Positions 1 through 64,000 of a stretch of 64,000 nt of DNA are shown here, one piece after another. This DNA is from Chiloscyllium plagiosum. Its lineage: Eukaryota. Made by a program: the position numbers and the translations under genes. How positions within the stretch are numbered: position 1 is the first letter of the stretch; the number at the start of each line of letters is the position of its first letter. The DNA is taken from positions 5,480,595-5,544,594 of the forward strand of contig NC_057750.1 of NCBI RefSeq assembly GCF_004010195.1, written 5' to 3'. Below the pieces are notes generated by a model that was given only the letters and a program-made list of their open reading frames with translations, was not told the DNA's origin and searched no databases.

Positions 1-210
1 ATACGGTTGACGATGGTGGGATTTCTTTTCAATTAAATCTGATTCCGAGGAAGATCTCAAGAACATAAACAGCATTGAGGAGCTAACGAGCATTAAAAAA
101 GCAAGAGAGAAATGCTGCAACATTTTTCGAGTGAGAAGTGGTGTTTTAATTTCAAAGAAACTTCGATTCCAATAAGGTGCGTGTGGTAGTCCCTCAGAAT
201 GAGGGCGATG
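1..210 (-). CDS. Possible coding exon of an upstream minus-strand gene (signal-anchor-like), truncated by the window edge
   Basis: Minus-strand polypyrimidine tract plus AG near 235-211; frame open to base 1; ATG at 123 gives MLQHFSLAFLMLVSSSMLFMFLRSSSESDLIEKKSHHRQPY. Confidence 0.3.
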
Positions 211-543
211 CTTTCTCACAGAAGGAAAAAAACAGTAGGTGGAATTATTTAATGCAGAAAGGGTGTTGAATTGTGGCTACCCCATGGTTTGGACTCACTA
301 GGAAACTCTTCCAATCTTATCGCCAACAGTGCATCAGAAAAATGTACAGATTGATAACCTAACTGTTTAGTCACGTTATGATCCATCACTCATGACCATC
401 AAGTCCTGCAGTGGGACATAAACCCAGAGCTTCTGGCCTAGAGGTCAGGACATTCCCCACTGCATTACAAGAGTTCCTGTTCCAAAATGCTGCGGAAGCA
501 GAAACATTTTTGAAATGACATTGTCAGGATAAAGCTTAATAAT

Positions 544-857
544 GGTGGCATGGTGACTCAGTGGTTAGCACTGCTGCCTCACAGCGCCAGAGACTCGGGT
601 TCAACTCCCGCCTCAGGCAACTGTCTGTGTGGAGTTTGCACATTCTCCCCGTGTCTGCATGGGTTTCCTCCAGGTGCTCCGGTTTCCTCTCACAGTCCAA
701 AAAATGTACAGGTCAGGGTGGATTAGCCATGCTAAATTGCCCATCGTATTAGGTGAAGGGGTAAATGTAGGGGAATGGGTCTGGGTGGGTTGCTGTTTGG
801 AGGGTTGGTGTGGACTTGTTGGGCCGAAGGGCCTGTTTCCACACTGTAAGTAATCTA
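544..857 (+). mobile_element. HE1-type tRNA-derived SINE
   Basis: A/B box head GTGGTTAGCACTGCTGCCTCACAGCGCCAG...GGTTCAA; tail cctgtttccacactgta-aatct. Confidence 0.85.
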
Positions 858-1056
858 AAATCATCACTCTAGAACTGAATCAGTTTCTGCTTCCAAATAA
901 TGTGTTTTAATTCTGGTCTGACCTTTGTGCTTAGCTGACATCTACTTATCTGTTCAGTCAGTATTTTAGTGGCGTTCAATCACAATGAAACCACATCTGT
1001 GAGGAAATAAAAATTTATTTTCAATTATACCAGGCTGATTCCTGGTAGAGGTCAGT

Positions 1057-1300
1057 AAAGAGAGAGAGAGACTGAGTAAGAGAACAAGCGAGAGACAGAG
1101 AGAGAGAGAGAGAGAGAAAACAAGAGAAGTGCAGAAGGAGGTTGAGTAGGAGAGCAAGTGACAGGCAACGAGAGAAAGAGAGAGCATGTGGGAGGGTTGA
1201 ATTGGAGATTAGGTGATAACAAGTGAGGGACAGAGTGAGAAAGAGAAGAGAAACAGAGGGGCAGAGTGTCTGAGTGAGAGAGTAAGCGGAAGGGTAGTGA
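1057..1300. repeat. GA-rich low-complexity tract
   Basis: (GA)n and purine-rich sequence. Confidence 0.7.
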
Positions 1301-3471
1301 AAAACATGGTGACAAATAGAATTTGATGAAAGTTTGTAATTTATAAGTCTAATTTTAAAATTTAGATTCTAATGTGGACAGACTATGTGTATCTTTAAGA
1401 TTGATTTGATAATGTAAGTGTTAAGAAATGAGGAAACATAGTTTTATTTTCATTTTAGATTTTGAATTCTTTCAGTGGTGATGGGTTGTCTGGAGCTGAT
1501 ATGCACTTAAATGAAGCCATCAAAAAAAACCGTTGAGGTGAACAGTTCGGGGTTTTAGAAAACAAGGGTGGAAGAGTGGAAAATAATTGGCAGTTGCGTA
1601 GCAACAAAGTGTCCTATGATACAGGGAGACAGAAATAGAAACAAGTTTCCTTTCAGAAGGAGAGAGAGAGAACTATCCAGAAGGCCGATGAGTGGTCAGG
1701 TTTTTTTTTCCAGCGAGTAGATAATTCAGGGAAAAAGCCTGTACCAGCAGCAATGCAATTTGGCAGTCTTTACAACAGTCGGGGCAGGAGAAAAGGAACA
1801 GAGTAGTTTACTTTCAGTAAGAGAAAAACTCCAGAAATAGAAGGCTGTGGATGAGGAATTTAATGAATTGATGTTAAGAAATATGTGAGCTGTTTGTTTA
1901 AGGGACTTAGGAGGACACATCGACAAAAGGAATAGCATCAAATAAATGAAAATGTTTGCTGGAAAGAAACCAAATACAGCCACGCCAACTGAACAAGGAA
2001 ATTTAAACTGGAAGTAGACTAATCCTTTACTGAGGTTTGAGTATCTATAAGGTTGTTATTGAGGATAACAGGGTTGAATCTTCATTTCTGACTTTTCTGG
2101 TAAGACCGTTTCAAATAATTTTTATATCATGTAAGACAGTTTGTATTTACTTCACTTTTGTATGTAAGAAACATTTATGTTCCTTTGTTAAAAGTACATT
2201 GGCAGCCTCTTGTGAACGTATTCAGTGACTGACCACCACAGCAAACAACTTGCGAAAATAAAGCTTACGGTTTCTCAAGCCAGGTTTAACTCTGGGATCT
2301 GACTTCAACAGTATTACTAATCATCTGAGATCGTTAGAAGAGACAGTGAAAAAAGCATAGAGATACAACACAAGATTGGAAGTGGGAGAGAGGCTGAACA
2401 CAAAGTGCTGAGAGAGGCTTAATGTGAGAGGGTCAGGGAAAAAATGAGAGTGAAGGAAGTGCAAAGAGAGAGAGACTATAAGACCATAAGAGAGTGAGAG
2501 AGAGAGAAACATGCACACACATTGTTGCTATCAAGCTGTTGTCTTTATGTAAATGTAAGAATTGCAATTGCATTTCAGATCTTGGGAGTCCTTTGGTATT
2601 TTGCAGATTAACGGTTGTGGAGCTTCAAGCTGAGAGTTTGGACAGCTGCCTTTAAGGAGAATTGCTGTCAGGGATAGCTTGATGCCAGCTCCAGCCACAT
2701 ACTGCCCTCAATTTGGAGATAGCTCAACACTATTTAATACTTCTAAATGTGCAGAGTTTTCTGAATGCCATATTTTTACTGCTTACCCATTGTATGTCAA
2801 ACAAAAAGATATCACAATGTCTTTACTTCATATTGTAACAATTTATCAATAAAACATTTTTAAAAGTCTTATGATTGTGTGCATTCTGTGTGAACTTTTT
2901 CTATTATAAATGTTTCAGTTGACTATAAAGGGGGAGACAGTAGTGGTAATGTCACTGGACTAGTAAGCCAGGAGTCCAGGTTCTGGGGAGAAAATGTCAA
3001 ATCCCACTGTAGCAGATGGTGAAATTTCAGTTGAATAAAAACCCAGTGACCATTGTAAATCGCTCCAAGATTGAATGCACTGTTAATAGCACTCTGGCTG
3101 TCCAGGACCAGGCATGGATAAGCTGACTGTGTTTGTGGATCCATATTACAGTTCACTAATGTTCTTGAGGGAAGGAACTCTGCTTCCTTATTAAGTCTCT
3201 GAATTACATGTATCTCCAGACCCACTGCAACATTTGGGCAATAAGTGCTGACCTAGCCAGTGATGTCCACATCCCATGAACAAACAATTCAAAACAACTA
3301 TATAAACCTGACACACTGCATTACTGAAGGTGGTTCCGAACATTACTTTTGTAATGTGGAGGAGGCAGTGTTGGACTGGGGTGGATAAAGTCAGAAGTCA
3401 CATGACCCCAGGTTAATATCCAACAGGTTTACATAAAATCACAAGTTTTCAGAGTGTTGTTCCTTTGTCGA

Positions 3472-4299
3472 CTAGAGTCATAGAGATGTACAGCATGGAG
3501 ACAGATTCTTCAGTCCAACCCATCCATGCTGACCAGATATCCCAACCCAATCTAATCCCACCCGGCCCATATCCCTCCAAACCCTTCCTATTCATATATC
3601 CATCCAAATGCCTCTTAAATGTTGCAATTGTATCAGCCTCCACCACTTCTTCTGGCAGCTCATTCCGTACACATACCATCCTCTGTGTGAAGATGTTGCC
3701 CCTTAGGTTTCTTTTATATCTTTCCCCTCTCACCCTAAACCTATGCCCTCTAGGTCTGAACTCCCTGACCCCAGGGAAGACATTGTCTATTACCCTATCT
3801 ATGCCCCTCATAATTTTGTAAACCTCTATAAGGTCACCCCTCAGCCTCCGACGCTCCAGGGAAAACAGCCTCAGCCTGTTCAGCCTCTCCCTATAGCTCA
3901 AATCCTCCAATCCTGGTAACATCCTTGAAATTTTTTCTGAAGACTTTCAAGTTTCACAACATCTTTCCGATAGGAAGGAGACCAGAATTGCATGCAATAT
4001 TCCAACAGTGGCCTAACCAATGTCCTGTACAGCCGCAACATGACCTTCCAACTCCTGCACTCAATACTCTGACCAATAAAGGAAAGCATACCAAATGCCT
4101 TCTTCACTGTCCTATCTACCTGCGACTCCACTTTCAAGAAGCTATGAACCTGCACTCCAAGGTCTCTGTTCAGCAATACTCCCTAGGACCTTACCGTTAA
4201 GTGTAGAAGTCCTGCTGAGATTTGCTTTCCCAAAATCAGGCACCTCGCATTTATCTGAATTAAACTCCATCTGCCACTTCTCAGCCCATTGGCCCATCT
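3472..4299 (-). mobile_element. CR1/HER1 LINE 3' fragment
   Basis: ORF2 C-terminal motifs [42 protein letters not shown]-like; sits in the centre of a palindromic Penelope mini-element (about 3355-4375). Confidence 0.9.
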
Positions 4300-5254
4300 G
4301 ACAAAGGAGCAGTGCTCCGACAGCTTGTGATTTTAAATAAATCTGTTGGACCATAATCTGGTGTCGTCTGACTCATCATTTTTGTATTTGCTGGACCCTC
4401 AATATTTGCAGCAGTAAAATCCAAAAATGGTAATTCTCATAACTTAGGCTGAAAACACAATACCTACAGATTTAGATTTAACAGAACAATAAATAGAGGC
4501 TTCTTCTATTGCTGCAACATGTGCTGTCTGACCTTGCACCCCCAAGGTCTGAAAGGCCATAAAACTTCATAGCAGAAGTAGGCCTTTCGGCCCATTGAAT
4601 CTGGCGATCACCTATTTAATAGTGTGTTCCTTTCAGTTTCTCATCTGAGTGCTGCATAGTTACTCAAGCCCATGCTCAAACATGCACACATTCAGCACAG
4701 CAGTAACCAGCTCTGCTCAATTGTAAGTTGCTCCAAGATTGAAAGGACTGTTAACAGCACTCTATCTGTCCAGGATCAGACATGGATGAGCTGACTGTGT
4801 TTGTGGATCCATAATCCAGGGTTAGCTCATCGAAAGGATTTCAAAGTCACAACAGCTGGCTGTTTTATAAGCACTTAATAATTTTTGTCAATGTAGGAGT
4901 TGAATTTCAGAATCATATCATTATTCTCTTGTTTGGTTAGGGGTAGACGATGCTGTTAGTAATGCCATTGGACAAGAAAGTCTGAGACGCAGACTAATTC
5001 TCTGGCATCATGGGCTTGTGACCCACCATGGCAGCTGGTGGAATTTAAATTCAATTAATAAAAGACCTGTAAATAAAGATAGTAATACTGACCTTGTAAC
5101 CATTGTCAATTGTTAAAAGCCCATCTTGTTCACCAGGGTCCTTTAGGGAAGGAGACCTACTGATTTCACTCAGGCTGGTCTACATGACACTCCAGGATCA
5201 CAGCAATGTGGTTGACTTTTAACCTCTCTCTGAAATGGCCCAGCAAGTCAGTCA

Positions 5255-6960
5255 GTTTAGAGACATAGAGTCATACAGCACAGAAACAGACCCTTCGGCC
5301 CAACTCGTCCATGCCAGCCAGGTTTCCCAATCTAAACTAGTTCAATTTCCCTGCGTTTGCCCAATTTCCTTTAAACCTTTCCTATTCATGTACGTGTCCA
5401 AATGTCTTTTAAATGTTATAACTGTACTTGCATCCACTCCTTCCTCTGGCAATTCATTCCGTATACACACCACCTTCTGTGTGAAAAGGTTGCATTTCAG
5501 GTCCCTTTTAAATCTTTCCCCTCTCACCTTAAAACTGTGTCCTCCAGTTTTGAACTCCCCTATCCTATGGAAAAGACCTCTGTAATTCACCTTTTCTATG
5601 CCTCTTGTGATTTTATAAACTTCTATACGGTCATCCTTCAGCCTCCTCCACACCAGGGAAAGAAGTCCCAGCCTACCCAGCCTCTCCTTATAACTCTAAC
5701 CCTCCACTCTTGGTAACATCTTTGTAGATCTTTTCTCCACCCTTTCCAATTTAATAACACCCTTCTTATAGCAGGGCAACCAGAATTGTATGCAGTACTC
5801 CAAAGGTGGCCCCACCAATGTCTTATACATGACATCCCAATTACTATACTCAATGCTCTGACCGATGGAGGCAAGTATGCCAAATGCCGTCTTCATCACC
5901 CTGCCAACCTGTGGCACCACTTTCAGGGAACCTAGGCCCTACCTGAGCCCCTAGGTGTCTCTGTTCGACAATACTCCACAGGGCCCTACCATGAACTGTG
6001 TAAGTCCTGCCATGGTTTGTCTTACCAAAATGCAACAACTTACATTTATTTAAATTGAACTCCATCTGCCATTCCTGTCATTTGCCCAGCTGACCAATAT
6101 CCCATTGTGCTCTTAGATAACCTTCTTCTCGGTTCACTACACCACTACTTTTGATGTCATCTGCAAACTTACGAATCATGCTTCCCATATTCTCATCCAA
6201 ATGATTTATGTAAATGACAAACAACAGTGGATCCAGCACTGATCCCAACAGAACACCACTGGTCACAGGCCTCCAGTCCAAAAAATAACCTCTGCCACAA
6301 CCTTCTGTTTCCTACCATCAAGCCAATTTGGTATCCAATTGGCAATTTCTCCCAAATCCTGAGTGATCTAATGTTACTAACTGGTATACCATGCAGAACC
6401 TTGTCAAAGGCCTTACTAAAGTCTATGCAGACAACATCTACCGCTCTGCCTTCAACAGTCCTCTTGGTCATGCCCTCAAAAAACTCAATCCAGTTTGTGA
6501 GATACGATCGTTCACGCACAAAGCCATGCTGATATTCCTAATCAGTCCTTGTCTCTCCAAATGTATGGAAAACCTGTCTTTCAGAATCCCCTCCAACAGC
6601 TTATCCACCACTGACATCAGACCCATTCGTTTCCAGGCTTTTTTCTTTTAAAAAAGGCGCAATGTTAGCCAACCTCCAGCCTTCTGGTACCTCACCCAGG
6701 GCTGTAGATCATACAAATATCTCTGCTAGTAGCCCCACAATTTCTTCCTTGACTTCCCACAATGTACAGCTGGTCAGGTCCTTGGAATGCATTTTAAAAC
6801 CTTCAGCTGTAATGTGACTGCTTTCATTTTATCACTATTTATTTCCTCAGGTTCCCTAGCTTCCATGTCTTTGTCCACATTAAGTACCCATGTGTAATAT
6901 TTGATTAGTATTTCACCAATCCTCTGTGGTTCCACACAAAGATGGTCTTGAAGGGACCCC
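5255..6960 (-). mobile_element. CR1 LINE fragment (RT domain)
   Basis: DFSKAFDKV, PVTSGV..GSVL.PLLF, KFADD motifs with frameshifts. Confidence 0.9.
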
Positions 6961-7620
6961 ATTCCCTCTCCGAGGGGTAATTGGGAATGGGCAAGAAATG
7001 CTAGCCTTGTCAGTGATGTCCAAATTCAAAGAAAGACAGAAACGTTGACAAGATAGGCAGAATATTATTTCTGTTGAACCGAGGGATATCTTTTGAAATG
7101 TGGGCGTAGCACTATCTTCACTGTTGTCATACTGTGCTCTTCATTTTATCATGTCTCCGAACTGCCCTTTAATCCCATCTTTAATACCTCTAAGCACTCA
7201 AAGCTTTTAGTAACTGCCATCTGGCTGCAAGATTTTGAAACAGCTGCATGTCAAATGATCTTTTTTTACATTGTTAGTTGTCAATATTTCAACAGGAAGA
7301 GGCACAGACTATGCAGAAGAGATGATTCAGAATACGCCTTTAATCCTAAGGTGGGAGAGTTTGCAGCAATGGTGTTTATCCCAGTTAATTGCGACTGTTT
7401 TGCATGGCTTGGTAACCAGAAGTGTGACATGGTTAGATGCTGAAGAAGGATCACCAGACCTGCTTTCTCTTCACATATGCTGTTCAGTTTCTCTAGCAAT
7501 TTCTGTTTTGGTTTTAGACTTTCAGTATCTGCAGTTCTTCTGTTTCTTTAGAATCTGAGGGATTGTTTCCTCTTTTGGGGTTGGGGGGGGGGCGTTTAGA
7601 ACGAGGGGTCAAAGTAGGGT

Positions 7621-8503
7621 GGACTGTGTGGCCACATTTTGTCCTAACTCCATCTACAAATTCGCTGACGACACCACTGTTGTAGGCCGGATCTCAAACA
7701 ATGACGAGACAGAATACAGGAAAGAGATCAAATGCTTTGTGGCGTGATGCAAAGAAAACAACGTCTCCTTCAACGTCAACAAAACGAAAGAGCTGGTCAT
7801 TGACTTCAGAATGGAGGGCGCGCCCCTGTCTACATCAATGGTGCTGAGGTAGATACGGTCGAGAGCATCAAGTCCTTAGGAATGACAATCTCCCAACAAT
7901 CTGTCCTGATTGATTCATGTTGATGCAATGGTCAAGAAAGCACAACAATGCCTTTATTTCCTCAGGAGGCTAAGAAAATTCAGTATGTCTGTAAAGGCTC
8001 TTACCAATTTTTATAGATGCACTGTAGAAAGCATTCTATCTGGGTGCATCATAGCTTGGTACGGTAACTGCTGTGTCTAGGACCATAAGAAACTACAGAG
8101 GGTTGTGAACACAGCCCAGTCCATTACCAGCCTCCCATCCACTGACTCCATCTATACTTCCTGTTGCCTTGGAAAGGCAACCAACATAATCAAAGCCCCC
8201 TCCCACTCTGGTTATAATCTCTTTCAACCTCTTCCATCTGGCAGAAGATACAAAAGCTTAAACACATGTACCAACAGATTCATAAACAGCTTCTTCCCCT
8301 GAGTTATTAGACTTCTGAATGGAACTCTCATATTTTAAATGTAATGTTGATATTGCTCTTCGTGTACCTTCTCTACAGCCATAATATATCCCTCACTCTG
8401 TTCTATTATCTTATGCCCCTTGTATGGTTTGATCTGCCTGTACTGCCAGCAAAATAAAACTTCTCACTATACCTAGGTATGTGACAATAACAAATCAAAT
8501 CAA
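7621..8503 (+). mobile_element. Rex1/Babar-type LINE 3' fragment (degenerate)
   Basis: Encodes KFADDTTVVGRISNNDETEYRKEI-like RT motif with stops; ends in an aatcaaatcaaa tail. Confidence 0.7.
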
Positions 8504-9026
8504 AAAAGGTTCTGTACTAAGGTTCCTCCCATTTAAAAGAGTGACAAGGAGGAACTTATTCTCTGAGAGTTGGAAGTGTTTGGAATTCTTTACCCCACAG
8601 AGCAGTGGAGAGAGAATAATTTGATTTATTCAAGACTGAGTTAAACAGATTTTTGATCAACAAGGGATAAGTCGGGGGTTATGGGGACAGACAAAAAAGT
8701 GGCTTTAAGGCCATATCAGATCAGCCATGATCTTATTGAATGGCAGAGTGGGCTCACCTCATATCACCTCTGGTTGTTTTGCAAATCTTTGAGCCTCTGG
8801 TAACATTCTAGATCCTCTCTTCAAATTACTCTTGTGAATCTAAATGGGTGATAGTGATGGGAACCCTCAAGACATTTAAGAAGTATTTAGATAAGCACTT
8901 GGAACACCATAAGGTGACGGGCCAAGAGCTGATAAATGGGATTAGGATGAACATAAGAACTAGGAGCAGGAGTAGGCAATTCCGCCAACTCTGCCATTTA
9001 TACTTTTCACTATATTCTTTTTTTTT

Positions 9027-9346
9027 TAGATTACATTACATTACAGTGTGGAAACAGGCCCTTCGGCCCAACAAGTCCACACCGACCCGCCGAAGCGCAA
9101 CCCACCCAGACCCATTGCCCTACATTTACCCCTTCACCTAACACTACGGGCAATTTAGCATGGCCAATTCACCTGACCTGCACATCTTTGGACTGTGGGA
9201 GGAAACCGGAGCACCCGGAGGAAACCCATGCAGACTCCACACAGGGAGAATGTGCAAACTCCACACAGTCGCCTGAGACGGGAATTGAACCCGGGTCTCT
9301 GGCGCTGTGAGGCAGCAGTGCTAACTACTGTGCCACCGTGCCGCCC
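9027..9346 (-). mobile_element. HE1-type SINE
   Basis: Full-length reverse copy of the same family. Confidence 0.85.
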
Positions 9347-9809
9347 ACCGGCAAAATTCAACACCTCACACTTGAGTACACGTGACAATAAAATCTAAAT
9401 ATAATGCAATCTTCATGAATCTCGTCTTGACTCCACTCCATTTTCCTGCCCACTCTCCATCATGCTTCAAGCCTTCAGTAATTAAAAATCTGCCCATTTC
9501 ATTCTTTCTCAACATCCTGGCATCTACCATAATCTAGGGTAGTGAATTCATGACCTTTTGAGAGAAGTAATTCTTCTGCACCTTCTGTTTTAAATCTGCC
9601 AAGCCTCAGCATAAAACCAAGACCTCTCATTCTAAATTGTCCCATAAGGGGAAACATCCACTCTACATCAATTTTGCCAATCCACTTTAGTGTCTTATAC
9701 AGCTCAAATGGGCTGAAGGAAGTCTTTTAGTGCTGTAAGGTAATCTTGAAGAGGGAAAGAAGTTGAGAAAGCAGAATTAACATTGAGTCCAGTGACTCTT
9801 CTTCAGAAG

Positions 9810-11490
9810 GTAAGAGGCAGAGGCTGGTGATGGAGGGTTGTTTTTCTAACTGGAGCCTGGTCACCATCGGTGTGCCACAAGGATCAGTGCTGAGCCCACT
9901 GCTTTTTGTCATTTATACAAATGATTTAGATGTGAATATACTAGGAATGGTTAGTAAGTTTGCAGATGACACCAAAGTTGATGGTGTAATGGATAGTATA
10001 CAATGGGACCTTGATCAGATGCGCCGATGGGTCAAGAAGCGACAGATGGAGTTTAATTTAAACAAGTGTGAGGTGTTGAATTTTGGAAAGACAAATCAGG
10101 GCAGGAATTATACACTTAAAGGTATGGCCCTGGGGAGTGTTGCCTAGCAAAGAGACCTTGGGGTGCAGGTTCATAGTTCCTTGAAGGTAGAGTCGCAGTT
10201 TAACAGGGTAGTGAAGAAGATGTTGTGTACGCTTGCCTTTATTCGTCAATATATTGAGAATAGAAATTGGGATGTCATGTTGTGGCTGTACAGGACATTG
10301 GTTAGGCCATTGTTGGAAGACTGTTCAAATCTGGTCTCCCTGCTATAGGAAAGATGTTGTGAAACAGCGCAGAAAAGATTTACAAGGAGATTGCCAAAGT
10401 CAGAGGGTTTGAGCTTTAGGGAGAAGCTGAGTAGGCTGGGGCTATTTTCCCTGGAGCATTGGTGACTAAGGGGTGACCTTATAGAGTCATAGAGGTGTAC
10501 AGCAAAGAAACAGACCCTTTGGTCCAACTCGTCCATGCCGACCAGATATTCCAATCTAATCTAGTCCCATTTGCCAGCATTTGGCCCAATCCCTTTAAAC
10601 CCTTCCTATTCATATACCCACCAGATGCCTTTTAAATGCTGTAAATGTACCAGCCTCCACCATTTCCTCTGGTAGCTCATTCCATACATGCATCACCCTG
10701 TGTGTGTGAAAAAGTTGCCCCTTAGATCTCTTTTATATCTTTCCCCTCTCACCCTAAAACTATGCCATTTCGTTCTGGACTCCTCCTAACCCAGAGAAAA
10801 GACCTTGTCTATTTATCCTATCTATGCCCTTCATAATTTTATAAACCTCTATAGGTCACCCCCTCAGCCTCCGATACTCCAGAAAAAACAGTCCCAGCCT
10901 ATTCAGCCTCTCTCTATAGCTCAAATCTCCTAAACTCAGCAACATCCTTGTAAATTTTTTCTGAACCCTTTTAAGTTTCACAACATCCTTTCGATATGAA
11001 GAAGGCCAGAATTGCATACTATATTCCAAAAACATAGAGGTTCATAAAATCGTGAGAGGTGTTGGTAGAGTGAATAGCCAAGGTCTTTTTCCCAGGGTAC
11101 GGGAGTCCAAAAATAGACAAGCATAGGTTTAAGGTAAGAGGGGAAAGATTTTAGAAGGGACCTAAGGGGCAACCTTTTCATGCATTGTGGAATGAGCTGC
11201 TAGAGGAAGTGGTGGAAACAAAAAAAAATTTCAGAACTGGAATCCAAACTAGACAAGCAGGAGTCTGGAAGAGCACAGCAAACCAGGCAACATCAGGAGG
11301 TGGAGAAGTCTGACATTTCAGGAATTACACTTCTTCAGGAAAACTAGGTGGTGGAGGCTGGTAACAGTTACAACATTTAAAAGGGATCTGGATGGGTACA
11401 TGAATAGGAAAGGTTTTAGGGGATGTTGGCAAATGGGACCAAATTAATCAAGGATATCCAGTTGGTATGAAAGAGTTGGACCTACGGGTC
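9810..11490. mobile_element. CR1 fragment (+) with a nested inverted CR1 3' end (about 10484-11030, -)
   Basis: [16 protein letters not shown]...KFADD on +; the + element resumes at about 11033 after the nested minus copy. Confidence 0.8.
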
Positions 11491-12229
11491 TGTTTCCAGC
11501 TAATGAAGGGCTTTTGCCCGAAACACCAATTTTCCTGCTCCTCGGATGCTGCCTGACCTGCTGTGCTTTTCCAGCACCACTCTAATGTAGACTCGGTTTC
11601 CGTGCTATACATCTCTGTGACTGACCAACAGAATCTGCTGAGCTTCTCCAGCAATTTCTGCTTTTTGTTCAGATCTTCAGCATCCGCACTTCTTTGTTTT
11701 ACCTTAACCTGAGAAGTCGAAAGGTGGATAGGTTCAGAAAGGGAGCTCCATGGACTGAGGCCCAAGCAACTGAGGGGCATTGATACCAATGTGTGGAATG
11801 ATTAAAATGGGAAGAGGTGCAAGAGGAAGGTTTAAGGGGCTGAAAGAAATTAGGAGTGGGGACATGCAAGCTAACGTCGAGAATTTACAACTAAAACAAT
11901 CCACACCCCCAGCTCCATGCACCTTCCAGAGTTAGTCCAGTTACTATGTGCAATCAGCTGACCCAGCTTTGATTGACAGCTGACAGAGTGGCGCGGGTTG
12001 ATGACGCCATCTCTCAGCGCCCACAACGCCTCCAAAGTATTTGCTGACACGATAGGGGTATAACATCCACCACAGGGCGCATTTTTAAAAACAAGTGCAG
12101 AAATTGAACATCCTACCCAATTACAAACCATTTATAATCTAATGTAGATACATTACATATATTTCTAATGTTCATAATTGAAGTTTGAGGCATCCAAATC
12201 ATACCCTTTCTACCCTCCCCCACCTCTCC

Positions 12230-12600
12230 CTTGCCTCGTTCGATGGTACGTCCGGTTGCTAGATACGCGTCAACCAAACCGTCCCCGTGATTGACGCGAG
12301 GGATCGACCAATAGTGAACGGGGATGGCGATGGGAGTGACGAATCGGAGCGGGGCAGGGACGGGACATGAAGTTAGGTTGCGCCGGGAGACGGGGGTAGA
12401 GAGCGGCCCGAGTGGCGGCGGCGGCGGCGGCGGCTGGAGGGATAGACACTCGGAGAGAACGGGGTTTCGGGATTGTTGAGGGAAGGGTGTGCGGTGGGAT
12501 TTGTGTGTGTGTGTGGGGGTGCGGGTATTGCGCTCTGCGGCGAAATAAGGCCGGGCTAGTCGACTGTGGGGGGCGTCACAATCTCCCTCCACATTAAGGC
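12230..12600 (+). promoter_or_regulatory. CpG-island promoter / non-coding first exon of CCDC61
   Basis: Sharp CpG enrichment, CCAAT near 12308, GC-rich motifs, (GGC)n at about 12414-12433, X-box-like GTTGCTAGATAC at 12255-12266; 2.3 kb upstream of the CCDC61 ATG. Confidence 0.7.
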
Positions 12601-13167
12601 TCACTCTCTGAGGAGACAGAGCTATATTTAAGACGTTATTAGAACGTGCGATGGTGGCATCGCGGTAATATTGCAAAACTACTAACCCAGAGGCCTTGGG
12701 TAACGCTTCAGTTCAAATAAGGGGGCTTCTGATGTAGAGGTAGTGTCCCTATCTCTGAGCCGTGAGGGACAGGCTGGGCCCATTCCAGTACATAAAGATA
12801 TGTTGGTGCAACTATTTTATCATATTTCGTGCCCTACTTGCTCCAGAGAACGTAACAACATTCCTGAACAGGTTTAATAGAAAATATCTGTAGCACAAGA
12901 CTGTCTTGAAGTACAGTGGTATTGTCCCTCCATCTGAGCCAGGAGTCCTGGGTTAAAATCCCGCCTGCTCTAGAGGTGAGTAGTAACCTCTCCGAATGGG
13001 TTGTTTAGAAAATACCGATAAGGTGTTGCTTGAGTCTTGGGGTGCAGTTGTAATGTCCTTAATTCTGGACCAGGAGAACCAGATTTAAACTGTTAGCACT
13101 GCTCACGGCGCCAGGGACTCAGGTTCGATTCCAGCCTCGGCTGATTGTCTACGTGGAGTTTGCATTT

Positions 13168-13903
13168 TGTGGGGATGTAGGTAAAGTAGTGTTACTTCTG
13201 CAATTATAATTACTTATGCAAGGTAAATGAACTCACACCAGTGTGTAATTGTTTCAACTAAGAGCTGAATCAACTAGAATGCAAACTATGTGGAGAAAAT
13301 ACGTAATTGTTTTTGTATTAGCTAAAATTGCATGCAAGAATGAAACATGACTGCAAAACAATGGTAGATGTTGCAGACAAATAGATAAGGTGCTGTGAGG
13401 ATGTAGGTTAAGTCAGAAATGCTTGCACCAGCAGTAGTTATAAGCATCTGCTTCCCACTTTTACAAAAACACAGGAACAAACCCCAATTAAAAGGTCATA
13501 AGGATCAGTATGGTTGGGGAAAGCACAGATGGAGTGAGTAGATAATGGTGAAGAAAGGATAATACCCAACAATGGGCCACAGTGGGATGTGGTCAAACGG
13601 CCTTATGAGGCCAGAAATAAGCATTTTGTCACAGACAAGGCCGGATAAGGCAAGAGATAAACAGGAGTAATGGGTGCCGGTCTTAGAGAAGTGGAAGATG
13701 TAAACTGGGAGGAGCAATGGGATAAAAAAAAGGAACCAAATTACATAAATATCTGGTATTCGTTCAATTCAGTGTGTGTGTGTCCCTGCCTTGCAGACAG
13801 TGGACATCGCATCCTCTTGCAAGGGTAAAATAAACGACACTACTGATTCAGATCTTGTCTCGGACTGAAATTATTGAAGTGAGTGGGCTTTGTTTCTCGC
13901 ACA
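13168..13903 (+). mobile_element. Solo LTR (about 736 bp) inserted into an HE1 SINE in CCDC61 intron 1
   Basis: TGTG...CACA termini, TATA-like CATAAATA near 13744, AATAAA 13829-13834; SINE sequence resumes on both sides. Confidence 0.6.
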
Positions 13904-14810
13904 TATTCTCCTTGCATCTGTCTGTGTTTCCTCTGTGTGCTCTAGTTTCCTCGTACAGGTCAGAGATATGCAGGTTAGGTGGATTGGCGGTGCTAAAGTG
14001 CCCTTTTGTGTCCAGGGATGTACAGGCTAGGTGAATTGGTCATGGTAAATGCAGGGTTATGGGGATAGAATGGCAGAGTGTCGGTGTGGGTGGGATGCTC
14101 TTTGGGGGGTCGAATGTACACAATGGGCCAAATGGCTAGCTTCCACACTAAGGATTCTATGATTCTATTAAGTCCCATCTGCTCCAGAGCTGTGCAATAA
14201 CATCTTGAACAGGATAATTAGCAAATTAGACTAGTTAAGTGCTCTAATGGCATTTGCCAATTGTTGTTCCCAATTTTTTCCACACATTGTTGAAGTCCTA
14301 CCTGCCCCAGTTGTTGTCAGCCTAACCTGATTCCACCTCTCTGCTAATTAGGATATGGGGATCAAGAATCACCCTTAACAGAAACACCAAATACTGAAAA
14401 TTCTGCTCACATCAGTGTAGAGTGTACCCAGAGTTAATGTTTTACATCTGGGATTTCCTTTGACTGCTTTGGTTCAGAACACTGAATACTGTCTATTCTG
14501 GACTATGCTGTACTAAATGTGATGCTGTTTAGACTGTATAAGGACTTAGGGCATTATATAATGTAATCCTCCATGGACAATCTGGATGGATTGGAATCAG
14601 TACAACATTGGGTAATGAATTTGGATACTGTGAGGGATAGCTGGGCCCATCCCAGTACATAACAATATGTTGTTACAGTATTTATCATATTTCTGATTTT
14701 TCCATTTTCTATCTAAGGCTTAAAAGATACAACAGCTCATCAGTGCTGTTGAAGTTTACCATATACCGTCGCCTTGCCCTGGAGTAGATAGCCCTTTGTC
14801 TGTCCACACC

Positions 14811-14958
14811 ATGGAAGGAGGTTCTTCTGTGCAAGCTAGTTATGTTTTCCGGGGCATTGAGTATATAGTCACGATGATGGTGACTGGAGATGTGTTGGAG
14901 GTGGAAGTCGAGGACCGATTGACATCTGAGCAATGGCGAGGAGAATTCGAGGCTGTTT
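14811..14958 (+). CDS. CCDC61: CCDC61 coding exon 1
   Basis: Kozak caccATGG; MEGGSSVQASYVFRGIEYIVTMMVTGDVLEVEVEDRLTSEQWRGEFEAV; donor gtaagt at 14959. Confidence 0.93.
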
Positions 14959-17900
14959 GTAAGTTCAGAGCTGCTCTTTATATGATCATTAAAAGGTTCA
15001 ACCTGTTTCTCCTAAAGTTATCCATTCCTCAAATAGAACCTTTTTTTAAATTCTAGGGTAAAAGAGACATGTTGCCAAGGCTTTTCATTTTACGCTTTTA
15101 AAGACTGTACCATTTTATGTTCTGTATTTCTGATTGTGAATCGAGTGGTAAAGGACTGTTTTAAAACCAGAGTTTGTGGAAGAAGTTATTATTCCTCTTT
15201 TTTTAAAGGCAAGTTACTGAAACTTCCTGTGTCATGTTTACACAGTTGCTTTATTCAAGTAGTTGGGGAGGGAACAAAAACAGAAATTACTGGAAAACTC
15301 TGCCTGTCTGGCAGCATCTGTGGAGAGAAATCAGAGTTAACGTTTCAGGTTCAGTTTCTGGGCCAGCTAAGCTTTTCCAGCAATTTCTGATTTCCACCAT
15401 CCGCATTCTTTGTTTCTGAATAAATACCAGCAATCTGGTCAGTGTTGTCTGTGGACCTGATTCTAGCAGACAGAGAAATTGGGGACTTTGTGTGTTTTGA
15501 TTAAACAATCAACTCTTGAGTTAGCTTTGGGAGTAGCAGAGCTTGACAATCAGCAAACTTTTCCAAGTCGATCATGATACACTAATCAGGACAAATGCAA
15601 AAATTCCAAATTTCAAACAATCACAACAGTTTATACTTTGAGAGTTTAGGGCTAATTAATTGGCTAGTGGATTCTCGCTAAGACATTGTGATGGAGAAAG
15701 CAATGGAAACAATTGGGTTCCCCAAACTCCTGGGTAATTAAAAAAGGTGTATGTTAGGATATATTCCTTTTTATTTTCAGAAAACGGGTCTCTAGTTGTG
15801 AATGTATTGGGGCAGCACGGTGGCTCAGTGGTTAGCACTGTTGCCTCACAGTGCCAGGGACCCGGGTTGAATTCCTGCCTCAGGCGACTGTCTGTGTGGA
15901 GTTTGCACATTCTCACTGTGTCTGTGTGGATTTTCTCCGGGTGCTCCAGTTTCCTCCCACAGTCCAAATATGTGCAGGTCAGGTGAAATAGCCGTGCTAA
16001 ATTGCCCACAGTGTTAGGTGCATTAATCAGGGGTAAATGTAGGGTATGGATCTGGGTGTGTTACTGTTTGGAGGGTCGATGTGGACTTGTTGGGCCAAAT
16101 GGCCTGTTTCCATACTGTAAGGAATCTCATCTAATGTATGTTTCTTCTAGCCAGTGTCACTGAACCATGTTATAGACTCAGCTAATTATCTGAATTTGGT
16201 TGTTAATGTTGCAATTAGCACTTTGGCTGGTATTGTCCAGTCAAGGAATGCCCCTCTTGTGGATGTTTGGAGTTGAGTAGGTGAGGGCTGGGTGAGTGTA
16301 GCGTGCACTCTACCTATTACCGAAGGAACATGTTTTGACAACTGAGTTTTGATAATGGCTAAATGCTGAGCGACGGCATCGTATTGAGCAGGGTTCGTGG
16401 TCTTGTCTGTGTGGAACCTTTTGATGTCCATTTAGTGAGATAGCAGGATTGCTGCAAAGGGCTCTGAAAATTTCTTATTTGTAATCTCTATCCTGAGCTG
16501 AGCTGTTTGGTTATGCATTTGCAAAGATGTGAGTTACTGCCCTGTCCTTTTGATAATCATACAATCTCCGAACACTGCTTCGACACGGAATGGAATGAGA
16601 GAATGGTTATGCATAAAGAAGGTCATTCACCTGTTGAGTTTGTGCAAGCTCTGTGAGATCAGTTTATTGAATCTGCATCCACCACCTTGTCCAACAGTAC
16701 GTCACTGACGTTTGTTCATAGCTGAATTTGGGACTTACTTGCAATTGCCTTAATTTTCTGTTCTCTGGTTTTCAACTGTTTTGGTAATGTGATTGGTTTC
16801 TCCTGGGCCCCTTCTGATTTTGTCTGTACAAAAATTTTTCAGAAAAAGAATTGTGTAAAGGATTTTGTGAAAGCACTTGTAGGTTTCTGTGGGCTGATAC
16901 TTTGTGGCTGCACTTCATTCATGACGTTTTGTTGCTTAGCAATAGCATGAAAGCTGGTGGGAGGATAAACGTTGAATAGCAGAGGTTAGCTGTTAACCTT
17001 ACTGTAGCTAAAATGAAATGAAAGATTCTGGAATCTGAAATAAAACAAAAAAAATGCTGGAATGCACCAAGTGCACTATTTGTGGAGAGACCAGCAGAGC
17101 TAGTGTTTTGAGTCCAATATGACTCCTTCAGGACTATACCCAAATGTTTCTGTTTAACTTGAATCTCTGTTTTGTTCCAGATATCGAAGATGTCACTCAC
17201 AAAACTGGCAACTTCAAACAGTTCTCAATCTTTTGCAGTATGTTGGAGTCAGCCATCACAAAGGTATGATCTAGTTTGAGGGAGCAAATGTTTGTACCTA
17301 GCATTTGTTCTTTCGCTCTTTAGCCCAGCTCCATTCAAAAGTTTGAGCTCTTCATGTCCAAGGATCCCTGAAGGTGTTAACATAGGTAGACAGGGTGGTG
17401 AAGAAGGCATTTGAGATACTTGCCTTCATTAGCTGGGGTGTGGAATATAGGAGTAAGGAATTCTTGTTACATAAAACATTAGTTAGGCCACAAATGGAAT
17501 ATTGTGCAATTCTGGTCATCGCACTATCTGAAAGTGATTGCACTGGGGAGGGTGCATAGGAGATTCACCAGGATGTGTATGTTATGACGAGAGACTGGGT
17601 AGGCTGAATTTAATTTCCTTTGGGCAGAGGAGGCTGAGGGGACATTTGATTGAGGTGTAAAATAATTGAGAGCCATGGGTGGGATAGACTGTCTAAATTG
17701 TTTGCCATGGCACATGTCTCAGACTAGAACACTTAAGTTCTAAGGTGAAAAGTAAATGGTTTAGAAGAGATCTGAGGTTTCTTTTTACAAAGAGGATGAT
17801 AGAAATATGGGACGTACTGCCTGAGAGGGTGGTGGAGCTCGATACATTTAAGAAACATCTGGATAAGCAGTTAATGAAAGCGCACAATTGGCTGTGGACC

Positions 17901-20900
17901 AAGTGCAGGTAAGTGAGAGTCTGTGTAGTTTGGTGCTTATTGGTCATAATAGACTGGGCCAAAGCACATGTTTTATGATGTATGACTCGTCTGTATTATC
18001 TCTTTCCTGTTACTGAACCAAAAAAAAATGAGATGTCCCTCTAATACCTGCAGCCTCAGTTCTCAATTACCTGTTTGTCTGTACAGTGAAGTACTGTGGA
18101 AGCATAGCACCTGCTGCAATATGTCTGCACACTGATACGTTTCAAACTCCCACAGGCAGCCGAGTGAAAATGGCCAGATAATCTACTTTTGGTGATATTA
18201 ATTGAGGGATTAATATTGGTCCAGGACAGTGGGGAGATGCTATCCCTTGCCATTGTCCCACCAAGTCTTTTACATCTAACCTGGAGGCCGCATGGGCCCA
18301 CAGTTTATGAAAGATGTCAGCAATGACTTTTGGTGCTCAGGTCTCTGATGTGGGGGCCTTCTGACCTAATATACTGAGCCATAGCTGATACTTCACCAGC
18401 TCTGTTTTCTGTGCAGGGATTAGAGCCTGCAATGAATACACTATATCATGTTTTGTAATGATCTGTCTAAAACTAGTCATGTTTTAGTCATTCCTGACTT
18501 GGAAATCTGAAACCCAGGGATTTCATAGAATCCCTGCAGTGTGGAAGCAGGCCATTCGCCCCATCAAGTCCACACCGATCCCTCCAATGAGACAGTACAC
18601 AGAATTTCAACTGAATTCTCCTTGAGAGATATTCCCTGCAGCCAGATTGTTCTAAGCTAACTTGCTTTAAGAAACCGAACCAGACAGGATTGCACTCCCC
18701 CCACCTCCCCCTGTCATTACTTCTTGGTTATCGCTTTCTGTTGTTGTTGTTAGCTCCCAGGTTTTCTGGCCACATGCTCAGTTGCTGGAAACAAAGTACT
18801 GTTTGTGAGAAGTCAGCTTCTGGAGAAATGTGGTGCTGGAAAAGCAAAGCCCTGCATCAGCCTGATGAAGAGGTCATGCCTGAAACGTCATCCCTCCTGT
18901 TCCTCGGATGCTGCTTGACCGGCTGTGCTTTTCTAGCAACACACTTTTTGACTCTGATTTCCAGCATCTGGAGTCCTCACTTTGTCCCAGCTTCTGAAGA
19001 AGCCTACTCATTAAAGTCAGGTGGGGGAGGGTGGAAGGAGGGTCCAAGAACCAGGAGACCCAGTCACAGAATAATAATTTGACCATTTACGACCTACATG
19101 AGGAAATATTTCTTTACTGAAGTGGTTAATCTTTGGAGGTCTCCACCTCAAAGGGCTGTGGAAGTTCATTCATTATTTTCAAGACAGATCAACAATAGAT
19201 TTCTATGTATTGAGGGCTATGGGGATATGTGGAGTTGAGATAGAACATAACAAATAGAAGCAGCAACAGGAGTAGGCTATTTGGCCCTCAAACCTGCTCC
19301 AGCATTCCACAAGATCATGGCTGATCTGCCCCAGGCCTCAACTCCTGTTCTTGTGCCAACTCAACAAATCGTCAACACCTAATATTTCAAAAATATTAAC
19401 AACCTCCTCTTTGAATACTTTCGGTGATGTAATCTCCACAGCTCTGAGGTAGGGAATTCCAGTCATTCATTACTATCTGACAATTTTCCCCTAGTTTGAG
19501 ATTTGCCCCACTACCAGAACATCTTCTCAACACCCAACCTGTCAAGACCCTCGGAAGATCAGCCGATACATAGTTGGATGATTGTGCAGGCTTGAGGGGC
19601 TGAATATCCACCACTTGCTCCTATTTGCTATCGTCCTCTGCACTGAGATGGGGTGTGGAGACACAGGCATTTGTCAGATTTGAGCTCTGAAGCCTCCTAA
19701 GCCCTGGGAAAACTTGTCATTCTTAATGCTGTGTGGGTTGGGGTCAGAACATTGACCACAGCATCTTTTGATGCACTGGGTTTATTTATTTGATTTTTCA
19801 GAGCAGTGAATCAGTGACTCTTGACCTATTGACCTACGCTGACCTGGAGCTATTGAGAAACCGGAAAGCTGGAGTTTCAATGAGGCACGCACCACCACCG
19901 AAATCTGGAGCCCTCAATGTGAAACGTTACCTCATCCTCATTTACTCAGTGGAGTTTGACAGGTATCAAATCCATGCTTAATAAAACAAAGATCAAATTA
20001 TAATTTATTTTTCTCCTGGTAAGAACTAATAGAAATCTCTGATCCATATATTATTTCTTAGCACTTTAAAATGAGCTAGCAAGGCAAGGGGTTAGAGTTT
20101 GTGGGCATTGTAGTAATATCACTGGACTAGTAATCCAAAGGCCCAGGCTAATGCCGTGAGGTCATGGGTTCAATTCCCACCATGAGAGTTGGTGGAATGT
20201 AAGTTCAGTTAATGAATTAAAAGTAATGGTGACTATGAAGGTATTGTTGATTGTTGTAACAACCTATTTCATTCCCGGTGTCCTTGTAGATTTAAACCTA
20301 TATGTGGCTCTAACTCTCAGTAATGTGTTTGAGTCTTATCTGTCATCTGAAATTGCCCTAACAGTCAGGGATTAGCAACAAGTGATGCCCATATCATATG
20401 AAAGAATTTTTATAAAAAATCAGAAATGGTCTGTTGAACCAGGTTACATCTGATACCTCAAATCAAACTGCTTCTAAATATTCAGTTCCACTCAAAACAG
20501 GACAAAACAGGGAGTATGTAAAACGCAGGAATGGGTGGGTTACTCTTCGGAGGGTCGGTGTGGACTGGTTGGGCCGAAGAGCCTGTTTCCACACTCTAGG
20601 GAATCTAATCTAATCTAATCAGATTTGAGGTTGGCACTGTGGCTCAGTGGTTAGCACTGCTGCCTCACAGCACCAGGGACCCGGGTTCGATTCCAGCCTG
20701 TGTGCAGTTTGCACATTCTCCCCGTGTCTGCGTGGGTTTCCTCCCACAGTCCAAAGATGTGCAGGTCAGGTGAATTGGCCATGTTAAATTGCCCTTTAGT
20801 GTTGTTAGATGCATTAGTCAGAGGAAATTGGGTTTGGGTGGGTTACTCTTTGGAGGATCGGTGTGGACTTGTTAGACCAAAGGGCCTGTTTCCACACTAA

Positions 20901-23900
20901 TCTAATCGAATCTAATAGTTGACAAGAAATTTGATTGATTTAAGTTTTATTGTCATGTGTACTCAAGCACAGGAGTACAGTGAAAAGTGTATAATGTTGT
21001 CACATGCAGTGCCATATTAGGTACAAAGGTAAAGTAGTAATATAGGGAAAGAAAATTAGAAGAAAAACATTGCTGTTGTTCTTAGTATTAGTAGTAAAAT
21101 AAAGTTAGAAGTTAACATTACCACCCTTTCTGGTATTAAGTGGAAAAATACAGGAATAAAGGTAATTGTTCAACAGTCTTACGTGCAAGGGCTGGGTCTC
21201 CTCCACTTTAGCCTGCTTGCTGGGAAACCTCGGACTCCCTGCTCTCAACATTGCAGATCCTTGGGGTCCTCCCTCACCAACACTTCGGACTCGCTCTAAC
21301 CACTTTGGGCTCAGGCCCACAGCCGCTTCCACACACCCGACTTCCAGCTGACAGTGCTCCGGGCCTGCCACGCTCCCCGTGATTCGATCGCCACTGCTGC
21401 TCATGGCCCACTGCTCGGTTCAGCCTCTCCCACACAACTGTGCATCACCCCCTCCTCCCAAAAGTTATGTGATCTTCCAAGGGAGACCTAACATCAGGCT
21501 AGTCCATGAGGGTGAATGCCTGATGAGTTCATCTTCAATCCTCCTTTGAGTGGACTAAACTAACCCGGGCGATTACTCTAGCCTTCATGGTGTCTTTGAC
21601 ATCACTCTTTCCTGAATGAGGTGACCTACAACCCCATTCAGGATTGGGTCCAGTTCTCGCTTGAAGGTTGGGGCTTTTGGTGGAATTGGAGCATGTGGGA
21701 GATGAGTCTTTGATCCATGGATTTTAGTTGGGCATCAAGCAGAAAGAAAGTTCTTGAATTATGCATCTGTGTTTTGAGAGACTCTTAATTGTCAAAATTT
21801 GGAACAAGCAAATAGCTTTCTCTTCGTATTGCCAACACAGAGAAGAGTGACCATGACCTTGCTTCAGAAGAGGCATAATTTGTTAGGAAGTAGTTCAGAG
21901 AAGGCTGATTCCTGGGATGAAGGGGTTTGCTGATAAGGGAACATTGTGCAGGTTGGGCTTGTACTCTGAGTTTAGAACAGTTACAGGTGATCTCAGTTAT
22001 GAAGGGACTTGACAAGTGTGTGTGTTGGGAGGATGTTTTCCCTTGCCTTGACCTGGTGAGGCACAATCTTAAAAAGATTTGTCTCCCATTCAAGATTCTA
22101 TTTTTTCACAGTGTCATTAGACACAGCAGAGGAGTCTGGGTTATTGAATATATTAAAGACTGAGATAGACGTACAGCCAACTTTGTTTTAACTGACAGCT
22201 TCTGAACTGGCACTCTGGATAAACTGGCAAACAAATAAATAAAAACAGGAAGAACTGTGGATGCTGGAAATTGGAAACAAAACCGCTGGAAAAGCTCAGC
22301 AGGTCTGGCAGCATCTGTGGAGAGAAATCAGAGTTCATGTTTTGGGTTGAGTGACCCTTCCTCAGAACTTCATCCAAAAATTATATACTTCAAATACCAT
22401 GAAGTTTAATGTACTATTCTGATCAATTATTATAGTTTTTTAAATTTATTTGCCACAATGTAAATATACTTGTGGTCAATCGAATTACCACATGAAATAT
22501 CAACAGTTTATTCAATTTCTCCTCCAATACCATGATCTATCAGTAGTCAGTTGAAGATGTCAGTCAGAAGGCACTCTACAAGCTTTTATTTAAGTTTTAT
22601 TATTTGTGATTTATGCAGTAAATAAAGTATAACACTCTGTATACTCCCTGCATTATGTTCATATTACTTACTGTGTTTTTTAACATTGGTTATATGGACC
22701 TCTTGATAATCAAATATTTCAGATAATCTGGCACACTCCTGGTCCTATAAGTGGCGGTTAATAAAAAGTTAACTGTATTTTTGTTTGACAAGGGGGATTT
22801 GGGTCTGCTGGGAGAACGGGCAAAAAAAAATGGAATCAAGGCCACAATCCAGATTCGCCTGCTCCTGTTTCCATTTTGTAAACTGATCTTTCTTTTTGAT
22901 GCCTGCAGAATACACTACCCACTTCCCCTACCCTATGTAGGAAAGCCAGATCCAGCCACTCTCCAGAAGATCATTCGAAGCCTGAAAGAGGAACTTGCCA
23001 CAGTGAAATCGAAGCATGGCAAGGACTTCCGTGACACAGAGCTCAGACGCTTGAGAGCAGAGTGAGTCTCTTTCTTTCCCTTTCTTGTTTTCCTCCACCC
23101 CCACCTCCACCACCACCACAACCTCATCACCATGCCCCTACCCACTCTACCCCCCAGTATGATTTCTGCTCACGTCACAGCAATGACACTATATAACTAA
23201 CACTAGCCACTGTAAGTGCAGCATTACATTGTGGTAGTATAATGACAGCGCAGGATTTGACTGAGACTCATCATCCTTAATAGGAGGCCTGCACCTCTTG
23301 TCTGTATGTAGAAATTTCAACATAGGGAACTAGTTTCACTTTACCTGCTGAACCCATATCCCTTTAATACCTATGCTGTCACCCACTGACCCAATATAAT
23401 ATTGAATGTTGGCCCCAACTCTGCCTCATTCACAGCCCAACAATAACAAAAAAATCTTCTATCCCTTTTTGTAAGTCTTATGTACTTGACTGTTTTGCTC
23501 TTGATTGCTTAACCATTGTTCCCATCATTCTACTCTTTCCTATCATTTTATAGTTTTAATCTGCATTGCTCTAACAAAAAAACTTTCTTGTTCCCCCTGC
23601 AACACACACACAAATGCACGCACACACAGACACGCCTATATTTGTTCCTGGCATTTCTTGCTCATTGTCATTCTCTTCTGCCACGCCAACCACTGAGCTG
23701 CCTTTGATTCATATTAACTCGTGGCATATGAGCTCAACCAGCATTTAATGCCCATCCCTAATTGTCCAGACAGCAGTTAAGAACTCCATTTCTGTGGCTC
23801 CAGCATCATGTGTAACCCGAACTGGTTAAGGATGGCAGATTTCCTTCCCTAAAGGGTATTAGTGAGCCTGATGGGTTTTTGTGACCATGGTTACATGTTC

Positions 23901-26900
23901 TCCACTAGGATGGTGTTTAATTCAAGGTTTTTATTTTCAAACTTTATTGACTGCCATGATGAGAATTGAACCCATGTTTCCAGGGCATTTACCTGGGCCT
24001 CTGGATTACTAGTCCAATGATGCTACCACAACCTCCTTGTGCCATGGTGGCAGTGTCATCAAGGCTCCCCAAACTAATTCTCATTCTGTGAGGAGAGTGG
24101 ACCTGTACTCTCTTGAGTTGAGAAGAGTGTGTAGTGGTCTCCTTGAATCATGTTAAAAATTACACAACACCAGGTTATAGTCCAACAGGTTTAATTGGAA
24201 GCATTAGCTTTCGGAGCACTGCTCCTTCATCAGGTAGTTGTGGAGTACACAATTGTATGACACCGAATTTATAGCAAAAGTTTACAGTGTGATGTAATTG
24301 AAATTATACATTGAAAAATACCTTGATAGTTTGTTGAGTCTCTCATCTGTTAGAATAACCATGATAGTTTCACTTCTTTCATATGTAAATCACAAAACCT
24401 TTTTTTAAAAGTTACATTCTCAGGTTAACTGTAATAATTGGTGTCAGCCAGATAAGATGTTAAGATGTTGAAGGTGTTAGCCCCTGGCTTGTGTTCCTTG
24501 TCTGTGCCATAATGTTTAGACTGATTCTAATCTAAAAATGAGTTAACAGAGTCGAGTATGGATTCATGCAGTTTTTGAGCACAGTGCAATGTAACTCTGC
24601 AAGTAACCTGGTGTTGTGATTTTTAACTTTGTACACCCCAGTCCAACACCATCGTCTCCAAATCCTTGAATCATAACATTCTCACAGGATTTGACAGGGT
24701 AGATTCAGCAAGATGTTTCCTCTGGTTGGGATGGGGTCCTTGAGTTGGGCGTCACTGTTTTAGAATAAGGAGTATGCCACATAGCATAAGGAGAATTTTT
24801 TTTCTTTCAAAAGTGTTGTATTTTGGTACAACACACAAGGGTGGGGTATATACAATTAATGGTAGGGCCTTGATTTGGAGATGCCGGTATTGGACTGGGG
24901 TTTACAAAGTTTAAAAATCTCACAACACCAGGTTATAGTCCAACAGGTTTAGATTAGATTAGATTTAGATTACGTACAGTGTGGAAACAGGCCCTTCAGC
25001 TCAACACGTCCACATCGACCCTCCAGAAAGTAACCCACCCAGACCCCTTTCCCTCTGACTAATGCACCTAACACTATGGGGCAATTTACCATGGCCAATT
25101 CACCTGACCTGCACATCTTTGGACTGTGGGAGGAAACCGGAGCACCCGGAGGAAACCCACACAGACACTGGGAGAATGTGCAAACTCCACACAGGCAGGT
25201 GCTCAAGGCTGGAATTGAACCTGGGACCCTGGTGCTGTGAGGCAGCACTTAACCACTGAGCTACCGTGCCACCCCACCACCCTAAATTGGAAGCTAGTGC
25301 TTCCAATTAAACCTGTTGGACTATAAACCTGGTGTTGTGATTTGTAACTTGGTAGGACCTTGGGCAGCATTGTAGAACCAGAGGGACCCAGGAGTGCAGG
25401 TACATAATCCTTTGAAGTTTGTGTCACATGTAGACAGGGACGTTAAAAAGGCATTTGGCACACTTGCCTTCATTGCTCAATCCTTTGAGTAAAGGAGTTG
25501 GGGAGTCATGTTGCGGGTGTACAGGACAATGAGGCCTGACTTTGTCCAGTTCTGGTCATCCAGATGTAGGAAGGATACTATTAAATTGGAAAGGATTCAG
25601 AAGGGATTTATCAAGACTTGTCAACCTTCAAAGGTTTGAGTATCAAGAAAGGCTGGGACTTTTTCACCTGAGCCTAGGAAGTTGAGAGTTGAGCTTATAG
25701 AAGTTTATAAAATAATGAAGGGTATAGAAAGAGTTATTGTCTTTGTTGTCTTTATCCTAGGATGGGGGATTTCAAGACTAGGGGGCATATTTTCATGGTG
25801 AGAGGAGAGAGATTTTGAAAAAAGACATGAGGGGCAAACGTTTCACACAGCAGGTAATTCACATATGGAATGAACTTCCTGAGGAAGTGGTGGATGTGGG
25901 TACAATTACAACATTTAAAAGACATTTGGATAAGTACATGAATAGAAACGGTTCAGAGGGATATGGTCCAGGAGCAGGCAGGTGGGACCATTTTAGTTTG
26001 GGATTATGTTTTGCATGGACTGGTTGGACCGAAGTGTCTGTTTCCATGCTGTATGACTCTCTGACTCTAAGTAAATCTTTGGAATTCTCTGCCCTTAGAT
26101 GGCTGTGGAACCACAATCATTTTGTATTTTCAAGCCAGTGATTGATAGATTTCTAGATGATAATATCAAGAGATAACATGAGAAAATGGTGTTGGTGTAC
26201 ATGATTAGCCATGATGTAGAGTGGTGGAGCAGATCTGAAGAGCTGAATGGCCTACTCCTGCATTGCTTTGTTTCTACAGGTTGATAATAAACCTAGGGTA
26301 TCTAGTTCTGAGGTGAGGAATTGAACCTGAAGCTTCTGGTGCAGAGGTGGGGGACACTATCTACTGTGACATTTGATCTCTGTGGGATACCATGAGACCC
26401 TTTTCATCAGTCTGGAGAAAACTGCTTTATCTTCTACTCTCTGCTGCCTCCTGTCCAACCAATCTTTTAATTTAGTTTCTGTCCTCTCCTTAACCTGTTA
26501 AAAGGTGCCATCATTTGAGTGAGGCATTAAACCAAAGCGGCTGTATAAAATCCCATGGCATTATTATAAAAAGAACAGTGTGATCATCTGATATCCATCC
26601 CTCAACCAACATCACAAGAAGCCAGATTTATTGGTCATTTATGCGATTGCTATTTGTGGGATCTTGTTGTGCTGCCTTCTGCTTTCTTGCAGTATAAAGG
26701 TAACCATTTTTTAAAAGATAATTTGCTCTGGGCCATCCTGAGTTTGTAGAAAATGCTACAAAATGTCTGTGTAACTCCATTTATCACCTGCCAGCATGTA
26801 CCCTGTTGGGCCAAATGACATGTTCCTGCACCATCTCCTGAGCAATTTCTATTGCTGTCCCTATTGGGGAAAGAATGCACCATGGCAGAAAATAACATGC

Positions 26901-29900
26901 TCCCCTCCTTCGTGTGCACGCCTCCCTTCAGGTTCGAGAAGCTGCTGCAGGAGAAACAGGAGCTGGAAGTCATGATTCTGCAGCTCCAGGAGCAGATGAA
27001 ACTGTCCAGCACAGCATCTGTGGCCAAGGAGGTGAAAATCCTGAAAAAAATCATTCAGAGCTTGGAGGAGGAGCTGATGAAGGAGAAAACAAAAAATCAG
27101 AGAGCAGCAAATAAACGAAACCAAGAATACCGGCAGGTCTTGGATGAGGTGAGATCTGTGATGCTCAAGCCTTTGTATTAAATCTTGATGTTACAGAACC
27201 TTGAGTGTTGGTAAACTTTTCAGTTTTTCTTATGTTTCAGTCTGGAGAGCAAGACAAAATCTTCAACTTCAGGTCACAATCCAGCAGTGTTTCAATAATG
27301 TATTGCAAAAACAATTACAAATTTTAGCAAGCAGTCAGCAAACTGGCAGTTGTCTAGAAATTGAGATTTACCACTTGCTAATTTTTTTGATTGAAGAGTC
27401 TTCGTTAGGAGCCAAAAGGCTGCCACCATTACACCTCTCCATAGACGTCACTCTAAGTCACCTCTCGAAAGCACTGGTTCAGCCTCAACACTGTGTTGCT
27501 GTGGCCTATTGTGGACACCACACATCAGGAAGGATGTGAAGGTCTTCGAGAGGGTGCAGAAAAGACTCCTGTGAGTAATTCCAGAGAAAGTGGGGATGTA
27601 CTTCGTGGAAAGGAGAAGATTGAGAGGAGATTTATCTTAAAAACATGAAGTGCCTGGACTGAGCAGGTGGGGACAAACCGTTCTTAATCCTGTAGCAGAA
27701 AGATCAAGAATCAGAAGGCATCAGTTTATGGCGATTGACCAAAGAAACCATGGTATCATGAAGAAAATCATTTGAACATGACAAGTGATTTGGATCGTGT
27801 GCTGCATGAGAATGTGGTAGAGACAGAATCAATCATATGTTTCAAAGGGGAATTGGGCCATTATCTGAGGAGAAATATTCTGCAGTGTTACAGGGAAAAG
27901 ACAGCAAGCAGAGTGTCACTGGGTGAATTACTTTTGCAGCGAGTCAGCACAGACACAAGGGGCTGAATGGTCTCTTTCTGTACTATGACCATTGGACGAG
28001 ATTTACTTTTCAAGATAACCTGACAAAGCTACACAGGAGAGGTAGAAATACATAGCGGGATTTACCTTCTTGATGTTTATTACACTGAGAATGCAGCTGT
28101 TCCATGTCAGTTTATCTACTTACTTAGTGAATGCAACTCCCCAAAGCCAAGCAACAGCGTCATCATTTACTGTGTTTGTGGTGATGATTCTCTTGCTCCT
28201 CAGAAGTGTGCAGTGTTCTTTGTTTTTCCAGAGGTGCATAACGGGCTAGTACTCCGGCTCCAGCAATGGATTTGGCTGCCCAGGGGGCCCTGACTCGACC
28301 TGAACCAAGAGTCATAGAGATGCACAGCACGGAAACAGACCCTTTGGCCAACTCGTCCAGGCCAGCCAGATATCCTAAATCAACCTACTCCCATTTGCCA
28401 ACATTTGGCCCATATCCCTCTAAACTCCTTTTTGTATATCCAGGTACCTTTTAAAAGTTGTAATTGTACCAGCCTGCTCTGCTTCACCTGGCAGCGCATT
28501 CTGTACACGCAACACCCTTTGCATGAAAAGGATGCCCCCTTATGTCCCTTTTAAATCTTTCCCCTCTCACCTTAAACCTATGCCCACTAATTTTGGACCT
28601 TGGCTATTCACACCTCTCATGATTTTATAAACCTCTATAAGGTCTCCTCTCGGTGTCCGATGCTCCAGGGAAAATAGCCCCAGCCTATTTTAGAAAGGAC
28701 CATTCTAGCTAACCACTTGATGATTTTGTCGCAAGGAACTCGGTAACTTCCCACGTTTCCTGTTCCTTGATCAGAAAGATATCTGCTGGTAAAGCTTGCT
28801 CCAGAAGGTTGATCTATTAGGGGTATTGGGGGTGCTGTGATGGCAGGTGAGAAAGTGGTTAGATCAGGTCAGCTAGCCAATATTTAAACTCTACTAACCC
28901 AGCCTCCAACTTAATTTCACTTTTCTTCTTACAAAAAAATAGAAATTGTGATTGCTTTCAATACCCCTGGTGGTGATTTTCTCTTAAGAGTTTGATCATG
29001 AAATGTGGATGTCACAGACTAGCTAGTATTTACTACCCCTTCCTAATTGCTGCTTGATGAAGAGCTGGTGCTATCTTGAATCACTATGTTCAGTATGGTG
29101 TGGATACATTCACAGTGGTGTTCAGCTTTAGACACAGTCAGAAACGCTTTTTTTATTTAGGAAGTGACACTTTGTGAATATATGTGAACTCTTTCACTTG
29201 TTTACCCACTCCCTTCAATTACCCCTAATTTTGACTTTTGTGGTGGGCATTTAACAATGTTGCAGGGTGTATGTTTTGATATCGGATGCTGATAGGGATA
29301 TGATATCACATTGGACAGTGCTGAACGAACAGTAAGTAATAGTAAGCAAAACTAGAGACAGTTTTAAAAAAAAGACAGTGATGGATAAGCAGGGCTGTAC
29401 TGTTCTGAAAGTCATTTCATGCTGTCTGACCCTATGAGTCTAAGACTAACGCTGTGGTTTTGCTGCCCATTTCTATTCAGCTTTACATCTTGTCTGATCA
29501 GTGTGTTGGGTTCTGTGGTGTTATAATTCTACAAAAGTTAGGATTTAACTGTGTTGCTGCCAGCTCTTTGGTTAAACTGTCCAGTTAATCCCATACCTAT
29601 GCTCTTTCCCCGTAACGCTATATGTTTCTCCCCTTCAAGGATTCATCCAGTTCTCTCTGGAAGCTCTTTATTAAATCTCCTTAAAACACTCTTTCAGACA
29701 ACATGTTCAAGATTGCAGCAACTCGCTCCATAATTTTCTATTCTCCCTCTGTTTCTCTTTGCTGATTGTCTTCAACCTGTGTACCTCTTGTAACTGACCC
29801 TTCTGTCACTGCAATCAGTTTCTTCTGTATCATTGGTATCAAAGTCTTTCCTGTTCTATCAAATGTCCTTTTCACTTTCTCTGTTCGAAGGAGAGCAACC

Positions 29901-32900
29901 CCAGGCTTCTCCAGACCTCCCACACCGTTGAATAATTGTGTTTTTTTTTTCATTTTTCAAAATTTCAGCTGGAAGACGTAAAGGCTTCAGAGCGGAAACT
30001 GAAGGTGCGAATGAAGAACCTGACCACAGAGTTGAATTTGTACAAAAGGGGGTGAGTTCTTATCAGAATGTCAACGTACCTGCAGAAATCCCTGCCCGCT
30101 CATTCGTGAGGCTGTACCAAATTAACTCAAACCTGCTGAGGCATTTATTCTCCACATTCAGGGCTAGGGAGGAGCAAGTTATTCAATGAGCCTGTTGTAC
30201 TGTGGTGACTGGGTGAGGACAATCTGCTGAATTTCAGTGTATTACTGAGTGGAGGTTAGAAAAAACTAACAAGTATTCCCCTAGTAACCGCCTTTATGAC
30301 AGTTACCGAGGGGACGGCCTTATGTTTGGCTGTAACACTGAAGTGTGTATCTTACGAGCAAAAGCACTGCCCAATCCTGTTCATGTGTGGAGTAGTGGGT
30401 AATGTCAATGATAGTTCAGAGGCCTGTACTTTAACTGAAAGGGACGCGGATTCAAATCCAGGAGATTCAGAACTCCCCAGTTTCCAGACTCTCCAAGGAA
30501 AGTCCCCAGCTCTGGAGTAAATCTGAGATTTCAGATAGTTCTGACCTACTTACCTGAATAGTTACCCATGAGAGTTTAGACAGGCCTAGGCTTTTTTCTA
30601 ACTCATGGGCGACTTTAGAACTGATACCCGCTCCCCTCTCAATCAATCATACCAACTTTCTCTCCCAGCTAGTTTGACGGATTGGATTGAATAGCCCATA
30701 TATGTGCTGTCAATTTTCTATTTTAAAAATTATTTTGTCTTGAATTTCAATGTCATATTTGAAATAATATCTTGTTATTTACTTTTCTTAATGTATAACC
30801 ATCCTGACTGGAATTTCCCAATCTCTATGATAGAATTCTCCTGTAACGACTCGGCCCTGTACCAATAATTTCTACTCTGCAGTCCTACATGTGACTGCTC
30901 CTGTAAAACACTTTGGGATCTTTTTATTGTTAGATTCCAGTGTTTCTATTGGACACTTTTAAAATATTGCTCCCTTTTTATCCCCCAGTTCTCTACACCT
31001 AATTTTCATGCTTTTTCTCATTTTTCAGTCGCTTGACTCCAGTGGGACCCTCTCCCCAGAACCGATCAAATTTAAATCTCAGCTCCGGCCATCGTTCTCA
31101 GACCAGGACAGATTCGGCTGGCAGAGTTCGGCAGGACAGTCAGTCGGCCTTGCGGGAAAGAAGCAAGCAGTGGTCAGGGTCCCAAGAGAGGGAGAGATCT
31201 ACATCCAGAGAGAGAAGTGGCCGGTGGTCATCGTTTAGAGAGAGGGAACGGTCTTCCTCCAGAGACAGCCAGCAAAGAAATCGTTCCCGTACTCCCAGAC
31301 TGTCACCCTCTCCAGCAGGTACAACTTCTCCAAAAGAGAAAATGGTTACGAGTTCAAGTGAGAATCATTCAGTAGTGCAGCACTTTCATAGGCCATTGAG
31401 CCTAGACCCAGAGTGCATTATTTCAGAATAAGGGATCAAATGTTTCAGACAGAGAAATGAATGAATGTCTTCTAAGTATGGTAGATCTGGAACTCTTTAC
31501 CACAGAGGCTGGGTCATTAAGCATATTCAAGGCCGAGGTAGACAGATTTTCAATCAGTTACAGATTTGAGGGTTATGGGGAAACAGCAGGAAAGTGGAGT
31601 TGAAGATTATTGACCATGTTCTGAATGATTGAGCAGATTCAATGGGCTTGAATGGCCTACTTCTGCTTCTGTGTCTTTTGAGCCAATTGAGTCAGTGCTG
31701 GCTTTTCCAAAGAACAATCCTGTTCATTTTGCTCCCCTTTAACTGAAAGGGACGCAAATTCAAATCCAGGAGATTCAGAACTCTCCAGCTTCCCAGACTC
31801 TCCGAGGAAAATCCCCAGCTGTGGAGTAAATCTGAGATTTCAGATAGTTCTGACCTACTTACCTGAATAGTTACCCATTCTCTTCCTTATTCTTTTGAGT
31901 ATTTGTTCAGGTTCTTCTGAAAGTTATTCTGAAATCAGTATCCAACACACAACATTCCAAATCCTAATTATTAAAAAAAATTTACCTCATGTTTCTGGTT
32001 CTTCTGCCCAGCCAGTCTCCTAAATCTTTTATCTTTGGCAATCCCTCTTCAGCCTTTGGAAACTGCTTCCTTTTATTTTCTCAGTCTAAACTCATGAATT
32101 CATGTGCCTTGATGAACTCTCCTTAACTTTCTGTGCTCAAGAGGGAAATCTCCACCTTCTGTAGTCTATCCCCATAATTGTTATGCCTCATCCCTGGCAG
32201 AACTGAGGATCTTTGTTTATTTAGTTGGGCATTGCGTTAACACCTTCCTTATGCTGTCTCAGCAAGGCAACCTTTGCGCTTTACGAATGTGTACATTGGT
32301 GTATACAATATCATTTTGGGACATCTTGTGTCTGTATCATGCAGTTCCTTAGGCCAGGCATATACAGTCAAACAGCAAAGAAATGGACGCTTCGATGCAA
32401 CCAGTCCATGCCAACTACAGTGTTTAAATTGGCACAAGCCCATAGGCATAAGTTAGCAATAAAAGGTTTTTTTCCCAAAATAACTGATGGAATAAAAACT
32501 ACTGCATTAAATGCGTCTTATGTAGACCAGTGAGTTCATAGCTAAAATGTTTCTATTGTATATGCACAAAGCTGGAACATTTTAATGTACCCTGTTGTCA
32601 TTCTCTTTCCTGTATCCCAGATCTAAATCCCAGATTTGAAGTAACAATTACAATAGCAGTCACAATATTATCCCTATTATAATATCTTCTGAACTTTGCA
32701 GCTTTAAGCTAGAGATTCCACATTTGTTTTCAATTAATTTATCTCTGACTTTTTTTTTCTTCCCTTCAGGTTGAGTATTTACTCGTTGCCCATATCAAAA
32801 CTGCTGTCTCTACTTTGCATTCTCCTTCAGACCCATCTCCCTCATCTGCACCCGCATTCTTTACCTCCTCACCACATTTGCAGTCACCCGTGGATTCTGC

Positions 32901-35900
32901 CTCTCCAGTTTACGGGGATGATCTTGCTTTTGGTTGATTTTGGAGGCAGGGCAATACTGCCCAAGCCTTCTGAAGGGACAGGCCCTGTTTATTGGAACTA
33001 TGGGCAACTCTTTCCCATCCTAATTGCTCTTGAACTAAGTCATTTGCTAAGGCCATTTCAGAGGTCAGTTATGAGTCAACCACATTGTTGTTAGTCTGAA
33101 TTCAGATGCCCGCTAGACCAGGTAAGGATGATAGATTTCCTTCCTCAACATTAGTGAACCAGATTGATTTTTATTTTCGTTGATAATTGTGTTTCGTATT
33201 ACTGAGACCAGCTTTCAACTCCAGTTTTATTAATTGAACCTGCGTCCCCAGTCTGGGCCGCTAGTACCACCATCCCCATCTCCCCCAGCAGTGTTGCTCT
33301 ATGGTATTAGAATTTAGGTGGGGAATCAACCAATCAACTAAAGAACCCAGAGAACTCTAGAAGCACTGCATTAGGATGCTCGATGTTGTTCAGAAACAGA
33401 GCTTCATTGGTGGGATATAGTCAAACTCTTCTTGTTCTCCTCAGGAACTAGGCAAACCCGTTTCAACCCCACGGCATATGTGCACAACAAGGAGCAGAAG
33501 CAGAAGGAGACAGAGCAGAGAAAGTAAGTTATTAAAAGGTGAAATTGCAAAATAAAAATATTGAATAACATGACCTTAGTCTTTACGTCACAGCTTGCAG
33601 AGATTCCTGGTAAGTGAGACCACTTTTTACTGTTATGGTGATGTAGATGTGCACTGGTTCTGTATTTCTGTCTTGTTGGATATATTTTTAGATTCCCAGT
33701 ATTACAGTATAACTCTAGAAAAGGATGTCTAATGCAGTCGGTAGTGCATAGTGTTACTCTGTCTCTGGGATGTAAAGGGATGGACTCTGCAGAAAGAGGC
33801 TGAGGGGGGGATAACAGCTTTTGAAATCTAGATGCGGCCAAGGATTCCAAGAATTAGCTGAATGGACAAAAGGACCAAAGGGTGGGTTAGATGAAGAGTG
33901 GCATGTTCAGGAATCAAAAGTACAATTAGAGAGAGAGCGAGAGAGCCATGTTCCAACATTGGAAACGAAAACCTGACCGCTTTGTCCTGGCAACAATTGA
34001 AGCAGAAATTGAGGTTAAAAAGAGAAGGGGAATCAGTCAAATTGGATGGGTGGATAACATTGAGACATGCACTAATGAAGGTGTGAAGAAAGCCCATGGA
34101 GAAACTAGGTAAAGCCACTGGTATTGAATGTACTTTGCGAATTCTAGCTAGGTTGGTTCAGTCTCTTGCAGGTGCCCTGGGCTCTGTGAGGAATCCAGGG
34201 AGAGACTCCACTTTAATGTGGATGACCTCAGTATTTTCTTATTCTGTGATTACCCACTATTGCACAAATCTACCATCAAAACTTCTTCCCTCAGCAATCC
34301 TGAGGGGCTGCAGTGATTCAAGGGTTGAATTTAATGCCAAGTTGTAAAAAATCAACTTTGTACTTCTTGCAAAATACCCGATTACTAGCATCCTGAAATA
34401 AAGGCAAGTACTGGAAGCCCTCGGGTGCCATGTGCGGAGAGAGAAGCAGTCAACGTTGTATGTTTTGCCAGAACTGAGGGGTTGGTTGAGGGATAGAAAT
34501 TGTCCACGCCATTGCTGAGAACTCCCCTTCCCTTCAAAATAGTTGCTTTGGGAGATTTTATGTTCAACCGGGAGGGTAGCCAAGGACTTGATTTTTCACT
34601 TCATCAGAAAAATGGTGCCTCTGACAGTGCTGCACTGCCTTTGACAAATAGTGCATGGGCTTTGACAGTATGGACCTTGAGCTGCAGTCACTGATATGGG
34701 ACCAAATTTCATGTCTGAGAAGTGTGTGCGCTGAACTCTGAGAGATACCTGTCCAGAGAAGGAGTTTGCACAGAGAAAATACATCAACACTGACCTGAAG
34801 AGCAAATCTACCGAGGAAGATACAAAGGGAAGATTCGACAGCTGCCTGGTTTTGAAATTTGAATTTTTCAGTAAATCTTATTTGGGGGTTTTATTGGATT
34901 AGTATTATAGAAGGGAAAATATAACATAGATTAGAGAAAGGAGTTGTAAATAGTTGTTAGATAATTATTCTCTGTTATACTTTAAGAAATAAGTTGTTAA
35001 TTTTTACTTTAAATAGTTCTTGGCCTCTCGAATTTTCACAGATTACTGCACGGGATAAATTTTTTTGTGTTTTAAATTAAGCCGAAGGATTTGCCCCGTG
35101 ATGTAACCCTATCTCCCTCCATCTCCTCCACTCTGTCTCCCTCTCTCCCCTCTGCAGCTTGAGGAGGATCTACAGGGGCATGAACCTCCTGACCGATGAG
35201 GAACGAGGAAGGTCGAAATCCAAGAACTGCTCCCGCGAAGGCAGTGCCAGCAAAGTACAAACAAGTGGTCACAGTCGTGGGCGAAGCTCATCGGGTAAGG
35301 GTATGGGCTGATCTTGGAAAAGCTGACAATCGGGTCCCACTTACACTGAGCCTGAATGTCAGGAAATTTTTCTACAACCAATTTGACCAAATTCGGGGGA
35401 CGAAATGAACCAGAATATGTTAGAAATTCTGTTAGCTTTTGTGAAAATGTTGGGAAGACTGAGAAATCTCTCCCACTTCAGAACTCTCGTCTTATGCAGT
35501 TTTGATGACGTTTTTAAATGTAATTAATTGGCTACCTCAAATTGGCCAGTAATACAATGAGAACAGGATGGAAGCAACGTGTGGTTATAGCTGGAAGTCA
35601 TGGGAATTTGCTGTATGGGTTGCATTAGAGATACAAGTAGATCTTGAGTGTACCATAAAGATCCTTTTCTGAACCTTCTTGGGAACATAAGGTATATCGG
35701 CACAATTAGGCCATTCGACCCATCATGCCTGCCCCATCATTCGACTATGGCTGATATGTTTCTCAACCCTATTCTCCTGCTTTTACCTTGTAACCCTTGA
35801 TCCCCTTACTAATCAAGAACCTATCCATCTCTGTCTCAAAGACAGTCAATAACTTGGCCTCCACAACCTTCTGCAGCAATGGGTCCCACAGATTCACCAC

Positions 35901-38900
35901 ACTCTAGCTGAAGAAATTCTTCCTCCTCTCAGTTCTAAAGGGTTGTCCCTCCACTCTCAGGCTGTACCCTTGGATCCTAGTCTCTCCTATGAGGGGAAAC
36001 ATCTTCTCCACGTCCACTGTATCCAGGCCTCTCAGTATTCTGTAAGTTTCAATCAGATTGCCCCCAGTCCTTCCCAAGTGCAGACCCAGACTCCTCAAGC
36101 CCCTTATCCCTGGGATCATTCTTGTAAACCTCCCCTGGACCCCCTCCAAGGCCAGCACATTCGTCCTTTGGTAAGGGGCCCAAAACTGCTCTCAATATTC
36201 CAAAATTGACCAGAGCCTTATACAGCCTCAGCAGTAGATCCGTGTTCTTGTATTCTAGTCTAGTTGGTAGTGTTTGTCTGAATTCAGTGCTTGCAGCACA
36301 GTTTATTTGGATAATAAACTGATGATCAGCTTGTCAAAGTTGGTGATGGCCCTAAAGTAAACACAACGGCTGAGTCAGAGAATGCAGATGACAACATGTG
36401 AGGAATGATGAGAGAATGTTAAGCACTTTGACCTTTGAAGAGAAGTATTAAAGGCACCTAATAGATGTAGATGAAATATTAACTTGTTTGAAGAAAAATC
36501 TGCCAGGTCTTGGGGTTTGGGAGGGCAGGGAGTGTGTATCCAACGCTTGGAGATGTGCAGGAAGGAAGAGAGCAGGAGTCTGTGTGAAGTTATCTTTGCG
36601 TGTGTGTGTGTGTATACGCACACACACACACCCCCAATCCATCGATGCAGCTTGAGCATAGGAAGCGGAGAGGTGACTTTATATCATGAGGGCATAGACA
36701 AGGTGAATAGCAAAGGTCTGTTCCCCAGGGTAAGGATGTCCAAAAGTAGAGAACATTGATTTAAGAACATAGGGAAAGGTTTAAAAGGCATCTGAGGGGC
36801 AACGTTTTCACGCAGAAGTTGGTGCATTTGTTGAACCAAAGCCATTTGGACAGGTACATTGATAGGAAAAGTTTAGAGGAATATGGGCCAAACACAGGCA
36901 AATGGGACCAGTTCAATTTAGGAGACCTGGTTATTATGGACAAATGGATAGGTTAGGCTGAAGTGCCCTATGACTCAGTGTCCCTTCTGCACCTCTCTGG
37001 TTCAGGAGTGGGTTGATTCCTCTGCGGTGCTGAAACTTTATTGCTGGAACAGCACAGCAGGTCAGGCAGCATCTAGGGAACAGAAGATTCGACGTTTCGG
37101 GCACATGCCCTTCTTCAGGAATGAGCAGAGAGTGTTCAGCAGGAGAAGATAAAAGGTAGGGAGGAGGGACTTGGAGGAGGGGCGTTGGAAATGTGATAGG
37201 TGGAAAGAGGTCAAGGTGAGGGTGATAGGTCGGAGTAGGGTGGAGGCGGAGAGGTCAAGAAGAAGACTGCAGGTCAGGAAGGCGGTGCCGGGCTGGAGGG
37301 ATTCGGCTGAGACAAGGTGGGGGGAGGGGGGATGAAGAAACTGGTGAAGTCCAAGTTCATCCCCTGCGGTTGGAGGGTTCCCAGTCGGAAGATAAGACGC
37401 TCCTCCTCCGACCGTCGCGTTCTTGTGGTTTGGCGGTGGATGAGTCCAATGACCTGCATATCCTCGGTGGAGTGGGAGGGGGAGTTGAAATGCTGTGCCA
37501 CAGGTTGGTTGGGTTGGTTCGTCCGGGTGGCCCAGAGGTGCTCTCTGAATCGCTCCGCAAGTAGGCGGCCTGTCTCCCCAATATAGAGGAGGCCACACCG
37601 GCTGCAGCGGATGCAGTAGATGATGTGGGTGGAGGTGCAGGTGAATCTGTGGCGGATATGGAAGTTTCCCTTGGGGCCTTGGAGAGAAGTGAGGGGGGAG
37701 GTGTGGGCGCAAATGTTGCACCTCGTGCGGATGAAAGGGAAGGTGCCGGGAGTGGTGGTTGGGGCGGTGGGGGGTGTGGATCTGACAAGGGAGTAAGTTG
37801 TCCCTGACCCAGGTTTCTCACTCTCCAACTGAATTCTAAGTTCTACCATGTTATGATCACTGTTCCCTAGAGGAATTCTTTTACTCTGAAATAATTTATT
37901 AGATCTGTCTGTTTACACATCATCACATCCAAATTGGCTTGATCCCTGTTTGGATGCAAAACATAGTTCTAAGAAAGCAACTGTCTTGAATATGCTTTGA
38001 ATTCTCATTGTGACTACCTTTGCCAATTTGATTTTCCCAATGTAAATGAAAATTAAATTACCCATGATTAATGGACTGCCTTTTTTACATGTCTTCACAC
38101 CTGATTTATTCTTTGTCCTGCAGAATAGTACTGTTAAGAAGTTTATAAGCTACTCCCACTAGTGTCTTCTTTCCCTTAGTATTTCTTACGTTCACTTGCA
38201 TGAATTTTGTATCATCCAATTTTAGATTGTTTCCTGCTATCATATTTATTCCATCTCATTAACAAAGCTACCTCACCACCCTTCCCTTTCTGCCTTCCAT
38301 TTAGAAAAGTCTCATACCCCTGAATCATTGGTTCCTAGCTTTGATCGTCTTATAACCACATCTCCATATGGCTATAAGATCGTACCTATTAACTTGTTAT
38401 TATGCCATTATTGTTCTGAATGTTATACGCACTTATGTAAAAAGCCATATTTTTAAACCATATTTTTCTCTTTGTTATCTTCTTTAAGCTTATACAGACC
38501 TTTCCTTTCAGTCCCATGCAGAATTATTATCAGAGTAGTTGTCCTGGAATTCTGCCATATCCTTTTGCTTTGTAAGCATATGCATCTCTCCTTCACCCAC
38601 CAATACACTCCCAAGTCAGTTTAAAGCCCTCTCTACAGCCCTAGTTATTCATTTTTCCAGGTTATTGGTTCCAGGAAAGTTCAGGTGAAGCCTGTCCCAA
38701 TGGAACAGCCTCCCTTCTACCCTAGTGCCAGTACCTTATGGATTGAAACCCATTCCTGCCACACCACTCTTTAGCCCATATATTTAACCTCTTAACTTTA
38801 TTTACCATGTCCCAGTTTATCTCTGGCTGTGGTAGTAATTCTGAGATGATTATTTTGGAGGTCTGTTTTTACAAAGGCTTCCAGCTGAACCTGATGATAA

Positions 38901-41900
38901 ATGGATCCAACCCCTCCATCTCCCACCCCAAGTACCTTAAACCTAGCACAAGGTAAGCAACACAGACTGGGGGTTTGGGTCTGGGTGGGATGCTCTTCAG
39001 AGGGTCAATACAGATATAATGGGCTAAATGGCCTCTTTATGCACTGTAGGGTTTTCTATTCTATTATTCTATATGTGGTAATATAATAGATGAGAAACAA
39101 AGAATAGTGTTTTTATTGCCATGGTTGCTTTACTTACTGAATAATAGTAGATACCTGTTAAATAAATGAAGTCCATACAGCTGTAAGTTTTTCTACTAAA
39201 ATTACTGTAGTATGTCTGAAACTGTATAGCTTGTTGATGATTTCTGCTGAGCAACATTGTTTTTGCCCAAAAGCAACCTACACCACCACCCAGTTCTACA
39301 CTTCCCTCGGAGCATGAGGTTTCCAGAAGCAGTATTTATCCATTATTGGAATGGATCACACATTAGTAATTATGTCAGTAATTCCGAGGGATGAATAATA
39401 TACTGTGGTCTTTGTCTGCATGGTGCTTAATAAAGCATGCACTGAATTTTGAGAAAGCCATACAAGTGGCTCAATCAGTCTTTAAAAATATGGTAGCATG
39501 GTGCTTACTGCTTGCATGAACTAGTTTGTCCTTTGCCAGTAATCACTTCTTACAAAGAGGTATCTTATTTGTTATTTTAAATCAAATCTGCTGTTGTACC
39601 AAATTAACCAGCGATATTGTAACCCCACTCTGCCTTGGAAGTATTAATATATATTTAATGTCTGACGGTATTTCCAGATGAAATTCAGTATTTTGGCCAT
39701 GTGCAAGGATCCTTGCCAATTCTATTTGATTGTTTTATTTTCTCATTATTTCAGTGGGATTTTTTTTTCTGTTGTTTATTTCATTGGTTTCATTCTATTC
39801 TTGCAAATTTATTTTCAAGTCCACAAGTCTTTAGTTAAGTTCTGTAACTGATATTTGAATGACATTACCTGTAACAAAGTATATTGTTAAATAAATGTTT
39901 TGTCATGTAATAAGTACCTTTTTATATGTCCATGCTGTATATGGTGCAGTTTAAAAATGTCCTTTAACAGTGTCCATTTTCTATGTACACAACCAACTCA
40001 TGAGTTTGGAGTTTGTTCTCAACCTTTTCAACATTATTAGTAATGAGGTGCAAGTCTAAGTTGATGTGATTCATTTGCTGTCTTTCCCCTTTCCCTTTTG
40101 ATGGACAAAGGACCAAAATTCCACTTAAAAATTCCTTGTAATCCAATTGATGCTGAGGGCTCACTGCTTGAAAATAATGTTCCTCCTTTCCAGGCACAGC
40201 AAATTGGCGCACCAGTTCATGATGTCATCCTTCAGTTTGATATATAGAACTTTAATGAAATATTCCTATCTGGTTACTTTTGCTCTGAATTTTAATGGTC
40301 TTTACAAATGTTAATATATAGCTCTACAAAGATTTCAGTGAGTCCCTCTCTCCTCCCTACCTTTTATCTTCTCCTGCTGAACACTCTCTGCTCATTCCTG
40401 AAGAAGGGCATGTGCCCGAAACGTCGAATCTTCTGTTCCCTAGATGCTGCCTGACCTGCTGTGCTGTTCCAGCAATAAAGTTTCAGCTTTGATCTCCAGC
40501 GTCTGCAGACCTCACTTTCTCCTTGATGATTCCTCTGCGGCCCTTGTGATGTTACTGACCTTGTTGCATCTCCTATTGTGTAGCGGAATTTCACCGGAGC
40601 CGATTCTCCTCCGCAAGCTCACTCAGTGATTTTGAAGATAGCAGAGGACATGCCAAGTCAAGGTAGATATTTGACTCCGAGTGACCAGTGTTGTCAATCG
40701 CTTTGTTTAATGAATTGATTTTAAAGTTCTCTGGGCTGTTTGTGTGATCTCCAAATTAAGTTGCTCCTACCACCAACAATCACTGTTTGTGTGGGGTGGG
40801 GGAACCTGAAAATCTCCAACATGTCACAGGACCATAGGCTGCTGTCTCATTAGAGAAAGATGGCTGTGGATGAATTCAACCTAAGGATCGCCACATCTCT
40901 GGCAAAGTTGAGAAGACAAAGTCTTTGTGGTGTCTTCAGCCAGTACAGAAATGAATCTATTTTTGTCATCAGTTTGCATCATCAACCCACTTGGTTGTTT
41001 GACCACTCCAGCTTGCTGTGTCATTTAGTAAGGTCATGGCTGATCTAACTGTGGGCCTCAAGTTTTCCTGCCTGTCCTTTGTTAAAGATTGGTCTAATTC
41101 AGCCCAGAGTATGTTTACCAAACCAGTCTCCATTGCTCTCTGCTCTGGATGAGAATTCCAAAAAGGGGAGAGAATGGTCTCGTGGTACTAGCACTGAACT
41201 GTTAATCCAGAGAAATCCAGGGACACAGGTTCGAATCCCGCTACAGCAAATGGTGGAATTTGAATTCAACAATAAATCTGGAATTAAGAGTGTAATGATG
41301 ACCATGAATCCATTGTCGATTCTCGGAAAATCCATCTGGCTCACAAATGTCCTTTTAAGGAAGGAAACTGCCATCCTTACCTGATCTAGCCTACATGTGA
41401 TTCCAGTCCCACAGCAATGTGGTTGACTCTCTGCTGCCTTCTGGACAATTAGCAATGGGCATTAAATGCTGGCCTAGCCAGCAATGCCCTCCTCCTATGA
41501 ATGAATTTTTTAAAAATATTAACAACCTCTTTTGAGAGAAGAGATCCATTTTCATCTTCTACAGGAGACTCCTTATCTTTAAAGTGTGCCCCCACTTGTA
41601 AATATTTGCCATGAGAGAAACCATTGTCCCCAACAACCTGTTAAGTTCAATAAGTTCACTTTGTATCCAAACACCCAACAGCTTGATCGGTCCTCTGTCA
41701 TCAACCCCTGGTGCGGTGTGGTTTAGTATTCCAGCCTGATACCCTACTGACAATTGTACAATGTCTAAATAAAACCTCTGCACAGCTCCGGTTGTGAGTG
41801 TAAGACTTAACTCTTCAAATAGTGGTAGAGTTATCTCCCATGTCTACCTGAGCAGGTAGGCAGGGCCTCAGTTTGATCTCACATCTAAAAGATGACATTT

Positions 41901-44900
41901 CTAGTCATGTATTGCTTCCTCAGTACTGCACTCAGATTAGATGCTGTGAGGCTTGGACCCATGGCCTAGCAACTTGGAAACAGGAGTGTTCCAGCTGCAA
42001 AGATGCACTGTGACTGACTGACCAGCTTTTGACTGTGGTCCCAGATATTGTTAAAACATCAACCACAATCAGAAATCTGTAGTGACACACCAGTGTCCCA
42101 GTGATTGTAAAGGGTCACACTGTATGTTACAAGTAACCTGCCTTTTCTTTCTACCTCAAGAAAACTTACCGTGAACTAAACTTTCATAGAACTTGGATGT
42201 GTACATTGAATCTGTATTTTAATAACAATTGCAGGTCAAGGGTGAAAGAGCAGGGGAATACAACTAACTAGATAGCTCCGTCAGAAAGTTCAAGCACAAT
42301 TTAGTTAATGGCCTTTGTGTTTAAGATGCTTTGTGTCAGATTCCAGGTTTACCTGTTCTGAAGAAGGGTCACTGGACTAGGAACATTAACTCTGCTTTCT
42401 CTCCACAGATGCTGCCAGACTTGCTGAGTTTCTCCAGCAATTTCTGGTTTTCTTTCAGGTTTATATGTTTCACTGGTCAGTCCTGATTTATTTGACCACT
42501 CAGTATAATTCAGGACACTCGCAGCACAGATGAGGAGTTGCAGATTTAATCACTCACTCTTGTTGAAACTTTACTAAAATATCCAGCAGTCTGTAACTAG
42601 TCTAAGAATAATGTTTTTTTTAATTTTGCTCCTTGCTCCCCCTCCAATAACAGATTGCAGAGAAGCAGGAAACCTAAACGGCCATTGGGATTGGCATCTT
42701 GGAGCAGTCCAAACTTGGTGAGTAGATTCCTGATCAACGGAAAGCCAGAATCCCACAAGTTATGTACCCTGTAATTTATAGAATGATTTTGCTTTGAACT
42801 CTGTCCACCAGTCAAACCATTCTCTACTGTGGACCATGTCTGAATGTGCTGCCGAAAACAGCTCTCATTGTCTCAGGATGACACTATTTCTAAAGGTTAA
42901 ATTTCACAGTAGATAGTAAGAAACATTTGCAGTTTTATAGCGCCTTTAACAATCTCAGGATGTCCCAACTTTACAACTGATCATGTACATTGGAAGTGCT
43001 GTCACAGTTGTAATGTAAGGAACAGGGCTCACAGCACGCTCCCACAAACAATGATCATTCAACTTCTTGTATAGTGACGCTAATTGAGGTATAGTCCTGA
43101 TGTTGACTCTTTGTGAGACGCACTTGTAAATTTCATCGCCTTCTCTCTGCTGTTCCTTCCCCATCTTTAGAGTCATAGAGATGTACAGCATGGAAACAGA
43201 CCCTTTGATACAACTCATCTATGCCGACCAGGTATCCCAACCTAATCTAGTCCTATTAGCCAGTAATTGGCCCATATCCCTCTAAACCCTTCCTATTCAG
43301 ATGCCTTTTAAATGTTGTTATAGTTTTAGATTTAGACTTTATCGGCACATGTACTGGTTAGGCCACTTTTGGAATGCTGTTCTAATCTCCCTGCTATAGA
43401 AAGGATGATGTGAAACATGAAAGGGTTCAGAAAAGATTTACAAGGATGTTGCCAGGGTTGGAGGGTTTGAGCTATAGGGAGAGGATGTATAGGCTGGGGC
43501 TGTTTTCCCTGGAGCATCAGAGGCTGAGGGGTGACCTTATAGAGGTTTATAAAATCATCATGAGGGACATGGATAGGGTAAATAGTCAAGGTCTTTTCCT
43601 TGGGGTAGGGGCATGCAAAACTAGAGGGCATAAGGTTAGGGTGAGAGGGGAAAGATATAAAAGGGACCTAAGGGGCAACTTATTCATGCAGAGGGTGGTG
43701 CATGTATGGAATGAGCTGCCAGAGGAAGTGGTGGAGGCTGGTACAATTACAACGTTAAACGGCATCTGGATGGGTATATGAATTGGAAGGGTTTAGAGGG
43801 ATATGGGCCAGGTGCTGGCAATTGGGATTAGATTAATTTAGGAATATCTGGACGGCGTGTACGAGTTGGACCGAAGGGTCTGTTTCCGTGCTTTATGACT
43901 CTACTCAAGTACCGGAGTACTGTGAAAAATTTTCAATGTCACCACAAGTTCCACTCTTAGGTACAAGCTGCTAGGTACAAAAACGTAAGAACAAGGTAGA
44001 AAGAAATAAAGAAGAAAGTTAAAAGTTAAACATTACAGTCACTCTTAGCATTAAGTCAAAAAATAGAGAAATTAAGCTAAAACTTTAACCATTACAATCT
44101 ATCTTAAATGCTTAGCCATGCTGGGACCACACTTAGTACAAGGACTCGATCTTTGGCACAAATGTAAGTGGACGGTTCAGTTAGGTGTGGGTGACAGACC
44201 GAATGCAGTCTCTCTTGGCACCAGTCCATTTCCTCCCTCCTGAGCCAGAATTCAAAATCCAACATAGTCTTGGTCCTGAGATGGCAGATTTTGAGAGAGC
44301 ATACTGATGCTTGAAAGGAATGAATCTGTAGACCATCTAGAAAGGGAAGGGAACTGCAGCTAAATGGATCGAACTGGAGAGAGAGGCTGAGTGGCCTCCA
44401 TTGTGCTGTGATTCAATGAAGTCTCAGCCTCTTTGTTTTTTCCAGCCTCAAAGAAAACCAAAAGCAAAGAAACGTTTAGCCAGCACCCCAACTAAACAAA
44501 ACAAGGTATCTGACAAAGGTAAGCACATGATTCTATACAATGTAATAGTTCCTTGCACTGAACATCAGCGCGTTTAACATATTACAACATTCCAAGTTGC
44601 TTCATTGCAATAAAGAATTAAGTATTCCACCATCTCATATGGTCAAACATAGGGTCAACGGTGTAGGTTTGACATCTTGACATCAAAGTGGAGAGGGTTT
44701 AGGGAGGGAATTGCAGAGTTTAGGGCCCAGGCATTTGAAGGCACGGAATGATTAAAATCTCAAGAGGCTGGAGTTAAAGGAGTGCTGAGATCTCGGATGG
44801 TCATGAGCCTGGAGGAGGTTATAGAGATTAGGCCTGGGAAGGATATGAATACAAAAGTGAGGATTGGAGAACTGCAGTGTTGCTTTACTGAGAGCCAGTG

Positions 44901-47206
44901 TCGGTTGGCGAGCATAGGGATGATGGTGGAGTGGAATTTGACTTGGACAGCAGTGTGAGAGACCAGCCAAAACTGCATCGGAATAGTCCACTCAAAGTGG
45001 CAAAGGGATGAAGGACACTTTCAGTAGCAGGTGAGAGGAAATAGGAGAAAAGTCAGTTGATGTTTCAGGAATGAGAAGAAAATCTTGAGCAGAAGCCTAA
45101 CTTTGAATCAATGTTACTCAGCTTGCGAACATTCAGTCACCAGGGAGAGGGATGGAGTCAGTAACTAGGGAATCTGGTCTCAAGCAGGAGCTAGAAACTT
45201 TTCTCCCCAGTGTTAAATTGGGCTGGAACCTCTCCCCAGTGTGAAGTTGGAGGAAATTTCTGCTGCTTCAAAGCTGGATGTTGGACAAGCAGCCTGATCA
45301 TCTTTTGGCTAAGATTAAAACAAAATCCCAGAGAAACTCCACAGTTTAGCTTTAGCATGCTTGCCTTTATTGTTCACACCTTTGAGTATAAGAGTTGGAA
45401 CATTGAGGTTGTACATGATGTTGGTGAGGCCTGTTCTGGAGCACTGTGTGCAGTCCTGGTCGCCCTGTTATGAGAAAGGACTTTGTTAAACTGGAGAGGG
45501 TTCAGAAGAGATTTACCAGGGAATGGAGGGTTTCTGTTATAGTGAGAGTCTGGATCTGCTGGGACTTTTCTCACTGGAGCGTAGGGGGTTGAGGGGTGAC
45601 CTTTGTAGAGGTTTATAAAATCATGGGCGAATGGCAGGTGTCTTTTCTCTAGGGTGGGGCATTTCAATACTGGGGGCATACTTTTAAGGTGAAAGGAGAA
45701 AGATTTAAAAAGACATAATGGACAATTTGTTTTTTTACACAGAGGGTAATCTGTATGTAGAATGAGCATCCAGAAAAAGTGTCAGATGCAAGTACAGTTA
45801 CAATGTTTAAAAGTACATGAATAAAAAGTGTTTGGAGGGATATGGTCCGAGTGCGGGCAGGTGGGGCTAGTTTAGTTTGGGATTATGGTTGGTATGGGCT
45901 GGTTGGACCGAAAGGTCTGTTCCTGTGCTGTTTTACTCTATGGTATTGGAGAGAGAAACGTTTCAAGTCCAGTATGATTCTTCTTCAGAGCTTATCAGTT
46001 TGAGTCACACTGTGTTCTTCACAGATGCTACCAGACCTGCTCAGTTTCTCTGTCACTTCCTGTATTTATGTAAGTTTTCCAATATCTGCAGCATTTGGCT
46101 TTTATTTGAGCGATAACTTCAGCAAGTGAACAGTTGAAGGGGTGATGGTGGGTGCCGTTGGTGTCAGTGTGAAATGTGTTTTTGCCAAAGGACAGCGTGT
46201 GGATGAGAAATGGGAGGGGATTGAGGATAGATTACAGCGTGCCACAGAACGGAAGGAGAAAAGCATTCAGGTGGGGAGTGCCTGAATCATAGAGGGAGCC
46301 CCCTAGGTGGTGAAATATCTCTTAAGCTCATTGTAGATCAGGAATACTGGTTTTGTGCATCTTACAAATAATGTACAAATTCGGAGCAGTAGGCTATTCA
46401 GTATGATCATTGCTGATTTGATTGTGGTCTCGGCTTCACTTTCCTGCCTACCTCCAGTACACTTTGACCCCATCCGCCCCCATTGCTATTAGGGGAAGAC
46501 GTCCATAGATTCAGACCCTCTGAGAGTCAACGTTCCTCCTTATCTCCACCCTTTGTTTTTAAACTGCATCCCCTAGTTCCAATCTCTCCGTCAAAGGGAG
46601 ACACCTTTTTTTGGCCCGGACCAGTCTGTTCAGGATCTTGTATGTCTCAATAATGTCACCTCTCGTTCTCTTAAAATCGATCGATACAGGCTGAACTTAA
46701 TCCAACCTTTTCCTCGTACATTAACTGCCAAGAGTGAACCCTCTCTGAGCCGCTTCCAATACAATAATGTCCTAAGGAGGCTGAAGCTGTACACAGTACT
46801 CCAGATGTGGTGTCCCCGACCCCCTGTACGCCTGTAGCGAATCATGCCGACATTTACATTCCATTCCTCTTGCTATAACCTGAACCCCTGATTTCAGCCC
46901 CACTGCTGGGTGCAAGATTCCTGTTGGAGAGCAAGAAGAACCGGGCGAAGGAGCCGTCGGCCGTGCAGATGTGGTGCGGAAACTACCTGGCTCAGCAAGT
47001 GTGCAAGCAGAGGAACAAAGTAGTGTTTATGTGTTTAGCACAACTCTGATACCGAGTTGGATTTCCAAAGGTGGAATCGTCTAAAAGCCTTTCTTCCCCC
47101 ACTCCCTCCAGAAAATTATCTAGACTCGTGCGACCTTTCTGAAATCGATGCCAGGCTCAACGCGTTGCAGGAGTACATGGAGAAGCTTGGCGCACGGACC
47201 GAGTGA
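14811..47206 (+). CDS. CCDC61: Coiled-coil domain-containing protein 61 (VFL3 / SAS6-like centrosomal protein), 13 coding exons, 1662 nt, 553 aa
   Basis: Exons 14811-14958, 17181-17263, 19802-19962, 22909-23061, 26932-27148, 29969-30051, 31029-31318, 33445-33523, 35158-35294, 40584-40662, 42654-42717, 44446-44518, 47112-47206. All introns are GT-AG with consistent phases. The translation matches recalled human CCDC61 motifs (YVFRG, QWRGEF, THKTGNFKQF, KRYLILIYSVEFDRIHYPLPLPY, RFNPTAY, EIDARLNALQEYM). Confidence 0.95.
15809..16134 (+). mobile_element. HE1-type SINE
   Basis: Same head and tail motifs. Confidence 0.85.
17181..17263 (+). CDS. CCDC61: CCDC61 coding exon 2
   Basis: ttgttccag acceptor; YIEDVTHKTGNFKQFSIFCSMLESAITK; donor gtatga. 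Confidence 0.93.
17350..17990 (+). mobile_element. Degenerate CR1 3' fragment
   Basis: Similarity to the other CR1 ORF2 C-terminal and 3' UTR copies in the window. Confidence 0.7.
19802..19962 (+). CDS. CCDC61: CCDC61 coding exon 3
   Basis: tttttcag acceptor; SSESVTLDLLTYADLELLRNRK...KRYLILIYSVEFDR; donor gtatca. Confidence 0.95.
20528..20915 (+). mobile_element. HE1-type SINE 3' fragment followed by a near-full copy
   Basis: (aatct)n tails at about 20602-20620 and 20898-20915. Confidence 0.8.
22909..23061 (+). CDS. CCDC61: CCDC61 coding exon 4
   Basis: cctgcag acceptor; IHYPLPLPYVGKPDPATLQKIIRSLKEEL...RRLRA; donor gtgagt. Confidence 0.95.
24152..24662. mobile_element. Non-autonomous Penelope-like element (second family) with inverted termini and a hammerhead-like motif
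   Basis: TSD TCCTTGAATCAT 24140-24151 and 24663-24674; minus-strand CTGATGA-AGGAGC-AGT-GCTCC-GAAAG at about 24208-24233; inserted in a CR1 fragment. Confidence 0.65.
24873..25349. mobile_element. Palindromic Penelope-derived mini-element interrupted by an HE1 SINE
   Basis: Near-TSD TGGTAGG(G/A)CCTTG 24860-24872 and 25350-25362; inverted arms ccaggttatagtccaacagg / cctgttggactata. Confidence 0.6.
24949..25274 (-). mobile_element. HE1-type SINE
   Basis: Reverse copy with (agatt)n tail. Confidence 0.85.
25363..26068 (+). mobile_element. CR1 3' fragment
   Basis: WNELPEEVVDVGTITTFKRHLDKYMN; tail atgactctctgactct. Confidence 0.85.
26932..27148 (+). CDS. CCDC61: CCDC61 coding exon 5 (coiled coil)
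   Basis: cccttcag acceptor; FEKLLQEKQELEVMILQLQEQ...YRQVLDE; donor gtgaga. Confidence 0.92.
29969..30051 (+). CDS. CCDC61: CCDC61 coding exon 6
   Basis: aatttcag acceptor; LEDVKASERKLKVRMKNLTTELNLYKRG; donor gtgagt. Confidence 0.93.
31029..31318 (+). CDS. CCDC61: CCDC61 coding exon 7 (Arg/Ser-rich)
   Basis: tttttcag acceptor; RLTPVGPSP...SRERS...RLSPSPA; donor gtacaa; phase 2 to phase 1 fits neighbours. Confidence 0.88.
33445..33523 (+). CDS. CCDC61: CCDC61 coding exon 8
   Basis: ctcctcag acceptor; TRQTRFNPTAYVHNKEQKQKETEQR; donor gtaagt. Confidence 0.9.
34700..35107 (+). mobile_element. Probable LTR 3' fragment abutting the exon 9 acceptor
   Basis: AT-rich U5-like segment ending ...ccccgtgatgtaac; identification by resemblance only. 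Confidence 0.35.
35158..35294 (+). CDS. CCDC61: CCDC61 coding exon 9
   Basis: Long polypyrimidine tract ending tgcag; LRRIYRGMNLLTDEERGRSKS...SRGRSSS; donor gtaagg. Confidence 0.85.
35685..36260 (-). mobile_element. CR1 (second subfamily) 3' fragment
   Basis: LEGVQGRFTRMIPG...NLIETYRILRGLD. Confidence 0.8.
37087..37122 (-). ncRNA. Minimal hammerhead motif, inverted identical copy
   Basis: Exact reverse complement of 40394-40429. Confidence 0.6.
37274..37794 (-). mobile_element. Penelope-like retroelement (Neptune-type) C-terminal GIY-YIG endonuclease fragment
   Basis: RCNICAH...FTCTSTHIIYCIRCSRCGLLYIGETGRLLAERFREH...VAQHFN...EERLIFRLGTLQPQGMN; uninterrupted frame. Confidence 0.9.
37800..38970 (-). 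mobile_element. Old CR1 fragment (endonuclease region) within the Penelope cargo
   Basis: Degenerate CKKGSPLIMGN.NF endonuclease-like motif at about 37913-38098. Confidence 0.55.
40394..40429 (+). ncRNA. Minimal type I hammerhead ribozyme motif in the Penelope terminal repeat
   Basis: ATTC-CTGAAGA-A-GGGCA(TG)TGCCC-GAAAC-GTC-GAAT: stem I ATTC/GAAT, core CUGANGA and GAAA, stem II, palindromic ACGT stem III, GUC cleavage triplet. Confidence 0.6.
40584..40662 (+). CDS. CCDC61: CCDC61 coding exon 10
   Basis: Branch-point-like tactgac, tgtgtag acceptor; EFHRSRFSSASSLSDFEDSRGHAKS (human SFRSRCSSASSCSDLEDF); donor gtagat. Confidence 0.88.
42654..42717 (+). CDS. CCDC61: CCDC61 coding exon 11
   Basis: taacag acceptor; LQRSRKPKRPLGLASWSSPNL; donor gtgagt; phase fits. 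Confidence 0.8.
43168..43905. mobile_element. Two CR1 3' fragments (- then +)
   Basis: ERVQKRFTRMLPGLEGLSYRER...WNELPEEVVEAG. Confidence 0.85.
44446..44518 (+). CDS. CCDC61: CCDC61 coding exon 12
   Basis: ttttccag acceptor; PQRKPKAKKRLASTPTKQNKVSDK; donor gtaagc. Confidence 0.82.
45350..45942 (+). mobile_element. CR1 3' fragment
   Basis: Similarity to other CR1 copies. Confidence 0.75.
47112..47206 (+). CDS. CCDC61: CCDC61 terminal coding exon
   Basis: ccctccag acceptor; NYLDSCDLSEIDARLNALQEYMEKLGARTE then TGA. Confidence 0.93.
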
Positions 47207-47699
47207 GCTGAGGAGCAGATCCTTCCGGCGGGTGCTGTATGACAAACTGAGGGCACGGGAGGGGACGGAGGGCAGGGTGAGGCAGGAGCCTGTGGGCACA
47301 GACACAACCTGCCCGACACCACCCATGTAGCCCAGGTCAGAAGCAGCCAACCTGCGTGTGCTAAACCGGCCCTCCTTTTCTCAGACTAGATGGAAGAACT
47401 GAATGACTAGATTTGTTCGCTGCAGATAGGAATTTTCTTTTGTTTTTTATATAGAAAATAGGATAAGTTTCTGGACAATCTGTGAGAGTTGTCACCTTTG
47501 TGTGACTATTACACTATTTGATAAACCTCTTGGCCAAAATGCAACACTATAGAATGATTAACCGAGATTGTTGTGTGTCTGGAGCTGGTTTTGACGAGGT
47601 GTAACCAATTTCTAGCCAGTTGTCTATCCTGGTAGTTCCTCACTTGGGAGATCGCAACCAGTGGCTGGTGAAAATGGACTCCCAAACTTTTCACATGAA

Positions 47700-48068
47700 G
47701 TCAGAAAGTCACACAACACCAGAGTTAAAAATCACAACACCAGGTTATAGTCCAACAGGTTTAATTGAAAGCACAAGCTTTTGGATGAAGGAGCAGCACT
47801 CTGAAAGCTAGTGTGCTTCCAATTAAACCTGTTGGACTATAACCTGGTGTTGTGTGATTTTTAATTTTGTATATCCCAGTCCAACACTGGCATCTCCAAA
47901 ACACACCAGGTTATAGTCCAACAGGTTTATTTCAAAACACAAGCTTTCAAAGCTCAGCCCACGAAGGGTTCAAAAGCTTGTGATTTCAAATAAACCTGTT
48001 GGACTGAACCTGATGTCGTGTGACTTTTGACCTTGACCACCCAGTCCAACACTGGCACCTCCACATCG
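47700..48068. mobile_element. Two nested palindromic Penelope-derived mini-elements
   Basis: Outer TSD TTTTCACATGAA 47688-47699 and 48069-48080; inner element about 47723-47902 with ACACCAG duplication. Confidence 0.65.
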
Positions 48069-51000
48069 TTTTCACATGAATACAGATTGTGGTTCTCCCC
48101 AGTGTCCTGTACAATATTCAGAGAGCTGTATGAAGTAACTGAGTGCTAGATTCCCTGTTTGTAATTCCCATATCAGACCAGCGCAGACATTCGAGCATCA
48201 CAGGGCAGAAGACACACATGGTTGTCCAATGAACTAAATGTGGTCTAGGGATAAGGAGTCAGTCACTTAGCCCCTTGCTCCTTACTCATCATTCCTTGAG
48301 TTCTTGTCTGAGCTGCAACTGAGCTCCACTTGCCTTCCTTTGACTCCTATTCATGCCTTTGGCCAACAGACTAAATTTGATTCATAATTAATAATGGATT
48401 TAGCTAGCACTTGTTGCTGTCTTTGGAAATGAGTTCCAAACCTCTATCTTCACTCTTTGCCTATTGTTTCATAATTTTATCTCTTCTGCTTTCTGACCTT
48501 CTCATTGTTCTACAGTGCCTCCAGCTGCCTACCTATGGCATAAAACCCATCCTATTTCTACCACCCTTTTCATACTGAAGAGGAACCGCACTCAACCCTC
48601 CGTGTTGACTCTGTTTCTCTCTCAACACACGCCACCAGACCTGCTGAGTTTCTCTGGCACTTTGGCAGGCGATGAACGATAGAAAATGAAAAGTGTTTCT
48701 TGATTCCACTCCTGAAAGGTCTGGCTGCAGCACCAAAAAAAAAACATAAGGCAGAATAACTTTACAATGGTGCCGTGTACCTAACAATTAACTGATATCA
48801 AGAGTAGGCCATTCAGCCCTTTGAGCCTGCTGTGCCGTCTTAGATCATGGCTGATTTACCTCAAAGCTATTTTCTCTTGAAACCTATGGATTTCTGTCTT
48901 GAAACTACTTAAGTGTTTGGGCCTCCAACCTTCTGAGGTCAAGAATTCCAAAGATTTACTAACCCCGAGAGTGAATAAATCCCCCCCCCCTTTACTGTGA
49001 AACTGAGACCCACAGCCAGTGAAACATTCTTTCTACATCCACACGGTTGAGTCCTTTTAAGAATTTTGTAAGTTTCCGTGAGATTGGGCCTGTTTTCTTC
49101 AGAGGCAATCTCTCCTATTATAAAGAAAGACTATTTAATCAGAATGATTTGTCCCTATTTTAGCATCAACTTATTTATTTAATACTTACAACATTTTCGC
49201 TCCATATCTACAAGTTCATTTTTGAAGGATTCCTGAGTATCATTTCAAAATTTACCCATAGCAGTTTCCACTGATGCCTGTTAAGAGTGGAATAAGAACA
49301 GGAAGAGGCCATTCAGCCCCTTAAGACATGCAATATGATCATGGCTAATCCAACACTCCTCACGTCCACAATCCTGCCCTTTCCCTGTAACCCTTGATTT
49401 CCCCTACTGATCAAGAATCTCTCTCTCTCTCTCTCTCTCAGCCTTAAAGCAGCAATTTAAGTAATAGTTGGTATTTAGCCTTTTTTATTCCCTTCAACAT
49501 TCTTTTGCTCTGCAGTAAGATTACCACTCAAGACTTTTTGGCCAACTGAGACCTTTCACTCTTAAGAATCAGGTGCATGATTTCTAAAGTGACTTTGCCT
49601 GAATGCTCTCTGTATTTGTAGATTATGCAGCTTTCTGTTTGTTTCTATTTTCCCTGTTTCACCTCTTGAAATCTCTCTCAAACCAATTGCACAGCAACAC
49701 TTGAGAAATCTTTGCTGTTTTTAATCTTGTCTGTGACTTTCAGATGACCCTCCCCTGTGCTGCTTGTGTAATGATGTCTGGAGAATTAAAGACTGACCAG
49801 CTACTGTGGATTTTGACCTAGTCAGTTCATGTCCATTTTTAAACATGTTTTTATTAATTTTTTTTTACTTAATTTTGAGGTAAATGTAATGGCAAACTGG
49901 ATGTAATTCAAGAGTGAAATGTGTTTGTGGGAAATTTGTGGTGTCTTGTGAAATCTGGTTCTGAATTATCAGCTCGGGGCATGAGGAGGTCATTCAGTCC
50001 CTTGTGCCTGCTCCACTGTACAGTAAGATTGTGGCTGATCTTATCAGGTCCAAAGTTCCACTTTCCTGTCTCGCCACTAAACTAAGAAATCCATCCAACT
50101 CGCCCTTAAATAAATTCAGCCTTTGCTGTTTTCCGGGGATGGCCTGGGATGTGTTGACGGTACCCCTGGGTGACTAAAACTTGCAACAGTGCCACAGTTT
50201 CTGCTGCCATCTGTATGACGTTGTGACCAATGCTTGCAAATACTGTGCTTTTTTTTTATTTCCAGTGGCTAAATTCTCACAACTTGATACAATGCTTCAG
50301 ATTTAGTTTGAGGAATCCATTTTTACGATCCATTTTTATTTTAGCGTTTGTTTTGGTTTGGGTTCCGGTGAGCTCAATCCCAGTTAGTCGTCAAATTCAT
50401 TTCCTCACTATCAACTAATACGGTGCTGTCGAGGATAGCAGGAACCTTTTGTAATACTGAGAGTTTTACCTGTGCCACACTGAGCTGGATGTTGAAGCTG
50501 TAACTTGTGGATGACTTAGTAACCTCCTTGCTGTAGCTCTCCTACATCCCAATCTTGAATTAAAAAACTCAATGCTCAATCAGCATCCAGAACTAATAGT
50601 GCAGTTGATATTCTGACCATTTGGTTTCAGACACCTTTTGATATCAGACTTGCAGCTGTGTCTGATTTTCACCAAGGCAGCTTTAACCTATAGCAAAGGT
50701 TCTTTCGTACTTAATGAGGTATGAGTAGTGCATAGTTACTACAAAGCTGGTAGTTTAAAAGTGAGGTGGAAGGTGCTTATTTTAGTTGTAGGTTCAGTGG
50801 CCATCCTATGGTCATAATTAAACTGCTTCTAACTTCAGACTCAGCATTAATTTCTGCAACTCTTCCTTAGTCCATCGCCACCATCAACAGGAAGAGTGAT
50901 AAAGATTTGGTAGACAGCTACAATTTACTGTTGTCCTTAAGCATGCTTGGTGGGCAAGCCTACTGTTACTAGGCTTCATTATATTCCAGTTTTAAAACAT

Positions 51001-53258
51001 CACATTGTCATCAATAGATTTTATTTATAATTATTTTACAATGTTTTGTAAATAAATCTTTTATTACAAGATAAGTGGGCATTCCAGTCATTAAAGCAAA
51101 GATCACACTGCTAAGCTGAGACCATACACACACTCGCAGATCTCTGTCTACTGCCACATGACACTCCACACCTGGCCTTTGCAATCTTGGAATGAGCAGA
51201 GATTGCTGGGGGAGGGATGGACGGAGAAGCTGAGAGGGTCACAGTCTAATGTCAAGAGTCAAGTAACCATTGCTTTTTCTAAAAAAAAATGCAGGAGCCA
51301 AAGTCCTACTGGACCATAGGTACACAGTCACATCGAAGTGAGAGAGAACTGGTGGTGGTTTAACCTGAGTTACTATGGTTCAGGCTAGGGGAAGTGGTTG
51401 AGAAGGAGAAGCCTTCATGGTAACTTCAGCTAGTGTAGGAATTGAACCTATGCTGTTGACATCACTATCACAGACCAGTGTTTGCCACTGAAAGGTAGCA
51501 TCTCCAACACTGTACCAGTGACACAGTACTGTACTGGGAGTATTAGTCAAACGTACTATGCTCCAGTCTCTCTGAATTGGGACTTGATGTACAGGCAAGT
51601 GAGCTTTCCTCTAAGCCACAGTTGGCCTGCATGTGAAATTTGGAGGTACACCACACTAGCCATTTTAACAGGGCCACACCACTCCCAGCCACTGTAATGC
51701 TGATGAAACTGTAACACTTTAGTCCATTTGTACAATTGTATCATTACAAGTGACAATTTGGCCTGCACAAATTTATTTTTGATGTGAAAACATCTTAATG
51801 AAGCCAATGGCTAATACTCAAGTGTATTTTCAATAAAAGTGGTACTTGAGAAAGTGGTCATAGAGCAAGCATAATTCTAAATCAACTGACATGACTACAA
51901 AGTGCTGAGTCTCCCTGCATCATGTTGCCAATTTGAGAACCAAGCTAAAATGGTTTAAATACACCCTTAATTCATTACCCCAGGCAGACACCTAACATTT
52001 ACTCAAGCATCACCCACCTTCGAACACTCCTGGGATTAAACCACAGATTCAGAAAGGCCTTTTTTGCCGCAGTGAGTTTGCACAGCTCAACTTGATGTTG
52101 TACATCTATGTACTTCAGCAAAATATTAATATTGTGGCAGGATTGAGGAGAAAGGTACAGGGGAGGAACCTCAATCCGTTCCCACCAACAAAAAAAAAAC
52201 ATGCTACAGTTAATAGAATGGAAACCAAATTCAGCCCTTTACTGCTGAAATTTATAACTCCATCAGAAATGAAGAAACATGATCAACTTTTTACTTGTAA
52301 ATAATCACTGGCTCGGACACTAACACCAGGTGAGTCTAACTGCAATATAAGATCAGGAGGTGGGATACTAAGGGCAGACATCCGTTCCCTGTCTGAAGCT
52401 GTTGGGGTGCCATGTCATTTCTTTACATAAATTTGCATTTGGTATCCCTTTAAAATTTTACCCATTGTCTTGTTACTGGACATATTTAGCATACTGTTAA
52501 AAGATTGCAAGAAAGAAAAGTCACAGTTCATCCTAATGGTGTGAGATGTATGTTTCTTGTCATTGTCCAGTCTTAAAATCTTTAATACATCCTCTGTTCC
52601 AGGCGTACACAGAACTAAAATGCAGACAGGAACATAAACTCAAATGTGGCAACGTTGCATGTTGAGAAATACACTGTTTGGCCAAAATTCCCAAAGACAA
52701 TAGTGTTTTCCAGGCAGTGGACGCTATTATGGACGAGACAGAGAGACTTGCTTTACTCAAACAAGGCAAGTCAGGGTGACACTGGTTCCCAAAGGCAGTT
52801 TCTGCAAGGCACTGTTATGAGTCTATCATTCCTTCCAGCTGATGGTTCTTCCCGTGTGAAGTCGCTACGTGGCATGAAACTGAGAATGAAACCAGGGAAT
52901 GGTTTGACGCAACCTGGCAAAATTTAAACTCATGATTGCCAAACTGTTACAGGGGTTCCAAGGCACACACGCTGTGATAGCCCAAACAATGGTTTATACA
53001 GCCATGAATTCGAACAAAAGTACAAACAGGACTAAGGAATTTACAGCATCAACGTGTGTGCATGTCAAAATTGGAGGTATTTATAGCAGGCAAGTGATTA
53101 GTCTTCAGTGCTCAAACCCCCCCTGCTCCCACATCCCAATATAGCAGGACTCACTTGGAAGAGTTTTTTAAAACCCAAGCAGTTGTCTGAACTGGGGGCA
53201 ACTTTCATCCCCATCAAGGAGTTTTTTTTTCCCAACCGTCAAACCTCGGCTCAGAGTG

Positions 53259-53584
53259 CTACTTCGAGGGCTGAGGGAGTGAGTGGATAAGACGATTGTT
53301 TTCTCGGATCCGGGCATCAAGTTCCTCGATAGTCAGGGAGAGCTGGGCAACCTGCTCCTGCAGGTTCTGCAACGTGCTGTTCAGTTCCTCCTCTTTTCTT
53401 GCCGCGTTGGTGGACTGCCTCATGTACTCGGCAAAGATGCAGGCGCCTCCGATGAAGAATACAATGCCCTCTCCCAGAAGCTCAGCGCCCAGTTCTGCTG
53501 CGACCTCCTCGCTCAAGGGTTGCACCATACCACTTTTGAACCCCATGATCCTCATCTTGGTTTTCATTTCAATCCAGTGATAGG
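53259..53584 (-). CDS. OPA3: OPA3 coding exon 2
   Basis: Acceptor tttctgttgcag; [18 protein letters not shown]...LPQPSK then TAG (ORF track 53259..53567). Confidence 0.95.
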
Positions 53585-55607
53585 CTGCAACAGAAAGGCC
53601 ACCAGGTCAGGTTGCAGTCTCTATCTCAACATCTGTTACAGGACTTCTGCTGCCTCCCGAACAGTCCATCTCCAACACCTAGTTGACTTTCTATCCCCAG
53701 ACTGTGCTAAATTCACCTCCATCACCAAAGGCTATGCACACCATGACTGACATTCCACATTCTAGTTAAAACCAACTAGAGCTTCTGCTTGCAATCACTA
53801 TCCAATCATGCCCTTCCCCAGATCTTGCTTGAAGGTATGTATACTCGATCAGATTTACCTATGATGCCCTCTGTGGTTGAACAGATAGCCAACTTTCAAA
53901 ATTCTACCTTGGGCAATTAGAGCTGAAACAGAGCCCTGGCAGATGGGAATGTTATCAGCATTTTGGGTGTTGAAGTCAATCAAGGAGTGCATGCACAAAT
54001 TATTCCTTTCACCGCCCTATCTGAAATTACAGCTTTCCTGAGGAGAATCTGTTGAAGGGCCCAAATCCAGTGAAATTGACAGTAACTCGTAGCAGTCCAT
54101 TCCTATGTGGCCAGATTCACAACTCCAAAGCCTGCCTATCAATTACCCTCACCACCTTATTTACCCCGTCCCCTGCACTCTTACTTTCCATTGCTCCTCC
54201 TCAGACCCTCTCATCCATTCCCCACCCCAACAAACCTTCACCCTTCCCTCCTCTCCCCTTGAATCTATCTTTAGTGACTTGGCCTCCATAGCCTTCTGTA
54301 TCCTAGAGCTGTACAGCATAGAAATGGTCTCTTTGGTCCAACTTGTCCATGCCAACCAGATATCTTAAACTGAAACACCCATTTGACCCATATCCCTTTA
54401 AATCCTTCCTATTCATTTTAAATGTAACTGTGTGAGCCTCCCCCACTTCCTCTGGCAGCTCATTCAATACATGTGAAATGAATGAAAACATTCATTCTGT
54501 GTGAAAACATTCCCCCTCAAGTCCCTTTCAAATCTTTCCCCTCTCACCTTAAATCTATGCTTTCTATTTTTGGACTCTGCTACCCTGGGGAAAAATTTGT
54601 CTATTAGCCCTATCCATGTCCATCATGATTTTATAGCCTCTATAAAGGTCACCCTCAGCCTCCGACGCTCCAGGGAAAACAGCCCCAGCCTGTTCAGCCT
54701 CTCCCTGTAGCTCAAATCCTCCAACCCTAGCAACATCCTTGTAAATCTTTCCTGAACCCTTTCAAGTTTCACAACTTCTTTCCGATAGGAAGGAGACCAG
54801 AATTGCACGCAATATTCCAACAGCGGCCTAACCAATGCCCTGTACAGCCGCAACATGACCTTCCAACTCCTGTACTCGATACTCTGACCAATAAAGGAAA
54901 GTGTACCATATGCTTTCCTTCATTCTTCCCATCAACCAACTTGGTCATACCCACCAACTGTGTTCGCCTATCTCTACCTCACCGCCCTACCCCTCTCCCC
55001 ACCCTTTTATCTGCAGTTCCCCGTACCTCTAACCTCAGTCCTGAAGAAGGGATATACCCAGAATGTTGACTCCTGGAGCCTCCTGCCTGTCTACCTTGGA
55101 TTCCAGCATCTGCAGGGTTTTATTTTTGTCTCTTTATCCTATCTAGTCCACTTTCAAGGTATTATTAAACAGAGTGAAAATGCTCAGGGAGCCTGTACTG
55201 ATGCGATGGGCTGAGTGGCCTCCTGCACCATTCTATAGTGGTTCCTCTCTCAAGCCTCAAAGTGACATTCACCAGGAACCACCCCCCTCCCCCAGCTGTC
55301 GATCAGCGCCACCGACAACGTGATTGGTCAAGGCGCCGGTCCTGCGGCCCCCATTGGCCGGATGGCTGTCTGTCACCGACGGCGGAGGGGAGGCTTCCGG
55401 CGATCAGGCCCCGCCCCCTCACCGAGCGGCCTACCCGCTTCAGGCTGAGTCGCTGCCTCACTCACCCTGCGCCGGCGGCAAGCAGACATAACGCTTAAAG
55501 AACTCATTCCTCCGGGCGTTAGCCTTGATGGAGTTGGCGAGCGGTCGGCTGACCTGGCGGATCCCGAGCATCAGCAGCTTGGCGATGGGGAACGCGCCGA
55601 CCACCAT
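53259..55607 (-). CDS. OPA3: Optic atrophy 3 protein (mitochondrial), 2 coding exons, 155 aa
   Basis: Exon 1 55607-55466 (142 nt, same length as recalled human coding exon 1) and exon 2 53584-53259. Protein [25 protein letters not shown]...[24 protein letters not shown]...[15 protein letters not shown] is typical OPA3. Confidence 0.96.
54300..54915 (-). mobile_element. CR1 3' fragment in the OPA3 intron
   Basis: [23 protein letters not shown]. Confidence 0.85.
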
Positions 55608-55720
55608 GGCGACCGCCTTCGTCACTTCCGCAGGACACGTCCCGCCCTCACGATGACGTCATTCGAGCCGCCCCTTGTGACGTTACATCACCCATAGAAC
55701 GTCATTCTCTTAAAGGGCTA
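55280..55720 (-). promoter_or_regulatory. CpG-island promoter of OPA3
   Basis: CpG-rich; ETS/GABP site CGGAAGTG (- strand, about 55623-55630), perfect CRE palindrome ATGACGTCAT 55653-55662 and GC boxes immediately 5' of the ATG. Confidence 0.75.
55466..55607 (-). CDS. OPA3: OPA3 coding exon 1
   Basis: gccATGG Kozak; [47 protein letters not shown]; donor gtgagt. Confidence 0.95.
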
Positions 55721-55789
55721 GTGCCCAACACTCCATCCTTTACAACAATAAAGTCCATTTGTTAACATAACCTTTGATAATCATCACTT

Positions 55790-56930
55790 AAGACCATAAG
55801 ATATTGGAGCGGAAGTTAGGCCATTCAGCCCATTGAGTCTGCTCCTCCATTCAATCATGGCTGATAAGTTTCTCAACCCCATTTTCCCACTTTCTCCCTG
55901 TAGCCCTTGATCCCCTTGACAATCAAGAACCTATCTATCTCAGTCCTAAATATACTCCATGACCTGGCCTCCACAGCCTTCTGTGGCAGTGAATTCCATA
56001 GATTCACCATTGTCTGGCTGAATAATTTTCACTTTATTTCCAATCTGAAAGGTCTTCCCTTTACTCTAAGGCTGTGCCCTCAGGTCTTAATATTTCCTAC
56101 CAATGGAAACATCTTCCCAACATCCGCTCTGTCTAGGCCATTCAGTATTCTGCATATTTCAATTAGATCCCCTCCTTCTAAACTCCATCGAGTATAGACT
56201 CAGAGTCCTCTAGCGTTCCTCATGTGTTAAGCTATTCTTTCCTGGGACCATTCTCGTGAATCTCCTCTGAACACGCTCCAGGGCCAGTACATCCTTCCTG
56301 AGACATGGGGCCCGAAACTGCGCACAATACTCCAAATGTGGTCTGACCAGAGCCTTAGAGAGCCTCAGAAGTACATACCTGCTTTTATGTTCAAGTCCTC
56401 TCAAAATAAATACCATCATTGCATTTGACTTCCTAACTACTGACTCAAGTTGCAAGTTTACCTTGAGTGGATCCTGGACTAGAACACCCAAGTCTCTTTG
56501 CACTTCAGACTTATGAATTTTCTTCCCTTTAGAAAATACTCCATTCCTCTATTCTTCCTACCAAGATGCATGACCACACACTTTCCCACATTGTACTCCA
56601 TCTGCCACTTATTTGCCTGCTCTCCTAACCTGTACAAATCCTTCTGCAGCCTCCCAGTCTCCTCAATGCTACCTGCCCCTCTTCCTATCTTTATCATCTG
56701 CAAACCTAGCCAGAATTCCCTCAGTTCCTTCATCTTGATCATTAATGTCTAAAGTGAACCCAACACTGAACCTTGTGGAACACCACTTGTCACTGGCTGC
56801 CATACTGAGAAGGACCCTTTTATCCCCATTGTCTGCTTTCTGCCAGACAGCCAAGCTTCTATCCATGCTAGCACCTTGCATTTGATACCATGGGCCCTTA
56901 TCTTACTCAGTAACCTCCTGTGCAGCATCA
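55790..56930 (-). mobile_element. CR1 fragment
   Basis: [39 protein letters not shown]. Confidence 0.85.
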
Positions 56931-57179
56931 TTTGGATGGGTATATGAATAGGAAGGGTTTGGAGGGATATGGGTCAGATTGAATGTTCTGTAGACAAATC
57001 ACTACTTCACTTAGAAGATATAGAATCGTGGAATCCCTACAGTCCAGACAGAGGCCATTCGTCCCCTTTAGTATGCACCGGCCCTGCAAAGAGCATCTCA
57101 TCCAGACTTGCTGCCCCACCCTATCCCTATTGCATGACACTTTGATCTTTTGATATAGATTCTGTGTCTTATCATCCTG

Positions 57180-57436
57180 CCCCACTAGTTACCTGATGAA
57201 AGAGCAGTGCTCTGAAATCTAGTGCTTCCAAATAAACCTGTTGGATTATAACCTGGTGTTGTATAATTTTTAACATTAGCTGAAAATGTGTTGCTGGCAA
57301 AGCGCAGCAGGTCAGGCAGCAGCCCAAGGAGCAGGAGAAACCCTGCTCCTTGGATGCTGCCTGACCTGCTGCGCTTTTCCAGCAACACATTTTCAGCTCT
57401 GATCTCCAGCATCTGCAGTCCTCACTTTCTCCTAGA
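57180..57436. mobile_element. Penelope terminal fragment with hammerhead-like core plus an adjacent palindromic mini-element
   Basis: CTGATGA at 57193 with stem AGAGC/GCTCT and GAAA; long hairpin 57279-57398 with the same tail as 40488-40526. Confidence 0.6.
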
Positions 57437-57498
57437 TGACTTTTCACATTATCCAATTTTAATTTAATTTGCATTACTGTATGGCAACACTAGATGGC

Positions 57499-57758
57499 AG
57501 GATTGCTTGCAAATTCCCCATAAATTGTCCCCATTTCTCCAGATCTCCCTCGATACAACAAGCCATTAGGGTAAACCTAGAGAAGATGGGCAGGCTTCTC
57601 CTTAGAGCAGAAGGGGTGTAGCCGGGGAGGATTGCTTGCAAATTCCCCATAAATTGTCCCCATTTCTCCAGATCTCCCTCGATACAACAAGCCATTAGGG
57701 GTAAACCTAGAGAAGATGGGCAGGCTTCTCCTTAGAGCAGAAGGGGTGTAGCCAGGGA
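57499..57758. repeat. Near-perfect tandem duplication, 129-bp unit x2
   Basis: AGGATTGCTTGCAAATTCCCC starts at 57499 and 57628. Confidence 0.9.
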
Positions 57759-57829
57759 AGGGGTGGGGTGAGAGGCCACGTGTCTGGGAGACTGACACCG
57801 ACTCAGAAATTCAACCCAGAATATTCAAA

Positions 57830-58838
57830 AGTGTGTTTATATTATTGGATGTGTGTGTGTGTGTTTATATATTATATGTGTGTGTGCATGTGTGTTGGGG
57901 TTAATATATTATGTGTGTGTCTATATTATTGAATGTGTGTGTTTATATTATCAAATGTGTATGTGTTTATATTATTAAATGTGTGTATGTGTTCATATAT
58001 TATATGCGTATGTGTTTATATTATTGAATGTATGTATATCTTTATATTATTGTATATGTGTGTTTACATCATTGAATGTGTGTGTATGTGTTTATATTCT
58101 AGAATGTGTGTGTTTATATTCTTGAATGTGTGTGTATGTGTCTATATTATTGAATGTCTATGTGCATATTATTGAATGCGTGTGTGTTTATATTGAATAT
58201 GTGTGTGTGTTTATATTATTGAATGTGTGTGTTTTTATATTATTGAATGTGTGTGTGTATGTGCTTATATAATTGAAGATGTGTTTATATTATTGAATGT
58301 GTGTGTTTTATATTATTGAAGTATGTGTTTATATTATTGGATGTGTGTGTATGTGTGTGTTTATATTACTGAATGTGTGTGTGTTTTTATATTATTGAAT
58401 GTGTGTGTGTATGTGCTTATATAATTGAAGATGTGTTTATATTATTGAATGTGTGTGTTTTATATTATTGAAGTATGTGTTTATATTATTGGATGTGTGT
58501 GTATGTGTGTGTTTATATTACTGAATGTGTGTGTGTTTTTATATTATTGAATGTGTGTGTGTATGTGCTTATATAATTGAAGATGTGTTTATATTATTGA
58601 ATGTGTGTGTTTTATATTATTGAAGTATGTGTTTATATTATTGGATGTGTGTGTATGTGTGTGTTTATATTACTGAATGTGTGTGTGTTTTTATATTATT
58701 GAATGTGTGTGTTTATATTATTGAATGTGTGTGTATGTATGTGTTTATATTATTGAATGTGTATGTGTTTATAATATCAAATGTGTGTGTTTATATTATT
58801 GGAAGTGTATGTATATGAATGTTTATATTATTGAATGT
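57830..58838. repeat. (GT)n-TTTATATTATTGAAT minisatellite with a 152-bp higher-order repeat
   Basis: 20-30 nt units; marker gtgcttatataattgaagat recurs at 58261, 58413 and 58565. Confidence 0.9.
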
Positions 58839-60334
58839 CACAGAGATGTACAGCACGGAAACAGACCCTTTGGTCCAACCCGTCCATGTCGACCAGATAT
58901 TCCAACCCAATCTAGTTCCACCTGCCAGTACCTGGCCCATATCCCTCCAACACTTCCTATTCATATACCCATCCAAATGCCTCTTAAATGTTACAATTGT
59001 ACCTGCATCCACCACTTCCTCTGGCAGCTCATTCTATACACATACCACCCTCTGTGTGAAAAAGTTGTCCCATAGGTCTCTTTTATATCTTTCCCCTCTT
59101 ACCAAAAACCTATGCCCTCTAGTTCTGGACTCCGCGACCCCAGAGAAAAGACTTTGCCTATTTACCCTATCCATGCCCCTCATAATTTTGTAAACCTCTA
59201 TAAGGTCAGCCCTCAGCCTCCGATGCTCCAGGGAAAACAGCCCCAGCCTGTTCAGCCTCTCCCTGTAGCTCAAATCCTCCAACCCTGGCAACATCTTTGT
59301 AAATCTTTTCTGAACCCTTTCAAGTTTCACAACATCTTTCCGATAGGAAGGAGACCAGAATTGCACGCAATATTCCAACAGTGGCCTAACCAATGCCCTG
59401 TACAGCCGCAACATGACCTCCCAACTCCTGTACTCAATACTCTGACCAATAAAGGAAAGCATACCAAACGCCTTCTTCACTATCCTATCTACCTGCGACT
59501 CCACTTTCAAGGAGCTATGAACCTGCATTCCAAGGTCTCTTTGTTCAGCAACACTCCCTAGGACCTTACCATTAAGTGTATAAGTCCTGCTAAGATTTGC
59601 TTTCCCAAATGCAGTGCCTGCATTTTGGTGTCACCCACAAACTTACTAACTATATCTCTTTTGCTCACATATGTAAATGACAAAAAGTAGAGGACCCAGC
59701 ACCGATCCTTGTGGCACTCCACTGGTCACAGGCCTCCAGTCTGAAAAACAACCCTCCACCACCACCCTGTGTCTTCTACCTTTGAGCCAGTTCTGTAGAT
59801 TAGATTAGATTACTTACAGTGTGGAAACAGCCCCGTCAGCCCAACAAGTCCACACCAACCCTCCGAAGCACAACCCACCCAGACCCATTGCCCTACATTT
59901 ACCCAACACTACGGACAATTTAGCATGGCCAATTCACCTAACCTCCACATTTTTGGATTGTGGGAGTAAACCAGAGCACCCAGAGGAAACCCATGCAGAC
60001 ACGGGGAGAATGTGCAAACTCCACACAGAGTCGCCTGAGGCAGGAATTGAACCCGGGTCTCTAGTGCTGTGAGGCAGCAGTGCTAACCACTGTGCCACCG
60101 TGCCGCCCAATATTCTCCCTGAGATCCTGTACAGTCGCAACATGACCTCCCAACTCCAGTACTCAATACTCTGACCAATAAAGGAAAGCATACCAAATGC
60201 CTTCTTCACTATCCTATCTACCTGCGACTCCACTTTCAAGGAGCTATGAACCTGCACTCCAAGGTCTCTTTGTTCAGCAACACTCCCTAGGACCTTACCA
60301 TTAAGTGTATAAGTCCTGCTAAGATTTGCTTTCC
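58837..60334 (-). mobile_element. Young CR1/HER1 inserted in a minisatellite, running into the gap
   Basis: 164-aa ORF 59034..59528 of CR1 ORF2 C-terminus. Confidence 0.9.
59796..60108 (-). mobile_element. HE1-type SINE inside a CR1
   Basis: Reverse copy with (tagat)n tail. Confidence 0.85.
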
Positions 60335-60798
60335 NNNNNNNNNNNNNNNNNNNNNNNNNNNNNNNNNNNNNNNNNNNNNNNNNNNNNNNNNNNNNNNNNN
60401 NNNNNNNNNNNNNNNNNNNNNNNNNNNNNNNNNNNNNNNNNNNNNNNNNNNNNNNNNNNNNNNNNNNNNNNNNNNNNNNNNNNNNNNNNNNNNNNNNNNN
60501 NNNNNNNNNNNNNNNNNNNNNNNNNNNNNNNNNNNNNNNNNNNNNNNNNNNNNNNNNNNNNNNNNNNNNNNNNNNNNNNNNNNNNNNNNNNNNNNNNNNN
60601 NNNNNNNNNNNNNNNNNNNNNNNNNNNNNNNNNNNNNNNNNNNNNNNNNNNNNNNNNNNNNNNNNNNNNNNNNNNNNNNNNNNNNNNNNNNNNNNNNNNN
60701 NNNNNNNNNNNNNNNNNNNNNNNNNNNNNNNNNNNNNNNNNNNNNNNNNNNNNNNNNNNNNNNNNNNNNNNNNNNNNNNNNNNNNNNNNNNNNNNNNN
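60335..60798. other. Assembly gap (464 N)
   Basis: Run of N. Confidence 1.
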
Positions 60799-60988
60799 GT
60801 GTGTTTATGTTATTGGAAGTGTGTGTGTTTATATTATTGAATGTGCAAGTTTATGTGTGTTTATATTATTCAATACGTGTGTGTGTGTGTGTGTGTATTT
60901 ATATTATTGAATGAGTGTGTGTTTATATTATTCAATGTGTGTGCGTATGTGTGTGTGTTTATATTATTGGAAATTATTGTGTGTATGT
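60799..60988. repeat. Continuation of the same minisatellite after the gap
   Basis: Same gtgtgtttatattattgaat unit. Confidence 0.85.
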
Positions 60989-62899
60989 GGTGCAACACCA
61001 TAAAAAATGCTGTATGAATTTGGAAGAACTTACATTCATGTAGCGCCTCAGGGACATCCCAAGATGCTTTACAGCCAATGATGAGCTTTCTGAAGGTTCG
61101 TCCTTGTTGCAATGCAGTAAATGCGGCAGCCAATTTGTACACAGCAAGATCCCACAAAAAGCAACATGGTGAACAACCGCACCATCTGTTTTTGAGGTGG
61201 TGACCAATGGAGGAAGATTGGCCAAGGTATTAACCTGAGAGGAGAGCGCTCCACATCCCCTTCAAGGATCCTTACGTCCAAAAGAGCCTCACTTCCAAGG
61301 AAAAACACGAAAGACTTTACCCTCCCTCAACACTCCCTTCACACTGTCCCGGAACGCCCTGAGGTAAGATTTTGTTTCTTGACCTGAGCCCACAACCTCC
61401 TAACTGAGAAACGAGTGGGTTACCCACTGAACCACAGGTGCGAGCTCTGATTTAGGGAAGCTCCCCCACACTCAGTTTCCCAACTCACTCACAATTCCTC
61501 ATTTTCAAACTTGATCTTTGTTTCTTTCACCAGAGCGAACGATACATACCTCCCCCCACCATCGTGCCCCCACATACACTCGCCCTTTCCTCTCTGATTA
61601 GTCTTTCACCTCGGATATTGCTCCAGTGACCTTTTGAAAGGTCTCAGTTGAAGCTGCCTCCATCACACACTGAGGCAGTAATTTCCAGACCCTAACCATT
61701 CATTGCATGAAAACACTGGACCTCATGTTGCCTTCTATTTGCCAAACAATCAAAGTCAGTGTCCTCTGGCTCTTGTAAGAGCAGATTACTGCAGACACTA
61801 GACTCTGTACTGAAAATAACAAATGCTGGAGATCACAGCAGGTCATGGAGAGAGAGAAAGCTAACGTTTCAAGTCTAGATGAATCTTCCTGCCTATGGTA
61901 GCAATCTCTCCCAGATACTGTACCCGACTCCTCATCAATTATTTTATTCTGTTAATATCATCCCTAAAATGTGTTGTTGCTCTCTCCTAGAGTCCCTACA
62001 GTGTAGAAGTAGGCCATTCAGCCCATCAAGTCCGCATGGACCCTCTGAAGAGCATTTGGCCCATCGTGACTGTGCTGGCTCTCCAAAGGAGCATCGTTAC
62101 CTAGTTCCAAGCTCCTGCTTTTTCCCCGTATCCTAGTGGATCCCCAAATGCTCTCTTGGATGCCTTGATTGGACCTGCCTCCACCCCGCCCATATCCTAA
62201 CCACTCATCGCGTGAAAGCATCTTTCCTCACCTCACGCTTGCTTCTTTTTGCACATCACTCTAAAATAATTTGCACATTACATAGAACATCAAACAATAC
62301 AGCACCGGGACAGGCCCTTTGGCTCATCATATCTATACTGACCATGATGCCATTCTAAACTAATCCCATCTGCCTGCACATGGTCTGTATCCCTTTATTC
62401 CTTGCCTGTTCAGGTGTCCATCTAAATGTGACTTGAACGTTGCTATGGTATCTGCTTCTATCACCTCTCCTGACAGCACGTTCCAGGCACCCACCACGCT
62501 CTGCGTGAAATATTTTCCTCACATACCTCCTTTGTACATTTACCCTCTCACCTTCAACCTCTTTCCTCTAGAGGGATACGGATCTTGTAAGTGAAAACAA
62601 TTTTCGGATGGAAGGGCGAAATGTGTTGGCAAAGGCTTGAAGGGCCTGTCCCTGTGCTGTTTGGTCCTTTGTTCTATATGTGACATTACCACCTTGAGAA
62701 AAGGACTCCGACTATCCAGCCCATCCATTGCCTCTTGTAGTTTTGTAAACTTCCATCAGGTCGTTCTGAATTACTTTCTATCAAATAACTTTCTGAGTTT
62801 CTAATGATGGAAGTAAATAAATATGTAGCAAATCCTGAGAAGGATTTTCCCTGATGGCAGGGAAAATCTTCTGCCTCCTCATTTTGTTTTGCGCTTTTT

Positions 62900-63260
62900 G
62901 GTGGCTGCCGTGATTTGGGGACGTTCCCTTACTTTTCGCCTGGAGGACGATTCAGAGACAGTGCCTGCCCCTTGGGGCGCGGGGGCAGGGCGTCGGTCGT
63001 GATTGTCAGCCGTTCCATCCAATCAAACGTTGGGACGCGGGAGACGATCGGCGGCCAAGTTGTCCAATCAGCTGAAGGGGGGGAAAAAAAAAACACCGGT
63101 CGTGATGGACAGCCGTTGTGTCCAATCAGCTTGTGGATCGTGCGGAAGGTGGTGCCCAATGGGAGGCGGGACTTCCTGTGTGGGCCTACGTGGGCGCAGC
63201 GAAGCCTGAGGCTTGAGTGAGTGAGTGAAGGGCTGAGGGAAGGGCGTCCTTTCGCCGCTG
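62900..63260 (+). promoter_or_regulatory. CpG-island, multi-CCAAT promoter with probable non-coding first exon of a downstream gene
   Basis: Four CCAAT boxes (about 63019, 63064, 63122, 63156), GGAGGCGGG and ACTTCC motifs, then tandem GTGAGT donor-like sites at 63217/63221. Confidence 0.6.
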
Positions 63261-64000
63261 TTGGGCTTCAATGTACCTTTCCTCCCCCTCCGAGGTGGTC
63301 ACCTCTGGGGTTGGGTTTTATTTTGGGGGGGGTTGGTGGGCAGTTCTCTGGATTTGGGGGGAAATGGAGGTTATTAAAGGATCTAGGGCCCCCTGCCTCC
63401 TCCACAAGACCCAGTCTCTCACCCCCCCCCAACACCTTCCCTTCCCCCAAATACTTCTCCATCCTTTTTCTGGGAAGTCCCACCCCAAGGCATGGAGAGG
63501 GGAGGGTAAAAGAGCTGAGTGTGCGATGCCTTCTGCAGTCGAATAGCCTGTCAGTATCTACCTCCCCCCCTCCCCCTGAGCTGGTCACCCATGGGATGGG
63601 GGATGGGGGGGGTAGGTGCAAAAAGAGGAAAATGGAGGAGAGTGTACAAGAGCAGAGTCTGTGATACCTACTGCAGTCGAATAGACCACCACCTCCTGTG
63701 GTACTGGCCTGGGGGACCCTATCCCTTTGAAAAGGCAGAGGCTGGAGGGGAATGTCTAAGGGGGCTGTGTGGGATTCTGAGCGGAGGTGGAGGTGGGAGA
63801 CCAGCCGCTTGTGTCCTGAAGAAGGGTCACTGGATCTGAAACATAGGAGGAACATTTGAGGACTCTGGGTCTATACTCACTGGAGTGTAGAAGGACGAGG
63901 GGGAAATCTAATTGAAACTTAGAGAATACTGAACGGCCTGGACAGAGTGGATGTTGGGAAGATGTTTCCATTGGCTGGAGAGACTAGGACCTGAGAGCAC

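What the first reader, a model, noticed from the sequence alone, without database searches (positions are those of the whole stretch)
37014..40540. TSD-bounded 3.5-kb composite Penelope insertion carrying about 2.5 kb of unrelated cargo
Seen: a perfect 14-bp direct repeat TGATTCCTCTGCGG (37014-37027, 40527-40540) brackets three parts. These are a minus-strand Penelope 3' end with an intact GIY-YIG frame (37029-37794), about 2.55 kb of non-Penelope, AT-rich DNA with an old CR1 remnant and a SINE piece (37795-40340), and a plus-strand Penelope terminus (about 40341-40526). The termini share 138 bp of 100% identical inverted sequence, and only the right one keeps a 39-nt tail (40488-40526). Established: Penelope-like elements insert with inverted pseudo-LTRs and a short asymmetric tail. 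Inference: the whole block arrived in one recent event, so a Penelope pair moved host DNA like a composite transposon or by transduction. The cargo contains repeats far more decayed than its identical ends.
Basis: partly seen in the sequence, partly recalled or inferred. Interest (0 to 1): 0.8.

Follow-up and report, generated by a model that had tools for sequence, protein, structure and literature searches.

The report
Shark retrotransposon insertion carrying host DNA
In an intron of a shark gene, a Penelope-like jumping gene appears to have inserted with about 2.5 kb of old host DNA from elsewhere caught between its two ends, a kind of DNA copying already known from rotifers and here carrying no recognisable gene.

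Summary
The anatomy is real. An exact 14-bp direct repeat encloses two head-to-head Penelope-like (PLE) 3' ends, identical over 138 bp, one tailed, with 2,546 bp of non-PLE DNA between them, in the intron after coding exon 9 of a carpet-shark CCDC61. Two cargo-free inverted insertions of related PLEs in the window also show 14-bp duplications, so the repeat is a family signature. The middle looks imported: it has the lowest GC and CpG of any same-size stretch in the window, its old CR1 is cut at the left junction with no continuation nearby, and neither arm has its own duplication. Best reading (0.72): one event in which both nicked strands primed a PLE cDNA and one cDNA ran on into host sequence (template switch or read-through) before the ends were joined. 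This is a capture, not a demonstrated composite transposon. Later repair-driven replacement and misassembly are not excluded; donor and empty site were not testable. Corrections: the element has the Neptune/Nematis-type linker, its first linker cysteine is lost, and the arms differ by 4 nt at the inner end. PLE capture of host DNA between terminal repeats is published for Adineta vaga; nine searches found no vertebrate case.

The parts
37014..37027 (+). Left copy of the 14-bp target-site duplication
   Evidence: Exact, unique pair, not extendable; 14/14 vs null maximum 12 in 500 pairs
37028..37794 (-). Left arm: 5'-truncated PLE 3' end without tail, 3' end pointing outward; 37028 is a mismatched first base
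   Evidence: CpG-rich (31 CpG in 766 bp, o/e 0.58)
37274..37794 (-). Open frame for the RT-EN linker and GIY-YIG endonuclease; first Cys of the linker motif changed to Phe at 37733-37735
   Evidence: best relatives Chiloscyllium punctatum (73-79%) and Rhincodon typus (60%)
37095..37118 (-). Minimal hammerhead-ribozyme-like core in the left pLTR
   Evidence: Pattern scan for CTGAnGA, 4-bp stem II, GAAA; no Rfam match; cleavage not tested
37795..40340 (.). Cargo: 2,546 bp of non-PLE DNA, GC 0.361, CpG o/e 0.11; no donor copy in the window; no recognisable host exon
   Evidence: composition, self-BLAST; no protein support
37795..38875 (-). Decayed CR1-type LINE remnant (end of an esterase-like ORF1 and the APE endonuclease of ORF2), cut off at the left junction, where its last 39 codons run in frame into the PLE ORF
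   Evidence: tblastn of P0130 (Pfam Exo_endo_phos) over residues 56-238, none for 239-339 anywhere in the window; ORF1 part only weakly supported (GDSL-like lipase, E 0.32); 5' limit judged by eye
38964..39086 (+). 3' piece of a tRNA-headed SINE
   Evidence: 68-82% identical to nine other window copies; a fuller copy near 59.8-60.1 kb shows the head
39087..40340 (.). Unclassified AT-rich part of the cargo, T-rich on the + strand
   Evidence: GC 0.340 vs minimum 0.370 in 28 unmasked chunks; (T-A)/(T+A) +0.138, p 8e-5
40341..40488 (+). Right arm: short 5'-truncated pLTR, 3' end pointing outward; 4-nt CTCT insertion at 40346-40349 relative to the left arm
40398..40421 (+). Minimal hammerhead-ribozyme-like core in the right pLTR, on the CCDC61 sense strand
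   Evidence: only stem II appears in the centroid fold
40489..40526 (+). 38-nt PLE tail, on the right arm only
   Evidence: Same length and register as the tail at 57399-57436
40527..40540 (+). Right copy of the 14-bp target-site duplication, 45 nt upstream of the next CCDC61 exon
35156..35295 (+). CCDC61 coding exon 9 (upstream neighbour; 3' end approximate)
   Evidence: tblastn of P0093 and P0095
40586..40663 (+). CCDC61 coding exon 10 (downstream neighbour); protein continuous across the intron

Best explanation
One recent PLE retrotransposition event made the whole 3,513-bp insert. The PLE protein nicked both strands 14 nt apart (inferred from the duplication). Each 3' end primed reverse transcription on PLE RNA at one of the two internal start sites, giving a tailed right arm and a tail-less inverted left arm (both-strand cutting and the two start sites are shown in vitro for another PLE; inferred here). 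One cDNA then continued into 2.55 kb of host sequence from another locus, and the two 5'-truncated ends were joined by host repair (inferred). I slightly favour a template switch of the short right-arm cDNA onto an intron-derived RNA or DNA at 40341-40349, with end-joining at 37794/37795 (about half of this probability). The other half is read-through from a donor locus where a truncated PLE unit lies directly downstream of the cargo (5' transduction). The result is an inert dispersed duplication of old host DNA inside a CCDC61 intron.
For: Exact 14-bp duplication at the element ends. The same length and register occur at two cargo-free inverted insertions, 13/14 at 18.8 kb and 11/14 at 57.3 kb. 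Arms show 0 differences in 138 bp. Neither arm has its own duplication: best 7/14 and 8/14 near the inner junctions. Cargo GC and CpG o/e are lower than in 1049 of 1049 overlapping and 22 of 22 non-overlapping same-size stretches outside the block, and lower than 28 of 28 and 15 of 15 repeat-masked chunks for GC. The CR1 is cut at the left junction and its continuation is not in the window. CCDC61 is continuous across the intron, which is 5,290 bp with the block and 1,777 bp without, against 977-3,870 bp for the other 11. The 4-nt CT slip at the right junction and T-richness of the cargo on the + strand fit a switch by the right-arm cDNA onto a sense intron. Precedent: PMC3846280 (host DNA between pLTRs with duplication and empty allele), PMC11167929 (both strands cut and extended, two RT starts), PMC11702581 (third segments and templated genomic DNA inside twin-primed L1 insertions).
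Against: No donor, no empty site and no reads were seen. The left arm's ORF carries changes at positions conserved in shark relatives (9 columns in the 18-protein close set, one of them the junction codon) while the outer 138 bp are identical; this needs an already aged template, and later replacement or misassembly explain it equally well. The + strand T-skew is also what CCDC61 introns 1-7 show (+0.06 to +0.15), so it fits in-place DNA too, although the rest of intron 9 is +0.018. The compositional test rests on 22 independent stretches (z -2.95 for GC, only -1.8 for CpG). Two other adjacent minus/plus terminus pairs (11.2/11.5 kb, 15.3 kb) showed no duplication above 10/14. The 57.3-kb 11/14 is within the null range (47 of 500 reach 11) and counts only because of its register, chosen after the fact.
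Confidence: 0.72

Rival explanations
1. Two steps: an ordinary inverted PLE insertion came first; its palindromic centre later broke and was repaired by copying from another locus where older PLE copies flank the cargo (ectopic gene conversion).
For: Explains identical outer 138 bp together with a damaged inner ORF and a 4-nt difference at the inner end of the right arm. Plain inverted insertions exist in this window. Fragility of long inverted repeats is recalled knowledge.
Against: Needs a donor with two head-to-head copies of the same subfamily and a right-side exchange that leaves no difference in 138 bp. The two plain inverted insertions here have persisted without cargo.
Confidence: 0.11
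2. A pre-assembled cassette (arm-cargo-arm) exists elsewhere and was copied as a unit in trans, like the NRPS gene between pLTRs in Adineta vaga; this is the reader's composite-transposon reading.
For: Published precedent with pLTRs as cis signals (PMC3846280). A damaged, non-autonomous left arm fits mobilisation in trans.
Against: In the rotifer case the gene lies between direct pLTRs; here both arms point outward, which is what two separately primed cDNAs give. It only moves the origin of the structure back one step. No second copy in the window.
Confidence: 0.07
3. Assembly artefact: the assembler left this locus through one PLE arm, crossed another locus that has two head-to-head copies, and came back through the other arm.
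For: The assembly is not gap-free (464 N at 60335-60798). Inverted PLE structures are known to trouble assemblies (PMC8557442). It would explain foreign composition and inner-arm differences.
Against: Needs two compensating misjoins, one through a repeat of only 186 bp, that land on the correct 14-bp duplication.
Confidence: 0.07
4. The middle is native intron DNA; two independent PLE insertions, with or without a local inversion, bracket it.
For: T-skew on the + strand like other CCDC61 introns. A minus-strand CR1 3' end lies at 35678-36260, in the same orientation as the cargo CR1.
Against: It cannot give identical outer 14-mers, with or without inversion; neither arm has its own duplication; composition is out of range; the middle of a CR1 ORF2 that would join the two CR1 pieces is missing.
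Confidence: 0.03

Closest known systems
Penelope-mediated capture of host DNA in Adineta vaga (Pen3a-NRPS; PMC3846280, main text read)
   Same: Non-PLE host DNA of kilobase size framed by PLE terminal repeats and a target-site duplication. The paper also mentions a few non-coding sequences captured between solo pLTRs with duplications, and 0.9-1.5 kb host spacers in Pen1.
   Different: There the gene lies between two direct pLTRs plus one inverted pLTR, the duplication is 8 bp, the empty allele was found and the cargo is a gene. Here the cargo sits at the centre of the inverted structure between two outward-pointing truncated arms, the duplication is 14 bp, the element has the Neptune/Nematis-type linker, the host is a vertebrate, and the cargo has no recognisable gene. 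The orientation of the paper's 'few other cases' is not given in the main text; supplements were not read.
Ordinary inverted PLE insertion with a one-sided tail (PMC8557442 passages; PMC11167929 main text)
   Same: Head-to-head 5'-truncated arms, 30-40 nt tail on one end, hammerhead-like core in the pLTR; two cargo-free examples in this window with 14-bp duplications.
   Different: The arms normally abut; here 2,546 bp of other DNA separates them.
L1 twin priming, templated insertions and 5' transduction (PMC11702581 passages; PMC13174262 abstract and section 13)
   Same: Both target ends extended by RT, discrete 12-18 bp duplications, extra segments from a second RNA or from genomic DNA at the internal junction.
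   Different: Different enzyme (APE vs GIY-YIG), poly(A) priming, and non-overlapping inverted pieces in L1; here both arms copy the same pLTR stretch and no poly(A) is present.
Composite (DNA) transposons (recalled)
   Same: Passenger DNA between two inverted copies of an element, one outer duplication.
   Different: No transposase, arms are truncated cDNA ends, and no evidence that the unit existed before this insertion or can move again.

Membership tests
EN-containing Penelope-like element | C-terminal GIY-YIG endonuclease with CCHH motif | tested here: met
   Pfam GIY-YIG 23.2 bits vs cut-off 22.6; C102, C105, H124 and H146 invariant in the 9-sequence alignment
EN-containing Penelope-like element | PLE-type RT in the same ORF as the endonuclease | tested here: inconclusive
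   RT is absent from this truncated copy; relatives P0105 and P0106 carry RVT_1 plus GIY-YIG matches, RVT_1 below the curated cut-off
EN-containing Penelope-like element | Inverted 5'-truncated pLTR arm and a 30-40 nt tail on one end | tested here: met
   definition from PMC8557442
EN-containing Penelope-like element | Target-site duplication | tested here: met
   14/14
EN-containing Penelope-like element | Hammerhead ribozyme motif in the pLTR | tested here: inconclusive
   Core pattern present in both arms; no Rfam hit; free folding gives stem II only; minimal forms are described in PMC4209133
Neptune/Nematis clades | CX2-5CxxC linker between RT and endonuclease | tested here: inconclusive
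   Family has it (93 of 106 homologues with the first Cys); this copy keeps CxxC but has Phe at the first Cys. Presence in the family argues against Penelope/Poseidon in the narrow sense (PMC8557442)
Neptune/Nematis clades | RT phylogeny separating Neptune from Nematis | not tested
   No RT in the copy and no named reference set was held
PLE-mediated host DNA capture (A. vaga type) | Unrelated host DNA inside PLE repeats and one duplication | tested here: met
PLE-mediated host DNA capture (A. vaga type) | Empty allelic or orthologous site with one copy of the duplicated sequence | not testable with these tools
   No shark genome collection was available
PLE-mediated host DNA capture (A. vaga type) | Donor copy of the cargo elsewhere in the genome | not testable with these tools
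   None in the 64-kb window; rest of the genome not available
PLE-mediated host DNA capture (A. vaga type) | Cargo between direct pLTRs, as in the NRPS case | tested here: not met
   Arms are inverted and point outward
Composite transposon | Both elements flank the cargo before the move and the unit recurs | not testable with these tools
   No second copy in the window
Composite transposon | Two complete or near-complete elements as ends | tested here: not met
   Arms are 767 and 186 bp truncated 3' ends without RT

The most novel reading that the evidence does not exclude
In sharks, two-ended PLE priming routinely bridges its two cDNA ends with kilobases of unspliced host sequence. PLEs would then be a general, overlooked source of dispersed, intron-retaining duplications in cartilaginous-fish genomes, readable by a fixed signature (14-bp duplication, tail-less inverted arm, tailed arm). 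The donor junctions of many such events would show directly whether PLEs copy sense or antisense RNA or DNA, which is an open question of the PLE mechanism.
Probability: 0.25. Interest if true: 0.7.

Novelty: new variant of a known kind. Interest (0 to 1): 0.42.

Why it matters
How PLEs finish an insertion and why they keep introns is unsettled (PMC3846280, PMC8557442, PMC11167929). An insertion with foreign DNA trapped between the two cDNA ends marks where the ends were joined and, once the donor is found, which strand and which molecule served as template. It also extends PLE capture of host DNA from a rotifer to a vertebrate, as far as nine literature searches show (open-access and preprint text only). 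This single case carries no recognisable gene and leaves the CCDC61 coding exons intact, so its own biological effect is probably small.

Tried and rejected
Local donor: self-BLAST of 35500-42500 and of the whole window found only the SINE piece elsewhere. Host exon in the cargo: six-frame Pfam scan, 0 of 6 frames with a family (it also missed the CR1 part, so it is insensitive); nine short cargo frames gave only two sub-cut-off hits. Two minus-strand frames of 88 and 86 codons are mildly unusual (37 of 1000 resamples give two such) but had no support: the PDB hit of one is summed 5-bit matches to a designed repeat protein, the other had E 0.86, and Atlas scores were 0.82 and 0.88 with low recognition. 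Independent insertions or inversion: no inner duplications. Other long-range duplication-flanked pairs: none above the null among 55 pairs; 20 of the 22 profile hits were used, the two with E above 0.5 dropped. Rfam: 5 weak hits, none relevant. Tandem repeats: none in the block; the single tRNA call is at 23951-24044. PDB search for a CCDC61 exon failed (wrong frame, no hit); identity came. No chimeric CR1-PLE protein was evident among 92 near-length hits, of which 11 were aligned. Cluster membership of P0093 could not be looked up, so the species stays undetermined. PMC9977147, PMC12910113 (passages) and bioRxiv 10.64898/2026.07.22.740005 (first of five parts) had nothing on cargo capture in what was read.
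Full report
Setting. The window holds CCDC61 on the + strand. A 142-codon frame at 31003-31428 found 11 CCDC61 proteins, the best from Hemiscyllium ocellatum at 98%. tblastn of that protein and of the white-shark one placed 13 coding exons between 14811 and 47203; clean exon matches to the first were 89-100%. An OPA3 exon lies on the minus strand near 53.3-53.6 kb. The best PLE relatives are from Chiloscyllium punctatum and Rhincodon typus. The host is therefore a carpet shark or close relative; the species was not determined. The block lies between coding exons 9 and 10. The protein is continuous across that intron, so no CCDC61 exon is inside the block or lost. The intron is 5,290 bp with the block and 1,777 bp without; the other 11 are 977-3,870 bp.

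Observation. TGATTCCTCTGCGG occurs at 37014-37027 and 40527-40540 only and cannot be extended. Inside it the left arm (37028-37794, minus) and the right arm (40341-40526, plus) both point their 3' ends outward and match exactly over 138 bp. Inward of that match the right arm has four extra bases, CTCT, and then seven more bases that agree with the left arm. Only the right arm has the tail. Both arms hold a minimal hammerhead-like core; Rfam does not detect it and free folding shows only stem II. Minimal, poorly active PLE hammerheads are described in PMC4209133 (passages).

Is the 14-mer a target duplication? A profile built from window copies found 22 PLE-type termini; 20 were paired in all 55 outward-facing combinations. 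This block scored 14/14 and an inverted pair at 18.8 kb 13/14; 500 random pairs reached at most 12. An inverted pair at 57.3 kb scored 11/14. That is within the null range (47 of 500), but it lies in the same register as this block, with the same 38-nt tail. Two other adjacent pairs (11.2/11.5 kb and 15.3 kb) scored 10 or less. So 14 bp is the signature of this PLE family here, and inverted arms with a one-sided tail are its normal product. At both 37.0 and 57.3 kb the right copy begins with TGA directly after the tail, so the first three bases may be priming microhomology; this was not resolved.

The element. The frame 37274-37912 is open and matches GIY-YIG. Its first 39 codons are CR1, not PLE; the in-frame fusion is probably chance. 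The family has the CX2-5CxxC linker that marks Neptune and Nematis (PMC8557442, passages and section 15). This copy has Phe at the first Cys, where 93 of 106 homologues have Cys and none has Phe. It differs at 5 of 46 well-conserved columns, which is not extreme among the homologues, and three of the five are shared with one or both Chiloscyllium proteins. In a close set of 18 proteins there are 9 columns where at least 80% agree and this copy differs from both Chiloscyllium proteins. If such changes had arisen after insertion, at 1-2.5% per arm, the chance of no difference in 138 bp would be 0.06-0.001 (the rate is my rough estimate). Either the template was already aged, or these are species-level features, or the inner part of the arm came later from an older copy.

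The middle. 37795 to about 38875 is a decayed CR1: a protein with Pfam Exo_endo_phos aligns over residues 56-238 in several frames, and its residues 239-339 match nothing in the window. The ORF1 part has only a weak GDSL-lipase hit and no Pfam hit; its label is partly recalled. The remnant has 4 CpG in 1,081 bp against 31 in the 766-bp arm. A SINE 3' piece follows. The rest is unclassified, with no supported protein. The middle has lower GC and CpG o/e than all 1049 overlapping and all 22 non-overlapping same-size stretches outside the block, and the GC gap stays after repeat masking. With 22 independent stretches this is moderate evidence. No donor lies in the window. Neither arm has its own duplication. 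Against import: the unclassified part is T-rich on the + strand, like CCDC61 introns 1-7, though the rest of intron 9 is not.

Mechanism. Shown here: the anatomy, the family's 14-bp duplication, the misfit of the middle. Shown elsewhere: a PLE protein cuts and extends both strands and starts at two internal RNA sites whose spacing equals the tail (PMC11167929, first two of four parts); L1 insertions primed from both ends can hold a third segment from another RNA or from genomic DNA (PMC11702581, passages); 5' transductions exist for L1 (PMC13174262, abstract and section 13). Inferred: both nicks primed PLE cDNAs, one ran on into host sequence, and repair joined the ends (0.72). A switch at the right junction fits the CT slip and the strand skew. 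Read-through from a source locus fits two identical arms made from one aged unit: in PMC11167929 the template needs ORF sequence beyond the start sites, so such a source would be a truncated unit heading a partial tandem. The sequence alone cannot separate these. Rivals: later ectopic repair of a palindrome (0.11), copying of a ready-made cassette (0.07), misassembly (0.07; the window has a 464-N gap), native DNA between two insertions (0.03).

Comparison and novelty. PMC3846280 (first four of five parts; supplements not read) reports an intron-containing NRPS gene between Penelope pLTRs with an 8-bp duplication and an empty allele, a few non-coding captures between solo pLTRs, and host spacers in Pen1. 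PMC6431247 (passages) reviews this as PLE transduction. So the kind is known. What differs is the geometry (cargo at the joint of two outward-facing truncated arms, not between direct repeats), the clade and the vertebrate host. Nine searches listed no vertebrate or shark case. They cover open-access papers and preprints only, I saw listings for most hits, and one search returned only unrelated uses of the abbreviation among the 25 of 57 shown. The unread supplement of PMC3846280 may hold an inverted-geometry case.

Verdict. A real, well-bounded PLE insertion that most likely captured 2.5 kb of non-local, non-coding host DNA in one event. It is a new variant of a known kind, unproven without donor, empty site and reads. 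Interest 0.42.

Noticed in passing
window 18814-19001: Cargo-free inverted PLE insertion with one-sided tail and a 13/14 duplication of 14 bp; used as control.
   Followed up: yes
window 57264-57450: Cargo-free inverted PLE insertion, 38-nt tail, 11/14 duplication in the same register as the block.
   Followed up: yes
window 15270-15405: Inverted pair of another PLE-type terminus family with no detectable duplication (10/14 or less).
   Followed up: partly
whole window: 22 PLE-type termini at E up to 1 in 64 kb, most of them single and not in inverted pairs.
   Followed up: partly
window 37795-37912: The cut CR1 endonuclease runs in frame into the PLE linker and GIY-YIG, giving a 212-codon chimeric frame with an ATG in the CR1 part; probably chance, antisense to CCDC61.
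   Followed up: partly
window 37029-37166 and 40350-40487: A perfect 138-bp inverted repeat in CCDC61 pre-mRNA, ending 98 nt before the exon 10 acceptor, with a hammerhead-like core on the sense strand; it could affect splicing or be edited.
   Followed up: no
window 40179-40344: The cargo's right end has an acceptor-like site near 40193 and GTGAGT at 40337-40342 across the junction; all three frames between them hit stops, so no clean exon.
   Followed up: partly
window 39072-39335 and 39967-40224: Two minus-strand frames of 88 and 86 codons in the cargo, mildly above chance, no protein support.
   Followed up: yes
window 24233 (minus) and 57193 (plus): A different repeat with a hammerhead-like core (CTGATGA...GAAA), not picked up by the PLE terminus profile.
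   Followed up: no
window 46897-47203: The Hemiscyllium isoform X1 C-terminus maps to 46897-47046 while the white-shark C-terminus maps to 47111-47203: alternative or mis-predicted last exons of CCDC61.
   Followed up: no
window 57910-60990: AT-rich tandem arrays at 57.9-58.8 kb and 60.8-61.0 kb, a 464-N gap at 60335-60798, and similar CR1 text on both sides of the gap; possible local assembly problem.
   Followed up: no
window 23951-24044: ARAGORN tRNA-Thr call, probably a SINE head.
   Followed up: no
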